A stretch of 64,000 nucleotides of DNA from Candidatus Cloacimonadales bacterium (GTDB lineage: Bacteria > Cloacimonadota > Cloacimonadia > Cloacimonadales > JAFGVF01), in assembly GCA_963663475.2 (NCBI GenBank), contig CAXXJV010000001.1:672001-736000 (forward strand). The letters run 5' to 3'. A program made the translations under genes and the position numbers. Within the stretch, counting starts at the first letter, position 1. Every line of letters starts with the position of its first letter. The notes under the pieces are model-generated. The model had not been told where the DNA came from and ran no database searches. It was given only the letters and a program-made list of their open reading frames with translations. Below are positions 1-64,000 of the stretch, piece after piece.

Positions 1-2
1 TT

Positions 3-1115
3 ATTATTAACTGCTGTCGTAAATTAGATTTTTTATTATTAAAAAAAGAGTATTGGCCACATGGAGAGGATTATGCAGTCATTTTCACCCACACAATAGA
101 CAAGTTAGAAAAGTGGGGAAAGGGTGTGTTTAGTGAGTTTTTATTAGACTCTTTTCCTCTTCTATTAAAGGGTAAATTTAATGATGTTTTTAGAAATTTA
201 TCTAGTGGAATCAAGTATTTCTTAACAGATGAAGAGCAGTACTGGAATTTTGAGAATTATTTAGATTTAGATGAGAAGTATGGAATAGTTTCCACCTGGT
301 TTGTTTCTCTACTTGAAGATAATGGTTTTATCTACAATGTTGATGAAAACAAGATGATTAAAGAGTTGAACAGGATATTGAGTAAGGGTCATGAATTAGG
401 TATTTTAGTAAATCCATATGAAATGGACCAGATAAAAATCAAGACAGCTTACAGTAAATTGACCAAGATAACCCAGACTGACCAGGTTGGAATCAGGGTA
501 ACAGGCAGGCCACTTCATGACAATATTTCCTTAGCTATCCATAGGAATAATCTTTTATATGATTCTTCAATAATATCGCCCAAAATAAATCTCTTTAAAA
601 ATGGTAACATCTTACCGCATCATAAATTAATAGATGGCATAAGAACTTTCTCCTTAGAGATTCCTATCACTTTTAGCGATGAAATTCTTAAATCTTCCAA
701 GTATTCCTATCAATCCTATGAATCAGCTAAACACAAGATGGATGAATTAATTCAAAAGATTCATACGAGTGGAGGCTTAATATGTTTTGATTTCACTATA
801 GCTAACTTTAAAGATATTAGTTATCTAGAGAAATTATACACTTACACCTTAGATTCCATTAAAGAGACTAATTACTATAATAATTCTTGTAAGAATATCT
901 CTCTTTGGTGGAAGGCCAGAAAAAATGTCATCATAACTAATGTTGAATGGGGTGCAAACATCCTCTTCCTTGATGATTTTTCCTTCTTTACCTTTAGGCT
1001 ACATTCTAAGAAGAAGGTAAAAGAGGTCACAATGGTTGATTATCAGATTGAAGATGATATTATTACCATGTCCAATATTAAGGCTAATACTGCTGTTAAT
1101 CTTGTAATGGAGTAA
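3..1115 (+). CDS. Polysaccharide deacetylase-like (NodB fold) protein, 5'-truncated by the window, catalytic motifs degenerate
   Basis: The frame is open from the window edge (..EYWPHGEDYAVIFTHTID..). GHELGIL, LLYDSS and LEIPITFSD match the family layout. Confidence 0.65.
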   Translation: MINCCRKLDFLLLKKEYWPHGEDYAVIFTHTIDKLEKWGKGVFSEFLLDSFPLLLKGKFNDVFRNLSSGIKYFLTDEEQYWNFENYLDLDEKYGIVSTWFVSLLEDNGFIYNVDENKMIKELNRILSKGHELGILVNPYEMDQIKIKTAYSKLTKITQTDQVGIRVTGRPLHDNISLAIHRNNLLYDSSIISPKINLFKNGNILPHHKLIDGIRTFSLEIPITFSDEILKSSKYSYQSYESAKHKMDELIQKIHTSGGLICFDFTIANFKDISYLEKLYTYTLDSIKETNYYNNSCKNISLWWKARKNVIITNVEWGANILFLDDFSFFTFRLHSKKKVKEVTMVDYQIEDDIITMSNIKANTAVNLVME

Positions 1116-1118
1116 ATT

Positions 1119-3521
1119 TTGAAGAGAATATTAATTGTAACGATTAGTCATAAAGCCAAAGATGTAAGACTATACCATAAGTTAGGCAAAAGTCTTAGTG
1201 AAAGATATCAAGTAAGCATCCTGCACAACCAGTCTCAAACAGGCGATTATGACGATGATATAAAACTTATAGGGTTAAATAATTTAAGTAAGACACAATT
1301 TTTAATTCAAGCTGCAGTTCAAATAGCCTTACTTACGCCTGATGTAGCTATCCTAGTTGAACCAATCCTACTTACCCTGGTTAACCCTATAGCCAAGACA
1401 AAATATGTCTATGATTGCCATGAATTTTTTACCCTAGCCCAAAAAGAAAAGTCTTTAAAGAAAAGTAAACAATTTCTAGATACTTTTCTTCACCAAAGCA
1501 TAGAAAGAAGATTTATTCCTAAACTTAGTGCCTGTATTACTGTTAATGACATTCTTACTCAAAAGTATCAAGCTATGGGAACCAATACTATTACCATAGC
1601 TAACTATCCTCAAATGCATAAGCAAGAGCAAGCAAAAGACTTAGAAATTAAGTATGATTTTGTTTATGCAGGAGGTTTATCACCCATACGGGGGATTAAA
1701 GAGATAATTCAAGCTACCTATCTAGTAAAGCAGATTTTACCTGAAATAAAGGTTTTGCTAGTAGGCAAGGAACAAATTTCTGCTTTCAGGCAGGAATGCC
1801 TTGATTTTATTGAAGAATTGAATTTGAAAAATAATATTAGTCTGTTGGAAGCTATCCCATATGAAGAAGTTTATGACAAGTATTATCAAGCTAGATGTGG
1901 TATTTGTCTGCTTTCACCTAGTATTGCTCGCTACAAATATGCCCTTCCTATCAAGCTTTTAGAGTACCTAGATGCTGGCTTACTCGTAATTACCAATGAT
2001 TTTCCAATGACCAAACAGATTTCTCAAAGCTCTGAAGGAATCCTAACAGCTAAGTTTAATGCAGAAGATCTAGCTAATAAGATGCTTAAGATTTCAACTA
2101 TGAGCCAGGAAGAAATTGCTAAACATCAATCTATTGCTAGCAAGTTGATTAAAGAAAAATACAATTGGCAGCTACTTGCACCCAAGTTACTCAAATTCTT
2201 TGACCACTTAACTTCACCAGTTAAAAAAGCTCTTTTGGTATCTTACTTCTTCCCACCCTTGGGAGGAGCAGGAGTGCAAAGACCACTCAAACTAACCAAG
2301 TATGCTAATGAGTCTAATTGGGATTTGCTAGTTCTAACTATTCAAGATATTGTCTTCCATTCTTATGACCAGTCCCTTTTACAGGAAATTGAATCTGAAG
2401 TTGTTAGAGCTAACTCTTGGGATATCATGTCTTTATTACAAAAAATAAAAGTTTTCCAAACTCTTAAGCTGGGAGATAAGGTAGATAAAGCATATTTTGA
2501 AACTGAAGATTTTAAGAAGAAATTAGTCAAATCACTCTTTTTTATGGATGAGAAGATAGGCTGGTTTATACCTGCTGTTTTAAAAGGACTTCAACAGGTA
2601 GTTAAGCATGATTTTTCTGCTGTAATTGTAACTATCTATCCACCTTCTTCCCTCCTAATTGCCTTCACTATAGCTAAAATAACTAACCTACCCCTCTTTA
2701 TAGATTATCGGGACCACTGGACTTTAAGTTCTTATTTTGACTTCTCAAGTCAGACCTCAAGACAAGCCTATCATGGTCTAGAAAAGTTCTTTCTAAATCA
2801 GGCAAGAGGCATTATCACAATTGGCCAAGTAATGAAAGAAGAACTAGCTCAATCTTTCAAGATTTCTTTAGATAAAATAGCAGTCTCTTATAATGGCTAT
2901 GATGATGAAGATTTTGACCAAGCAAGCCCTAGGTTAAGTCTAGCTAGCAATGATTGCCTAAAAGCCAAGAAAAAGATAAATATTGGCTATATTGGAAATA
3001 TGTACAAGCATAGAACTTCTAAATACTTTCTGCAAGCCCTGCAAAGTCTAATTGCAGAAGCTAAACTAGATATAAATGAAATCCAACTTAACTTTATGGG
3101 CAACTATTATCATGAAGAACAAGAAGTATTTAAAAATTCGGGTCTGGAAAACATCATCCATATCACCCCGCAACAAGACCATAAAAGAGCTATTAAAACT
3201 ATGCAAAAACAGGATATACTCCTCCTTTTAATAGCTACTAAAAGTGGAAAAAATGTGCTTACAGGTAAAATCTTTGAATATTTAAAGAGTAAGAAAGCAA
3301 TTTTAGCTTTAGTACCCCAAGGAGGAGAAGCTCAAGACATCTTAACAAAGCTAGGAAACCCTTGGATTGCTCCGTTAGAAGATATTGAACAAATAAAAAC
3401 ACAAATTCTGAAAATTATAGATTTTGTTAAAGATGGGGGAGAAGTTGATTATGATATTTCCCAATACAGTAGAAGACAGCAAGTGAAAAATTTCTTTGCT
3501 TTCATAGAGGAAAAAATCTAA
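1119..3521 (+). CDS. Fusion of two GT4 (GT-B) glycosyltransferases
   Basis: First half: DVRLYHK, YDCHE, PIKLLEYLDAG. Second half: YFFPPLGGAGVQR, DYRDHW, TGKIFEYL. Confidence 0.85.
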   Translation: MKRILIVTISHKAKDVRLYHKLGKSLSERYQVSILHNQSQTGDYDDDIKLIGLNNLSKTQFLIQAAVQIALLTPDVAILVEPILLTLVNPIAKTKYVYDCHEFFTLAQKEKSLKKSKQFLDTFLHQSIERRFIPKLSACITVNDILTQKYQAMGTNTITIANYPQMHKQEQAKDLEIKYDFVYAGGLSPIRGIKEIIQATYLVKQILPEIKVLLVGKEQISAFRQECLDFIEELNLKNNISLLEAIPYEEVYDKYYQARCGICLLSPSIARYKYALPIKLLEYLDAGLLVITNDFPMTKQISQSSEGILTAKFNAEDLANKMLKISTMSQEEIAKHQSIASKLIKEKYNWQLLAPKLLKFFDHLTSPVKKALLVSYFFPPLGGAGVQRPLKLTKYANESNWDLLVLTIQDIVFHSYDQSLLQEIESEVVRANSWDIMSLLQKIKVFQTLKLGDKVDKAYFETEDFKKKLVKSLFFMDEKIGWFIPAVLKGLQQVVKHDFSAVIVTIYPPSSLLIAFTIAKITNLPLFIDYRDHWTLSSYFDFSSQTSRQAYHGLEKFFLNQARGIITIGQVMKEELAQSFKISLDKIAVSYNGYDDEDFDQASPRLSLASNDCLKAKKKINIGYIGNMYKHRTSKYFLQALQSLIAEAKLDINEIQLNFMGNYYHEEQEVFKNSGLENIIHITPQQDHKRAIKTMQKQDILLLLIATKSGKNVLTGKIFEYLKSKKAILALVPQGGEAQDILTKLGNPWIAPLEDIEQIKTQILKIIDFVKDGGEVDYDISQYSRRQQVKNFFAFIEEKI

Positions 3522-3522
3522 A

Positions 3523-4626
3523 ATGGCAGTAGTTCTTCACCTAGGTCTCTTGCCTATCCTATCAGGCGTACAGAATGTCATGCTGCAAATCTTAGATGCT
3601 ATTGCCAGTGATGGCTATGAGATTAAAGTTGCTGGTGCTCCTGATGGTCCACTCATAGGTCAAGTTGAGCAAAGAGGTTGGAAATACTTGACTCTACCTT
3701 CCTTAGTCAGAGAGATTAATCCTAAAAAAGACTTACAAGCTATGAGACAACTAGCAAAAATTATAAAAGAGGAAAAGGTAGATATTCTTCACACTCATTC
3801 TTCTAAAACAGGTCTCATAGGCAGACTTATAGGTAGAAAGTGTAAAGTAGCTAAAATTCTCCATACTGTTCATGGCTATCCTTTCCATAAATACCAAAAT
3901 CCTCTACTCTACTCCTTCTACCACAAGGCCGAATGGTTAGCAGGTCATTTCTGTGACTATCTAATTTCAGTTAATAAAGAAGATGCCCAACTAGCCCACA
4001 CTAGCTTAAAAATTCCTAAACATAAAATCAAATATATTCCCAACGGAGCCCTAGCTAAAGAGCAAAGAGAAATTCTGCAAAAACCTGAAATAGTTATTGG
4101 AAGTCTTTCTCGCTTTTGGAAACAAAAAAACATGATTAATAGCGTTAAAATAGCAATCAAGGCCTGTCAGCATAGACAAGACCTTAAATTCATCTTTGTG
4201 GGGGATGGACAAGATTTAGCCTATTGTCAGAATTTAGTAGCCCAAGCCCAGCTTACAGATAAAATCATCCTACCTGGTTGGTCAGACGACAAGGAAAAGT
4301 GGTTAAGCTTATTTGATATATTTTTTCTCTACTCTCTCTGGGAAGGTCTCCCCCTATCTATCTTAGAAGCAATGTCTTATGGACTACCAATTATAGCTTC
4401 TGATATTAAGGGCAACAGGGAGTTAGTTGATGAATCTAATGGTTTCTTAGTAAATCCTGATGATAATTCCCACCTTCTTAACCTACTACTTCAACTTCCA
4501 AAACTTAGACATGATTTACAAGAAAAAGGGCTCTCTAGTTATAATAAAGTTGTCAATGACTACTCATTAGATTACTTTAATACTAGATATAGAAACTTAT
4601 ATCAAGAAATTAATAGAGAATTATAA
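3523..4626 (+). CDS. GT4 glycosyltransferase
   Basis: HTHSSKTG, HTVHG and SLWEGLPLSILEAM motifs. Confidence 0.9.
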   Translation: MAVVLHLGLLPILSGVQNVMLQILDAIASDGYEIKVAGAPDGPLIGQVEQRGWKYLTLPSLVREINPKKDLQAMRQLAKIIKEEKVDILHTHSSKTGLIGRLIGRKCKVAKILHTVHGYPFHKYQNPLLYSFYHKAEWLAGHFCDYLISVNKEDAQLAHTSLKIPKHKIKYIPNGALAKEQREILQKPEIVIGSLSRFWKQKNMINSVKIAIKACQHRQDLKFIFVGDGQDLAYCQNLVAQAQLTDKIILPGWSDDKEKWLSLFDIFFLYSLWEGLPLSILEAMSYGLPIIASDIKGNRELVDESNGFLVNPDDNSHLLNLLLQLPKLRHDLQEKGLSSYNKVVNDYSLDYFNTRYRNLYQEINREL

Positions 4627-4627
4627 T

Positions 4628-5746
4628 ATGCTAGAAAATTTATTACTTACTAACCCCTTAAATGTTGAATCAAGTATCAATAGCTCTGCTTTTATCCAAA
4701 GCCATTGGAAATACTTCTTGGCTGGAATAGTAGTCTTTGTTATGACCTACCTCCTCATACCCTTTAATATCAAGCTTGCTAAAAAGAAGGGCTGGTTAGA
4801 CTACCCTAATGAAAGGTCTGCTCATCCTAAACCTATTCCTATTAGTGGAGGCTTAGCCTTCGGACTAGTCATCTGCTTTGCTCAGGTAGCTTTTGGTCTG
4901 CTGTTCTGGGATACTAAATCTTCTCTAATGATTTATGGTTTAGCTATGATAAATATCCTAATCCTAACAGTTGGCTTGGTTGATGACCTATTAAAACTTA
5001 AAGCTAGAGATAAACTCCTTCTCCAACTTCTTATCTCATCACTTCTCTATATTGTAGGCTTTAGAATAGAAATTCTAACTAATCCCTTTGGTCCTGACCT
5101 CTATCTGCAATACCTAAGTTTTCCTTTTACTATTTTTTGGTTTTTAGCTATATCTAATGCTATCAACTTAATTGATGGTTTAGATGGACTTGCTGCTGGG
5201 ATTACCTTAATAAGCGGACTAGTCCTTTGTCTTGTAGGCCTAATATCCTATAATCCCATAGTCTTCTACCTAGCCATAATCTTAGTTGCTGGCAACTTAG
5301 CCTTCCTAAAGTATAATTTTTATCCAGCAAAAATATTCATGGGTGATGCAGGCTCCCTCTTTAATGGCTTCAATTTAGCAGTCTTATCAGTTACAGGAAT
5401 CTCTCAATTTAAGGGTGTTACAGCTATGACCATTGCTCTACCAGTTGTTGTAATGATGTTCCCTATAATGGACACTATTATGGCTATGATAAGGAGAATC
5501 AGGAAGAAGCAGAGTATTTTTCTTGCAGACAAAGAACATATCCATCACCGCTTGTTAAAACTTGGTATCTCTCAAAAAGGAATATGCTATATTGCCTACT
5601 TCTTAACCTCCCTTTTCGGACTCTTGGCAATTGGTTTCTATTTCTCAACAAAACAGATTTTTTTAATAGCTTTGACTATCTTAATAGTCTTATGTTTTAT
5701 CTTCGCCTGGCTGTTACTACAGTCGATTTTTAAAGATTCAAAGTAG
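4628..5746 (+). CDS. wecA: WecA/TagO-family undecaprenyl-phosphate GlcNAc-1-phosphate transferase
   Basis: GLVDD, NAINLIDGLDGLA, IFMGDAGS and DKEHIHHRL motifs; multiple TM helices. Confidence 0.88.
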   Translation: MLENLLLTNPLNVESSINSSAFIQSHWKYFLAGIVVFVMTYLLIPFNIKLAKKKGWLDYPNERSAHPKPIPISGGLAFGLVICFAQVAFGLLFWDTKSSLMIYGLAMINILILTVGLVDDLLKLKARDKLLLQLLISSLLYIVGFRIEILTNPFGPDLYLQYLSFPFTIFWFLAISNAINLIDGLDGLAAGITLISGLVLCLVGLISYNPIVFYLAIILVAGNLAFLKYNFYPAKIFMGDAGSLFNGFNLAVLSVTGISQFKGVTAMTIALPVVVMMFPIMDTIMAMIRRIRKKQSIFLADKEHIHHRLLKLGISQKGICYIAYFLTSLFGLLAIGFYFSTKQIFLIALTILIVLCFIFAWLLLQSIFKDSK

Positions 5747-5755
5747 GAGTTGTAA

Positions 5756-8290
5756 ATGAAAAAGATTAACCTAATCTTAGTTATCTCTATGTGGGCACTT
5801 GTAATTTTTTCTTTTGAAAGATGGGAAGTTTATACCAATACTTCTCATATTTATCAAACTTTATCAAATAATTCTCAAATAATTTCAGTATCCTGGGGAG
5901 GAATTGAAGACTATGCTTTAGATCTGCAAGCAGACCAACCCCTTGTGGAACTTACCAATAAATATACTACAATTAATGGTTTATCCAGCAATGAAATATC
6001 TTCAATCTATAAAAAGGACGATAAGCTATGGGCAGGATCCTACAACGATGGTATCTCTATTGTTCAAGCTGGACAAGTCTATCTAATCAATGCCGATAAT
6101 GGACTTATCTCCAACAAGGTAAAAACTATTAAAGCAATTGAAGACCTAGTTTATGTGGTTACTGAAGGTGGTTTTTCTACCTTCTATGACCTTGAACAAA
6201 TATCCTTCCCCCTACTCTCTCGTAAGTATTCTCCTACTTCTACTTCGGGAGCATTGATCTCTGATACCATTAATGATATTATCCTCTTCCAAGACTATGT
6301 TTTTCTAGCTACAGATGCTGGACTTATCTACTTCCCTGTGACCTCCCTTGATAATTTTGATCAATGGACCAGCTTGACTAGTCAAAACTCACAACTAGCA
6401 GACAATAAAATTATCAAACTTGCAGCCAAAAATAATAAATTAGCTATAGCAAGTGATAATAATATTCAGATTATTTCTGATTTTTTCACAGACCAATCTT
6501 GGCATAATTACTCATTTTTAGGACCTAATAAAGCTACAAAAGATGATGATACTTTTATCCAAACTATTGCCTTTGATGAATTAGGTCAACTTCTCTTCTC
6601 CACTGGCATCTGGGAAGAAACAACCACAACTATGTCTGACCTCTCTACTGATATTCTGCAAGTTATTACCCTGGAAGGCAATATTCAACCTTTCCTTACT
6701 ACTTCAACTCCACTTATAAAATTAAATTCACCTTCAGACCAAACTTCCACCCTGAAAGAAGTTGGTATTAAGTCTATCGAAAGCTCCAAAGATAAGCTAA
6801 TTCTTTCTAGCTGGGGAGCAGGCTTGCTAATTCACCATAATAATGCCTGGTATCAACTTGAACCAAATGGAATCGGATTTAATGCTATTAATCACCTAAC
6901 TGTTGATAAGAACAATAAACTCTGGGCTTCCTGTGGCTACTACGGAACAGCAGCCTTACGTAAAGGTGCTCGCGGTGTTAGCTCTTTTGATGGAGAAAAT
7001 TGGCAAACTTTAAATATGAAAAATTCACCTCTCCAAAGTGATAATATCAATGCTATTACAGTAGGCAATGATAATAAAAAATGGTTCGGGTCTTGGTATA
7101 GTGGAGAGAATCACCCCCAAGGTTGGAAGGGGGGAGTTACCTCTTACGATGAAGAAACAAATCAATGGAAATGGTACTATGTCAATGGAGTTTATAGCTA
7201 TAACCCAGAAAGTCAATCCTTCTCTGATTTGCAAGCAGACATTCCTGGAATCCCTTCCCAAACTATCTCCTTCCTCAATACTGATAAAAGAGGCAATATT
7301 ATGATGTCTCTCCAAAGCTATGGCCTAGCCTTCTACTCTCCTGAAGGAAATCAAAGATTAGCAATTTCCCCACTTTATGGATCACAAAATAACTTTATTA
7401 GAAGATCCTTTCATAATGAATATGGTTACTTCTTCAGTAAATCAGCTGCAGCTTCAGGTGAATCAGCAGGACTTGTTCACTGGGATTCTCAAGACTTACC
7501 TAGTGAGGGAGATATTTCCAACTGGACTAGTATTCCTGTTGCTGATATAAGAAATTCTGCTATAAATGATATTATTGAAGTAGCAAGCCCTTATGGTAAT
7601 CAAATCTGGATTGCTGGAACGAATGGCTTATTCATGTATGATGGAGACTACTGGTACCGCTATGGTATCGATATCAAACGAGAAAGATGGACAGGTAGCT
7701 GGCAAATTGATACCCGCTATATTGTTGGTGAGACTAAACTCTTTGCAGCTAAAGATACTTACCCTACATCTTTGGCTATAGATGACTTCGGTTGCCTCTG
7801 GATAGGTTCTGAAGAAGCAGGTTTAACTAAATATGATACCAATACTGAAGAGTATTTTGTTTATGATAAAGATTCCTACCCCCTTATAAGTAATCAGATT
7901 AGAGCTTTAGCTTATGAAGCTAGGTCTGGTAAACTCTTTATTGGTGCTGGAGAAGGACTCTGCTCAGTTACAGTTGGCTCTTCTGCTAACCCAGAAACAA
8001 ATTTTAATAAGCTGGTAGCAGTACCTAATCCTTTCTACCCTGAACGAGGTGACGTAGTTAGAATCTTTAATAGTCCCAACGATTTTATGCCAAAATCAGC
8101 CAAAATATGTAAGATATTTGATAAATCAGGCCAGCTTGTCTATGACCTTCCCATTAATAAATACCAGTCTTTTAGCTGGGATGGAAATAATAAAAACGGT
8201 AAGAAATGTAGCTCTGGTATCTACTTTTTTACTGTCTCCAATGATAAAGGAGAAACTATAAGAGGCAAAATTGCCCTTATTAGAGATTGA
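5756..8290 (+). CDS. Secreted beta-propeller protein with C-terminal FlgD-Ig/T9SS-type domain (PorZ-like)
   Basis: Signal peptide and propeller repeats (LW.GS..G, NSPLQSDNINAI). C-terminus PNPFYP..KIFDKSGQLV..WDGNNKNGKKCSSGIYF. Confidence 0.75.
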   Translation: MKKINLILVISMWALVIFSFERWEVYTNTSHIYQTLSNNSQIISVSWGGIEDYALDLQADQPLVELTNKYTTINGLSSNEISSIYKKDDKLWAGSYNDGISIVQAGQVYLINADNGLISNKVKTIKAIEDLVYVVTEGGFSTFYDLEQISFPLLSRKYSPTSTSGALISDTINDIILFQDYVFLATDAGLIYFPVTSLDNFDQWTSLTSQNSQLADNKIIKLAAKNNKLAIASDNNIQIISDFFTDQSWHNYSFLGPNKATKDDDTFIQTIAFDELGQLLFSTGIWEETTTTMSDLSTDILQVITLEGNIQPFLTTSTPLIKLNSPSDQTSTLKEVGIKSIESSKDKLILSSWGAGLLIHHNNAWYQLEPNGIGFNAINHLTVDKNNKLWASCGYYGTAALRKGARGVSSFDGENWQTLNMKNSPLQSDNINAITVGNDNKKWFGSWYSGENHPQGWKGGVTSYDEETNQWKWYYVNGVYSYNPESQSFSDLQADIPGIPSQTISFLNTDKRGNIMMSLQSYGLAFYSPEGNQRLAISPLYGSQNNFIRRSFHNEYGYFFSKSAAASGESAGLVHWDSQDLPSEGDISNWTSIPVADIRNSAINDIIEVASPYGNQIWIAGTNGLFMYDGDYWYRYGIDIKRERWTGSWQIDTRYIVGETKLFAAKDTYPTSLAIDDFGCLWIGSEEAGLTKYDTNTEEYFVYDKDSYPLISNQIRALAYEARSGKLFIGAGEGLCSVTVGSSANPETNFNKLVAVPNPFYPERGDVVRIFNSPNDFMPKSAKICKIFDKSGQLVYDLPINKYQSFSWDGNNKNGKKCSSGIYFFTVSNDKGETIRGKIALIRD

Positions 8291-8337
8291 TATGGATTCT
8301 GTGGCGGACAAGCTGTCCAGACTGCGTAAAAAGAAAT

Positions 8338-8700
8338 AGCCAGTGAAAACACTGAAAACACTGAAAACACCGAAAAGGGAAGATTCTTTACTCGAATTAA
8401 CTCGAATTAAGACGAATTTCACGAATAAGAGGATTTTCGCCTTTCGGCTCAAAGACGGGGTGATGGAGTGATAGAGAGATGGAGTGATAGAGAGATAGAG
8501 TGATAGAGTGATAGAGAGATGGAGAGAAAGAAGATTCTAACTGTGTTCGGGACTTACTACTGGGAACGCGGGACTAACTGGGAACGCGGGACTAACTGGG
8601 AACTCGGGCATCCCTGCCCGCAGTAGGCAGTTTCAAACTGCCTACAATCATACATTAGAAAGGCCGCATGGTAAAGAAGTCTATCCACTAATTACACTAA
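8338..8700 (+). repeat. Intergenic mosaic repeat array: 9-mer arms, TTTTCGCCTTTCGGCTCAAAGA module, 8-mer GAG(T/A)GAT(A/G) run, 18-bp tandem, REP-like hairpins
   Basis: The same modules recur at 12.1-12.6, 16.7-17.3 and 21-23.8 kb. Confidence 0.9.
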
Positions 8701-8817
8701 GATATGGATTAAGTAGTAATGTTCGATTATATTATTTATAACAGAGTTTTTGTTTTTACACAGACTGTTCGCCGTTTGATATAACAAAAAAAAATTAATA
8801 AAAAAGAGGTAATAAGA

Positions 8818-9738
8818 ATGAAGAGATTCTTTTGTGTACTAGCTCTCATAATGATAATACTCCTTACCGCTTGTGGTAAGGATATAGAAAAGGAAGGACA
8901 GCAGACTAAGCAGTCCAAAATTAATGTCTTACTTCCCCAAACCCCATCTTCCCTCCCCTTATATTTTGCCTTAAAAGATAATCCAATTTTCCAGGTTGAA
9001 TTATTTCTTAACCATTCCCAAGCTAATGCTAAATTTTTAAATGGTCAGGCGAAGTTGCTGTTAACTGGTATATCGGTGGCTAATTCTTTTAGTCAGCAAG
9101 GAGTGGACTTTGACATCCTTAATTCTCAAGTAGATAATTTAACTCATTTGGTCGGACATGATTTAATTACAAATTTTAGTCAGATAAAAGGAAGAAAGAT
9201 AATTTTTCCTTTTGCAGATTCTCCCATGGAAGTTCTTTTCACTGAGATTGCTAAGCAGCATAACTTGGTGAAAAATCAGGACTATACTATTGAATATATG
9301 CCTTTTACCACATCTCTACAAGTCTTACAACAAGGTCAAGACCTACTTGTCTGGCTACCTGAACCCTTCGTTTCTTTAGCTGAAGATAAATTTAACCTTA
9401 AGGTTGGTCTTTCCTTAGATAAAGAGTTCCGAAGTCAGCTTGCTGATATCAATGCCTGCCAAGTCCTTCTTTTAGCTAGAGACTTAGATTTAAGGACTCA
9501 GGGAGCCATTCATTACCTTTCAAAAGTCTATATTGATAGTTTGAAAAAACAGCCAGAAAAGTTTATTAACCGACTTCCTCAAGATTTCCCTAACAGGCAA
9601 GCTTATAATCTAAGAACCCTGAAGAGAACTTCCTATAACTTTACCCATGGGGCAGACTTGAAAAGTACAACAGATTCTTTATTCAAACTTCTAAATAAGG
9701 AAAATAATCTTGCTGAGAGAATTTTGGAACTCAATTAA
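8818..9738 (+). CDS. ABC transporter substrate-binding lipoprotein (NitT/TauT-like)
   Basis: Lipobox LLTAC and LPEPFVS motif; overlaps the permease gene. Confidence 0.75.
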   Translation: MKRFFCVLALIMIILLTACGKDIEKEGQQTKQSKINVLLPQTPSSLPLYFALKDNPIFQVELFLNHSQANAKFLNGQAKLLLTGISVANSFSQQGVDFDILNSQVDNLTHLVGHDLITNFSQIKGRKIIFPFADSPMEVLFTEIAKQHNLVKNQDYTIEYMPFTTSLQVLQQGQDLLVWLPEPFVSLAEDKFNLKVGLSLDKEFRSQLADINACQVLLLARDLDLRTQGAIHYLSKVYIDSLKKQPEKFINRLPQDFPNRQAYNLRTLKRTSYNFTHGADLKSTTDSLFKLLNKENNLAERILELN

Positions 9739-10459
9739 GAAGAGTCTTCTAGGACTCTTAACTCTCCTGATAATCTGGTTTATTCTAGCTCTTATCTATG
9801 ATTCCTATGTTGTGCCTTCACCCTTCAAGGTAATTTCTGGATTGCCTAGTCTCTTTTCTGAAAAAGCTTTAGGCCATCATTATAATTTGACTTTATCCAG
9901 ACTTTTCCTAGGTTTTTTATTATCTTTTTTTATAGGTACCCTAATAGGAATTATTTCTTTTATTCTGAAAGTATATAACTACATAGAGAATCTTATGTCT
10001 TTACTGCAAGTTGTACCAGGAGTTATAGTTGCCTCCTTCTTTATCCTCTTTTATGGGACAGGATCTATTGTGCCTATTGGCATGATTTTTCTAATGATTA
10101 CCCCTATTGTGGCAACGAATACTGTTAATGGACTGCTAGATCATACCAAAGAGTTAGTCGAAGTAATAAACGTCTTTGGCGGTAATACCCTTGATATTAT
10201 TAAGCATGTTTATCTACCTAAATTGCTACCTGTCTTTAAAACTAACTTCTTAGTCTGCACTGCCCTCTCTCTAAAAATTATTATTTTAGGTGAATATGTG
10301 GGCTGTCAGGATGGACTTGGTTTTCTCTTTAATAATGCCAGGATTTTCTATAATATGAATGAAGTTTTTGCTTATCTTCTCTTAATTATCTTAACTGCTT
10401 TAGGATTTCAAATCTTTATACAAGCCATATTCTTATTTTACTGGAAAAAAATTAACTAA
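9710..10459 (+). CDS. ABC transporter permease (NitT/TauT/SsuC-like)
   Basis: VPSP, TLSRLFLGF, EAA-like loop and GEYVG..GLG. No ATPase gene is adjacent. Confidence 0.85.
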   Translation: MLREFWNSIKKSLLGLLTLLIIWFILALIYDSYVVPSPFKVISGLPSLFSEKALGHHYNLTLSRLFLGFLLSFFIGTLIGIISFILKVYNYIENLMSLLQVVPGVIVASFFILFYGTGSIVPIGMIFLMITPIVATNTVNGLLDHTKELVEVINVFGGNTLDIIKHVYLPKLLPVFKTNFLVCTALSLKIIILGEYVGCQDGLGFLFNNARIFYNMNEVFAYLLLIILTALGFQIFIQAIFLFYWKKIN

Positions 10460-10467
10460 GAAAAAAC

Positions 10468-10495
10468 TTGACATAGCTAACTTATTGACTATTAT
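10468..10495 (+). promoter_or_regulatory. Putative sigma70 promoter for the GNAT-racemase pair
   Basis: TTGACA-16 bp-TATTAT, then AAGGAG before the ATG at 10535. Confidence 0.5.
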
Positions 10496-10534
10496 TATAT
10501 TATATTTCATTAATCAAATATTAAAGGAGATAAT

Positions 10535-10987
10535 ATGAATAATAGTGTAAATATATTTACACCTGAACAAAAACCTACGGACGAAGAGTATACGAGAATT
10601 GCAAACTTTTTAAAAGAACATTTAGAAGAATATGGTGATGCACTGGCTGATATTAAAAAGGCTATGGATTTTGCCTTAACTAAAGACAATTCCTTTGGTG
10701 GAAAAATAATAGTTAAATACCTTGATAATCAAATAGTTGGTGCTGTTGTCCTTAATCAAACAGGAATGAAAGATTATATTCCTGAGAATATCCTAGTCTA
10801 TATAGCTGTCCATCGTGATTACCGAGGTCGCAAACTTGGTAAAGAATTAATGAACAAAGCTGTTGAAATTTCTGCTGGTAATATTGCCCTGCATGTTGAG
10901 CCTGATAACCCTGCTAAATTTCTTTATGAAAAAATTGGTTTTACTAATAAATACTTAGAAATGAGATACCAAAGAGAGGGAAAATAA
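10535..10987 (+). CDS. GNAT-family N-acetyltransferase
   Basis: IAVHRDYRGRKLGKELM acetyl-CoA motif and NPAKFLYEKIGF. Confidence 0.9.
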   Translation: MNNSVNIFTPEQKPTDEEYTRIANFLKEHLEEYGDALADIKKAMDFALTKDNSFGGKIIVKYLDNQIVGAVVLNQTGMKDYIPENILVYIAVHRDYRGRKLGKELMNKAVEISAGNIALHVEPDNPAKFLYEKIGFTNKYLEMRYQREGK

Positions 10988-12063
10988 TGGCTTACTTAGA
11001 GATGAATGTAGAGTCTTTAAAATATAACTACCAATACCTAGATAAAATTTTCACTGAAAATGATATTAAATGGTCTATTGTGACTAAAGTACTATGTGGA
11101 AATAAAACCTTTCTAACAGAACTACTTAAGTTGGGTATGACTGAAGTTTGCGACTCCAGAATCTCTAATTTGAAGAATATCAAAGCCATAAATAATAAAA
11201 TTGAAACAATTTATATCAAACCTCCTTCCAAAAGAGATGTTCCTAATATTGTAAAATATGCGGATATAAGCGTTAATACAGAAATTTCTACTATCAGAGC
11301 CTTGGCTAGAGCTGCTAAAAAGCAAAATAAGACCCATAAAATTATTATTATGATTGAGATGGGTGAGCTGAGAGAAGGTGTCTTAAGAGATGATTTTATC
11401 GACTTCTATGAAAAAGTCTTCAAACTTGACAATATCAAGGTTGTGGGGATAGGAACTAACTTCTCCTGCCTTTATGGTGTCTTACCAAATCCTGATAAAC
11501 TTATTCAATTATCCTTATATGAACAGCTTATCGAAGCAAAATTTAACAGACAGATTCCATATGTGTCTGGTGGTAGCTCTGTGGTATTCCCTCTAGTTCT
11601 TAATGGAACCCTTCCTAAGGGGATTAACCATTTCCGCCTAGGTGAAACCCTTTATTTGGGCACAAATGTCTATAATGATAGTAAAATAAAAGATATGGCC
11701 CACGATATTTTTACCCTGCATGTGGAAATTATCGAGCTTATTGAAAAGCCTAAAGTTCCTACAGGTAACTTCGGAACTAACTTAGAAGGACATTCCTATG
11801 ACTTTGATCCGGCTGATGCTTCTGATACTTCCTATCGGGCTATTATTGGTCTAGGACTCCTTGATGTAGATGATAAACACCTCTGGTGTGATGATAAATC
11901 CTTGGAATTCGTGGGAGCTAGCTCTGATATGATTGTTATGGATTTGAAAAATAATCCTAAGAAATATAAGGTTGGTGATGAACTTACCTTTAGTATGGAC
12001 TATATGGGCTTGCTTAAACTTATGAATTCTAAATATATAGATAAGAAGGTTGTGAATAACTAG
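10987..12063 (+). CDS. PLP-dependent alanine/ornithine racemase-family enzyme
   Basis: VTKVLCG (PLP lysine), DSRISN, MGELREG, SGGSS and GASSD motifs. Confidence 0.85.
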   Translation: MAYLEMNVESLKYNYQYLDKIFTENDIKWSIVTKVLCGNKTFLTELLKLGMTEVCDSRISNLKNIKAINNKIETIYIKPPSKRDVPNIVKYADISVNTEISTIRALARAAKKQNKTHKIIIMIEMGELREGVLRDDFIDFYEKVFKLDNIKVVGIGTNFSCLYGVLPNPDKLIQLSLYEQLIEAKFNRQIPYVSGGSSVVFPLVLNGTLPKGINHFRLGETLYLGTNVYNDSKIKDMAHDIFTLHVEIIELIEKPKVPTGNFGTNLEGHSYDFDPADASDTSYRAIIGLGLLDVDDKHLWCDDKSLEFVGASSDMIVMDLKNNPKKYKVGDELTFSMDYMGLLKLMNSKYIDKKVVNN

Positions 12064-12086
12064 ACCGAGGATAGCTGGTTTTAAGA

Positions 12087-12151
12087 AGAAAGATGGTTCA
12101 AACTGTTATGTCGAGCAAGCTGATCACATTTTCAGTATGAACCTTCTTTCT
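12087..12151. terminator. Inverted repeat between convergent genes, possible bidirectional terminator
   Basis: AGAAAGATGGTTCAAACTG pairs with CAGTATGAACCTTCTTTCT (17/19). Confidence 0.4.
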
Positions 12152-12623
12152 CTCCATCTCTCTATCACTCCGTCACCACGTCTTTGAGCCGAAAGGCGAA
12201 AACCTTCTCTTGTAGGCAGTTCTTTACTGCCTACTGCGGGCAAGGATGCCCGCCTTCCCAGTTAGTCCCGCGACCCAATCCGTAACCGCTTTATTATCTG
12301 CATAAGCGCGGGCTGGAATCCCGCGACCCAAATACGGGCAGACTTTTAGCAAGCTAATTTTTTCCTAAACTCTGTGTAACTCTGTGATTACCTCTGTGAA
12401 CTCTGTGTTAAGGTTCTTAAAAAATCCGTGAAATTCGTGAAATCCGTGGATAGATTTCTTTTGTAGGCAGTATTATACTGCCTACTGCGGGCAAGGATGC
12501 CCGCCTTCCCAGTTAGTCCCGCATCCCAGTTAGAATCTTCTTATTTTTCACTTTTCATTTTTAATTCTTCATTCTTGCGAAGCAAGCATACCCGCCTTCC
12601 CAGTTAATGCCGAAAGGTGAAAA
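12149..12623 (-). repeat. Intergenic mosaic repeat array in reverse orientation
   Basis: Reverse complements of the modules at 8.4 kb and 16.7-17.3 kb. It begins right after the stop codon of the minus-strand gene. Confidence 0.9.
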
Positions 12624-13241
12624 TCATTTCAAGACACTAATCGTAATTCCATCACCCACTGGTAGGATAGTAGATTCCAGCAAGGGGTGTTTCATAACAT
12701 AATGGTTATATTCATCCATAGGTTTTGCTAATCTATCTTTAAAGCCAAGGGGTATAAAGAGTGTATCATCGGCATAGATAAGTCCTTTAGGGTTGAGAAG
12801 ATTAATACAATCATCGATGATTTTATTATAGAGAGGTTTATTGGAATCAATAATAATGATATCATATTTTTCTTTTTGTTCTTTAACAAAGTCAAGGGCA
12901 TCACCATTAACCACATCAATAATATCTTCTAAACCTGCACTTTTTATATTTTCAATATTTTCTTTTACAAATCTATGATCAATTTCGATTGTAGTTAAGT
13001 GGCCATTAGTTTGGCGTAAGGCTTGTCCAGCCCAAATTGCAGAATAGCCAAGACAGGTTCCTATCTCTAAAACTCGCTTAGCATCCTTAAGTATAATAAA
13101 GCAGGAGAGTAATTTAGCCCCCTGTTTAGTAATATTAGGTTGGACATTGATTCTTGTCTGATGAGCCTCTTCTAGACTTATCAGAAGGTCATTAGGATAG
13201 TCTATAAATGCATCAATATAGTCATTAATTTTATCTTTCAT
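12624..13241 (-). CDS. SAM-dependent O-methyltransferase (caffeoyl-CoA OMT/TrmR-like)
   Basis: VLEIGTCLGYSAIW, YDIIIIDSNK and PVGDGI motifs. Confidence 0.9.
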   Translation of the reverse strand: MKDKINDYIDAFIDYPNDLLISLEEAHQTRINVQPNITKQGAKLLSCFIILKDAKRVLEIGTCLGYSAIWAGQALRQTNGHLTTIEIDHRFVKENIENIKSAGLEDIIDVVNGDALDFVKEQKEKYDIIIIDSNKPLYNKIIDDCINLLNPKGLIYADDTLFIPLGFKDRLAKPMDEYNHYVMKHPLLESTILPVGDGITISVLK

Positions 13242-13693
13242 AAGGTCCTCAACTGTAATTTATAAATTATTTTATTGACATTTAGTTAATTATTCAAAAT
13301 ATTTACCATTATGTAATAGTAAGGTAACTCATTGATAGAGTTTAGTACATCATTTTAGTATGTCATAAACTGACAACTAATTTTTGAAATATTAATGAGC
13401 AGTCTTTACTAGACTTGGACTATAAATTTTGGAAGGAATATATGTAAGAGGGTAATAGGTCTATAGTTACGCCTTAATTTGCCTAATACATAATTAAATA
13501 ATAACACTAAACCAGATAGTTTAGTAGAGCTTTGGTGAAGAGTGCAGATTATTCTAGCAAAATAGCTTACAGAATTTTGACGCATATAATTTTATATTCG
13601 GAGAAATTATGCAAGTTACTTTTGCAGAAGAACATAGTACTATTCATAAAGATCTACTGCATTATTTTGGTTAAACCCAGATAGGTAATCATA

Positions 13694-15037
13694 ATGGAAA
13701 AATCAAGAATTCTGATAGCTGATGATGACTATATTTTTTGTGAATTAACTAAGTATATCTTAACTGAGAATAATTTTGATGTGGTTTTAGCTAATAACAG
13801 TGATACAGCAATCAAATATATCAAGGAAAATCCCTGTGATTTAATATTATTAGATCTACATTTTCCTGATTATCAAACAGGTATTAGTAGCCTAGAGAGT
13901 CTTCATACTAGCAATAAAGATATCCCAATTATAATTATTACCAGCGATAATCTGGGCTTGGTCAATAGGTTTCCTGATTTAGTAAGGAAGGGAGCTTATG
14001 ATGTTATTGAAAAGCCAATTCAAGAAGAAAGGCTAATCTTAACTCTCAAAAATGCTCTAAATCATTATAGTTTAAAAAATAAGAAAGCCCTTCATCCTAA
14101 GGCAGAATTTCTTTATCTACTAGGAAACTCCAATCAAATAAGAAAGGTTAGAGAAAAGGTTGAGAACCAACTTAACACAGAGAATAATTTAATTATTTAT
14201 GGAGATAAAGGGACTGGTATCAAGAATATCATCAACAAACTGCATGATAATTCTTCCAGATCAACTAAGAAGATATACACTATTGAGTGTTCAAAATTAA
14301 CCAATAAAGATATGGAGATTGAGTTATTTGGACATCCAACAGAAAGAAATTATGAAAAAAAGTTTAGAGAACTAAAAATTATCCAAGCAGAGAAGTCTTT
14401 TTTTGTGATTAATGATCTTCATTTAATGCCCTTAAAGATTCAAGAAAAGTTGGCTAGAACTCTCCAAGGAAGAAAACTTAAAAATCTGGGCGGGAGAAGT
14501 CTTGAAAATATTGATGTTAAATTAATCTTAACAACAAGCAAGAAGAATTATAGTAAGCCTTTTTCCCCTAATCTCTGCCCACTCCTGGTTAATTTATGTG
14601 AAGATGAACTAATCTTACCTTCACTTGAAGAAAGAGTAGAGGATATTCCTTTATTAGTTAAACATCTGATAAATTCCTATAACCAGACAACTGATTTACA
14701 TGTTACTATTCAGCCTTCAGCCTTAAAAAACCTAGTTAATCACAAATGGAAGAATAATGTTACTGAACTTCAAAAAGTAATGCTTAGAATTTTACATGAA
14801 ATAGATAGTAATGAAATAACTAACAAAGATATTATTTTTAATGAAGAATCAGTGGAATATTTTATACCTTTAACTTTTAAAGAAGCTATTAGAAATTATG
14901 AAAAAATATATTTAGAGCAAATTATGAATTACCATGATTGGTCTTTAAATGATGCTGCCAAAACATTAAATATCGATAGATCAAATCTCTTTAAAAAGTT
15001 ACAAAGACATGGTATAAAAATAAGAAAAAAACGCTAA
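13694..15037 (+). CDS. NtrC/NtrX-like response regulator with degenerate AAA+ domain
   Basis: Receiver (ADDD, LLDL, EKP), ELFGH, PSLEERVEDIP and a Fis-type HTH. The Walker and GAFTGA motifs are degenerate. Confidence 0.85.
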   Translation: MEKSRILIADDDYIFCELTKYILTENNFDVVLANNSDTAIKYIKENPCDLILLDLHFPDYQTGISSLESLHTSNKDIPIIIITSDNLGLVNRFPDLVRKGAYDVIEKPIQEERLILTLKNALNHYSLKNKKALHPKAEFLYLLGNSNQIRKVREKVENQLNTENNLIIYGDKGTGIKNIINKLHDNSSRSTKKIYTIECSKLTNKDMEIELFGHPTERNYEKKFRELKIIQAEKSFFVINDLHLMPLKIQEKLARTLQGRKLKNLGGRSLENIDVKLILTTSKKNYSKPFSPNLCPLLVNLCEDELILPSLEERVEDIPLLVKHLINSYNQTTDLHVTIQPSALKNLVNHKWKNNVTELQKVMLRILHEIDSNEITNKDIIFNEESVEYFIPLTFKEAIRNYEKIYLEQIMNYHDWSLNDAAKTLNIDRSNLFKKLQRHGIKIRKKR

Positions 15038-15048
15038 ATCTCCTTGTT

Positions 15049-15410
15049 TTATCCACAAGTTATCCACATAGGTTAAAAATAAAGAATCTCCTGCTTTTTT
15101 ACCATAGTTAAACTATTAAATATTAGTAGATTATAAAAATTCCTAAGGAAATATTAAAAGGAGGAAAAACTTATTCTTTCGTTACTTTTCCACACTAGTG
15201 GATAAGTATATGTGAATACTTAAGGATAAGTAGAGAATTAGATTAAATATACTCAGAGAGAAGTGTATAAATAAGGATAACTTTTACCCTTATCCACAAG
15301 TTATCCTCAATTACAATGAATTTTAAGAGGCTTATTTTGCAGTTTCTTATAATTTCTCTTGACGACTTATCCATATATCCACACAGACTACTACTAATAC
15401 TAATTAATAA
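15049..15410. promoter_or_regulatory. Candidate chromosomal replication origin (oriC): DnaA boxes plus DnaA-trios
   Basis: TTATCCACA at 15049, 15060 and 15290. Near-matches at 15186, 15197(rc), 15262(rc), 15301, 15367 and 15375. CTACTACTAATACTA at 15388, followed by an AT-rich tract. Confidence 0.8.
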
Positions 15411-15429
15411 AAAGAAAAGGTAATATAAT

Positions 15430-16665
15430 ATGTATTTAATGATTAAGAGACTTTTATTTTGGCTGACTTTTACACTTGTTCTATTTGCTTGTAATAACAA
15501 AGAAAATAACATTAATATTACTCAGTCAGACCTGCATCCAATGTCAGGACAATTCACTTCCTTCTCTCAAGAATTTTCTTTCAAAGACCAAATTGATGTT
15601 AATGGAGAAAACTACAAACTTCTTATAGCAAATACAGAAGAAATTCAATCACAAGCTGTAATTTCTTTTGCCTACCTACCAGAAAATGTTGAATATATAG
15701 CAAATGCTACTTTAACTCTTTATACTGATTTAAAACCTTATGGTGATATGGAATTCAAAATTAAGAGATTAGAACAAGATTATTTAGAATCTGAAGCAAA
15801 CTGGCTACAAGCAAGTCAAGATGTAGATTGGGATGAAAATCTTATTTTTACTAGTCAAACTCCCCCTATAACCCTTACTGATACTATTGCTGCTTCCCTA
15901 GATTCTCTAGTTTTTAATATTCCAGCTGATGAGATAAAGACTTGGACTCAAACCGACCAAACCCTCTTTTCCTTAATAATATATACAGATTCAGATAATT
16001 ATATAGAAATTTATTCTTCAGAAAACTCTAAAAACCCTGTCTTAAAATTCAACTATATGCTAAATAGTGAAACTGAAGAGAAGACCTATGAGAGAAATGC
16101 CTTCAAGGATACCTATATTGTTAATGATAAGCAGGAAACAGACCAAACATGGTCTTCAATACTAACTATAGGTAATATGCCTCCTAAGAGGGCTTATTTT
16201 AAGTTTGACGTAGATACTGATATGATTGCAAGTGGAAGTGACCAAACTTTAACAGACTTTCAAAAAGAACATATTACTATAAATAGTGCTTATGTGAGAT
16301 TCTATGTAAAAGATTTTTCCTTCTTTGAAGGGAATAGAAATGTTTATATTACTCCTTGGAGAGTTAAAGAAGAGATTAGTCAGGCCTCAAATATTGATTC
16401 TGATATGCTTGAATACTTGGTTAATACTGGTACTAGCCTAGCTACTATTAAGTCTAACCCAGATTCTACTCAGTATATCGATGTGAAAATAACCCCTATT
16501 TTACAAGGCTTTATAACAGGTGAAAAAGATAACTTCGGAATTGTTATGACTTCATCATATCAGTCTAGTAACTTCGATCAAATTGAGCTGTGGGGTAAGG
16601 ATGCGGAAGATGCAGACTTAAGACCTAAGGTGCATTTTATCTATACGCTACCTATGGAGGAGTAG
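15430..16665 (+). CDS. Lipoprotein of unknown function (DUF4270/DNRLRE-like beta domains)
   Basis: Lipobox LFAC; ESEANW, YSSENSKNPVL and C-terminal RPKVHFIYT. Confidence 0.55.
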   Translation: MYLMIKRLLFWLTFTLVLFACNNKENNINITQSDLHPMSGQFTSFSQEFSFKDQIDVNGENYKLLIANTEEIQSQAVISFAYLPENVEYIANATLTLYTDLKPYGDMEFKIKRLEQDYLESEANWLQASQDVDWDENLIFTSQTPPITLTDTIAASLDSLVFNIPADEIKTWTQTDQTLFSLIIYTDSDNYIEIYSSENSKNPVLKFNYMLNSETEEKTYERNAFKDTYIVNDKQETDQTWSSILTIGNMPPKRAYFKFDVDTDMIASGSDQTLTDFQKEHITINSAYVRFYVKDFSFFEGNRNVYITPWRVKEEISQASNIDSDMLEYLVNTGTSLATIKSNPDSTQYIDVKITPILQGFITGEKDNFGIVMTSSYQSSNFDQIELWGKDAEDADLRPKVHFIYTLPMEE

Positions 16666-16666
16666 G

Positions 16667-16930
16667 TTTTCGCCTTTCGGCTCAAAGATGCTTGCTTGGC
16701 AAGAATGAAGAATTAAAAATGAAAAGTGAAAAATAAGAAGAAAGAAGATTCTTTACACGAATTAACTCGAATTAAGACGAATTTCACGAATAAGAGGGTT
16801 TTCGCCTTTCGGCTCAAAGATGCTTGCTTGGCAAGAATGAAGAATTAAAAATGAAAAGTGAAAAATAAGAAGAAAGAAGATTCTTTACACGAATTAACTC
16901 GAATTAAGACGAATTTCACGAATAAGAGGA
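16667..16930 (+). repeat. 132-bp tandem duplication of repeat modules (two copies plus the start of a third)
   Basis: TTTTCGCCTTTCGGCTCAAAGA starts at 16667, 16799 and 16931, with essentially identical sequence between. Confidence 0.92.
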
Positions 16931-17394
16931 TTTTCGCCTTTCGGCTCAAAGACGGGGTGATGGAGAGACAGGGTGATAGTGAGAAAGAAGATTCTAACTG
17001 TGTGCGGGACTAACTGGGAAGGCGGGCATCCTTGCCCGCAGTAGGCAGTATAATACTGCCTACAAGAGAAGTCTATCCACTGATTTCACGGATTTTTTAA
17101 GAACCTTAACACAGAGTTCACAGAGGTTATCACAGAGATTCACAGAGTTTTAATAAGGAAGAATAAGCCACCGAAAAAACCGATAATAATACGTGATTTA
17201 CCACAAAGGCACGAAGACACAAAAGGAAAAGAAGATTCTAACTGGGAATGCGGGACTAACTGGGAATGCGGGCATCCCTGCCCGCGGTTATGCAGATTAC
17301 AAGTGGTTACGGGAATGGGGCACGGGATTGTCTCTTAATTCCCCTTTCAGCTCGTAAGAGCGGTATGAGAGGGGTGCCGTAAGGCGGGGAGAGT
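16931..17394 (+). repeat. Intergenic mosaic repeat array preceding the IS3 element
   Basis: 8-mer, REP-like and 9-mer modules, plus a CCCCTTTC..GAGAGGGG element at 17335-17394. Confidence 0.88.
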
Positions 17395-17461
17395 AAACAT
17401 GTGTCGTTCTGTGTCGTTCCATAAAAGTGGACTAGAAAATTAAACAAACTAGGAGCTTGAA

Positions 17462-17884
17462 ATGGAAAGAAAAAAGAATATGACTCATAAGATTCAAAAG
17501 ACCTATAGTGAAAGTTTTAAAATTAAAGTTGTTGACGAAATAGAGAAGGGAGATTTAACTCAAGCTGGAGCTTGTAGACTTTACAATATTTCAGATAGCA
17601 ATGTGAGTAGATGGGTTGCCAATTATGGTATGAATGAACGAGTGGGAAAAAAGGTGGTAGTTATGACCGATAGAGAAATACGTGAATCTGACCTTTTAAG
17701 GAAAGAGAATAAGCAGTTAAAACGAGCATTAGAAGATAGTCAGTTCTCCAACGAAGTTCTAGAGAAATATATTCATTATATTGCAGAACAAAATGGTATT
17801 GATTTAAAAAAAAAGATCGATTCAGGTTTATCAGAAGATACTCAAAAACTCTTGATTTCAAGGTTGCTAAAAGGTCAGGAATAA
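17462..17884 (+). CDS. IS3 transposase OrfA (HTH)
   Basis: YSESFKIKVV..ACRLYNI..VSRWV HTH and a leucine-zipper-like LRKENKQLK. Confidence 0.88.
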   Translation: MERKKNMTHKIQKTYSESFKIKVVDEIEKGDLTQAGACRLYNISDSNVSRWVANYGMNERVGKKVVVMTDREIRESDLLRKENKQLKRALEDSQFSNEVLEKYIHYIAEQNGIDLKKKIDSGLSEDTQKLLISRLLKGQE

Positions 17885-17889
17885 GCCAA

Positions 17890-18675
17890 ATGTGTAGTTT
17901 ATTACAAGTATCTAAATCAGGTTACTATAAATATCTTCAAACTGTCTCCCAGAGTTCTACAAATGACTCCCTATGTCTTTCCAGAGTTAAACAATATAGA
18001 AAAATTCAGCCTTATGCAGGCACTTATAAATGTTGGAAAATGCTACATAATGATGGTTTTAAAATTGGGAGAAATCATCTTAACTGCCTGCTTAAAGAAC
18101 ATAATATGTTGATCAGGAAGAAGAAGAAATATTGCAAAACTTCAATATCAGATGGTAGTAAGGTATATCCTAATTTACTTAAAGATACCGAAGTAAAGAG
18201 GAAAAATCAAGTTTGGGTAACTGATATTACTTATATTTCTAAAGGCAAAGGGTTTTATTATTTGTTTTTGCTAAGTGATATGTATACTAGACAGATATTG
18301 GATTATGAAGTTTCTTCTAATATGTTGACTGATAATCATATAAGGATGTTAAAAAGACAGCTAAACCATGTTGATAATGCTAACGATCTTATTCATCATT
18401 CAGATCATGGTTCTCAATATACAAGTAATGAGACTATTAGCCTTCTGAAAAAGCATGGTATAAAGATTAGTATGACTGGTGATGGTAAATGCTATGATAA
18501 CCCTATTGCTGAAAGAATAAACTGCACAATGAAGCATGAATTTGGTTTAAATCGGACATTTAGCACTATAGAAAGTCTTAAAAAAGCTACTAAAGATGCA
18601 GTAATGATCTATAACTCTCAGAGACTTCACAAAAGTTTGGGGTATTTTACTCCAAATGATTTTGCAAATCATTAA
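17890..18675 (+). CDS. IS3 transposase OrfB (DDE), joined to OrfA by a -1 frameshift at the A9G site at 17806-17815
   Basis: WVTDITY, HHSDHGSQY and DNPIAERIN motifs. The -1 frame is open from the A-run to 17890. Confidence 0.92.
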   Translation: MCSLLQVSKSGYYKYLQTVSQSSTNDSLCLSRVKQYRKIQPYAGTYKCWKMLHNDGFKIGRNHLNCLLKEHNMLIRKKKKYCKTSISDGSKVYPNLLKDTEVKRKNQVWVTDITYISKGKGFYYLFLLSDMYTRQILDYEVSSNMLTDNHIRMLKRQLNHVDNANDLIHHSDHGSQYTSNETISLLKKHGIKISMTGDGKCYDNPIAERINCTMKHEFGLNRTFSTIESLKKATKDAVMIYNSQRLHKSLGYFTPNDFANH

Positions 18676-18875
18676 AAGAGGTTACCAGATGATGAACAGA
18701 TACTTAGCTGAATGTATTTTCTTTTGGAAAATGCGACTAAATTACGAATGCAAAATGGAGTCGACAACAGAACTCAAAAGTATGAGTAAATGTCTCATTT
18801 TTCAAAAGAGATACATGACTCAGGATACATAAAAAAGGTGTCCACTATATTGGTACTTGACAACATTCCCCTTTC

Positions 18876-19096
18876 CAGCCCGCGGTTACACAGATAATAA
18901 AGCGGTTACGGATTGGGTCGCGGGATTCTAGCCCGCGGTTACGCAGATAATAAAGCGGTTACGGATTGGGTCGCGGGATTAACTGGGAAGGCGGGCATCC
19001 TTGCCCGCAGTAGGCAGTATAGAACTGCCTACAAGAAGAAATTACAAGCACTCACACGTGCTTGTTGCGGGCAAGGATGCCCGCCTTCCCAGTTAA
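18876..19096. repeat. REP-like hairpin repeat cluster
   Basis: CGCGGG-ATTCTAG-CCCGCG units, GCGGGCATCCTTGCCCGC in both orientations, and GTAGGCAGT-n6-ACTGCCTAC. Confidence 0.9.
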
Positions 19097-19204
19097 CCCA
19101 TCTCCCCATTACCAATAAAAAAATCTATCATTTGACAAAAATATCTTAATTATAATATTGTTAATCGACACGGTAAAATTGCAATAAAAGGAAAGAAAAT
19201 AAAT

Positions 19205-20461
19205 ATGAAAAGACAGGTTTTACTCATAATAATCTTGCTAGTTTCACTTATGGCAGGGGCAGAAGTTATAGACAGAATTATAGCTAAAGTAGGAAATGAC
19301 ATAATATTACAGTCTGATTTAGAAAAGCAAATAATGCAGATGCAAAACTCTGGTATGTTAGATGATACAATGACAGAGCAAGCCATTCTTGAACAGATGG
19401 TAGAATTCAAACTTGTAGTCCAAAAAGCTAAAGAATTAGATTATGTTGTAAATGAAGATCAAATTGCTGCCATGGCTCAAAGAAGGATAGAAGAAATTAG
19501 AAAAAACTTTGATTCCGAAACAGCCTTCCTAAATGAACTTAAAAAAAGTAATATGAATAGGTTTGACCTGCTTAATTATTTCAAAGATATGTTAAAAGAA
19601 CAATCTCTTAGAGAACAAGTTATTCGCTATGAAGTAGATTCCAAAATTCAAGTAAGTGATGAAGAAATTCAAGACTTCTATGATCAGCATATTGATGAAA
19701 TTCCCTTAAGACAAGCTTCCTACAAGTTAGGAATGATTCTTATGCAAATTAAAGCTAGTGATAAAACTAAAGAAAAAAGGTATGCAGAGTTAGAAGAAAT
19801 CCTTGAAAGAATTAGCAGAGGTGAATCTTTTGCAGAACTAGCAAAAAAATATAGTGACTGTGGTTCAGCTGCAGCTGGTGGAGATTTAGGTTACTTCGGA
19901 AGAGGGGAAATGGTTAAGAACTTTGAAAATACAGCCTTCTCCCTTAAACCAGGTCAGGTATCTGATATTATCGAAACTCAGTTTGGCTATCATATTATCA
20001 AACTTGAAGACATTAAAGAAAATCAAGTTAGGGCACGACATATCCTTAAAGACTTAACACCTACAAAGTTAGACTCTCTTGCCTACTACAAACTAATGCA
20101 AGAAATTGTGGAAAAATATCAACAAGGACAAGATTTTGCTTCATTGGCAAGACAGTATTCAGATGATCAAGCTTCAGCTCTCCAAGATGGTGTGATTGGT
20201 ATCTTCCCACATGGACAATACCCTCCTCTCTATGAAGAATATTTTAAAGACTTACAACTTGGTCAAATATCTGATATAATTCAAATTCAAGACATGTATT
20301 ATATTTTTGCTAATCTTGAAGATGTACCTGAAGGAGTCTATGAATTAGATGAGATAAAAGATAGGGTAAAAGAAATGGCCTTTATGGAAAAGAAACAAGC
20401 ATTTTACCAAGATTGGATAAAGCAAATTAAAAACGATATCTATGTTGAAATCACCTATTAA
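19205..20461 (+). CDS. surA: SurA-like parvulin peptidyl-prolyl isomerase chaperone
   Basis: Signal peptide, DRIIAKVGNDIIL, and two rotamase domains (FAELAKKYSD..GGDLGYF..ETQFGYHII). Confidence 0.88.
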   Translation: MKRQVLLIIILLVSLMAGAEVIDRIIAKVGNDIILQSDLEKQIMQMQNSGMLDDTMTEQAILEQMVEFKLVVQKAKELDYVVNEDQIAAMAQRRIEEIRKNFDSETAFLNELKKSNMNRFDLLNYFKDMLKEQSLREQVIRYEVDSKIQVSDEEIQDFYDQHIDEIPLRQASYKLGMILMQIKASDKTKEKRYAELEEILERISRGESFAELAKKYSDCGSAAAGGDLGYFGRGEMVKNFENTAFSLKPGQVSDIIETQFGYHIIKLEDIKENQVRARHILKDLTPTKLDSLAYYKLMQEIVEKYQQGQDFASLARQYSDDQASALQDGVIGIFPHGQYPPLYEEYFKDLQLGQISDIIQIQDMYYIFANLEDVPEGVYELDEIKDRVKEMAFMEKKQAFYQDWIKQIKNDIYVEITY

Positions 20462-21005
20462 AAATATCTATGAGCTTATAGCGACCTTTTTTATGGTAGG
20501 AAAGGCACCTAAAGGACCAGGCACCTTTGGAAGCTTGGCTGCTGCCCTTATCTACTACTATCTTCCTAGAATAGCTGCAATTGTGAATAGCTTCTTTAAT
20601 CCCCTTTCTTTGAGAGGGGTGGCATCGGAGATGACGGGGAGAGTCCTTCCACAAATCTACGATTCCCCCTTCTGGCTCCTCTTCCTCATAGCCTTCTTCT
20701 TCCTTGGAGTATATGTCTCCACTAAAGCAGAAGAGACTATGGGACACGACAATGGCCACATAGTTATTGATGAAGTGGTAGGTTATTGGTTTGCCCTTTA
20801 TCTCTTTCAACCTTCCCTCTATTATGTTGTTTTCGGCTTCTTATTATTCAGATTATTTGATATAGCAAAACCATATCCTATTAATAAATTACAGAATTTA
20901 CCTAAAGGTTGGGGAGTTATGGTGGATGATTTGATGGCTGGGGTTTATACTGCTCTGATTTTAGGACTTATAGATTTAATTTGGTTTATTGTTAAACCTG
21001 TGTAG
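20442..21005 (+). CDS. pgpA: Phosphatidylglycerophosphatase A, containing an in-frame repeat insertion
   Basis: PGTFGSL, IVIDEVVG, FRLFDIAKPYPI and GVMVDDLMAG motifs. Confidence 0.92.
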   Translation: MLKSPIKNIYELIATFFMVGKAPKGPGTFGSLAAALIYYYLPRIAAIVNSFFNPLSLRGVASEMTGRVLPQIYDSPFWLLFLIAFFFLGVYVSTKAEETMGHDNGHIVIDEVVGYWFALYLFQPSLYYVVFGFLLFRLFDIAKPYPINKLQNLPKGWGVMVDDLMAGVYTALILGLIDLIWFIVKPV

Positions 21006-21585
21006 GACTAACTGGGAAGAAGGGAATGCTTGTTTCGCAAGAATGAAGAATTAAAAATGAAAAGTGAAAAATAAAGAAGATTCTTTACACAAATTAACAC
21101 GAATTAAGACGAATTTCACGAATTTTTTAAGAACCTTAACACAGAGTTCACAGAGTTTTAAGAAACAAAATTCTTTACACAAATTAACACGAATTAAGAC
21201 GAATTTCACGAATAAGAAGAGCTCCTTAACACAGAGTTCATAGAGGTAAAGAGGAGTTTCACAGAGTTTAGGAAAAAATTAGCTTGCTAAAAGCCTGCCT
21301 GTCCTTGGGTCGCGGGATTCCAGCCCGCGGTTACGCAGATTACAGGTGGTTACGGGATTGGGTCGCGGGATACCAGCCCGCGGTTACGCAGATAATAAAG
21401 CGGTTACGGGAGTAACTGGGAAGGCGGGCATCCTTGCCCGCAGTAGGCAGTATTATACTGCCTACAAACGAAGTCTATCCACGGATTGACGAAAGAAAAT
21501 TATCCTTAACACAGAGTTACACAGAGTTAAAGAGGAGTTGCACAGAGTTTAGGAAAAAATTAGCTTGCTAAAAGCCTGCCTGTCC

Positions 21586-21853
21586 TTGGGTCGCGGGATT
21601 CCAGCCCGCGTTTACGCAGATTACAAGCGGTTACGGTATTGGGTCGCGGGATTCCAGCCCGCGTTTACGCAGATTACAAGTGGCTACGGGAATGGGTCGC
21701 GGGATTCCAGCCCGCGTTTACGTAGATAATAAAGCGGTTACGGGATTGGGTCGCGGGATTCCAGCCCGCGTTTACGCAGATAATAAAGTGGTTACGGGAT
21801 TGGGTCGCGGGATTCCAGCCCGCGTTTACGCAGATAATAAAGTGGTTACGGGA
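21586..21853 (+). repeat. Five tandem 53-54-bp units, each with a CGCGGG/CCCGCG hairpin
   Basis: Units start at 21586, 21639, 21692, 21746 and 21800. There are no unique spacers. Confidence 0.92.
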
Positions 21854-23395
21854 GTAACTGGGAAGGCGGGCATCCTTGCCCGCAGTAGGCAGTAAAGAAC
21901 TGCCTACAAAAGAAGTCTATCCACGGATTGACGAAAGAAAATTATCCTTAACACAGAGTTACACAGAGGTAAAGAGGAGTTGCACAGAGTTTAATTACAT
22001 AAATCTACCTAGCTAAAAGCCTGCCCGTATTTGGGTCGCGGGATTCCAGCCCGCGGTTACGCAGATAATAAAGCGGTTACGGTATTGGGTCGCGGGATTC
22101 CAGCCCGCGGTTACGCAGGTGTCATGTTGTTACCAGGCCTATGGAGTGGAAGCATCCTTGCTTGCACCCACATTATTCTGAAACCAGGGATAGTCTCAGA
22201 CCATAGTTTTTTTTAACCCGCGTTTACAAAGGTGGCATGCTGTTACCAGGCTTGGCATCTACTAGCAGATGGTGGACAGCTTTTCCGTCACATTATTTTT
22301 TGTTAGCTTTTTCCTATTATCCCATATTTGGGATTATCTTAACTTATCTTGCCACTAATTCTATAATTTATCTTAAATCAACAGAAAAATCACTTATTCA
22401 TCCATGTACCTTCCTTTACAGTCTTTCGATGAAACACGGACTTTCATCGAAAGACCGTAAAGGAAGGGGAAAGGATGACAAGAGAAAACAACCAGCCATC
22501 AAAGAAATGAAAATTTAGAAAAACTAAAAAAAAAATAAGTCTTCGCAAGAGCTAGAAGACCTTCAATAATAAAAAATCTGAAATATGAATAACATATAAA
22601 ACCAATACAGGGTAAGATCTATTAGATAATATTATAAGTGTGGTGGCAAGTATCTTACATAAGGAATATACATCCCTTGCTAACAGTTCTGATAGGCATT
22701 AAACCCAAATAATGCAATAGAGCTCTTCTCTAAAGCTCTATTGCACAATCTGTGTTAAAAAAAAACTGGCTGCAATGGGCAAGATGACCAACTTGTCTAA
22801 AAAGAAAGAAACTATCTGCTAGATTTTTCTATTTTTTATCTAGGAAAGTGTACCATTTTAAACTGCCATCTACATTATGGACTGAGACCATCCCTGGTCT
22901 CAGAATAGTGTGTGTGCAAGCAAAGATGCTTCCACTCAATAAGACCTGTAACAGCATGACACCTGTGTAACCGCGGGCTAGAATCCCGCGACCCAAGGAC
23001 AGACAGGCTTTTAGCAAGATAGATTTTTCCTAAATTCTGTGGTAACCTCTGTGAACTCTGTGTTTAGGATAATTTTGCTTTCGTCAATCCGTGGATAGAC
23101 TTCTTTTGTAGGCAGTATTATACTGCCTACTGCGGGGCAGGGATGCCCGCGTTCCCAGTTAGTCCCGCACCCCAGTTAGAATCTTCTTTCTCTCCATCTC
23201 TCTATCACTCCATCACCCCGTCTTTGAGCCGAAAGGCGAAAATCCTCTTATTCGTGAAATTCGTCTTAATTCGTATTAATTTGTGTAAAGCATCTTGTCC
23301 TATCACTTCTCCTTGTTGAATCTGCTATCGCCCTTCCAGGGCTTATATTTCTATTATTCAATATGGAGTGTCTTACGAACACTCCCTTTTAGCTG

Positions 23396-23420
23396 TTATC
23401 CCTTCGGGATAATTTTTTTT
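23396..23420 (+). terminator. Putative intrinsic terminator
   Basis: TTATCCC-TTC-GGGATAA followed by T8. Confidence 0.45.
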
Positions 23421-23877
23421 CTAACTAATGAATGATTATAAAACATATAAATATAATCACTCACTTTTCATTTTTAATTCTTCATTCTTCATTCTTCATT
23501 CTTGCGAAGCAAGCATCTTTGAGCCGAAAGGAGAAAAATCTTACGTCTTCATCTTCTCTGTGTTCTCTGTGGCTCTGTGGTTAGTAGGTATTTCTTCTTT
23601 TTATCGGTGTTTTCAGTGTTATCGGTGGCTAAATATTTCCTCTCTCTTCTTACTTATTCGTGTTTTATTTGTGTTCATTAGTGGCTAAACTCTTCTTCTT
23701 TCTTGTATTCTTTGTGCCTTAGTGGTGAAATAAAATTCGTGAAATTCCTTCTAATTCGCGTTAATTCGTGTAAAGAATTTCCAAAAATATCTTAAATTAA
23801 GAAAAAAACACTTGACGTCTCACTCAAGCCCCTTTTAATAGCCACTGTATTAAATAAGACATTTGAGGATTATTGAA

Positions 23878-24945
23878 ATGAATATAAATGGTAATATATT
23901 GGTAACAGGTGGTGCTGGTTTCATTGGTGCAAATTTCATTCACTATCTATTTGAACAAACAGATTTTACAGGCTTAGTAATCAACGTTGATAAATTAACT
24001 TATGCTGGAAATCTAGAAAATCTCTCTGAAATTTCTCATAAATACGATGATAGATATTGCTTTCATCAGATAGATATTTGCAACTATGCTGCAATGGATG
24101 TAATTTTTACCAAGTATAAGCCTCAAATAGTAGTCCATTTTGCTGCTGAATCCCATGTAGATAGGTCAATTCACGGACCAAAAGAATTCATTGAAACAAA
24201 TATTATCGGAACTTTTAACTTGCTTGAACTTGCAAAAAAACACTGGCAAGATAGACAAGATGTTCTCTTTCATCATATTTCAACTGATGAAGTTTATGGT
24301 TCTTTAGGAGAAACAGGTTATTTCTACGAAGATACACCTTATGATCCTCGTTCTCCTTACTCATCTTCCAAAGCATCTTCAGACCACCTTGTTTCAGCCT
24401 ATTTCCATACCTATAAATTACCAGTAACTATCTCCAACTGCTCTAATAACTACGGTCCATACCAATTCCCAGAAAAACTTATCCCTCTAATGATTTCTAA
24501 TATGTTAGAAGATAAGAATCTCCCTGTTTATGGTGATGGTAAAAATATCCGAGATTGGCTTTATGTAGAAGACCATTGCTCAGGTATCTGGAAAATAATC
24601 CAAAATGGTAGAAGAGGTCAAACCTACAATATCGGCGGAGAAAATGAATGGGAAAATATCAAACTTCTTCACGTACTTTGCGAAGTTGTCGCTAAAAAAT
24701 CAGGGAAAGATCTAAATAAAATATTAGATTTGATTACTTATGTTAAAGATAGAGCAGGACACGATAGACGCTATGCTATCAACTGCGATAAAATAAAGAA
24801 TGAACTCGGCTGGAAGCAATCTGTAGATTTCTCACAAGGCTTGGAAAAAACTGTTGAATGGTACTTAAATAATACAGAATGGATTGAGAATATTAAGACT
24901 GGGGAGTACCAGAAGTGGATTGATAAAAATTATTCGAATGAATAA
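23878..24945 (+). CDS. rfbB: dTDP-glucose 4,6-dehydratase
   Basis: GGAGFIG, DKLTYAGN, AAESHVDRSI, STDEVYG and YSSSK motifs. Confidence 0.96.
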   Translation: MNINGNILVTGGAGFIGANFIHYLFEQTDFTGLVINVDKLTYAGNLENLSEISHKYDDRYCFHQIDICNYAAMDVIFTKYKPQIVVHFAAESHVDRSIHGPKEFIETNIIGTFNLLELAKKHWQDRQDVLFHHISTDEVYGSLGETGYFYEDTPYDPRSPYSSSKASSDHLVSAYFHTYKLPVTISNCSNNYGPYQFPEKLIPLMISNMLEDKNLPVYGDGKNIRDWLYVEDHCSGIWKIIQNGRRGQTYNIGGENEWENIKLLHVLCEVVAKKSGKDLNKILDLITYVKDRAGHDRRYAINCDKIKNELGWKQSVDFSQGLEKTVEWYLNNTEWIENIKTGEYQKWIDKNYSNE

Positions 24946-24975
24946 TTTTTATCATTTAATAATTTAAGAGTTTTT

Positions 24976-25401
24976 ACCACAGAGCCACAGAGAACACAGA
25001 GAAGATAATTAAGAAAAAATATAATAACCACAGAGACACAGAGAACACAGAGAAGAAATTAAGAAAAAGAATAAACTCTATGCCCTCTGTGTCTCAGTGG
25101 TGAATAAAAGGTGCTTCAGATTATAGCAATCTGTAAGTCATAGGGCGAAGCTTGCTTTAAAATTGGATAACCATGGAATGCAAAAAAAAAATAGTTATAC
25201 CACAACCACAGAAAGTACTGAGAAGAAAATAAATAAGATTGACCTTTGTGCCCTCTGTGTCTCAGTGGTAAAAAAGAAATGTAATAACCACAGAGCCACT
25301 GAGAACACTGAGAAGAAAAATAATAAAGAATTACCTTTGTGTCTCAGTGGTGAAAAAAATTAGCTGTTAATTCTTCTCTGTGCTCTCTGTGTCTCTGTGG
25401 T
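24976..25401. repeat. 9-bp-periodic inverted arms ACCACAGAGnCACAGAGAACACnGAGAAG / CTCTGTGCCCTCTGTGTCTCAGTGGT
   Basis: Left arms at 24976, 25027, ~25198 and 25287. Right arms end at 25101, 25269, 25351 and 25401. Confidence 0.92.
25110..25155 (+). repeat. 46-bp conserved hairpin site, copy 1
   Basis: GGTGCTTCAGATT-atagc-AATCTGTAAGTCATAGGGCGAAGCTTGC. Confidence 0.9.
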
Positions 25402-25412
25402 GAAATAATAAA

Positions 25413-25808
25413 ATGGTAGGTTATATTATGGGTGATGGTTTGTACTCAGATATTACTAAGCAGATTATTGGTGCTGCAATCGAAGTTCATAGAAATTTAG
25501 GACCTGGATTGTTAGAATCAGTCTATGAGGTTTGTTTAATATCAGAATTAAAAAGTAGAAGTTTAGATGTGCAAAGCCAAGTCAATATTCCAATAATTTA
25601 TAAAAACATAAGACTTGATGACCACCTTCGGATAGATATTTTAGTAAATGATTGTGTCATAATAGAATTAAAATCTGTAAATAATTTGCTACCTATACAT
25701 GAAGCTCAAATGTTATCTTATATGAAATTAGCTAAAAAGAAAGTTGGTTTATTAATTAACTTTAATGCTAATATACTTGTTAATGGTGTAAAAAGGTTAA
25801 TACTATAA
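25413..25808 (+). CDS. GxxExxY protein (PD-(D/E)XK-like), copy 1; may start at 25428
   Basis: LGPGLLESVYE, RIDILV..IIELKSV, HEAQ..SY and GLLINF motifs. Confidence 0.92.
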   Translation: MVGYIMGDGLYSDITKQIIGAAIEVHRNLGPGLLESVYEVCLISELKSRSLDVQSQVNIPIIYKNIRLDDHLRIDILVNDCVIIELKSVNNLLPIHEAQMLSYMKLAKKKVGLLINFNANILVNGVKRLIL

Positions 25809-25823
25809 AACAAAAAAGCTATA

Positions 25824-26234
25824 ACCACAGAGTCGCAGAGAACACCGAGAAGATAAATAATAACAAGAACTAAAAACTCTGTGCCCTCTGTGTCTCAGTG
25901 GTGAGAATAAAGGTGCTTCAGATTATAACTATCTGTAAGTCATAGGGCGAAGCTTGCTAAAAATTTTATAACTATAGAATACTAAGAAAGAAATTTAACC
26001 ACAGAGCCACAGAGAACACTGAGAAGAAAGAATAAAAAAAATAAACTCTGTGCCCTCTGTGTCTCAGTGGTAAAAAAAAAGTATAGAAAGTAAAAGCTAT
26101 GTACCCACATGGGTGAGTATAAGAAGTGGATAGAAACTACTATAAATAAATGGTTTAACCACAGAGTCACAGAGAACACGGAGAAGAAAATAATAACAAA
26201 GAATACTTCTCTGTGTCCTCTGTGTCTCAGTGGT
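25824..26234. repeat. Three gene-less hairpins of the 9-mer inverted arms
   Basis: 25824-25902, 25998-26071 and 26158-26234. Confidence 0.92.
25912..25957 (+). repeat. 46-bp conserved hairpin site, copy 2
   Basis: Identical to copy 1 except in and next to the loop. Confidence 0.9.
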
Positions 26235-26260
26235 GAATAAAAATAATAAAAGGAGAAAGT

Positions 26261-27289
26261 ATGATTAATAAAGTTGAACTTAAAAACTTTGGTCCAATCA
26301 AACATTTGAATTGGCACAATATAAGCAATATAAACCTTATTATCGGAAAAAACTCTACCGGTAAAACCTTTCTTCTTAAATCTCTTTACACAGCTATGAA
26401 GACTATTGAAGAATATAAGCGTGGTGATAATCCAAAATCATTATCTGATATTCTTATAGATAAATTAATCTGGACTTTTCAAACAGATATTATAGGTGAT
26501 TTGGTAAATAAAGAGGAGAATTCTCTCAATTTTAGCATAGATTTTAATTATAAGCACTGGAACTATTCCTTTGGAAAAGAAACTTCTAAACAAATTAAAT
26601 CAATTGAATATCATATTGATAAAAGAGAAGATGATAATTCAATCTTTCTTCCTGCTAAAGAAATAACATCTATAGATAAAATCATTTTTGACAGTAGGGA
26701 TAATAAACAGCTTTTCGGCTTCGATAACACTTATTACGATCTAGCCAAAGCAATCAGACTAAATACACAAAAAGGTAGGAACTTCCCTGAATTTGCTAAT
26801 TGTAGAAAAAACCTAAAAGAAATTATTGATGGTAAAATTGAATTTGATACTACCACTGAAAAATGGTATTATAAAAAAGGAAAACAAAAATTTTCAATAG
26901 GTATGACTGCTGAAGGAATTAAAAAGATAGCAATTATTGATATTTTATTAGGAAATAGATATTTAACTAAAGATTCCATAATTTTTATTGATGAGCCAGA
27001 ATCTGCTCTTCACCCAAAAGCAATTTCTCAATTCCTAGAATTATTATCAGAACTAAGTGAATCAGGAATTCAGATTTTTATGGCTACCCATTCTTATTAT
27101 GTTATTAAAAGACTTTACTTAATTTCCCAGAAGAAAGAAAAATCAATTTCTGGGATTTCTTTTGATGATAGCCATGAAAACAATTTCATAGAGTTTGATT
27201 TAATAGATGGTATCCCTGAAAATTCAATCATCGAAGAATCTATAAACCTATACAAGGAAGAGGTTGATCTAGGCTGGGATAATGAATAA
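26261..27289 (+). CDS. ABC-type ATPase (AAA_21/AAA_15-like), no membrane partner
   Basis: Walker A GKNSTGKT, Walker B IFIDEPE, LHP and H-loop ATHS. Confidence 0.88.
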   Translation: MINKVELKNFGPIKHLNWHNISNINLIIGKNSTGKTFLLKSLYTAMKTIEEYKRGDNPKSLSDILIDKLIWTFQTDIIGDLVNKEENSLNFSIDFNYKHWNYSFGKETSKQIKSIEYHIDKREDDNSIFLPAKEITSIDKIIFDSRDNKQLFGFDNTYYDLAKAIRLNTQKGRNFPEFANCRKNLKEIIDGKIEFDTTTEKWYYKKGKQKFSIGMTAEGIKKIAIIDILLGNRYLTKDSIIFIDEPESALHPKAISQFLELLSELSESGIQIFMATHSYYVIKRLYLISQKKEKSISGISFDDSHENNFIEFDLIDGIPENSIIEESINLYKEEVDLGWDNE

Positions 27290-27791
27290 AATAATAACTG
27301 AATCAGGTATGAAATTCGGTCCTTTTGAAGATAAATATCTTTATCATATCGAACAAAGCGATATGGTAAAATCATTACAGATAAAAATAGTAGAGTTTTT
27401 AGTTTATCATAAAAAAACTTTGACATTTATTGAAGCAAAAAGCTCTTCACCAAATCCAGAGAATAAAAGATTAGATAATGATGAAAAATTTGATGTATAT
27501 ATTGATAATATTATCAGCAAATTTGTTAATTCTGTAAGTCTTTACATTTCAGTATATCTTAAAAGACTCACTGATATAATCGGGACGGAGTTAGAGAAAA
27601 TCAATCTTTCTAAAGCAAATATTCGTTTATTGTTAGTTATTAAAAATCACGAAACAAAATGGTTACCTCCAATTAGTGATGCAATAAAAGTCAAACTAAA
27701 TGCTGTATGTAAGATTTATAGTATTAATCCTAGTAATATAATAATTATGAATGAGCAAATGGCTATCAGTAAAGGATTGATAGCTGAATAA
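27282..27791 (+). CDS. Hypothetical protein, possible PD-(D/E)XK-type nuclease, overlapping the ATPase stop
   Basis: IVEFLV...LTFIEAKSS resembles (P)D...ExK; 8-bp overlap with the ATPase gene. Confidence 0.5.
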   Translation: MNKIITESGMKFGPFEDKYLYHIEQSDMVKSLQIKIVEFLVYHKKTLTFIEAKSSSPNPENKRLDNDEKFDVYIDNIISKFVNSVSLYISVYLKRLTDIIGTELEKINLSKANIRLLLVIKNHETKWLPPISDAIKVKLNAVCKIYSINPSNIIIMNEQMAISKGLIAE

Positions 27792-27978
27792 GAAAAATAA
27801 GTGAAAAATTGTGGTATTGCTTCGCAATGGAGTTTAAAGAATAGAACACAGATAACTCAGATTGAACAGATATTAACAGATAAGAGAGATTAGGTTTAAT
27901 AAAGAATATAGAATGCATAAATAAAAGTTTTTTAATAATTAATTTTGTGTTCTATGTACCTTTTTGTTGAATAGAAAC

Positions 27979-28024
27979 GGTGCTTCAGATTTCAGCAATC
28001 TGTAAGTCATAGGGCGAAGCTTGC
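27979..28024 (+). repeat. 46-bp conserved hairpin site, copy 3
   Basis: Loop tcagc; the rest is identical to copy 1. Confidence 0.9.
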
Positions 28025-28034
28025 AAAAAAAATA

Positions 28035-28108
28035 ACCACAGAGCCACAGAGAACACTGAGAAGAAAAGAATAAAGAATTTAACTCTGTGCTCTCTGTGTC
28101 TCAGTGGT
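28035..28108. repeat. 9-mer inverted-arm hairpin upstream of GxxExxY copy 2
   Basis: ACCACAGAGCCACAGAGAACACTGAG ... CTCTGTGCTCTCTGTGTCTCAGTGGT. Confidence 0.9.
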
Positions 28109-28119
28109 GAAATAATAAA

Positions 28120-28515
28120 ATGGTAGGTTATATAATGAGTGATGGTTTGTACTCAGATATTACTAAGCAGATTATTGGTGCTGCAATTGAAGTCCATAGA
28201 AATTTAGGACCCGGTTTATTAGAATCAGTCTATGAGGTTTGTTTAATATCAGAATTAAAAAGTAGAAGTTTAGATGTGCAAAGCCAAGTTAATATTCCAA
28301 TAATTTATAAAAACATAAGACTTGATGACCACCTTCGGATAGATATTTTAGTAAATGATTGTGTAATTATAGAATTAAAGTCGGTAAATAGTATATTACC
28401 TATCCATGAAGCCCAAGTATTATCTTATATGAAATTAGCTAAAAAGAAAGTTGGTTTATTAATTAATTTTAATGCTAATATACTAGTCAATGGTGTTAAA
28501 AGGTTGATACTATAA
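28120..28515 (+). CDS. GxxExxY protein, copy 2 (127/131 aa identical to copy 1)
   Basis: Direct comparison of the two translations. Confidence 0.92.
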   Translation: MVGYIMSDGLYSDITKQIIGAAIEVHRNLGPGLLESVYEVCLISELKSRSLDVQSQVNIPIIYKNIRLDDHLRIDILVNDCVIIELKSVNSILPIHEAQVLSYMKLAKKKVGLLINFNANILVNGVKRLIL

Positions 28516-28532
28516 AACAGAAATACTATAAA

Positions 28533-28604
28533 TACAGAGTCGCAGAGAACACTGAGAAGAAAAGAATAAAGAATTTAACTCTGTGCCCTCTGTATCTCTG
28601 TGGT
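28533..28604. repeat. 9-mer inverted-arm hairpin downstream of GxxExxY copy 2
   Basis: ACAGAGTCGCAGAGAACACTGAG ... CTCTGTGCCCTCTGTATCTCTGTGGT. Confidence 0.88.
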
Positions 28605-28870
28605 AAATAAATTAAAATAATTAAATATCTTATTTTTTTTGAAGTGAGTAAAGTACTTCTTACTAAAACTCTGTAGCAATTGAAATATTTGCTAAAAAAA
28701 AAGAAAAATAAACTTGACGAATCTAATAATAGCAAGATTTATAGAGACTTGAGAGAATTAGGAAGGTTGGATTTCGTCTAAGATATACTAAGCGAAATTG
28801 TAATTCTTTTAATTCCATACGATTGTGAGTTTCTGGGAAACTGGAAAAATTATATTTATAGTGTGGAAAT

Positions 28871-28917
28871 AGTGCTTCAGATTGCAGGGAATCTGTAAGT
28901 CATAGAGCGAAGCTTGC
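28871..28917 (+). repeat. Conserved hairpin site, copy 4 (47 bp)
   Basis: AGTGCTTCAGATT-gcaggg-AATCTGTAAGTCATAGAGCGAAGCTTGC. Confidence 0.88.
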
Positions 28918-29012
28918 AATAAAAATAATTAATATTAGTTCATTCTAACAAATCATGTATCGCTCAGTAAGAACTATAATATTATAAAATAGAGTTGCTA
29001 TTATAACTAAAG

Positions 29013-29921
29013 ATGAGGAACAAGATGAAAAATTGGATTTTAGGTAAAATACAAAATATTGTAAGAATTATGATTTATAAATTTGGTTTCTTTATAATAA
29101 GTGACAAATTATATTTAAAGATAAGTTATTGGGCTAAAATGGGGAAAAAAATAAATTTTGATAATCCAGTATCTTATACTGAAAAAATCCAATGGCTAAA
29201 ATTAAATTATTATAAACCCGAATTTACAAAAATGGCAGATAAAATTGAAGCAAAAAACATTGTGTCTAATATTATTGGTGATGATTATGTGATTCCTTCG
29301 TTAGGAGTGTGGAATAATTTTGAAGAAATTGACTTTAATTTATTACCAAAACAGTTTGTTCTCAAAACAAATCATGATTCTGGAGGAGTTGTAGTTTGTA
29401 AAGATAAATCAAAGTTCAATATAGAAAATGCAAAAAGATTGCTATCCACTAGTTTAAAAAAAAAATATTATTATTGTGGAAGAGAACTCCCGTATAAAGG
29501 AATTAAACCTAAAATATTAGCAGAAAAATATTTAGTTGATGAGAGTAAACAAGAGTTAAAAGATTATAAATTTTTTTGTTTTAATGGAGAGCCAAAGCTT
29601 TTATTTGTAGCACAGAATAGACACATAGAAACTAAATTTGACTTTTTTGATATGCAATTTCATAAACTAAATATAAAAAATTATTATAAAAACTCTTCAA
29701 CTTTACAATCTAAACCAAAGAATTTTGAACTAATGATTGAATTAGCTAAGAAACTTTCCAAAGGGTTGCCACATATTAGAATTGATTTTTATAACATTTC
29801 AGGAAAAATATATTTTGGAGAATACACTTTTCATCATTTTGGGGGATATAAAAAATTTGAACCCGAAGAATGGGATTATGAAATAGGTAGCTGGTTAAAA
29901 TTACCTGAAAAAAATAGATGA
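29013..29921 (+). CDS. TupA-like ATP-grasp amide ligase (polysaccharide-associated)
   Basis: EKIQWLKL, LKTNHDSGG, DYKFFCFNG, RIDFY and YFGEYTF motifs. Confidence 0.9.
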   Translation: MRNKMKNWILGKIQNIVRIMIYKFGFFIISDKLYLKISYWAKMGKKINFDNPVSYTEKIQWLKLNYYKPEFTKMADKIEAKNIVSNIIGDDYVIPSLGVWNNFEEIDFNLLPKQFVLKTNHDSGGVVVCKDKSKFNIENAKRLLSTSLKKKYYYCGRELPYKGIKPKILAEKYLVDESKQELKDYKFFCFNGEPKLLFVAQNRHIETKFDFFDMQFHKLNIKNYYKNSSTLQSKPKNFELMIELAKKLSKGLPHIRIDFYNISGKIYFGEYTFHHFGGYKKFEPEEWDYEIGSWLKLPEKNR

Positions 29922-30440
29922 ATTAATAACAAATAAAATTCTTATTATACTAATAATATCATATCTATGTAGTAAATTAAAGTATGAATATTTTAGATGT
30001 AATATATTAACTAAACTGTAAGATTTATAATAGTAATGAGTATACTTTTTATATGAGAAAAAATATACACAAACTTTATAAATTAACAAGTATATTTAGT
30101 GTTAGTATAAAAGAAGTAATTGAAATAATAAATTTACTTAGATTGTACAGGTAGTAATTTTATATTAAGTTAATATAATCAAAAGACTAATCAGATAAAT
30201 AAAGCAAAATAATATTCATACTGATAGGTCTATATATAAAAGCGAAAGTAAATATAAAGGAAAAGTAACAAGTGTTATTAACCATTTTGATTAGTGTATT
30301 TCAGAATGAATATATCTGCATATACAAAGAAATTGTTAATTCTGTAATTTTAATTGGATTACTTCTAATAATAATATTAAGTAACAATTCGATTTTTAAT
30401 TTTTCACTTTATCAAAGTTACTTTAAAATAAAGGAGCAAT

Positions 30441-31862
30441 ATGAAAACTGTCGTTATTCAAGGATTAGGATTTGTCGGCTTAGCCATGGCCACCGTCGTC
30501 GCTAACGCTGTTGATGCAAAAGGAAACCCATTATACAATGTTATAGGTGTAGATCTTCCTATGAATCAAGATAGGATTGATCAAATTAATTTAGGAAATT
30601 TACCTTTCAAAAATGAAGACGAAACTTTCCCTGTTCAGTTGAAAAAAGCAGTTTTAGAATATAAAAACTTATTAGCTTCTACAGATGAAGATTGGTATAA
30701 AAAAGCAGATATCGTAGTTGTTGATATTCAACTTGACATCAAGAAGAGAGTTATTGGTAATGCTAAAGATTGTTACTTAGAGAAAGATGCTTTTATTAAA
30801 GCTATTCATACTTTAGGAAGGCATATCAAACAAGAGTGTTTAGTATTAGTTGAGACAACTGTAGCTCCTGGTTTTAGCAGACACGTTGTTAAACCTGCTT
30901 TAGATAAAGAATTTATGGAACGCGGTATAGATGTTGTGGCTAATCCTCCTCGCATTGCTCACTCTTATGAAAGAGTGATGCCTGGTAAAGAGTATTTAGC
31001 TTCTATTAGATCATATCCTCGCACCTTCTCAGGATTTGATAAGATAAGTGCTGACATGGCACGTGAATTCTTAGAAAATGTCCTTGAAGTGGATAAATTC
31101 CCTCTTAGAGAAGAGAAATCAACTGAAACTTCAGAGCTTGCCAAAGTTATGGAAAACTCTTACAGAGCAGTTAATATTGCTTTGGTTAACGAATGGACTT
31201 TGCTTGCTGAAAAGATGGAAGTGAATATTTTCGATGTTATCGAAGGTATCAAAAAGAGAAAGACCCATAATAACATGCTTTATCCAGGACTTGGTGTAGG
31301 TGGTTACTGTTTAACCAAAGATACTCTTCTTGCTTACTGGTCTGGAATTAATTTCTATGATGAAAATCTTGATTTACCTATGACTATTAAAGGTATTAAT
31401 ATTAATGATACTATGCCTTGGCATACTTATGACTTAATTAAAGACAAATTCTATGAAGATAAATTCAAAACAATCCTACTCGGTGTTTCCTACCGTGAAG
31501 ATGTGGGTGATACTCGCTATGCTCCAGCTGAAAAACTCTACACTAAATTAGATAATGATGGTTTAGATGTCCATGTCCACGACCCTTATGTAGATGAATG
31601 GCCAGAACTTCCTGAAGCTAAATTTATAGACCAAATTACAGACCTTAAAGAATATGATTGCGTGGTTCTTGGGGTAAAACATAACTGCTATCTAAACCTT
31701 TCAGCTGATGAACTTATCCAAGCTACAAAACCTCAAACCCTTATTGTGGATGCAAATAATATTCTTGATGATGAGAAGATTTTAGCTCTGCTAAAGAGTG
31801 GAAGAGATGTGATTGGTGTGGGTAAAGGGCACATAACGAGAATGAAAAGAGAGCTTGTTTAG
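30441..31862 (+). CDS. UDP-N-acetylhexosamine dehydrogenase-family nucleotide-sugar dehydrogenase
   Basis: GLGFVG, ETTVAPG, ENSYRAVNIA and PGLGVGGYCL motifs. Confidence 0.88.
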   Translation: MKTVVIQGLGFVGLAMATVVANAVDAKGNPLYNVIGVDLPMNQDRIDQINLGNLPFKNEDETFPVQLKKAVLEYKNLLASTDEDWYKKADIVVVDIQLDIKKRVIGNAKDCYLEKDAFIKAIHTLGRHIKQECLVLVETTVAPGFSRHVVKPALDKEFMERGIDVVANPPRIAHSYERVMPGKEYLASIRSYPRTFSGFDKISADMAREFLENVLEVDKFPLREEKSTETSELAKVMENSYRAVNIALVNEWTLLAEKMEVNIFDVIEGIKKRKTHNNMLYPGLGVGGYCLTKDTLLAYWSGINFYDENLDLPMTIKGININDTMPWHTYDLIKDKFYEDKFKTILLGVSYREDVGDTRYAPAEKLYTKLDNDGLDVHVHDPYVDEWPELPEAKFIDQITDLKEYDCVVLGVKHNCYLNLSADELIQATKPQTLIVDANNILDDEKILALLKSGRDVIGVGKGHITRMKRELV

Positions 31863-32298
31863 CCACAGAATACACAGAATACACTGAAAATATGATTTAT
31901 GAAAAAGAGTTGTCTAAAAAAGTTATAGGTTGTGTTTTAAATGTTTATCATACACTTTGGTTATGGATTTTTAGAAAAAATCTATGAAAATCACTTATGA
32001 TAGAACTGGAAAGGCAATATATTAAAGCTAAATGCCAACTACCAATCAAAGTGTATTATCAGAATATAATAGTAGGTGATTACTTCGCAGATATTGTAGT
32101 AGGAAATAAGATAATTTTAGAATTAAAACATGTTAATGAGCTAAACCTAGCACACGAAGCACATTTGTTAAATTACCTTAAAGCTACAGGTATAAAAGTT
32201 GGCTATTGGATAAACTTTGGAAAACCAAATGGTTTAGATTTTAAAAGATTAGTCTTTTAAAAATATTCTTTTCAGTGTTTTCTGTGTATTCACTGGCT
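31861..32298 (+). mobile_element. Putative minimal element: 30-bp inverted repeats enclosing GxxExxY copy 3
   Basis: AGCCACAGAATACACAGAATACACTGAAAA (31861-31890) matches the reverse complement of 32269-32298 at 27/30 positions. Confidence 0.6.
31892..32260 (+). pseudogene. Frameshifted GxxExxY gene, copy 3 (divergent subfamily)
   Basis: Starts MIYEKELSKKVIGCVLNVYHTL. GYGFLEKIYE reads in the +1 frame, then the original frame resumes (ADIVV..ILELK..HEAHLLNYLKATG). The original frame has a TGA between the two indels. Confidence 0.85.
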
Positions 32299-32539
32299 AA
32301 TTAAAATAGCAAGCTCATTTTTCTAAAATAGCATTTAGCTCATTAATAGAAGTTTTTGTCAGGTAATATATTTTTGAGTTAAGTTTTATTAAACGAGATA
32401 AATATTTGGACATTAAAAAATTTGCTGAAGAAATATCAAATAAAATTAACTCTTTGTGAAATTATCATTTAAACAATTAAACAAAACCACAGTTCAACTC
32501 TAATTGTTTTCAGTAGCTATACACAAAAAAGGAATATTT

Positions 32540-33412
32540 ATGAAGGGAATTATATTAGCAGGAGGAGCAGGTTCAAGGCTTCATCCTTTAACATTTAGTA
32601 TTTCAAAGCAATTATTGCCAATATATAATAAACCAATGATTTATTATCCTATGTCAATTTTAATGTTGGCAGGGATTAGAGAGATTTTGATAATATCGAC
32701 ACCTCATGATTTACCAAATTTTCAGAAATTATTTGGTGATGGGAGTCAATTAGGATTAAAATTAACTTATACCGAACAGGCTCAACCTAATGGATTGGCA
32801 GAAGCTTTTATTATTGGAGAAGAATTTATTGATAATGATAATGTTAGCTTAATTCTTGGGGATAATATTTTTTATGGCCAGAATCTTCCAACCCTATTGA
32901 CAAAAGTTTCAGGTTTAACAGATGGTGCAGAGATATTTGGTTATTATGTTCATGATCCAGAAAGATATGGCGTGGCTGAGGTAGATGAAAAATGGAATGT
33001 GTTAACAATAGAAGAAAAACCAGAAAAGCCGAAATCAAATTATGCTGTTGTTGGTTTATATTTCTATGATAATCAAGTAGTAGAAATAGCTAAGAATATA
33101 AAGCCTTCAAAAAGAGGTGAATTAGAGATAACTTCAGTCAATGAAGAGTACCTAAAACGAGGTCAGCTTAAACTTCATCCTTTGGGTAGAGGAACAACTT
33201 GGCTTGATACCGGAACGCACGAATCTTTGCTTGAAGCAGGAAAATTCGTAGAGATTATTGAAAAGAGACAAGGATTGAAAATAGCTTGTTTAGAAGAGAT
33301 TGCTTACCGTAAAGGTTATATAGATCATACACAACTAATTAAATGCAGTGAAGCATTTGGTAAGAGTGAGTATGGATCATATTTGAAAGAGCTAGTTAAG
33401 TTAAAATCATAG
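32540..33412 (+). CDS. rfbA: Glucose-1-phosphate thymidylyltransferase
   Basis: [36 protein letters not shown] and WLDTGT motifs. Confidence 0.96.
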
Positions 33413-33432
33413 CATAAAAGAGGTTTATTTAC

Positions 33433-33843
33433 ATGAAAGATAGTCATATAATTAATTTTAATGAGATTAAAGACACAAGAGGTAAGCTTGTATCTATCGA
33501 GAATTGTAAGAATATCCCATTTGAGATTAAAAGAGTATATTACTTATATGCTTTAAATATATCATTAAGTAGGGGGTATCATGCTCACAGAAAGTTAAAG
33601 CAAATTCTAATATGCATAAATGGAAATTGTGAAATTTTACTAGATGATGGATATATTAAAAAAACATATAGATTAGAAACAAGGAACAAGGGGATTTTGA
33701 TTGAACACATGGTTTGGCGAGAGATGTATAATTTCAGTAAAGATTGTGTTATTCTTGTTTTAGCATCTGATTATTATAATGAAGATGATTATATAAGAAA
33801 TTATGAACAGTTTATAGATTATTTAAAAAGAGATAATCACTAG
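33433..33843 (+). CDS. fdtA: dTDP-4-keto-6-deoxyglucose 3,4-ketoisomerase (FdtA/QdtA cupin)
   Basis: DTRGKL, IPFEIKRVYY, RGYHAH and YIRNY motifs. Confidence 0.88.
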   Translation: MKDSHIINFNEIKDTRGKLVSIENCKNIPFEIKRVYYLYALNISLSRGYHAHRKLKQILICINGNCEILLDDGYIKKTYRLETRNKGILIEHMVWREMYNFSKDCVILVLASDYYNEDDYIRNYEQFIDYLKRDNH

Positions 33844-33853
33844 TGGAGCAATA

Positions 33854-34744
33854 ATGAAAAATAATTTGTATAGAAGCTTGATGTTCGTTCCAGGACATAA
33901 CGAAAAACTAATGTTAAGTGCATCAACTAGCAATGCTGATATATTGCTGTTAGATTTAGAGGATTCTGTTAGGCCTAATTCTAATAAAAAGGTTGCTCGA
34001 GATACAATTGAGAAGTTTATTGTTGCAGGAAAATTTGAACAATTTAAGGTTTTTCCTCGAGTTAATGACCGAGAGAGTGGTTACTTACTAAAAGATGTTC
34101 ATCAATTAGCAATAGATGGGATTGATGGTTTTATGTATCCTAAAGCACATACTGGGGAGGATATATATTTTTTTGATAAACTTCTTGAGACAATAGAATA
34201 TGAAAAGAACTTTCCTATAGGAAAGTTCAAGATAATACCTTTAATAGAGACTTCAGCAGCTGTATTAAATGCACAAGAAATTTGTAAAGCTTCAAAAAGA
34301 GTTGTGGCAATAGCATTTGGTTGTGAAGATTTTATAACAGATTTACAGGGAATTCACGACAATGTGGGATTGAGTATATTAAATCCAAGAGCCTTAATCG
34401 CTTTAGCTGCTCGGGCTAATAATGTAATTCCTGTTGATACAGTTCATATTAATGTACATGATTTAGAAGATTTAGAAAAGAATTTAATTTTAGCAAAGAA
34501 GTTGGGTTTTGAAGGCATGCTTGTATTACATCCAAAAGAAATAGAATTAGTTCATAAGTATTATTCTCCATCAAAAGAAGACTATGATGATGCAATTGAA
34601 ATGTTAAGATTATATAAAGATGCAGAACTTAATAACCAAGGGGTAGCTGTTAAAAATAACAAATTCATTGGTCCTCCGATGGTTGAAACTGCTAAGAGAA
34701 TCAAACAAAAATATGAAGGAATTCATGGAAAAAACAATGAGTAA
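33854..34744 (+). CDS. CitE/malyl-CoA lyase-family (HpcH/HpaI) enzyme
   Basis: RSLMFVPG, LDLEDSV, LIETS, AFGCEDF and GFEG..LHP motifs. Confidence 0.88.
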   Translation: MKNNLYRSLMFVPGHNEKLMLSASTSNADILLLDLEDSVRPNSNKKVARDTIEKFIVAGKFEQFKVFPRVNDRESGYLLKDVHQLAIDGIDGFMYPKAHTGEDIYFFDKLLETIEYEKNFPIGKFKIIPLIETSAAVLNAQEICKASKRVVAIAFGCEDFITDLQGIHDNVGLSILNPRALIALAARANNVIPVDTVHINVHDLEDLEKNLILAKKLGFEGMLVLHPKEIELVHKYYSPSKEDYDDAIEMLRLYKDAELNNQGVAVKNNKFIGPPMVETAKRIKQKYEGIHGKNNE

Positions 34745-35417
34745 CAAAGTAATAATCTTAGGTGGAGAAGGTAATGGTGGAGTAGTAGCTGCCTGTATTC
34801 AAGATATGAATTTGAGATACAAAAATACTAATTTTTCAGTTATGGGCTTTTTAAATGATATGGAAGAAATAGGTAGTGAAATTAATGGATTTCCAGTTTT
34901 AGGAAAAACAAAAGATTATGTCAATTTTATTAAAGATGATAATATTTTGTTTATGTTTGCAATTCACCCTGTAGGCCATGGATCTTTAAGGATTAAACTT
35001 TTTAATGCTTTAAATATACCACAAGAAAAATTAGCAACTATAATTCATCCTTCTGCATTCATTGGCTACAATGCGGTAATTGAGCCAGGGGCTATGATTA
35101 TGGCTAACTCGTATGTTGGTACTGCAACGAAGATTGGAAAGTGTGCATTATTGATGTCCAATACAGTAGTAGGACATAACACACAAATTGGTGATTTCTG
35201 TCATTTATCTGTTGGTTGTGTAGTGAGTTCTTATGTGAAAATAGCTGAAGCTTCTGATATTGCTTTGAATGCTACAGTTCTCGAAAAAATTACTATAGAA
35301 AAAAATGCGGTTGTAGGTGCCGGAGCTATGATAACCAAAGATATCAAAGAAAATCAAATTGTGGTAGGCAATCCCCAAAGAGTGCTCAGGTTAGCAAGTG
35401 ATAAAAGAAGGTATTGA
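34737..35417 (+). CDS. NeuD/PglD-family sugar acyltransferase (left-handed beta-helix)
   Basis: N-terminal [15 protein letters not shown], hexapeptide repeats and VVGNP. Confidence 0.85.
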
Positions 35418-36514
35418 TGATAAAGTTTTTAGACTTAAAAAAAATGAATCAGAAATATGAGAAGGAATTACTTCAATCTTATCAAAAGGTAATTAACTCA
35501 GGGTGGTTGGTTCTAGGAAATGAAGTAGAAGAATTTGAGAAAATGTTTGCAACTTATTGCGGTGTAGATCATTGCATTGGAGTTGGCAATGGCCTTGAAG
35601 CATTACATCTAATATTGCGAGCTTATGGTATTGGTGAAGGGCATGAAGTTATTGTTCCCTCAAACACATATATAGCAACATGGCTTGCTGTAACATACTC
35701 TGGAGCTATAGTAGTTCCTGTTGAACCAGATATTGATACATATAACATAGATTATACTAAAATAAAAGATAAAATTACAAGCAGAACAAAAGCAATAATT
35801 GCTGTACATTTGTATGGAAGAACATGCGAGATGGACGAGATAAAAAAGATAGCTAATATTAACGGTCTTAAGGTTATAGAAGATGCTGCTCAAGCACATG
35901 GGGCTATCTACAAAGGGAACAAAGTTGGGTCTTTAGGAGATGCTGCTGGGTTCAGTTTTTATCCAGGAAAAAATTTAGGAGCATTAGGAGATGCAGGTTG
36001 TGTTACAACTAACGATCCAGGACTTGCCAGAAAGATTAGGTCTTTAAGAAATTATGGATCTGAAGAAAAATATGTAAATAAGTTTCAAGGTTTTAATAGT
36101 AGATTAGATGAAATACAAGCTTCTTTTTTAAAAGTTAAGTTAAAATATTTAGAAGAAGAAAATAAGGCACGAAGAGAAATAGCAAAAAAGTACTTACAAG
36201 AGATCAATAATAAGAATATTATTCTTCCTGCATTATTTGAAGAAAGTTATGAATCTCATGTATGGCATCAGTTTGTAGTTAGAGCAAAGAATAGAAATAA
36301 CTTGCAAGATTATTTAAAAGATAATGCTATAGAAACTATGATTCATTATCCAATTCCTCCTCATAAGCAAGAAGCTTATCGTGAAATGAACAATTGGGAA
36401 TATCCAATATCTCAAAAAATACATGAGGAAGTTATTAGTTTACCTATTAATTCAAGCTTATATAAAAAAGAGATTGAACATATTGTGAAAACACTAAATA
36501 ACTACTTTAAATAA
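35414..36514 (+). CDS. fdtB: DegT-family C3 sugar aminotransferase (FdtB/QdtB-like)
   Basis: [33 protein letters not shown] and NSRLDEIQA motifs. Confidence 0.88.
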
Positions 36515-36516
36515 AT

Positions 36517-36906
36517 ATGTATTCAGTTATCCATAAGTTTACAAAATTTTCAATAGTTGGATTGATTATAACAGGTACTTCCTTGTTCACTTCATTTTTG
36601 TTTTTGAAAGTTATTGGTACGCCACTAATTATTACTTACATTTTAAATTATTTTGCTATGATAACACTGTCTTATTTATTAAATGCATGGTTTGTTTTTA
36701 ATACAAATTATAATTTTAAGCATTTATTTCTATATTATTTGTCTTACATTATTGGAATGGTATTAGGTATTGTTCTGTTAAAAGTTTTTAGAGAGATGTT
36801 TACTTTCGAAAATTGGGTTCTGTCATATATGGTAATACCTTTCACCATGCTGTGTAATTTTACTTTTGCCAACAAAATTTTTAAGAGAAGGTCAAATGGA
36901 AAATAA
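36517..36906 (+). CDS. GtrA-family small flippase
   Basis: 129 aa with four TM helices; KFSIVG, SYLLNAWFVF and NF..NKIF. Confidence 0.75.
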   Translation: MYSVIHKFTKFSIVGLIITGTSLFTSFLFLKVIGTPLIITYILNYFAMITLSYLLNAWFVFNTNYNFKHLFLYYLSYIIGMVLGIVLLKVFREMFTFENWVLSYMVIPFTMLCNFTFANKIFKRRSNGK

Positions 36907-37837
36907 CCTTTATTCTATAGTTTTATTATCTTACTATAGTGAAAAAAGATTAAAAGATGTTTATAGAATCGCTAGTGAAAGCTTTGAAAAAGAAAGTATC
37001 CCTTTTGAGTTTATAATTATGGATGATGGCTCAAAAGATAAATCATTCGAAAAGGCATTGGAATTAGAAAAGCAATATGAGAACATTAGAGCATACCAGC
37101 TTAGCAAAAACTATAATAGTCAATATTCAAAATTTGCAGGCTTTTCAATAGCAAGAGGTTCATGTGTTACTTCAATGCCAGATGATGGACAAGTTCCGAT
37201 AGATGTATATGTTAAAATGTATAGGTTATGGCAAAAAGGAGAAAAGGTAATCATACCATATAGAGAAAAACGGAACGATGGCATTGTTTCAGATGCTTTT
37301 TCAAGTAGTTATTATAAGGTAATGAATTATTTTAGCGATGTGAAATTTCCTAAAGGTGGGGCAGATATCTTCACTATAGACAGGGAAGTATTAGATATAG
37401 TAAACAATAGGATCCATCCGATAAATACATCAATGCTTGTTGAGGTATTAAGGTTAGGGTTTGATCCTTATTTTTTTGGGTTTGAAAGACCACAAAATAA
37501 ATATTGCAAGTCTAGATGGACAATGAGAAAGAAAATTAAACATGCAAAAGATACTTTTTTTTCATCTTCATCTTTTCCTATAAAATTGATTACTGGGTTA
37601 GGTATTAGTTCTTCATTTTTTTCGATTTGCTTAATTTTTTTTTCAATTTGGTATAAGTTATATGGAAATATATACATAGCTGGATTTTCAATACCTGGTT
37701 GGACTACCACATTAATATTTATTTCGATGTTTTCTGGATTAATTTTGTTAAGTTTGGGAATCATTTCAGAATATATTTGGAGAATATATGAAGAAGTGAA
37801 AGATAGACCAGGATATATTATAAAGAAAAAAGAATAG
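36896..37837 (+). CDS. GtrB/ArnC-like GT2 polyprenol-phosphate glycosyltransferase
   Basis: DDGSKD, LSKNY, two C-terminal TM helices and EYIWRIYEEVKDRPGYII. Confidence 0.88.
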   Translation: MENNLYSIVLLSYYSEKRLKDVYRIASESFEKESIPFEFIIMDDGSKDKSFEKALELEKQYENIRAYQLSKNYNSQYSKFAGFSIARGSCVTSMPDDGQVPIDVYVKMYRLWQKGEKVIIPYREKRNDGIVSDAFSSSYYKVMNYFSDVKFPKGGADIFTIDREVLDIVNNRIHPINTSMLVEVLRLGFDPYFFGFERPQNKYCKSRWTMRKKIKHAKDTFFSSSSFPIKLITGLGISSSFFSICLIFFSIWYKLYGNIYIAGFSIPGWTTTLIFISMFSGLILLSLGIISEYIWRIYEEVKDRPGYIIKKKE

Positions 37838-37878
37838 GTTGTGTAGTATCTATAAATTCAGCAACATTTGGGGGAAAT

Positions 37879-39270
37879 ATGATAAGAGTATTAAGTAAAT
37901 TGAATGATGGAATGTTTTACATTCTAATAGTAGTAGTAACTGTGTTAATGGGTATATTTGCAATTAATAATCACGAGATGAATAAAATTCCTCCAGATTC
38001 TGTAGGGTATTATAATTATGGATATAATATTGTGTATAGAGGGCATTATAGTTATAAAATAGGTGCAGACCAAGAAAATTTTTTCCGAGAACCTGGTTAT
38101 CCTTATTTTGTTGCTTTTACGCTAAAGATATATCAGTTATTTGATACAATAAATCCAATTACTGAGTATGATAAAGATAAAAGAATGGTAGTTAGCAGGA
38201 TCAATAACGAATTAGATTTTATAAGATATTTTCAAATTGTTTTATTTATAATCACCAATTTATTTATATATAAATTTTTAAGTTTATTTAACAAAAGGGA
38301 CTTGTCTAGGATCGTTACTTTACTTACAGTATTTTTTTATCCCTTTATAGTGCATGTAAATGGTATACTTCGTGAGTCTTTGCTCACAGCACTTTTTACA
38401 GTTATGGTTTATTTTTATGCACTATTTATTAAAGAGAAGAGAACTGAAGTACTAGCTATTTCATCATTTTTTTTAGCTCTATCAATTTTAACTTTTCAAA
38501 TTATGGTAGCGTTTATTCCTATATATATAATAGTTATTTGTTTTGTTAAAGATAATTTACTGAGAAAAGCTAAAAATATTATTATTTTTTTACTGATTAT
38601 ATTCTTAACCATTGCTCCATGGATAACTAAAGTTTATAGGTATTATCCAAATGTGAAAATAATTAAGACCGTAGGCAGTAGTCTAACTTATGAAAGCCAA
38701 ACATGGAGAAAAGCTATTAATAATGCTGGTTATCAAGGGCATAACACAACTACTGAAAGAAAGAAACTTTTTAGTAAGTATTTGCACAATATGGAATCGA
38801 AAGAGCAGTTTGATCTTTCTTTTAATGGATGGTATTTAGAAGAAGCTAAAAAAATAAATTCTACATTAAATACACAAGGAAAAATTGTAAAAAAAATAAA
38901 GCAAGTACTTAATTACTATTATTATAATACCTTTAAACACAATTGGTCACCGTTAAATGCTAAAGAAATCATCAGTGAAAAAGAGTTTTATAAGTTAATT
39001 CCTTTTGCTATAAGTTTGATTTTAGGATTGATGAGCACTATTAGTTTTTTATATATTAGATGGAAGCATTTGCCATATTTATTTTTTCATTTGTTATATT
39101 ACATGGGAGTTATATGTGGTATAGGAGATGAAAGAAGAAGGTTTATACCTTTTATACCTATTCTGATCTATTTAGCTACAGTTGTTATTATTCGCAGTAT
39201 TACTATGGTAAAAAAAAATCATTTATATCTTACGATAAGAAGTAAAGAATGGAAAAACAACCAATTATAA
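37879..39270 (+). CDS. GT-C (ArnT/PMT-like) membrane glycosyltransferase
   Basis: DSVGYY, REPGYPYF, ILRESL and APW motifs; many TM helices; follows the gtrA/gtrB-like genes. Confidence 0.7.
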   Translation: MIRVLSKLNDGMFYILIVVVTVLMGIFAINNHEMNKIPPDSVGYYNYGYNIVYRGHYSYKIGADQENFFREPGYPYFVAFTLKIYQLFDTINPITEYDKDKRMVVSRINNELDFIRYFQIVLFIITNLFIYKFLSLFNKRDLSRIVTLLTVFFYPFIVHVNGILRESLLTALFTVMVYFYALFIKEKRTEVLAISSFFLALSILTFQIMVAFIPIYIIVICFVKDNLLRKAKNIIIFLLIIFLTIAPWITKVYRYYPNVKIIKTVGSSLTYESQTWRKAINNAGYQGHNTTTERKKLFSKYLHNMESKEQFDLSFNGWYLEEAKKINSTLNTQGKIVKKIKQVLNYYYYNTFKHNWSPLNAKEIISEKEFYKLIPFAISLILGLMSTISFLYIRWKHLPYLFFHLLYYMGVICGIGDERRRFIPFIPILIYLATVVIIRSITMVKKNHLYLTIRSKEWKNNQL

Positions 39271-40673
39271 TTAAACACAATAATATAACTAAAGAAATTG
39301 TAAAATTTCTTTTGGTATTTGTATTTACAATTATTGTAGTTTATAGGACAAATATTGCAATTACTAACATATATTTTATTTTAATAACTGCCATTGCATT
39401 CAAAAGCGAAAAGGATTTTTTTTGGGTTGCTTTTTATATTTTAATATATTCTTATCCTGGTAGGCTTTTTTATGGTGCAGATCAAGCTCTACATTATCGA
39501 TTACCATTATATAAAATCTTATCTGGTATTTCATTAGGGTTTAATGATATTTTTCCATTAGCATTGTTTTTGAAAGTTATAATCAAAAAAAAAACTAACG
39601 TGATGAAAAATAAATGGTTTATAGCTTTTATTGCATTATTTTTTATTTATCTTGTTATCTCAATTACTTGGGGATTATCCTCAAATAATTTTATTAAGCC
39701 AATGAGAAATTTTATACAATTATTGATATACTTTCCAATTGTATATTTGATAAAACGTGATGATATCCAAATTTTCATATATCTAATATCTTTAATAGTT
39801 GTACTAGGTTTTTGTTTCACAATATTTTTTTATATTAATGGCACCTCTTTTGGTAGCTTTTTTAGTGGTCAGAACTTAGAAAGACATTCATGGAGGCATG
39901 AAATTAAAGAAATAGAATCTTTTGAGGGATCAGGAGTTAATAGATATATTGATAGTTTAAATATTTTGTTTACAGCTTTAACTACTTCTTGGTATTTTTT
40001 GCTTAGTAAGTCAAAAATGTTTAATAAAAATTACCTTTCTATTATAATAATGGCTTCTTTATTTATAATTGTTCTAAGTGGAACTAGAGGTTGGAATATT
40101 GGATTTATAATGGTAATTGTTTTTCCTATTATATTTTTAAAACTAAAAAAAAATATTATTTATCGAATCATGTTATCAGGAATAGTATTAACTATAGGTA
40201 TTGCCTCTTATCAGCCATTTAGAATACAAATTAGTAATGCTTTCTTAAGGCTTGCAACTCTAGAAAAAGTGGTTCAGGGTGATGTTTCTGCTGGTGGAAC
40301 TAGTTCAAGAGTTGATGAAGGTCAAAGATATATTGATATGACTATCAAGGAGAGTCCTTTATTTGGTTTTGGATTTTCTGATAGGGCTCAAAAATATTAT
40401 AATTCAGATACAGGAATGTTTACTACATTCCTCGAAATAGGATTTTTTGGTTTAATCATTTTATCAATAGTAGCTCTTAGATATTTAGCTTTCTTAAAAA
40501 GCATTACAAGAAAAAATAAATATTATGGAGTCTTTGTTATAGGATTTTTAAGTATGTTATTTATGCATTCAACTACTAATATAATGTTTACCTTGATAGG
40601 TACTCTATATGCTTCATATTGGACCCCTTTTTATTTCGGAGTCACTCATTTAATTTTCAAAAACAGGATATAA
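39249..40673 (+). CDS. wzy: Wzy-like polymerase / O-antigen ligase-family membrane protein
   Basis: About 12 TM helices; LSGTRG and SPLFGFGF loop motifs. Confidence 0.7.
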   Translation: MEKQPIIIKHNNITKEIVKFLLVFVFTIIVVYRTNIAITNIYFILITAIAFKSEKDFFWVAFYILIYSYPGRLFYGADQALHYRLPLYKILSGISLGFNDIFPLALFLKVIIKKKTNVMKNKWFIAFIALFFIYLVISITWGLSSNNFIKPMRNFIQLLIYFPIVYLIKRDDIQIFIYLISLIVVLGFCFTIFFYINGTSFGSFFSGQNLERHSWRHEIKEIESFEGSGVNRYIDSLNILFTALTTSWYFLLSKSKMFNKNYLSIIIMASLFIIVLSGTRGWNIGFIMVIVFPIIFLKLKKNIIYRIMLSGIVLTIGIASYQPFRIQISNAFLRLATLEKVVQGDVSAGGTSSRVDEGQRYIDMTIKESPLFGFGFSDRAQKYYNSDTGMFTTFLEIGFFGLIILSIVALRYLAFLKSITRKNKYYGVFVIGFLSMLFMHSTTNIMFTLIGTLYASYWTPFYFGVTHLIFKNRI

Positions 40674-40683
40674 AACCGAAAAC

Positions 40684-42177
40684 ATGTCATTAATAGAAAA
40701 AGCCACATCTAGCATGTTCTGGGTGTTTATGGAACAAATAGGAAATAAAGTAATTCAGTTTATTATAGGATTAATATTAGCTCGTTTATTAAGCCCATCA
40801 CAATTTGGATTACTTGGTATGCTAACTATTTTTATCTCTGTATCAGAAACTATATCTGTGGGTGGTTTTAATCAAGCCTTAATTAGAAAAAAAAAATGTA
40901 CTGAAGATGATTACAACACAAGTTTCATATTTAATATATTTGTAGGCTTAATTCTATATTCTCTTCTGTTTATTTCTTCTAATAGCATTGCTAAATTCTT
41001 CAATGAACCAATATTATCTCTACTTTTAAGGTTTTTAGCTCTACAAATAATTATAGACTCCTTATCATTTGTTCAAAATGCCAAGTTGACAAAAGATCTT
41101 AGGTTTAAGGACTCAGCAAAAATATCAGTCACTTCCCAATTGATTGGAGGATTACTTGGTATTATGTTAGCTTATCATGGAATTGGTGTTTGGAGTTTAG
41201 CTTTAAAAGTTATTATTAGTAGGAGTATTAGAACCGTCCTGTTAATTTATTATAACAAGTGGTTACCAAAACTAAGATTTTCCGCTAAATCATTTAGAGA
41301 TTTATTTGGATTTGGATCAAAAATGTTGTTAACATCGATTGTTGAACGCTTATACTCAAACATTTACAATGTGGTTATAGGTAAGTATTATAGTAAAGCA
41401 TCTTTAGGATATTATACCAGAGCTAATCAATTTAAAAAATTACTTTCTGAGCAAATTATTACTTCAATTCAAAGAGTTTCTATTCCTTTATTATCTACAA
41501 TACAAGATGAAAAGCAAAAGCTGCAAAGTGGATTTAAAAAAATGGTAAATGTTACTTATTTTATATCAATATTTGGGATGATGTTTTTACTATCTACTGC
41601 TAGATACATGATTTTGTTTTTACTAGGATATAAATGGAGTATGAGTATAAACTACTTACAGTTAATAGCTATATCTGGCATATTATACCCGGTGTCTCAA
41701 GTTAATTTAAACTATCTCCAGGTTACCGGTAAATCAAATCTTATTTTAAAATTACAGCTTTTAAAGAAAATCACAACAATACCTTTTATTGCAATAGGTA
41801 TAATTTGTGGAGTTAATTTCTTAATTTATGGCATGATAGCAATTTCAGTAACAGATTATGTAATTAGTTCGTGGTTTTCTGCTAAATTAGCTAATTACTC
41901 TATCTTTCAACAATTAAAACATTTTAGTATGAACACATTGATATTATCAGTTGTTTCTGGAATTATTTATTTTATAGGTTATTATATGGAAAAAAGTCTT
42001 TTGATACATAATGGAATTATATTTATGTTTCAAAGCATATCATATTTCATATTAGTTGTTTTACTCTTTGAATTTGCAAAATCACCTGATTATTTAGAAA
42101 CTAAAAGTGCTGTGTCTCTTATATTAAAAGATAAGTTAATAAAGCATATAAAAAACAATCATAATTATAAAATATAG
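40684..42177 (+). CDS. wzx: Wzx flippase (WzxC-like)
   Basis: LARLLSPSQFG, GVWSL and LGYYTRA motifs; 12-14 TM helices. Confidence 0.9.
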   Translation: MSLIEKATSSMFWVFMEQIGNKVIQFIIGLILARLLSPSQFGLLGMLTIFISVSETISVGGFNQALIRKKKCTEDDYNTSFIFNIFVGLILYSLLFISSNSIAKFFNEPILSLLLRFLALQIIIDSLSFVQNAKLTKDLRFKDSAKISVTSQLIGGLLGIMLAYHGIGVWSLALKVIISRSIRTVLLIYYNKWLPKLRFSAKSFRDLFGFGSKMLLTSIVERLYSNIYNVVIGKYYSKASLGYYTRANQFKKLLSEQIITSIQRVSIPLLSTIQDEKQKLQSGFKKMVNVTYFISIFGMMFLLSTARYMILFLLGYKWSMSINYLQLIAISGILYPVSQVNLNYLQVTGKSNLILKLQLLKKITTIPFIAIGIICGVNFLIYGMIAISVTDYVISSWFSAKLANYSIFQQLKHFSMNTLILSVVSGIIYFIGYYMEKSLLIHNGIIFMFQSISYFILVVLLFEFAKSPDYLETKSAVSLILKDKLIKHIKNNHNYKI

Positions 42178-42197
42178 ATATAACAATTTGAAAGGAG

Positions 42198-43229
42198 TTG
42201 ATTGTGAAAGTTTGGCCAGGGGTTACTATTATTATTATAGGACATAACGAAGAAAAGAATCTCGAAAAAAGTCTGAAAGCTAGTAAAAACATTGATTATC
42301 CTAAAGATAAAATTGAAGTTATTTTTGTCAATTCTAAATCTACAGATAATTCACTTAATATAGCCAAAAAATATGCAGATGTTGTTTTATCTACTAAAAA
42401 CTTTTGGTCAACAGCTGGTGAAGCATTCAATTTAGGTATTAAAAGGTCAACGCATGATTATGTTCACATTTCAGCTGGAGATATTATTCTTGATAAAGAT
42501 TATCTTAAAAAGGCAATATTGAAGATAACGTCGTCACCTAATATTGACTGTGTTACAGGTTATTTTACAGAGAAAAAAATGAGCAAATGGAATAGATTAA
42601 TTTCTTATCGAAGAGAAGAAAACTCTCATAAAAAACCTGGGTATGTGTTAACTCCCAATGGAGGTACTTTTAGAAAAAAGGTTCTTTTTGAGTTAGACGG
42701 ATATGATGAAAGAATTAAAAAAGGGCAAGAGAGTGAATTAGGTATGAGGATGCAAGAAGAGGGGTATAGAATCTGGCATCTACAAATTCCACAGGGTGTT
42801 CATGATTTCGATTTGCGTAAGTTTAGTGATCTTTTGAAGAGATACTACATGTATGGATTTTCTTCTGCTCTAATATTTTTTTTATCATTTTCAGAAAAAA
42901 AAATTTTTTTTCTGAAAATGAGGTTTAATGTTTTTAAAACAATATTTAAGTACTTAATGCTTTTTTTTGTAGTTTTACTTTTAACAATAATCTATAATTG
43001 GAAAATTGGAATTGGATCCTTAGTACTATATTTGCTTTTTGTTGTAGTTAGTGTTATGATTAAGCATTCAGATAAAACTGTTAATTATCGGAAATATATG
43101 ATATTAAATAATATTTTATCTTTTATGAATTTTGTAGGTATTGTTAAATTTCTATTTTTAGCAACAATCTCAAGAAAATACCGTAATCTTATAAAAGGTA
43201 AAAAGGTTGGTCTGTCCATTGAAAAATAA
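42198..43229 (+). CDS. GT2 glycosyltransferase with C-terminal TM helices
   Basis: HNEEKNL, VNSKSTD and GYDE..GQESELG motifs. Confidence 0.8.
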   Translation: MIVKVWPGVTIIIIGHNEEKNLEKSLKASKNIDYPKDKIEVIFVNSKSTDNSLNIAKKYADVVLSTKNFWSTAGEAFNLGIKRSTHDYVHISAGDIILDKDYLKKAILKITSSPNIDCVTGYFTEKKMSKWNRLISYRREENSHKKPGYVLTPNGGTFRKKVLFELDGYDERIKKGQESELGMRMQEEGYRIWHLQIPQGVHDFDLRKFSDLLKRYYMYGFSSALIFFLSFSEKKIFFLKMRFNVFKTIFKYLMLFFVVLLLTIIYNWKIGIGSLVLYLLFVVVSVMIKHSDKTVNYRKYMILNNILSFMNFVGIVKFLFLATISRKYRNLIKGKKVGLSIEK

Positions 43230-44331
43230 AATTATTATAAGTGGTGATTTTGTACCAGATGAGAAACTTTTCGGAGATAAGGATTTCTTAAAAGATTTTA
43301 ATGAAATTGTAGATGAGGAAACTATTCATATTACTAACTTAGAGTGTCCTTTATCTTCAAGTAAGGAAAAGATACTAAAAACAGGACCACATCTAAGAGC
43401 TAATACTGAATTAGTAAAATGTTTAAAGGATGCTAATGTATCTGTTGCATGTTTAGCTAATAACCATATTAAAGATTACGGCTCAATAGGAATCAAAGAA
43501 ACTGAAATAGCCTGCAATAACGTAAGTATCGAGACAATAGGTGCAAGTAACTCAGAATGTAAAGCTACTAAGCCTTTAATTCTCCTCTTAAATAGTTATA
43601 AAATAGGTGTTTTAAATTATTGTGAAGAAGAATATAATGGGATGACATACAACTCGTACGGAGCTAACATAATAAATGAAATTAATATTTATAATGATAT
43701 CAATTCTCTAAAAGGAAAGGTTGATAAAATTATTGTTATTATCCATTGGGGAAAAGAATTGTATCGATATCCTACACCAGGTCAACAAAAATTAGCTAGA
43801 TTTATTATTGATATAGGAGCTAATGCAATAATTGGACATCATTCTCATGTAAGAGGATGTTATGAAATATATAAAGATAAAACTATCATATATTCATTGG
43901 GAAACTTCTACTTTAATTTTGCAGGAAAATCAAAAGAATGGTATGAAGGCTTAATAGTACAATTAGAATTAGATAAACAAAATTTTATAGTCTCTGTCTA
44001 TCCGATGTCTAATAGGGCTCACAAAATTACAATAGGCAAAAAATGTGATATCAATGAAGAAATTGATGAAAAAGTTTTAATAAAAGTAGATGAGCATACT
44101 GTCAAGAGTAAATGGAACAATTTAATTAAGAATAGTAATTGCAGAGAAATAGAAAACATTCTTAATTATGGAAAGTTAAAGAAAGGGATATCGAGATATA
44201 TTACAAAAAGAGTGAGCAGAAAAAATTTCAAGTTTCTTTTAGTGTTAAGAAATAAATACAGATGCAGAACTCATTTCGAATATTTGAAATCAATAATAGA
44301 AGAATATTTTAATCAAAAGAAAAAGAAGTAA
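43207..44331 (+). CDS. CapA/PGA_cap-family metallophosphoesterase-like protein
   Basis: NLECP, LANNHIKDYG, IHWGKE, GHHSHV and YSLGNF motifs. Confidence 0.88.
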   Translation: MVCPLKNKIIISGDFVPDEKLFGDKDFLKDFNEIVDEETIHITNLECPLSSSKEKILKTGPHLRANTELVKCLKDANVSVACLANNHIKDYGSIGIKETEIACNNVSIETIGASNSECKATKPLILLLNSYKIGVLNYCEEEYNGMTYNSYGANIINEINIYNDINSLKGKVDKIIVIIHWGKELYRYPTPGQQKLARFIIDIGANAIIGHHSHVRGCYEIYKDKTIIYSLGNFYFNFAGKSKEWYEGLIVQLELDKQNFIVSVYPMSNRAHKITIGKKCDINEEIDEKVLIKVDEHTVKSKWNNLIKNSNCREIENILNYGKLKKGISRYITKRVSRKNFKFLLVLRNKYRCRTHFEYLKSIIEEYFNQKKKK

Positions 44332-44356
44332 TACAGTCTAGTTTAGGAATATTTAC

Positions 44357-45430
44357 ATGTTAATAATTCACATAATTTCATCAATGATAAGGGGTGGTCG
44401 AGAACGCCAGCTTGCTACAATAGTAAAGTACTCTTCTTTTGAAAACAGGATTGTTTATTTTAATGAGAATGCGAGTAACTCATATATAACAGAATATGGG
44501 TTACAAAATACTATTTATAGAATTGATATTGAACCTAAAAAGAGAATAGTAAGCTTATTTAAATATTGCAGAGAAATTAAACCAGATGTCATAATTTCGT
44601 GGGGAAACTATGAAGCTATAATGTGTTTAATAGTCAGTTTTGTACTTAAAATAAAATTCATTAATGCGTCAATTAGACATGGTATCAGAGATAGAAAATT
44701 TAGTCATTATCTAAGAACTTTTGTTTTACACCTATCACCATACGTTATTGCTAATTCTTATGCTGGATTTGAAGCTAATAATCTTAGTATGAGAAATAAC
44801 AGGTATGTTTTATATAATGGAAAGGAACTTTTATACAAAGACAAAATTGATAAAACTGAAAAATTGTCACGGTTGTATGAGTTTTTTCCAAAGATAAGAG
44901 ATGATGAGATAATCTTTATCTCCGTTGCTAATTTAGTTCCATTTAAAGATTACAAAACCGTTTTTCATGCTTTAGCTAAAATAAAAGAAGAAAAGTCTTT
45001 TAGATATCTAATTATTGGTGATGGACCAATGAAAGAAGATTTAGCTAAGCTTGCTAAAGATTTGGAAATCATTGATAGAGTTTATTTTGCTGGTAGTGTT
45101 GAAAATGTTTTGTTTTATTTGCAAATGGCAGATATAATGATACACTCCTCAAAAGGTGAAGGAATTTCTAACGCTATTCTTGAAGGTATGTTTGCTGGCT
45201 TACCAATAATTGCTACCAATGTTGGTGGTATTCCTGAAACAGTTTTTGATAAAACAAGTGAGTTATTTGAATATAGAGATGTAGAAGGTTTGGTAAGGAA
45301 AATTCAGCTTGCGGATAAATTAATAAGAGATAGCTATAAAACACAAAACGAACTTGAAGAATGGTTAAGAAAATTTTCAATTGAGACTATGATATCAAAT
45401 TACGAAAAAATAATAAAAAAAGTCGTGTGA
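44357..45430 (+). CDS. GT4 glycosyltransferase
   Basis: GGRERQL and EGISNAILEGM..TNVGGIPE motifs. Confidence 0.88.
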   Translation: MLIIHIISSMIRGGRERQLATIVKYSSFENRIVYFNENASNSYITEYGLQNTIYRIDIEPKKRIVSLFKYCREIKPDVIISWGNYEAIMCLIVSFVLKIKFINASIRHGIRDRKFSHYLRTFVLHLSPYVIANSYAGFEANNLSMRNNRYVLYNGKELLYKDKIDKTEKLSRLYEFFPKIRDDEIIFISVANLVPFKDYKTVFHALAKIKEEKSFRYLIIGDGPMKEDLAKLAKDLEIIDRVYFAGSVENVLFYLQMADIMIHSSKGEGISNAILEGMFAGLPIIATNVGGIPETVFDKTSELFEYRDVEGLVRKIQLADKLIRDSYKTQNELEEWLRKFSIETMISNYEKIIKKVV

Positions 45431-45434
45431 AGCA

Positions 45435-46763
45435 ATGAATAAATTATATAAACTAATAGACATTTTGAAAGGACAGAAGGTAACATATTACTTTAAAGAG
45501 TTCTATGATACTTTAAAGTTTACTTCAAGTCAAGTCCAAAATTACCAGCTTGAGAAATTGAAAAAATTACTAATATATTCTTATGAAAATACTGAATTTT
45601 ATAAGAAAAGGTTTGATAATAGCAATTTTAATCCATATGAGTTTAAAGATATCAATGAACTGAAAATAATCCCAGTTTTGACAAGAGAAGATATTCAACA
45701 AAACATAGATATTATGCTAAGTAGTAATATTGATAAATCTTGTTATCATGGATCGTCAAGCGGTTCTACAGGAACTCCAGTTCATTATTATCATGATAAG
45801 AATGGTTCAAGTGCTGGTAAAGCAGCATTATATATAGGTTGGAAATTGTCAGGTTGGAAGCAATCAGATAAAGGACTGCATATTTGGGGTAATCCCAGTG
45901 TTGTTAATAAAGAGTGGAAAAGAATGAGTTCAATTCTTAAAGCTAAGCTTACTAGACAACACAAATTTCCCGCCTATAAAATAACTAATAATGGACAGAT
46001 GGATATTTTATATAAGAAGGTTATTGCCAATAAGTATGATTATTTAGATGGGTATACAAATGCAATTTATCAGTTTGCAGAGTATTTAAAAGAGAGCAAA
46101 AAGAATGTACCTACTGTTAAATATGTTATCACTACTGGGGAAACACTTCATGATTATCAAAGACTAGTCATAGAAAATTATATTGGCCCAGTTTACGATA
46201 TGTATGGATGTGGTGAAATAAATGGAATTGCTAATCAATGCAAGCTGTGTGGTGAGTATCATATTATTGATCCCCATGTTATTGTTGAGTTTAGCGAAAA
46301 ACCAATTTATGGAAATAGTTTTTCATTATATGTAACAGACTTAGATAACTATATTATGCCATTGATTCGATATCAAAATGGAGATGTTGCTAAAAAAAGT
46401 AATAATAATAACTGTAAAATACCTTTCAAAACATTAGAAAGGGTAGAAGGTAGAGAATCGGATATAATTCACTTACCTGCAGGTGGAATACTGTCTGTTC
46501 CTAGTTTCTTTGGTAGTGTTTTATTAAAAGAAATTACATCGATCTCTCAATATCAGATTGTTAGAAATAAACCAGATTTGTTAACTATAAATTTAGTAAT
46601 AAGTAAAACTTTAGATGATTTCGAAAACAAAAAAATTGAAAGAAACCTAAAAGAATATTTAGGTGGCAAGATAGATTGGGAAATTAAAATAGTTGATAAA
46701 ATATTACCAGCAAAAAATGGTAAATACAAACTGTTAATAGATAATACAAGAGAAAGAAAATGA
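45435..46763 (+). CDS. CapK/phenylacetate-CoA ligase-family adenylating enzyme
   Basis: SSGSTGTP, YGCGE, MPLIRYQNGD and EGRESD motifs. Confidence 0.88.
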   Translation: MNKLYKLIDILKGQKVTYYFKEFYDTLKFTSSQVQNYQLEKLKKLLIYSYENTEFYKKRFDNSNFNPYEFKDINELKIIPVLTREDIQQNIDIMLSSNIDKSCYHGSSSGSTGTPVHYYHDKNGSSAGKAALYIGWKLSGWKQSDKGLHIWGNPSVVNKEWKRMSSILKAKLTRQHKFPAYKITNNGQMDILYKKVIANKYDYLDGYTNAIYQFAEYLKESKKNVPTVKYVITTGETLHDYQRLVIENYIGPVYDMYGCGEINGIANQCKLCGEYHIIDPHVIVEFSEKPIYGNSFSLYVTDLDNYIMPLIRYQNGDVAKKSNNNNCKIPFKTLERVEGRESDIIHLPAGGILSVPSFFGSVLLKEITSISQYQIVRNKPDLLTINLVISKTLDDFENKKIERNLKEYLGGKIDWEIKIVDKILPAKNGKYKLLIDNTRERK

Positions 46764-47770
46764 GAAAACTTTATAAAACCTTAAGAAAGATAGCCAATAA
46801 TAAACAAAAGTCATTCATAACAAAACTACTATTTGATATTGGTGTTACACCTTCGGTTCTTAAACATGGTATAAAAAATACCTTTCCAAATGGAGAAAAG
46901 GGAGGTTTTATAATTTCTGCTGATTTTGAAATGGCATGGGCTTTTAGATATTCTAAGAATGATGTTGACCCCATTGAGAAAGCCATGGCTGAAAGGAAAA
47001 ATATCCCTGTAATGCTTAGGCTATTTGAAAGATATAATATTCCGATAACTTGGGCTACTGTCGGTCACTTATTTCTGACTGAATGTAAAAAAGGTGATCA
47101 TGACTGGATGGCTAGGATACCTCATTTTGATGACCATTGGAAGTTTACTGAGGGTGATTGGTTTGACCATGATCCTTATTCAAATTATAAAAAAGACCCT
47201 GCATGGTATGCTCCTGATATGGTTGATCTAATTTTAAATTCCTCAATAAAACATGAGATTGGTTGCCATACATTCAGCCACATTGATTGTTTGTATAAAA
47301 ATTGCCCAGCACAAGTTCTTGAAGATGAACTTAAAGCTTGTCAAGAATTAGCTGATAAAAATAATATTAGACTTAAATCATTAGTTTTTCCAGGAGGAAC
47401 TGCAGGAAATTACGAGGTACTTAAAAAATTAGGATATAAAATATATCGAAAAAATATAAAATATAATCTGGTTTATCCATATAGAGACAAGCATGGTTTA
47501 TTAGTTACTGCAAGTACTTCAAGTTGGGGAAGAAATGCTAACTGGACCCAAGAATATTATATCAAAAGGTACAAAAAGATAATTAATAAGGCTATCCAAA
47601 CTAATACTATTGCTCATATCTGGTTACATCCCTCGATTGATGAATGGACTCTAATCAATGTTATTCCAAAAGTCCTTGAGTATGCAGCTAAAAGGAGAGA
47701 TGAAAATAAATTATGGATAGGGACGATGGGACAAATTGCTGAATATATAAATAAAAATGAGGTTGTCTGA
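46760..47770 (+). CDS. Polysaccharide deacetylase-family protein
   Basis: SADFEMAW, TWATVGHL, HEIGCHTFSH and HIWLHP motifs. Confidence 0.85.
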   Translation: MRKLYKTLRKIANNKQKSFITKLLFDIGVTPSVLKHGIKNTFPNGEKGGFIISADFEMAWAFRYSKNDVDPIEKAMAERKNIPVMLRLFERYNIPITWATVGHLFLTECKKGDHDWMARIPHFDDHWKFTEGDWFDHDPYSNYKKDPAWYAPDMVDLILNSSIKHEIGCHTFSHIDCLYKNCPAQVLEDELKACQELADKNNIRLKSLVFPGGTAGNYEVLKKLGYKIYRKNIKYNLVYPYRDKHGLLVTASTSSWGRNANWTQEYYIKRYKKIINKAIQTNTIAHIWLHPSIDEWTLINVIPKVLEYAAKRRDENKLWIGTMGQIAEYINKNEVV

Positions 47771-49575
47771 TGGCAGGTATATTTGGGGTTATCTACAAAA
47801 ATAAAGACATTACTCATAAAGAAAACTTTGAAGTTTCTCTCAAGAAGATACAATATAATGAAAAGCAAGGAAAATATTATTATCAGGATGATTATATTGA
47901 AATTGGGGTAGTTACTCAGATTAACAGAAATATCAAAGCAAATTATTATTGGGATGAAGAAAATGATGTGTTACTTCTTTTGGATGGTTTGTGTTTTGTT
48001 GATAAGGCCGAAAAAGAACTCCTCAAAAGTGATAAAGGATTTAAAGGGGACTACAGTGAAATAGAATACATAAACTTATTATTAAAAAAATATAATTATA
48101 AAGAAATAGTTAATAATCTCCTTTGTGGTAACTATAATATTGTTATTTATTTTAAAAAGAAAAAAAAAACAATAATATATAATGACTACTTAGGTATGTT
48201 ACCGTTATATCTCCACGAGAACAAAGAAAATATAATATTTTCTTCGAAGTTAGATCCGCTCTTATCATATATTAAAAATCCTAGTATTGATAAGGTTTCG
48301 GTATTAGAAGCAGTTATATTTAATTACATAATATCAGATAACACCATCATAGAAAATATCCAGACTATCGAAAATGCCTCAAGTATCGAAATAATAAATG
48401 GTTCCTTAATTAAAAAGAAATACTGGGATATTAATGAATTTTTCAGAAGTGATCAATATGAGAGGAAAGAAAGTCAAAGAGTTTTTTTGGATTCTCTAAA
48501 AAAGTCTTGTTTATCAATATTTGATAAGCAGGATGAACAATTTTCATTATCATTCACAGGAGGATGGGATAGCAGAGTAATTTTATCTAATGTAATTAAG
48601 GAACATAGAGATAAATTATTATTGTATTCATTTGGCAGAAAAGATAGTTCTGATATCAAGATACCTGAAGAAATATCCCATAAAGAAAACTTGCATTATA
48701 CGCCTTATGTGTTGGATGATAAATACCTAGATAATAAATTTATTAATAATGCAATTGACACGATATCCTTGTCAAGTGGTACTCGAAATTATAAAAGAGC
48801 ACATTACTTATATTCAATAAAAGAGGTTTCTAAAAATAGTACTGTTATGATATCTGGAATTTACGGAGATCAAGTATATAAAGTTGGAAAACCAAAAGCA
48901 AATCAAGTAATTTCTCAGAGTGCTTTGGAATTAATACAAAAGAGATTTAATGCTAAAGACAGTGAATATTTCATGGTTTTACTGAAAGAGAATGCACATA
49001 AATTGGGCTATAAGGAGAATATAATTGAAAGTATGCTTTCCAGATTAAGCAATATAAGTTATCAATATAAGGATTGTAAAAATGCTGAAGAAATATATGC
49101 AAAATTTAGATTTGAATGTAATTTACGGAAATATTTTGGTGCAGAAGTTAATAGTTATAATGATTTTATTCTGGTATATTCTCCATTTATAGAAAGACCT
49201 TTTCTCAAGGAGTATTTTAAAACGACATATTCTGTTGAGAAAACAAAATTCAATAAAGCATCTCTTTTTGCTAAAGATAAGACAAATTTACTCTACTATA
49301 AGACGGTGCAATCTAATTATCCAAACCTAGCATTATATAACAGTGCTAGGAATTATAGTATGAGGGATAGTACAACAAAATTAGGAAAAATTAAAATACT
49401 TGCTTATCATTTTATTGGAGATAAAGAAAAGAACTCCTTTAATACAGATAAAACTCAAGAAATATTTATTAGACATATTTTCAAAGATGGATTTGTAAAC
49501 AAAAAAAGGATATATAATGCAAATTATCTAAGCATTGTTGCTTTTTGTTTATTGAATGATATTAAATTTATTTAA
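47770..49575 (+). CDS. Asparagine synthase-like amidotransferase lacking the N-terminal Cys
   Basis: MAGIFG start, D.LG..PLY and the SFTGGWDSR ATP-PPase motif. Confidence 0.75.
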   Translation: MAGIFGVIYKNKDITHKENFEVSLKKIQYNEKQGKYYYQDDYIEIGVVTQINRNIKANYYWDEENDVLLLLDGLCFVDKAEKELLKSDKGFKGDYSEIEYINLLLKKYNYKEIVNNLLCGNYNIVIYFKKKKKTIIYNDYLGMLPLYLHENKENIIFSSKLDPLLSYIKNPSIDKVSVLEAVIFNYIISDNTIIENIQTIENASSIEIINGSLIKKKYWDINEFFRSDQYERKESQRVFLDSLKKSCLSIFDKQDEQFSLSFTGGWDSRVILSNVIKEHRDKLLLYSFGRKDSSDIKIPEEISHKENLHYTPYVLDDKYLDNKFINNAIDTISLSSGTRNYKRAHYLYSIKEVSKNSTVMISGIYGDQVYKVGKPKANQVISQSALELIQKRFNAKDSEYFMVLLKENAHKLGYKENIIESMLSRLSNISYQYKDCKNAEEIYAKFRFECNLRKYFGAEVNSYNDFILVYSPFIERPFLKEYFKTTYSVEKTKFNKASLFAKDKTNLLYYKTVQSNYPNLALYNSARNYSMRDSTTKLGKIKILAYHFIGDKEKNSFNTDKTQEIFIRHIFKDGFVNKKRIYNANYLSIVAFCLLNDIKFI

Positions 49576-49590
49576 AAAGGGGTTAAACAA

Positions 49591-50550
49591 ATGAAAGTAC
49601 TTTTTGTAGCCTCGGGAAATGCAAATACACCTAATAGAATAACATCGATTGTCTACAATCAGGGTAAATCTCTTGAAAAAGAAGGGATTGAGGTTGATTA
49701 CTTTGGGATTAAAGGACACGGAATAACTAGTTATTTCAGAGCTATAAAAGAAATAAAAGATGTTCTAAAAAAAAAAAAATATGATGTTATTCATTCTCAC
49801 TATGGACTTTGTGGCATTGTTTCTTATTATGCTCATAGAAAGGAAAAATTAGTACAATCCTTTATGGGTAGTGATATTTACGGAAATTTTCAAGAAAAGG
49901 ATAAATCATCATTTTCAAGTGAATTTTTAGCTTGGTTAAGTCGTATTCATAAAGGAAAATATGATTATTGCATAACCAAGTCGGAGAAAATGAAAAATCT
50001 TTTCAAAAATAGAGATAGAATTGAAGTGATACCTAATGGTGTTGATTTAAGCAATTTTTATCACATAGAAAAAGAGGTTGCAAGAAAAGAATTGAAATTA
50101 GATTTAAATAAGAAATATGTGATTTTTCCAGCAAGAAGATCAATTAAAAGAAAAAATATTACTTTAGTTGAAAAAGCTGTGGCTGCACTAAATGACTCTT
50201 ATGTAGAGATTTTAGCATATGATGGAATTTCGTTTGATTTAGTTAATCTCTATTTAAACGCTGGAGATGTTTGTATGTTACCTTCCTTTGCAGAAGGTTC
50301 TCCTAATGCGATAAAAGAGGCAATGGCTTTATCAATTCCTATAGTTGCTTCTGATGTAGGAGATGTTAGAGAACTGATTGGCAGCACGGAAGGATGCTAT
50401 ATATGTGACTTTACAGTTAAAGATGCTTCAGAAAAGTTAAAATTTGCTTTAGAATTTGGAACAAAAACAACAGGTAGAAAAGATATTAATCACTTAGATT
50501 CTAGAAAAGTAGCAAAAAAAATAATAGATATTTATAATAAAATAATTTAG
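49591..50550 (+). CDS. GT4 glycosyltransferase
   Basis: IHSHYG, VIPNGVD and [12 protein letters not shown] motifs. Confidence 0.88.
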
Positions 50551-50563
50551 CAAAGGATTAGCT

Positions 50564-51883
50564 ATGAAATTGACAGTAATTGGGACTGGTTATGTTGGTT
50601 TAGTAACTGGAACGTGTTTCGCCGAAATGGGGAATAATGTAATTTGTGTTGATAATGATAAAAGTAAAATCGATCTTTTAAACAAGGGTGGTATTCCTAT
50701 TTGGGAGCCTGGTTTAGAAGATATGGTGAAAAATAATTCAAAAGAAGGAAGACTTACCTTTACTACTGATATAGCAAAAGCAGTAAAAAATTCTGATATC
50801 TGTTTCATTGCAGTTGGTACACCACCTGATGAAGATGGTTCTGCAGACCTTCAATATGTTTTATCAGTAGCTAAGGATATAGCTACTCATATGGAAAGCC
50901 ATAAAATTATTGTTGATAAATCAACCGTTCCTATAGGAACAGCAGACAAAGTAAGAGCAGCAGTTCAAAATATTTTAGATGAAAGAGGACTTGATTTAAC
51001 CTTTGATGTTGTTTCTAATCCTGAGTTTTTAAAAGAAGGTGATGCTATTTCTGACAGTATGAAACCTGACAGGGTTGTTGTAGGTACTGATAATCCAAAA
51101 TGTGCTGAGATTATGCATGAATTATATCAACCATTTGCTCGTACTAGAGAAAAGGTTATTATAATGTCTATCAAGAGTGCAGAAATGACTAAGTATGCAG
51201 CAAACTGTATGCTTGCAACTAAAATTTCATTTATGAATGATATAGCCAGACTTTGTGAGTTAGTTGGTGCTGATGTATCAGAAGTAAGACATGGTATAGG
51301 ATCTGATTCTCGTATTGGTTATCAGTTTATTTATCCAGGAGCAGGTTATGGAGGATCTTGTTTCCCTAAAGATGTCAAAGCATTAATTAAGATTGCTGAG
51401 AAAGAAGGTATGACAGCTAGAGTTCTTACAGCCGTAGAAGATGTTAATGAAGATCAAAAAAGAGTTTTAGCAGAAAAAACAATGCAACACTTTGGCAAAG
51501 ACCTTACAGGTAAAACATTTGCAATATGGGGCCTATCTTTCAAACCTAAAACTGATGATATGCGAGAAGCTCCTTCCAGAGTTATAATTAAAATGCTTAT
51601 TGATGCAGGTGCTAAAGTTGTTGCTTATGATCCTGTAGCTATGGAAGAAGCTAAGAGAATCTTTGGTGATAATCCTGCAATTACTTATGCAGAAGGTAAT
51701 TATGAAGCTCTTAAGGATGCAGATGCTCTGCTTTTAGTAACTGAATGGAATCAATTTAGAAATCCTGATTTCCAATCTATCAAAGAAAGATTAAAAAATC
51801 CAATTATATTTGATGGTAGAAATCAATATGACCCAAATGAACTAGAAAAACTTGGTTTTGAATATTATAGTATTGGAAGATAA
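50564..51883 (+). CDS. ugd: UDP-glucose 6-dehydrogenase
   Basis: [29 protein letters not shown] and FKPKTDD motifs. Confidence 0.95.
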
Positions 51884-51894
51884 GGCAAGAAATA

Positions 51895-52860
51895 ATGAAT
51901 ATCTTAATAACAGGAGTTGCTGGATTTATTGGTTCACATCTAGCTGATTCTCTTATAAAATCTAATAAGATTATTGGTGTAGATAATTTTTGTGATTTTT
52001 ATGACCCCAAAATCAAAGAGACTAATTTAAAAAAATTATTAAAAAGCGATAATTTTAAATTATATAGAATTGATATTAGAGATTTCCAGCTGCTAAAAAA
52101 AGTTTTTAGTGAAAATAAGATTGATATAGTTATTCATTTAGCAGCAATGGCAGGGGTTAGACCTTCTATTGAAAATCCTCAATTATATACAGAAGTTAAT
52201 ATAAATGGAACGGTTAATATTTTAGAATTATGCAAAATAAACAAAATTAATAAATTAATCTTTGCCTCGTCTTCAAGTGTATATGGAAATAACAAGAAGG
52301 TTCCATTCTCAGAAGAGGATTCAGTTGATAACCCAATATCTCCATACGCTACAACTAAAAAGGCTGGTGAATTATTATGTCATACTTATTATAGCTTATA
52401 TAATATTTCAGTAGCCTGCTTAAGATTTTTCACAGTCTATGGTCCAAGACAGAGACCAGATTTAGCAATACATAAATTTACTAAAATGATATATGCTAAT
52501 GAGGAAATACCCGTATTTGGTGATGGATCTACAATGCGAGATTATACTTATATATCTGATATTGTGGACGGTATTAATAGAAGTGTTGCTTATATAATGA
52601 AGAAAACAAATGTATTTGAAATCTTTAATTTAGGAGAATCTCAGACAATCAGTTTATCTCGAATGATAAGCACAATCGAGGATGTTTCAGGGATTAAAGC
52701 AATTAAGAACATTTTACCTGTCCAACCAGGTGATGTGGAAAGAACATTTGCTGATATTACTAAAAGTAAATCTATATTAGGATATGACCCACAAACAGAC
52801 TTTAATACTGGTATTAATCAATTTTATGACTGGTTTATGAATCAAGAAGATAAGAGCTAA
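51895..52860 (+). CDS. UDP-glucuronate 4-epimerase-like NAD-dependent epimerase
   Basis: GVAGFIG, LAAMAGVRPS, YATTK and RFFTVYGPRQRPD motifs. Confidence 0.88.
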   Translation: MNILITGVAGFIGSHLADSLIKSNKIIGVDNFCDFYDPKIKETNLKKLLKSDNFKLYRIDIRDFQLLKKVFSENKIDIVIHLAAMAGVRPSIENPQLYTEVNINGTVNILELCKINKINKLIFASSSSVYGNNKKVPFSEEDSVDNPISPYATTKKAGELLCHTYYSLYNISVACLRFFTVYGPRQRPDLAIHKFTKMIYANEEIPVFGDGSTMRDYTYISDIVDGINRSVAYIMKKTNVFEIFNLGESQTISLSRMISTIEDVSGIKAIKNILPVQPGDVERTFADITKSKSILGYDPQTDFNTGINQFYDWFMNQEDKS

Positions 52861-52863
52861 ATT

Positions 52864-54024
52864 ATGAGTTTGAAAATTGGAGCTATAATTATTGAAGGCC
52901 ATGTTCAAGGACTGGCAAACACTAGATCTTTAGGATCAAAAGGAATACCAGTTTATGTTATTGATACTGGAAACTGTGTAGCTAGATATTCAAAATACTG
53001 CAAAAAGTTCTTTAAATGTCCAGAGTACAATTCGGATGGGTTAGCTAAGTTTTTAATCGATTTAGCTAAATCAGAAAACATCAAGGATTGGGTGCTTATT
53101 CCATCAAATGATCATGCAGTTTATACTATTGCTAAACATAAAGAAAAGTTAGAACAGTATTATAAAGTGATAACTGAAGATTTTGAAACTGTTAAAAAGA
53201 TATATGACAAATCGAAACTGATTAAAATTGCTGATTCCTTAGGTGTACCTATTCCTAAGACTTGTACTTTTAATAATATAAAACCTTCTGAAATTAGTTT
53301 TCAGTTTCCGATTTTGACAAGAGGTAAAGAAGGGAAATCTTTTTATCATGCAACTGGGAAAAAAGCTTTTAAAGCTAGTAATAATGAAGAATTATATGAG
53401 CAATTAGATTTTATTGAAAAAAAAATAGGCTTACAAAGAAGTATAAGTCAAGAGTTAATACCCTATGATGGCTCGAATAAAACTATCTCATTCACTGCTT
53501 TTTGTGAAAAGGGTTATATTAAAACTTATTGGATGGGGATTAAATTAAGAGAACATCCTATAGATTTTGGAACAGCTACTTTTACTGAAAGTGTTTTTGT
53601 AGAAGATTGTTTAAGTCAATCGAGATTATTACTACACGAACTTGAATATACCGGTGTTTGTGAAGTCGAGTATTTGTGTGACCCAAGAGATGGAAAGTAT
53701 AAGCTTATTGAAATTAATCCCCGTACCTGGTTATGGGTTGGGCAAGCTATCGCTAATTGTATTGACTATCCTATGATGATTTATAATTACGTTAATGGAA
53801 TCAAGAATGAATATCCTAACAGCTATGAAATAGGACTCAAGTGGTATAATCCTTATACAGATTTAATTTATGGGTTGATTGGTATCTGGAGTGGTGTCTT
53901 TTCTGTAAAGGATTTCTTATCAAAATATTCAGGAAGAAAAGTTAATTCTTTAACATATAAAAGAGATAATTTCCCTTTGATAATGTATGGTTTTTTATTG
54001 TTAAAAATGGTGAGGAGTAGATGA
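52864..54024 (+). CDS. ATP-grasp carboxylate-amine ligase (D-aspartate ligase-like)
   Basis: RSLG..GIPV, QELIP and EVEY..D.RDG.YKLIEINPR motifs. Confidence 0.8.
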   Translation: MSLKIGAIIIEGHVQGLANTRSLGSKGIPVYVIDTGNCVARYSKYCKKFFKCPEYNSDGLAKFLIDLAKSENIKDWVLIPSNDHAVYTIAKHKEKLEQYYKVITEDFETVKKIYDKSKLIKIADSLGVPIPKTCTFNNIKPSEISFQFPILTRGKEGKSFYHATGKKAFKASNNEELYEQLDFIEKKIGLQRSISQELIPYDGSNKTISFTAFCEKGYIKTYWMGIKLREHPIDFGTATFTESVFVEDCLSQSRLLLHELEYTGVCEVEYLCDPRDGKYKLIEINPRTWLWVGQAIANCIDYPMMIYNYVNGIKNEYPNSYEIGLKWYNPYTDLIYGLIGIWSGVFSVKDFLSKYSGRKVNSLTYKRDNFPLIMYGFLLLKMVRSR

Positions 54025-54066
54025 GAATCCTTTACCGTTAATACTTGGGTTTTGTGAGGAAAAACT

Positions 54067-55131
54067 GTGAAAAAAATAGAAAGAGTTTTAATTTCTGTTG
54101 GACACCCTGCTCAAGTTCATCAGTTCAAATATGTATATAGAGAGTTGAACAAGTTAAATATTAGAATTTTATTTGTCGCTCAAGATAAGGAAATATCATT
54201 ATACCTTCTAGATGTTTATAAGCTACCATTTGTATCTATAAGTAAACCTAGAAAGGGTTTGATAAAAAAAATTTCAAATATTCCAGGCAACTGTGTTAAG
54301 TTTTTAGGAATTTGTAAAAGTTTTAAACCAAATCTTATTTTAAGTAGAGGAGCGATATATACAACTTGGATAGCAAAACTACTGAAGATACCGCACTTGA
54401 GTTTTGCAGATACTGAACATATAAATATTGTTGATAAGATAACAGTTCCTTTTATAACTTACAAGCTAACTTCCTTATCATATAACAAAAATTTAGGAAA
54501 AAATCATTTTAAATTTTCAGGTAATATTGAACTTTTTTATATGCACCCAAATTATTTTAAACCAAGAAAACAGCCAAAAGGAAAGGGTAAAAAGATTTTA
54601 CTGAGATTTGTTGCTTGGGATGCATATCATGATGTAGGTCATCATGGCCTAACTCTAGAATTTAAGCTAAAACTGATTAATACTTTAATTAAGTATGGAG
54701 AAGTTTTAATCTCTTGTGAAACTGTTCTACCTGGGCAGTTAGAACAGTTTAGAATTACTATAAAACCAGAAGAAATGCATTCTTTGATGTATAATGTTGA
54801 TTTATTCATTGGAGAAGGGGCATCTATGGTATCAGAATGTGCCTGTATAGGAACACCAGCTATATATGTAAATCCTTTAAGTACTGGTTATATCGATGAA
54901 CTTGAAACATATAACCTTGTTTTTCAGTATCGAAATTCTGTCGGAGTTATTAGCAAAGCTATAGAACTATTAGAAATGAATAATATCAAAGAAGAGTGGC
55001 TAGATAGACTTAATGTTTTCATTAATAATTGTATTGACCCAACTGCATTAACAGTTTGGTTTGTTGAAAATTATCCTAAAAGTGTAGAAGTTCTAAAAAA
55101 AGACCCAAACTATCAAATGAGATTTAAATAA
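54067..55131 (+). CDS. DUF354-family GT-B-like protein
   Basis: HPAQVHQFK, DTEH, LRFVAWDAYHD and ECACIGTPAIY motifs. Confidence 0.8.
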   Translation: MKKIERVLISVGHPAQVHQFKYVYRELNKLNIRILFVAQDKEISLYLLDVYKLPFVSISKPRKGLIKKISNIPGNCVKFLGICKSFKPNLILSRGAIYTTWIAKLLKIPHLSFADTEHINIVDKITVPFITYKLTSLSYNKNLGKNHFKFSGNIELFYMHPNYFKPRKQPKGKGKKILLRFVAWDAYHDVGHHGLTLEFKLKLINTLIKYGEVLISCETVLPGQLEQFRITIKPEEMHSLMYNVDLFIGEGASMVSECACIGTPAIYVNPLSTGYIDELETYNLVFQYRNSVGVISKAIELLEMNNIKEEWLDRLNVFINNCIDPTALTVWFVENYPKSVEVLKKDPNYQMRFK

Positions 55132-55859
55132 TGGATTTCACCTTTACCCAATACCAAAATTTACTTAAATATAAGCAAATCTCTTTTCGGCACGACGTAG
55201 ATAGAAAGCCTGAAAAATCACTTAAAATGGCTCAGTTGGAACATCAGTATGATGTTCAAGCAACCTACTATTTTAGGATGAAGCCAGAGTCATATAATGA
55301 AAATATAATCAAAGAAATTATCAATTTGGGGCATGAAATAGGATATCATTATGAATCTTTATGTGATTCAAAAGGTGATTTTGCTTTAGGTATTGAAGAT
55401 TTTAAACAAAACTTAGCTAAGCTGAGAAAACTTTATCCTGTTAAGAAAATTGCTATGCATGGTAGGCCTACAAGTCCTTATGATAGTCGAGATTTATGGA
55501 AGAAGTATGATTATCGAGAGTTTGGGATTGAGTATGAACCATACTTTGATACTGATTATAATGAAGTATTGTACATAACTGATGCTGGAAGAGCTTGGGG
55601 AGATGATTCTATTAATAGAAGGGATAGGGTTACTAGTAAGTATGATTTTGATTTGACATCGCTAGATAAGATATTGAAGCTTTTAGAGAATGGTCAGCTT
55701 CCGGAAAAGATTATTATGAATATACATCCGGAGCATTGGGCTGAGAGTAATTTAGAGTGGTGGATAATCTGGGGGAAGAGGAAGGTGAGAAACTTCGTTA
55801 AGAGGGTGTATCTGATTTTCACCACAGAGACACAAAGAACACAAAAAAAGAAAGAGTAA
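55131..55859 (+). CDS. Polysaccharide deacetylase-like protein, C-terminus supplied by a 9-mer repeat
   Basis: RHDVD, ATYYFR, GHEIGYHYE, MHG and HPEHW motifs; ends TTETQRTQKKKE. Confidence 0.78.
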   Translation: MDFTFTQYQNLLKYKQISFRHDVDRKPEKSLKMAQLEHQYDVQATYYFRMKPESYNENIIKEIINLGHEIGYHYESLCDSKGDFALGIEDFKQNLAKLRKLYPVKKIAMHGRPTSPYDSRDLWKKYDYREFGIEYEPYFDTDYNEVLYITDAGRAWGDDSINRRDRVTSKYDFDLTSLDKILKLLENGQLPEKIIMNIHPEHWAESNLEWWIIWGKRKVRNFVKRVYLIFTTETQRTQKKKE

Positions 55860-56170
55860 ATTAGCCACCGAAAACACTGAAAACACCGATAAGAGGAAGA
55901 TTTTAACACAAAAACTCGAAAAATTCACAAAAACACAGCTTGCTATGCAAGAACGAAAAGATAAAAGTGAAAAACTATAAGAGGTTTAGTGTTGAGAGTT
56001 TAGGGTTTAGATGGAGTGATAAAGAGATTAAATAATTTAAATTCTTCACACGAATTTCACGAATAAGAAATCCCTTACATCGCTTGCTGCGCCAAAATGA
56101 TAAATTAAAGAAAGTTTATCACCAAACCAAGAAAATTCACAAAAACACAAAAAAAGAAAGTAAAAGCCTC
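55821..56170 (+). repeat. Intergenic repeat mosaic (9-mer, 7-mer and 8-mer modules)
   Basis: ACCACAGAGACACAAAGAACAC, AGCCACCGAAAACACTGAAAACACCGA and CACGAATTTCACGAA. Confidence 0.85.
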
Positions 56171-56255
56171 CGAAATAGATGAAAAATATAAAATCTATAA
56201 ACAGTAATAAATATTTTTTTGTAAAATAGTATAGTAATGAATAATGTAAAGGTTT

Positions 56256-57023
56256 TTGAAAAAAATGAAAGATTTAACGTTGAAAATCTATAAAAGGTTA
56301 ATAAAATCTCTAAAAGATAATGGGTATATTTTTACAACAGATATCAATATTCTGCACAAAAATAAATCAATTATGATGAGACATGATGTAGATTCTTGGC
56401 CTATTAATGCCTTAAAGATGGCAAGAATGGAAAGAGAGTTAGGTGTTAAATCTATATACTATTTTAGAAAGAAAAGAATAAGTTTAAATATTGGATATCT
56501 TAAACAAATTGCTGATTTAGGGCATGAAATTGGTTATCATTATGAAGACTTGTGTGACACAAGAGGTAATATAAATAAGGCTTTTATAAGATTTACAGAA
56601 AATTTAGCATTCTTAAGGAAGCTTGTTTCAATCAAGTCTATTGCTATGCATGGAAGACCTCTATCAAAGTGGGATAGTAAAGATATTTGGAAAAAATACA
56701 ATTATAAAGAATTAAATATTGATTTTGAGCCGTACTTAGATATTGATTACACAAAGGTTGCATATTTAACTGATACTGGTGGGTGCTGGGATGGAGGAAA
56801 GTACAGTGTAAGAGATAATGTCTCTTCGATATTTGATATTCCTGCACATTCTACAGAACAACTAATTGGGTTAATTAATAATAACAAATTACCAAATAAT
56901 ATTCTCATAAATGTTCATCCAGCTAGATGGAATGACAATATGATAAATTGGCTAATTAGAAAGTATGTATTGACTTTGCCAAAATTACAAGCTAAAAAGA
57001 TATTGAAACGATTTAGGAGTTGA
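56256..57023 (+). CDS. Polysaccharide deacetylase-like protein, paralog of 55131-55859
   Basis: RHDVD, GHEIGYHYE, AMHGRP and HPARW motifs. Confidence 0.8.
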   Translation: MKKMKDLTLKIYKRLIKSLKDNGYIFTTDINILHKNKSIMMRHDVDSWPINALKMARMERELGVKSIYYFRKKRISLNIGYLKQIADLGHEIGYHYEDLCDTRGNINKAFIRFTENLAFLRKLVSIKSIAMHGRPLSKWDSKDIWKKYNYKELNIDFEPYLDIDYTKVAYLTDTGGCWDGGKYSVRDNVSSIFDIPAHSTEQLIGLINNNKLPNNILINVHPARWNDNMINWLIRKYVLTLPKLQAKKILKRFRS

Positions 57024-57556
57024 AATTGAAGTCAATCCCTTATTATGAGCCGAAAGATAAATTATCCCAGCAAATTAAACATTCTTCAGAAAGACGCAAA
57101 ATATCTAAAATTTTTTTTATATTCCGGAAGCTTAATAATTGGCTGCTAGCTACATTTGCTTGGAACTGTCCTCTAAATAGCTTAAGAGTTAAGTTTCACA
57201 GAAAAAGAGGAGTAACGATTGGTAAAGGCGTAATGCTTGGTTTTCGTTGTACTCTTGATCATGCTTATCCAGAATATATTACTCTCAAAGATAATAGTGC
57301 ATTAGCAGGTAATGTTTATTTGATAGCTCATAGTAATCCTTATAAGCATTTTAAAGGTAGATTACTTTCTTATGTGGCTCCTATTGTGATTGAGGAAGGT
57401 GCATGGGTAGGAGTAAATGCAACTATTTTACCAGGAGTTACAATAGGGAAAAATTCTGTAGTTAGTGCAGGAGCAGTAGTTACAGAAAATGTTCCTGATA
57501 ATTGTATTGTAGCAGGAAATCCCGCTACAATTATACGAAGGTTTCCAGAAATATGA
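57020..57556 (+). CDS. Left-handed beta-helix O-acyltransferase
   Basis: AWVGVNATILPGVTIGKNSVVSAGAVV..AGNPA. Confidence 0.88.
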   Translation: MKLKSIPYYEPKDKLSQQIKHSSERRKISKIFFIFRKLNNWLLATFAWNCPLNSLRVKFHRKRGVTIGKGVMLGFRCTLDHAYPEYITLKDNSALAGNVYLIAHSNPYKHFKGRLLSYVAPIVIEEGAWVGVNATILPGVTIGKNSVVSAGAVVTENVPDNCIVAGNPATIIRRFPEI

Positions 57557-58479
57557 AATATTGCATATTAACTAATGATGTTGAGCTAACATCAATAGTA
57601 AATAATAATCTTAACACCGATACTGGAAAAAAGGTGCTAGAGGATGGACTACCTAAATTATTAAATTTATATAGAAAATATGGTATTAAATCTACTTTTT
57701 TTATTACAGGAAAATATATTGAAGAATTTCATGAAGTAATTCCTTTGATTGAAAATGAAGGTCATGAGATTGGATGTCATGGTTATAGTCATGAAATTGA
57801 TCAAGCTTTTGATATGTTGAGTCTAAAAGAACAAATTAACAATTTGAACAAAGTAAGAAATCTTTATGAGAAACACTCCAATAATGCACTAGTATCATTT
57901 AGAGCTCCAGCATTAAGGACAAATGAATTTACTGTAAATGCCTTGGAGTCAGCAGGTTTCAAATTTGATAGTTCTGTTGCTTCACAAAGGTTTGACTTTT
58001 TTCTTTCCTTTGGAGGATTAAAGAAGTTAAAATGGTTGTTTTCTCCAAGGATGCCATATAACGCTTATCAAAAATCTTTGGCTAAAAAAGGATTTTCAAA
58101 AATCATGGAAATTCCAATTTCTGCTTTATTAATGCCATATATTGGAACTACAATGAGAGTTTTTCCTCTTTTAACAAAGTTTCTCAGATATATTCTGCAC
58201 TATGAAGCGATATTTACTGGTAAACCTATTGTCTTCTTGATTCATCCTGTTGAACTTATTACAGAATCAAAAAAAGGTAAGTTTAATAGACGTAGTAAAA
58301 ATCTACTAAAGTATTTATTAACTGATAAACTTAGAAGATGGTTAAAAATGAAAAATCTTGGTGATGATGCCTTATTCTTATATGAAGAGGAAATTAGGTT
58401 TTTCCAGAAAAAAGGATATAAATTTTTAACCATAAAAGAATATGGAGACTTATATGGAAAAATTAGAGAAAATAATTAA
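57553..58479 (+). CDS. Polysaccharide deacetylase-family protein
   Basis: TNDVE, STFFITG, HEIGCHGYSH, FRAP and IHP motifs. Confidence 0.85.
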   Translation: MKYCILTNDVELTSIVNNNLNTDTGKKVLEDGLPKLLNLYRKYGIKSTFFITGKYIEEFHEVIPLIENEGHEIGCHGYSHEIDQAFDMLSLKEQINNLNKVRNLYEKHSNNALVSFRAPALRTNEFTVNALESAGFKFDSSVASQRFDFFLSFGGLKKLKWLFSPRMPYNAYQKSLAKKGFSKIMEIPISALLMPYIGTTMRVFPLLTKFLRYILHYEAIFTGKPIVFLIHPVELITESKKGKFNRRSKNLLKYLLTDKLRRWLKMKNLGDDALFLYEEEIRFFQKKGYKFLTIKEYGDLYGKIRENN

Positions 58480-58675
58480 ATTAATGCTTGATAATAAAGG
58501 TTCAGTTATTAAACTAAATTTGGAAGATAAAACAGATTTGCGAAATGATTTAGGATTTGATTCATTAGATTTAGCTGAGTTAACTGTAAGAATTGAAAAA
58601 GAATTTGGGATTGATGTGTTTACTGATGGGATTGTAACAACGATAGGTGAAATAAGAGCAAAATTAGGAATATGA
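58454..58675 (+). CDS. Acyl carrier protein
   Basis: DLGFDSLDLAEL phosphopantetheine site. Confidence 0.9.
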   Translation: MEKLEKIIKLMLDNKGSVIKLNLEDKTDLRNDLGFDSLDLAELTVRIEKEFGIDVFTDGIVTTIGEIRAKLGI

Positions 58676-59880
58676 TATTTTATAAAAATCAAGTATTAAT
58701 CAAGACATATGATGACTTGATTAATGATATCAACAATTTTTATGAGGTGAATCTAGTAATAAGAGATTTAAATTCTTATGATATATTTCTTAAAATAATT
58801 GTAGCTATTTTAAATAAGATAGATGTTATATTAATTGATAGTGATTTCACAGCAAGAGAGATTGAAAGCTTAGGTCTTTTAGAAGAAAATTTATTACTTG
58901 TCAAAAAAGTAACCAAAAAACACGTTAAAGATGTAAGCGACTTAAAAAGAAGATTACTGAATAGCCAAGATTGGTCATTAACACTTTATACTTCAGGTAC
59001 AACAGGTATTCCTAAAAAGGTAACTCATAATTTCAGAAACGTAACAAGAAATGTCAAAATTGCAGATAAATTCTCATCTAATGTTTGGGGTTTTGCTTTT
59101 AATCCGACACATATTGCTGGAATCCAAGTATTTTTTCAGGCTCTATTAAATCTTAATCCAATAATTGATATATTTGATAAACCAAGAGATATTGTAATAG
59201 AAGAGATTAAAGAGAATGGGATAACGAACATCTCTGCTACTTCAACCTACTATAGACTTATGGGACCTTTTAATTTTAAGTGTGTATCAGTTCAAATGCT
59301 TACTTCTGGTGGAGAAAAGTTTGACCTTGATACTATTAATAAACTTAAAATCTGCTTTCCCAATGCTAAGGTTAGGAATATTTATGCTTCTACAGAGGCG
59401 GGGACTATATTCACAACTCAGGGAGATTTATTTGTTGTCCCTCGTGAACTGAGGAGCAAAATAAAGATTAGTAATGGTGAGTTATTGTTAAAATCAGAGT
59501 TGATTGGGAAAATATCCTCAGATCTTGATGAATGGTATCCCACTGGAGATATTGTTGAAATAATTGAATCAGAGCCATTAAAAATCAAATTTTTATGTCG
59601 TAAAAATGAGATGATTAATGTCGGTGGTTATAAGGTTAATCCTCTAGAGGTTGAAGAGATTGTTAGATTATATGATGGTGTTAAAGATGTGCTTGTGTAT
59701 GGGAAGAAGAACTCTGTTTTAGGTACTATACTATGTGCCGATATTGTCGCACAAAAAGATATTAGTGAGAAAGATATCAAAGAATATCTGAATGGGAAAC
59801 TACAGAAATTCAAAGTCCCTAGAATAATAAATTTCGTTGAATCACTAACAACTACCAAAACAGGGAAAATAAAAAGATGA
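58672..59880 (+). CDS. AMP-binding acyl/aminoacyl ligase
   Basis: YTSGTTGIPK, YASTE, YPTGD, INVGGYKV.P.EVE and KT.KI motifs. Confidence 0.88.
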   Translation: MIFYKNQVLIKTYDDLINDINNFYEVNLVIRDLNSYDIFLKIIVAILNKIDVILIDSDFTAREIESLGLLEENLLLVKKVTKKHVKDVSDLKRRLLNSQDWSLTLYTSGTTGIPKKVTHNFRNVTRNVKIADKFSSNVWGFAFNPTHIAGIQVFFQALLNLNPIIDIFDKPRDIVIEEIKENGITNISATSTYYRLMGPFNFKCVSVQMLTSGGEKFDLDTINKLKICFPNAKVRNIYASTEAGTIFTTQGDLFVVPRELRSKIKISNGELLLKSELIGKISSDLDEWYPTGDIVEIIESEPLKIKFLCRKNEMINVGGYKVNPLEVEEIVRLYDGVKDVLVYGKKNSVLGTILCADIVAQKDISEKDIKEYLNGKLQKFKVPRIINFVESLTTTKTGKIKR

Positions 59881-60605
59881 AAAATATATTAGTTACAGGT
59901 GTTTCAAAAGGTTTGGGTTTAGAAATAAGTAAGATTTTACTTGCAGCAGGATATTCAGTATATGGTGTAGCAAGAAGCATTAATAATGATATTGAAGACC
60001 TCATACTAAAATATAAAGGTTTTTTTTTCTTCAAAAAAGTAGATTTATCTGCCCCTGAAAAAGCTAAAGAAGCAATTTTTAATGATGATTTTATTAGTTT
60101 TGAAATTCCTCTTTTAGGTTTTGTTAATAATGCTGCTAAGGCTTATGATGATATTGTTACAAACTTAAATGTAGATAAATTAGAGCAAATGTATAGGACA
60201 AATGTTTTCACTCCTATGTTGTTAACTAAATATGCTATTCGAAATATGCTGTTGAATAGAACAAGTGGATCAATTATCCATTTATCATCAATTAGTGTTC
60301 ATACTGGATATAAGGGGTTAGCAATGTATGCTTCGACAAAAGGAGCACTAGAAGCTTTTTCTAAGAATACAGCCAGGGAGTGGGGTAGCAAGAAAATAAG
60401 ATCAAATTGTCTTGTTGCTGGATTTATGGAAACAGCTATGAGCTCTACCTTAACAGATGATCAGAAAAATAGAATCTACCAAAGAACTTCAATGAAGGAT
60501 GCAACTAGCGTAACTTCTGTGGCTAATACTGTTGAATTTTTGCTATCAGATAAAGCTCAGTCTATTACAGGGCAGAATATATTTGTGGATAATGGGACTA
60601 TATAG
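59877..60605 (+). CDS. FabG-like short-chain dehydrogenase
   Basis: TGVSKGLG, VNNA and YASTK motifs. Confidence 0.9.
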   Translation: MKNILVTGVSKGLGLEISKILLAAGYSVYGVARSINNDIEDLILKYKGFFFFKKVDLSAPEKAKEAIFNDDFISFEIPLLGFVNNAAKAYDDIVTNLNVDKLEQMYRTNVFTPMLLTKYAIRNMLLNRTSGSIIHLSSISVHTGYKGLAMYASTKGALEAFSKNTAREWGSKKIRSNCLVAGFMETAMSSTLTDDQKNRIYQRTSMKDATSVTSVANTVEFLLSDKAQSITGQNIFVDNGTI

Positions 60606-60619
60606 CAATCCTTTGGATT

Positions 60620-61152
60620 GAATGAAAAGATAAAAATGAAAAATGAAAGAGCTTTTACACGAATTAACTCGAATTAAAACGAATTTACTTGCTTCGCAAG
60701 AATGAAAAATTAAAAGTGAAAAATGAAGAATAAGAATAGAACACAGATGACTCTGATTGAACAGATTAAAACTGATAAGAATGATTAAATAAGGTGAGGG
60801 TTGAGAGTATAGTGTATAGGAAGAATATCGGTGTATTCGGTGTGTTCGGTGGCTAATTTTTTTGTGTTCTTTGTGTCTTTGTGGTGAAAGAGAGATGCTT
60901 GCTTCGCAAGAAAAATAAGAATAGAACACAGACGGCTTGCTTCGCAAGAATGAAAAATTAAAAGTGAAAAATGAAGAATAAGAATAGAACACAGATGACT
61001 CTGATTTAACAGATTTACACTGATATGAAGATTTAAAAATGTAAAAGTTTTATTTATCAATATGATAAAACTCTGTGTTAAGGGTTTTCTTCTTTCAGTG
61101 ATTTCGATGGCTATTTTATTTTCTTTTCAGTGAAATTAGCGTAATTCGTGGA
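60620..61152. repeat. Intergenic repeat mosaic with an internal ~90-bp duplication
   Basis: CTTGCTTCGCAAG plus 7-mers plus AACACAGATGACTCTGATT occurs at ~60688 and ~60937. Reversed 9-mer arms precede the next gene. Confidence 0.88.
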
Positions 61153-61174
61153 TAATATACCTTAAGGGGAAATT

Positions 61175-62551
61175 ATGAAAAAGACATTGTATTTGATATT
61201 AGTTATTATTTTAGTCTTGATTCTAAATAGTTGTGATAGTTCTACGTCATCTTCTGATGATAAAGTTACTTATAGTGGTGTGGTAAAACTTATAGATTTA
61301 GATGGAAATGAAACTGTTTCAGATGAAGTTACTGTAGCTGTCTTTGAAAAAGATATGGATGATGTGGCCTGGGATTATAGAGTAAATAATCCAATACTTG
61401 TTACAACTACTAATGAATTTGGTGAATTTTCCTATAAAGCTAAGGAAAGAGAAAATTATTATACATACTTTTTGAAAGAAGGGTATTCTATTAAGTCCTT
61501 CAATCAGAATAATTTGCCAGAAAACATTCTACTGTATGAAGATTTGGTCGTGGAAGGAACTATTACAGAGCAAATCATTTTAGAGGGAAAATCTGACTTA
61601 CTTGTTACAGATGATGTAATTTTTACAGAAACTGCTTCCTTAATTATTCAAGAAACATCGCAGATTAGGATTGCACCAGGAAAAAAAATAACAGTTTATG
61701 GAAGTGTGGATTTTCAAGATCCAGTAGATATTACGTCTAATGATAAATCATATTCTTATGGAGAAGACCAAATAAGTGAGTTTTTATCTTTTGAGATAAC
61801 TCCAACTGCTAACATTCAAACTAATACTATTGATAACCTAAAGTGTTCTTTAACAAATTATGGCTTTGTTATAAGAAAAGATAATATCCAAATCAGTAAT
61901 TCAATTTTTGTCAATTCTTCGAACGGGCTCTATATTCTTAATTCAAGTGGTCATATTTTAACACATATCACTGCAAAGAATATAAAAAATGAAAGCAATG
62001 GTGGGATTTATTTAGACTTTGTAGAAAATGCCACTATTAGTAGATGTTTGCTTCAGGGTAATTATAATGGGGTTAAAGTTAAAGAAGTTAGAAATGTTGA
62101 TATTAATAATACTCTTTTTGAAAATAATAGTGCTGGATATCTGAGTTATTATTCAACGGGAGTTGTTACTAATAACAGTTTTGAAAAAAATGATTACGGG
62201 CTAGAATTACTAGCTAACAGAGGAGCTGGTGTCCTAACTATTAAGTATAATAAAATTGAATATAGTGATGTCGGTGTATATCAACATGAGGCTGGTTCAT
62301 GGAATACATTTAATTCAATGATTATTAATAATAATAATTTCATAGATGTTGATACATTTATTAAATATGATTCTTCTGGAATTCAACAAGACTTAGATGC
62401 TAAAAACAATTATTTTGATGGATTAGCTGCTGAAAGTAGTATTCAAGATAGAATTATTGATACTACATGGCAGGATTATGGTTTTATTGATGTAAATATT
62501 ATTCCTTTTAAGACAAGGCCGATTAGTGGAGCAGGGATAATTCAAGAGTGA
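61175..62551 (+). CDS. Lipoprotein with right-handed beta-helix (pectin-lyase-like) repeats
   Basis: Lipobox LNSC; N.F..N..G repeats; DAKNNYF. Confidence 0.72.
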   Translation: MKKTLYLILVIILVLILNSCDSSTSSSDDKVTYSGVVKLIDLDGNETVSDEVTVAVFEKDMDDVAWDYRVNNPILVTTTNEFGEFSYKAKERENYYTYFLKEGYSIKSFNQNNLPENILLYEDLVVEGTITEQIILEGKSDLLVTDDVIFTETASLIIQETSQIRIAPGKKITVYGSVDFQDPVDITSNDKSYSYGEDQISEFLSFEITPTANIQTNTIDNLKCSLTNYGFVIRKDNIQISNSIFVNSSNGLYILNSSGHILTHITAKNIKNESNGGIYLDFVENATISRCLLQGNYNGVKVKEVRNVDINNTLFENNSAGYLSYYSTGVVTNNSFEKNDYGLELLANRGAGVLTIKYNKIEYSDVGVYQHEAGSWNTFNSMIINNNNFIDVDTFIKYDSSGIQQDLDAKNNYFDGLAAESSIQDRIIDTTWQDYGFIDVNIIPFKTRPISGAGIIQE

Positions 62552-62559
62552 TACTCTTG

Positions 62560-63680
62560 AAAGTGAAAAGATAAAAGTGAAAAATGAAAAATATTTTGCT
62601 TCGCAAAAAAGACGGGGTGACAGGAAGATGGGGTGATGAGGAGATGCTTGCTTCGCAAGAAAATAAGAATAGAACACAGACTGCTTGCTTCGCAAGAATG
62701 AAAAATTAAAAGTGAAAAATGAAGAATAATATATGAAGACTGATTAATAGGCATAGGGCCTGTAATCAGTCTTTTTTTTTTGCTGAAAATTATTTACACG
62801 AATTAAACTTGCTTCGCAAGAATGAAAAATGAAAAGATAAAAATGAAAAATTAAGATATTTAGCCACCGATAACACCGAAAAACACCGAGAAGAGGAAGA
62901 TTTTTATCCACTAATGGGCACTGATTAACACGAATAAGTTTTTAGCCATTTGGCTAAAAGAAGGGGTGACGGGAAGACGGAGAGACGGGGAGATGCTTGC
63001 TTCGCAAGAATGAAAAATGAAAAGTGAAAAATGAAAAGTTTAATATTTTTTATTTGACATGTAGGATTAGCTTGCAAGAATGAAAAAAGGAATGATTTTG
63101 CTTTGCAAAATGACGGGGAGACTGCTTGCTTACGCAAGAATGAAAAATTAAAAGTGAAAAGTGAAAAATAGGTTTAGTGTTGAGAGTTTATGAATTTAAA
63201 AAACTCTGTGAAACACCTCTTGCCCTCTGTGTAACTCTGTGTTAAGGATCTTAGTGAAATTAGTGTAATTAGTGGATAGGTTCTCATTTCATGAGAGTGA
63301 ATAATGAAAAGATAAAAATGAAAAGTATAATATTTTTTATTTGACATGTAGGATTAGCTTGCAAGAATGAAAAAGATGAATTTTGCTTTGCAAAATGACG
63401 GGGAGACTGCTTGCTTCGCAAGAATGAAAAATTAAAAGTGAAAAGTGAAAAATAGGTTTAGTGTTGAGAGTTTATGAATTTAAAAAAAACTCTGTGAAAC
63501 ACCTCTTGCCCTCTGTGTAACTCTGTGTTAAGGATCTTAGTGTAATTAGTGGATAGGTTCTCATTTCATGAGAGTGAATAATGAAAAGCTAAAAGTGAAA
63601 AATGAAAAATTATCTGTGTTAATCTGTGTAATCTGTGGACAGAAAACTTAATTCGAGTTAATTCGTGTGAAGAATTTCTG
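62560..63680. repeat. Intergenic repeat mosaic including a ~287-bp tandem duplication
   Basis: TAATATTTTTTATTTGACATGTAGG starts at 63041 and 63328. Confidence 0.9.
62736..62781 (+). terminator. Intrinsic terminator
   Basis: AAGACTGATTA..AGGC/GCCT..TAATCAGTCTT stem followed by a T-run. Confidence 0.7.
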
Positions 63681-63712
63681 TTAAATAAATAAATTTGAGA
63701 GAAGGTAGCGTG

Positions 63713-64000
63713 ATGAAAAAGAAGGTTTGGTATTTATTGTATTTACTGTTAGATATAGGGATAGTGCTATTTGCCTTTGCGATTGTCGCATGGCTAAGGA
63801 ATGGAACACGTCGTGTTTTAGTTGATTATTCTAAGCCAGTGTTGGGGTTATCACTTGCTTGGGTAGGGGCTGGTTTTTTAGGAGGGAAGTTTTCTATTAA
63901 GAACAAGCCTAGGTTAAGGGCCTTGTGGGCTTCTATTATCAAGTGTGATGCCATAGCGATTGCGGTTGTCTTTGGGGCAATGTTCTTTTTTCATAGATTT
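63713..64000 (+). CDS. Membrane protein, 3'-truncated; possibly the N-terminus of a WcaJ-like sugar transferase
   Basis: Open frame MKKKVWYLLYLLLDIGIVLFAF... runs to the window end with hydrophobic helices. Confidence 0.5.
   Translation, partial: MKKKVWYLLYLLLDIGIVLFAFAIVAWLRNGTRRVLVDYSKPVLGLSLAWVGAGFLGGKFSIKNKPRLRALWASIIKCDAIAIAVVFGAMFFFHRF

Follow-up and report, generated by a model that had tools for sequence, protein, structure and literature searches.

Intervening sequences (IVS) of 23S rRNA that carry an S23p or four-helix-bundle ORF have been described in Coxiella, Leptospira and Salmonella. RNase III excises the Coxiella IVS, in which a 28-bp terminal stem carries an ORF in its loop and heptamers are repeated in tandem by an AGAAGA stretch (all as given in the available part of PMC4990558). 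Among published systems the 23S rRNA IVS comes closest to the genes and repeats analysed here, with REP/RAYT as the nearest functional analogue; a search for a published description of this nuclease gene together with a repeat-armed cassette returned none. We tentatively favour the reading that the copies in our window, by which we mean the whole 64-kb stretch of DNA analysed, belong to a very widespread family of arm-enclosed, insertable nuclease-gene cassettes. Such a cassette is a gene for a RecB/Cas4-like PD-(D/E)XK nuclease of about 125 residues (GxxExxY) between two inverted arms. In each arm the conserved 7-base word C-R-C-N-R-A-G/T is repeated about three times, separated by free spacers of 1-3 bases, and ACCAC forms the outer end.

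Three GxxExxY/PDDEXK_3 genes lie in the window and a fourth 1.6 kb past its end (G000:C1:737594-737938), and these four are the only matches in the whole genome (G000). Copies 1 (25413-25808) and 2 (28120-28515), both intact and on the + strand, match Pfam PF13366 and NCBIfam TIGR04256 over those intervals with E values of about 1e-44 each. The copy 2 protein is 97% identical to that of copy 1, and copy 2 is a local duplicate of copy 1, which likely starts at its second ATG (25428), judging from comparison with the orthologue from the same genus. Copy 3 (31892-32260, +) matches both profiles only at 31997-32260 (E 1e-22 to 1e-23); about 12 codons across its GxxExxY motif are frame-shifted, with an in-frame TGA, and the conserved Q of its QxxxY motif is replaced by H. 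It is a broken gene, a pseudogene, and its orthologue in genome G004 is intact.

Tight around these genes are inverted arms, each made of three CACNGAG-type words 8-10 bases apart. The pattern CACWGAGNNCACWGAG, with at most one mismatch, occurs 21 times in the window compared with 0.02 times expected from 100 shuffles. Copies 1 and 2 are surrounded by inverted pairs of 26-36 nt with 81-97% complementarity, and six gene-less hairpins have folding energies of -23.5 to -40.2 kcal/mol (z -4.2 to -8.2). The array opens with a solitary left arm of three CACAGAG units (24976-25005, +), directly 3' of a dTDP-glucose 4,6-dehydratase-like gene, followed by the gene-less hairpin H2 (25027-25106, arms 25027-25057 and 25076-25106; -31.2 kcal/mol, z -8.2), the degenerate gene-less hairpin H3 (25203-25274, right arm 25244-25274) and hairpin H4 (25287-25401), which has a left arm at 25287-25317, a full right arm at 25371-25401 and a further partial right arm near 25336-25353, and ends 11 nt before the copy 1 ORF. 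Directly 3' of copy 1 is H5 (25824-25905, arms 25824-25853 and 25877-25905), which has the same loop as the hairpin that follows the lone copy in genome G006. The gene-less hairpins H6 (25998-26072), whose left arm and loop equal the left side of a single-hairpin joint in related strains, and H7 (26158-26236; -40.2 kcal/mol, z -7.95) come next, the latter 24 nt before an ATPase gene. This AAA_21 ATPase gene (26261-27289) and its partner (27282-27791) form a two-gene insert between hairpins (26261-27791, +) that matches the PADLOC candidate defence system HEC-02A/B. Hairpin H8 (28035-28109, arms 28035-28065 and 28083-28109) ends 10 nt before copy 2, and H9 (28530-28604), which follows that copy, has the same loop as H8 and a right arm equal to the right side of the single-hairpin joint. 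The copy 3 cassette begins with a left arm of CACAGAA/CACTGAA units (31859-31890, +) at the stop codon of a UDP-glucose-dehydrogenase-like gene and closes with a right arm at 32269-32300 (-), a 32-nt inverted pair.

The arm immediately upstream of copies 1 and 2 is the CTCTGTG side of a hairpin and the arm immediately downstream is the CACAGAG side; each of these two genes is therefore flanked on either side by a complete hairpin, whose outer ACCAC end it adjoins, and is not itself within a stem. Copy 3 alone is enclosed by a stem; it represents the canonical cassette form in the window, in a decayed state. Across the genome, complete gene-less hairpins are clustered beside the GxxExxY genes rather than dispersed. 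Those of the window are local duplicates by these genes, and the candidate defence pair landed in the hairpin field of the locally duplicated copies 1 and 2. An earlier note on this DNA, made from the letters alone, had described three GxxExxY genes set tightly amid inverted arms, which the profile matches and the pattern count bear out. Its statement that the arms bracket the genes holds for all three, but enclosure within a stem is confined to copy 3; its strict 9-base periodicity gives way to the looser word spacing; and its divergent third copy does have a different arm variant but is broken as a gene. The gene-less hairpins, which it took for non-autonomous derivatives, are instead the local duplicates just described.

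The association of arms and gene extends well beyond this genome. Among 80 GxxExxY relatives from many phyla, 44 ORFs were bracketed by an inverted repeat scoring at least 14, compared with 14 of 657 neighbouring control ORFs at the same loci, and with HMM-core coordinates the number rose to 52 of 80. Within this genome, arms were found on both sides within about 120 bp for 2 of 3 GxxExxY ORFs (counting those of at least 100 aa) and for 3 of 2,348 others. Core word positions matched between the two arms in 974 of 1,008 cases, compared with 111 of 190 (58%) for the poorly complementary spacers between words. CAC-type words occurred in 46 of 49 armed GxxExxY loci and in 0 of 18 armed loci of four-helix-bundle genes, so the arm families are cargo-specific. 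The word CACAGAG is kept in loci from 37% to 71% G+C while spacers drift, which points to a recognising protein that travels with the arms.

Arm variant also tracks protein clade across phyla. Proteins with CACGAAT/CACTAAT arms, from Cloacimonadota (c4, two type-2 genes) and a Planctomycetota MAG, form one branch (SH-aLRT 95). On the protein tree the CACGAAG label required 5 changes; shuffling gave 9.7 on average, and none of 500 shuffles came as low. All arm labels jointly required 31 changes, compared with 39.3 after shuffling (0 of 200 as low). Co-inheritance alone can be sufficient for such covariation. Phyla are interleaved in the protein tree and transfer has therefore been frequent. Collectively, these results show that gene and arms are inherited together and horizontally transferred together.

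Cassettes can be present in one genome and absent in a related one at precisely the same site, and can be overwritten by another cassette. Two proteobacterial trp operons (L088 and L052) have reciprocal filled and empty sites in their trpE/trpG and trpD/trpC spacers. In the same-genus genome G002, an inner cassette with its own arms is nested in a copy-3-type site, flanked by a remnant of the outer left arm on one side and by the 3' stub of a copy-3-type gene and the outer right arm on the other. Genome G006 has one type-1 copy where our genome has two plus 3.1 kb, and contigs from two metagenome runs (depth 85 and 45.6) pass from position 26041 through 3 letters to 28577, the depth over copies 1 and 2 in those runs being 0-1.8. 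Within this species group the arrangement varies between hairpin-gene-hairpin and one hairpin alone. The spacers that receive cassettes are very short (5-10 nt in operons) and lie between co-oriented genes, and no target duplication was found in 40 loci. Several lineages retain a cassette at one site although its flanks are only 70-78% identical, a pattern more like that of a gene being kept than of a restless element. Within one genome, identity between unlinked copies is only 38-58% and near-identical copies are confined to tandem neighbours, so no recent within-genome burst is visible. The arm enrichment, protein-arm covariation and filled and empty sites that the earlier note had proposed looking for are all present. 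Its minimal element stands, as a separable unit with gains, losses and an arm variant that it keeps; the protein as the enzyme that spreads the arms does not stand on the same footing.

The only domain found in the GxxExxY protein is PDDEXK_3. D75, E85, K87, Q99 and Y103 are invariant in 71 sequences and E35 is at least 90% conserved. An AF2 model (pLDDT 94.1) has Cas4 SSO0001 as its top fold match (Z 7.8, rmsd 4.2, 100 residues aligned), with other restriction-like nucleases also matching. In the favoured reading, this nuclease would recognise the word array of its own arms and break DNA there, host recombination or repair then joining the ends, by a homing-like route or hairpin-to-hairpin recombination rather than by self-sufficient transposition. 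Once transcribed with the operon, the arms may pair into a stem of about 28 bp cleavable by RNase III, as in the 23S rRNA IVS, and a stem cut in this way could make the cassette tolerated inside operons and expressed by read-through.

A possible but less probable explanation is that the periodic-arm hairpins are an independent repeat system whose spread or upkeep is due to another factor, or to replication and recombination of the host at hairpins. GxxExxY would then be only its commonest passenger, such as a small nuclease of defence, addiction or repair that is retained for an effect of its own. Arms are indeed abundant without the gene: 14 of 45 genomes in the phylum sample with no detected GxxExxY gene carry 10-68 arm matches, and in one genus all 5 genomes have arms but only 1 has the gene. 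Non-nuclease four-helix-bundle genes are likewise bracketed, by other arms, in 18 of 29 loci, and relatives of this genome have them in such cassettes at the same locus; the architecture therefore needs no nuclease cargo, and the HEC-02 pair between hairpins is a further case. Long vertical persistence at fixed sites and the divergence of unlinked copies also fit, and alternation between hairpin-gene-hairpin and single hairpin needs only direct-repeat recombination. Against a mere passenger stand the cargo-specific arms, the correspondence of arm variant and protein clade across phyla, and the conservation of the 7-base word while spacers drift.

It is unlikely that the cassette never moved, or has ceased to move, by its own means and that its arms work in the RNA or as regulatory elements, either as an RNase III processing or stabilising stem or as autoregulatory operators of a host-retained, operon-embedded nuclease gene. 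This would suit the gap between arm and start codon, too short for a promoter, the upstream neighbour co-oriented with the gene in 63 of 77 cases (controls: 349 of 523 adjacent pairs), the insertions in short operon spacers, the strongly stable stems, the persistence of cassettes over long times and the RNase III excision of a heptamer-repeat IVS reported in the available part of PMC4990558. Filled and empty sites and nested replacement are, however, real gain events, and the interleaved phyla indicate frequent transfer. The spacers are poorly complementary, and on the sense strand G.U mismatches (48) did not significantly outnumber A.C mismatches (36; p 0.23), so RNA-level pairing receives no support from this test.

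A true RAYT/REPIN analogue, in which GxxExxY itself would excise and insert single-stranded hairpins, with the gene-less ones as its non-autonomous offspring, is highly improbable: gene-flanking inverted repeats that also occur gene-less, the lack of target duplication (as for REP/IS200-type elements) and a positive correlation of arm and gene counts (Spearman 0.53, 151 genomes) would fit it, but the sole domain is PDDEXK_3, PD-(D/E)XK enzymes have, to our knowledge, neither an HUH/Y1 domain nor other strand-transfer chemistry, gene-less hairpins are clustered beside the genes in this genome, arms persist in gene-less genomes and unlinked copies are divergent. The RAYT/REPIN parallel drawn in the earlier note survives as the nearest functional analogue and is a loose one, because a 125-residue PD-(D/E)XK nuclease can cut but, as far as we know, has no known way of joining DNA.

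Cas4/RecB-family nucleases have their core fold in common with GxxExxY, as well as the conserved motifs E, D, ExK and QxxxY, and PADLOC Cas4 profiles match GxxExxY weakly (E 5e-4). Unlike them, GxxExxY has no Fe-S cysteine cluster, is about half the size and has no CRISPR context. Free-standing homing endonuclease genes, some of them PD-(D/E)XK, are likewise small nuclease genes that could spread by empty-site cutting and repair copying, and the decay of copy 3 resembles their decay after fixation; GxxExxY, however, would target a repeat hairpin and not a conserved gene, and many cassettes are kept intact at one site over long divergence. Integron attC cassettes are also promoter-less single-gene units with imperfect inverted repeats that fold as hairpins, arranged in co-oriented arrays read through from outside, and their circle-plus-site logic fits the hairpin-gene-hairpin and single-hairpin forms. 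No integrase was found among the window's 44 ORFs scanned with Pfam, GxxExxY arms lie on both sides of the gene, and insertions are scattered in ordinary operons. The outer ends of the arms are ACCAC, not attC core sites.

According to the available part of PMC3116915, REP/REPIN-RAYT systems (HUH Y1) resemble GxxExxY cassettes in having one small gene flanked by inverted short repeats, in repeats that also form gene-less extragenic hairpins, in specific repeat groups that accompany specific gene copies and in the lack of target duplication. GxxExxY differs from what is described there in being a PD-(D/E)XK rather than an HUH tyrosine enzyme, in arms that string together three short words instead of forming one palindrome, and in cassettes that cross phyla with several divergent copies, the gene-less hairpins being local here. 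Compared with the IVS, as far as PMC4990558 was available, GxxExxY cassettes lie between protein-coding genes rather than in rRNA, have a nuclease-fold cargo and use another arm word (CACNGAG type), and RNase III processing is only proposed for them. Both are considered selfish elements of uncertain mobility, both lie without their own promoter inside a host transcript, and in both a small ORF occupies the loop of a terminal-inverted-repeat stem of about 28 bp, with tandem heptamers beside an AGAAGA-like stretch on the 5' side (same part of PMC4990558).

The source genome (G000; 3.3 Mb in two contigs, 33% G+C) contains four PDDEXK_3/GxxExxY matches, three in the window (copy 1 at 25413-25808, copy 2 at 28120-28515 and copy 3 at 31892-32260) and one, copy 4 (C1:737594-737938), 1.6 kb beyond the window end. 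According to a Pfam scan of 44 ORFs, the window is a section of a large surface-polysaccharide locus, with glycosyltransferases, a flippase and dTDP-glucose dehydratase-like, UDP-glucose-dehydrogenase-like and glucose-1-phosphate thymidylyltransferase-like genes, among others. Copies 1 and 2, whose proteins are 97% identical, score 152.6-152.7 bits against TIGR04256 (cut-off 35) and 149.1 against PF13366 (cut-off 22). For copy 3 the corresponding values are 84.1 and 81 bits, from a match spanning its C-terminal 87 residues. This copy is a pseudogene: about 12 codons across the GxxExxY motif are out of frame, with a TGA, and a histidine replaces the conserved glutamine of the last motif. Its same-site orthologue in another genome of the genus (G004) is intact, with 75% identity over 83 aligned residues. 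The window also holds two other gene pairs. An AAA_21 ATPase and a 169-amino-acid partner (26261-27791) match the PADLOC candidate defence system HEC-02 (E-values of 1e-145 for profile A and 1e-53 for profile B); this pair sits between hairpins in G000, is missing at the counterpart position in the same-genus genome G006 and has a different context in a related metagenome strain. An IS3-type transposase pair (HTH_Tnp_1 and rve; 17462-18675) directly follows a string of left arms at 16756-17224.

The earlier note had observed that the window genes are tightly bracketed by inverted arms, and profile matches, pattern counts and hairpin folding all bear this out. The two-unit arm pattern occurs 21 times in the window compared with 0.02 expected. 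A looser detector found 241 arms in G000, with 47 in the 68 kb around the four genes (2% of the genome); the first Mb of the real sequence holds 113, compared with 23-28 per Mb in shuffled sequence. Six gene-less hairpins had folding z-scores of -4.2 to -8.2. Arms on both sides within about 120 bp were found for 5 of 2,351 G000 ORFs of at least 100 residues, copies 1 and 2 among the five. The geometry is less uniform than the earlier note supposed: copy 3 is enclosed in a stem of 32-nt arms, the left of which begins at the stop codon of the preceding gene, but copies 1, 2 and 4 are each flanked by two complete hairpins, adjoining their outer ACCAC ends. The arms are not intrinsic terminators, as runs of A follow right arms and runs of T precede left arms.

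Several other features of these repeats were observed. Five hairpins around copies 1 and 2 (H2 and H5-H8, 25027-28109) have the same irregularities: an A.A mismatch where the outermost unit reads CACAGAG in the left arm and the complement of CACTGAG in the right arm, and mismatches in the first spacer. These hairpins are local duplicates, so the common mismatches may simply reflect shared descent. Also in the hairpin field are four copies of a conserved, roughly 46-nt motif, GTGCTTCAGATT ... CTGTAAGTCATAGGGCGAAGCTTGC, which contains two short nested stems (25111-25155, 25913-25957, 27980-28024 and 28872-28917), and a single further copy lies elsewhere in the genome near C1:912106. The motif is found upstream of the dehydrogenase-like operon in four same-genus genomes and may serve polysaccharide operons as a leader or antitermination element. 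An Rfam search over 20000-34000 returned sub-threshold microRNA-type hairpin matches on the hairpins and none to the 46-nt motif. A large inverted repeat occupies 21541-23041; its 79-nt arms stand 1343 nt apart and tandem GGGTCGCGGGATTCCAGCCCGCG-type units fill it. It is nested between strings of arms from several families, left arms at 21088-21976 and right arms at 23047-23627. Outside the window, CACGAAT/CACAAAT-type arms at C1:741164-742467 enclose a 147-amino-acid ORF of no known family in a cassette-like unit. A segment of about 18.7 kb, seemingly present in three copies (C1:392-19091, C1:1368259-1387032 and C2:307982-326823), carries identical arm contexts at equal relative spacing and strings of GGAGT-, GAGAATT- and CACGAAG-type periodic modules. 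Two palindrome families are unrelated to the CAC-type arms: one, with well over 100 copies genome-wide (for example, C1:51676-51754), has arms of about 36 nt ending CTTTCGATGAAA that enclose a 7-nt loop, and the other has a 115-nt spacer.

To place the gene-arm link beyond this genome, we assembled 80 loci from species genomes that hold relatives of copy 1 at 50-87% identity, covering Acidobacteriota, Verrucomicrobiota, Planctomycetota, Chlamydiota, Bacteroidota, Chloroflexota, Pseudomonadota and others, together with one Methanosarcinales metagenome-assembled genome (MAG). Each ORF was scored by comparing the 245 bases at its two ends for their best ungapped inverted repeat; the loci come mostly from MAGs, ORFs were mechanically called and the score thresholds are our own choice. 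Scores of at least 14 were obtained for 44 of the 80 GxxExxY ORFs and of at least 18 for 32, compared with 14 and 5, respectively, of 657 control ORFs of at least 100 amino acids from the same loci; several of the 14 high-scoring controls merely adjoin a cassette (a gene with its two inverted arms). With profile-alignment coordinates, 52 (at least 14) and 42 (at least 18) of the 80 genes were armed, and many of the remaining loci have degenerate arms of the same word. Arms are thus enriched next to GxxExxY genes, as the earlier note had expected. The gene lies inside the stem in 47 of 49 armed loci and outside it, as for copies 1 and 2, in two loci from Verrucomicrobia.

The arms end in ACCAC/GTGGT and are built from the unit C-R-C-N-R-A-G, spaced at 8 (28 cases), 9 (53) or 10 (8) bases. 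The search expression preset positions 1, 3 and 6 of the unit and left position 7 free; G occupies position 7 in 138 of 144 units. Agreement between the two arms of a pair is high in the core (974 of 1,008 sites) and just 111 of 190 sites in the spacers, and CACAGAG is present in loci spanning 37% to 71% G+C. Because the core agrees, the spacers drift and CACAGAG persists across this range, the pattern is one of protein-binding words in an array, not of a helix held by pairing alone. In a test for pairing of sense-strand RNA, mismatches comprised 48 G.U and 36 A.C, a difference short of significance (p = 0.23).

Arm sequence also follows the protein tree, a maximum-likelihood tree of 87 proteins built from few columns (121) by a short search and with SH-aLRT support only. 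Proteins with CACGAAT/CACTAAT arms, four in all, group on a single branch (support 95), comprising copy 4, two same-genus type-2 genes and a gene from a Planctomycetota MAG that lies 2.3 kb from a type-1 gene with CACGGAG arms. This branch and the CACCGAA-armed orthologue of copy 3 split from every GAG/AAG-armed protein (support 98.7). The CACGAAG label required 5 changes on the tree compared with a shuffled mean of 9.7 (0 of 500 shuffles as low), and all arm labels jointly 31 compared with 39.3 (0 of 200 as low), the covariation of protein and arm that the earlier note had anticipated. Phyla are interleaved in the tree. As the arm labels follow the tree while the phyla interleave, gene and arms travel between phyla as a single unit. 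Co-inheritance alone could yield such covariation, so it is no proof that the protein recognises the arms.

Comparison of related loci revealed gain, loss and replacement of cassettes. Two proteobacterial MAGs share a trp operon with reciprocal filled and empty sites: in the first, a cassette lies exactly between the trpE stop and the trpG start, where the second has a 10-base spacer; in the second, a cassette separates trpD from trpC, genes with only a 5-base spacer between them in the first. No target-site duplication was found: the bases beyond both arms share at most four letters across 40 loci (at most two in 39 of them), and the empty trp sites have no duplicated spacer. On these grounds we rejected derivation from a DDE transposon, such as a MITE. 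All six same-genus genomes searched (G001-G006) have a GxxExxY gene after the same dehydrogenase-like gene. G002 shows a nested replacement: what remains of the outer left arm is followed by a different, separately armed cassette, and then by the 3' stub of the copy-3-type gene (its last ~12 codons) and the outer right arm. Where G006 carries one type-1 gene between two hairpins, G000 carries two such genes together with seven further hairpins and an inserted gene pair.

Contigs from two wastewater metagenome runs containing a relative about 92% alike provided a further case. Read depth was 0-1.8 over copies 1 and 2 compared with 37-92 over the flanking genes. In each run, a single contig links the left arm and loop of H6 (hairpin at 25998-26072) to the right arm of H9 (28530-28604) with three letters between, at joint depths of 85 and 45.6 (side 42), and this joint is a single hairpin replacing hairpin-gene-hairpin. 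The single-hairpin form would result if a circle of gene plus hairpin integrated or was lost, and ordinary recombination between the two directly repeated hairpins would give the same. A joint of 31890 to 32271, which would be an empty form of the copy 3 cassette with a 14-letter loop, came from one contig at depth 2.4 with a 21-letter side and is too weak to use. Filled/empty polymorphism, as seen in the trp sites, the replacement in G002 and the single-hairpin forms, therefore joins enrichment and covariation as the three of four tests set by the earlier note that support a mobile cassette with cognate arms.

The protein itself has the hallmarks of a nuclease family. G32, D75, E85, K87, A98, Q99, Y103 and F117 do not vary across 71 sequences, in which E35 and Y38 reach at least 90% conservation; we take these residues to correspond to the RecB-family nuclease motifs E, D, ExK and QxxxY. 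An AlphaFold model (AF2) was confident (pLDDT 94.1), and its top structural matches were all PD-(D/E)XK nucleases (Cas4 SSO0001, Z 7.8; BpuSI, Z 7.6; Hjc, Z 6.5), with a Foldseek match to 4ic1 (E 6.5e-4) and further good fold matches to nuclease domains of restriction enzymes and lambda exonuclease. As every Z score is below 8, the predicted structure supports a restriction-endonuclease-like general fold and nothing finer. Searching the PDB with the family profile gave no sequence match to a solved structure, no PHROGs family was matched, and PADLOC gave weak Cas4 matches for copy 1 and no others. Pfam assigned no family besides PDDEXK_3, and thus no HUH Y1 (IS200/IS605-like) transposase domain. 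There are at least 561 relatives among species genomes and just 2 (38% identity) among 2.9 million viral contigs in IMG/VR, so phages are no obvious vehicle. In the accessible text of a 2012 survey the function of PDDEXK_3/PF13366 is given as unknown, and the accessible text of papers naming GxxExxY makes bare mention of the term.

We then considered whether the nuclease drives the cassettes. In a phylum sample of 151 genomes, in which kin are not independent so that counts describe the sample only, the gene is found in 106 genomes (0-19 copies each) and the arm pattern in 129, with a Spearman correlation of 0.53 between arm and gene counts. Nine gene-bearing genomes had no pattern match; the pattern misses arm families without CCAC, so arms may exist there. 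Conversely, 14 of 45 gene-less genomes contained 10-68 arm matches each. One genus had 27-74 matches in all five genomes and the gene in only one, its arms being dispersed half-sites within composite repeat arrays. Within genomes, near-identical copies are tandem neighbours only, and unlinked copies are 38-58% identical with differing arm variants. In several lineages the cassette is kept at one site even though its flanks are down to 70-78% identity. The earlier note had proposed that the protein spreads its own arm variant, much as RAYT does, and that the empty hairpins are non-autonomous derivatives; gene-less hairpins do exist, but arms in gene-less genomes and the divergence of unlinked copies speak against that proposal. 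We know of no PD-(D/E)XK enzyme that joins strands by itself, though such enzymes can cut, and for this reason we prefer a cut-and-host-repair mechanism to a RAYT-like transposase.

Genes of a second family, the TIGR02436 four-helix bundle, are absent from G000 and were found in 43 of 60 other genomes of an order sample (44 of 61 counting G000). Periodic inverted arms (score of at least 14) bracket 18 of 29 such loci, with quite different words (for example, GTGAAAAAT, GTCGAGAG, GGTGATAA and GAGAATT) and none of CAC type among the 18. Examples in related genomes include the comparison loci L002:326-661, L003:513-890 and L005:446-826, and loci L127-L156.

Tentatively, and at a probability well short of even, we propose that GxxExxY nucleases drive, in an arm-specific manner, a new class of mobile DNA. 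A minimal RecB/Cas4-like nuclease would recognise three arrayed 7-base words within a hairpin or cruciform and cut there, and host repair would then copy or move the whole armed cassette. Intervening sequences (IVS) of 23S rRNA and four-helix-bundle cassettes would be sister branches of this hairpin-cassette lifestyle, each with its own arm-reading protein. Such a class would span more than a dozen bacterial phyla and at least one archaeon. GxxExxY/PDDEXK_3 is among the commonest small proteins without an assigned function, and the array of 7-base words is a defined DNA partner that provides its first concrete, testable candidate substrate. Should the protein act on the arms, a new fold would be driving a REP-like or IVS-like element, and an explanation would be at hand for where rRNA intervening sequences come from, a long-standing puzzle. 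Insertion of the cassettes into operon spacers of 5-10 bases is clean and does no visible harm, so they are of interest as compact carriers, of natural origin, for genes embedded in transcripts. They are also of interest for marking hot spots of recombination, of which the surface-polysaccharide and defence locus described here is an example.

Among known systems, integron cassettes with attC sites were rejected, as the 44 Pfam-scanned window ORFs include no integrase and one IS3-type transposase pair. Our literature searches on IVS, four-helix-bundle proteins and the arm words found no description of these cassettes. The closest functional analogy, in the accessible text of PMC3116915, is REPIN/RAYT, in which a gene is likewise flanked by copies of an inverted repeat that are also found as gene-less hairpin doublets. 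GxxExxY differs in having no HUH Y1 domain, the domain of RAYT transposases, and the complete same-type arm pairs of G000 all lie beside the genes, within C1:696-743 kb. The closest published architecture is the Coxiella IVS, described in the accessible text of PMC4990558 as a selfish element of 428 nt whose terminal stem is 28 bp long, with three heptamers repeated in tandem adjoining an AGAAGA stretch and an S23p ORF in the loop; RNase III excises the element, and an old idea cited there is that the IVS ORF might serve mobility. The TIGR02436 four-helix-bundle genes belong to the family encoded in 23S rRNA IVS. GxxExxY cassettes differ in lying between protein-coding genes, in the polysaccharide locus here and trp genes elsewhere, rather than in an rRNA helix, but the IVS plan (PMC4990558), in which terminal repeats pair into a stem of about 28 bp enclosing an ORF and heptamers recur in tandem, parallels the 32-nt arms of 7-base words that enclose copy 3.
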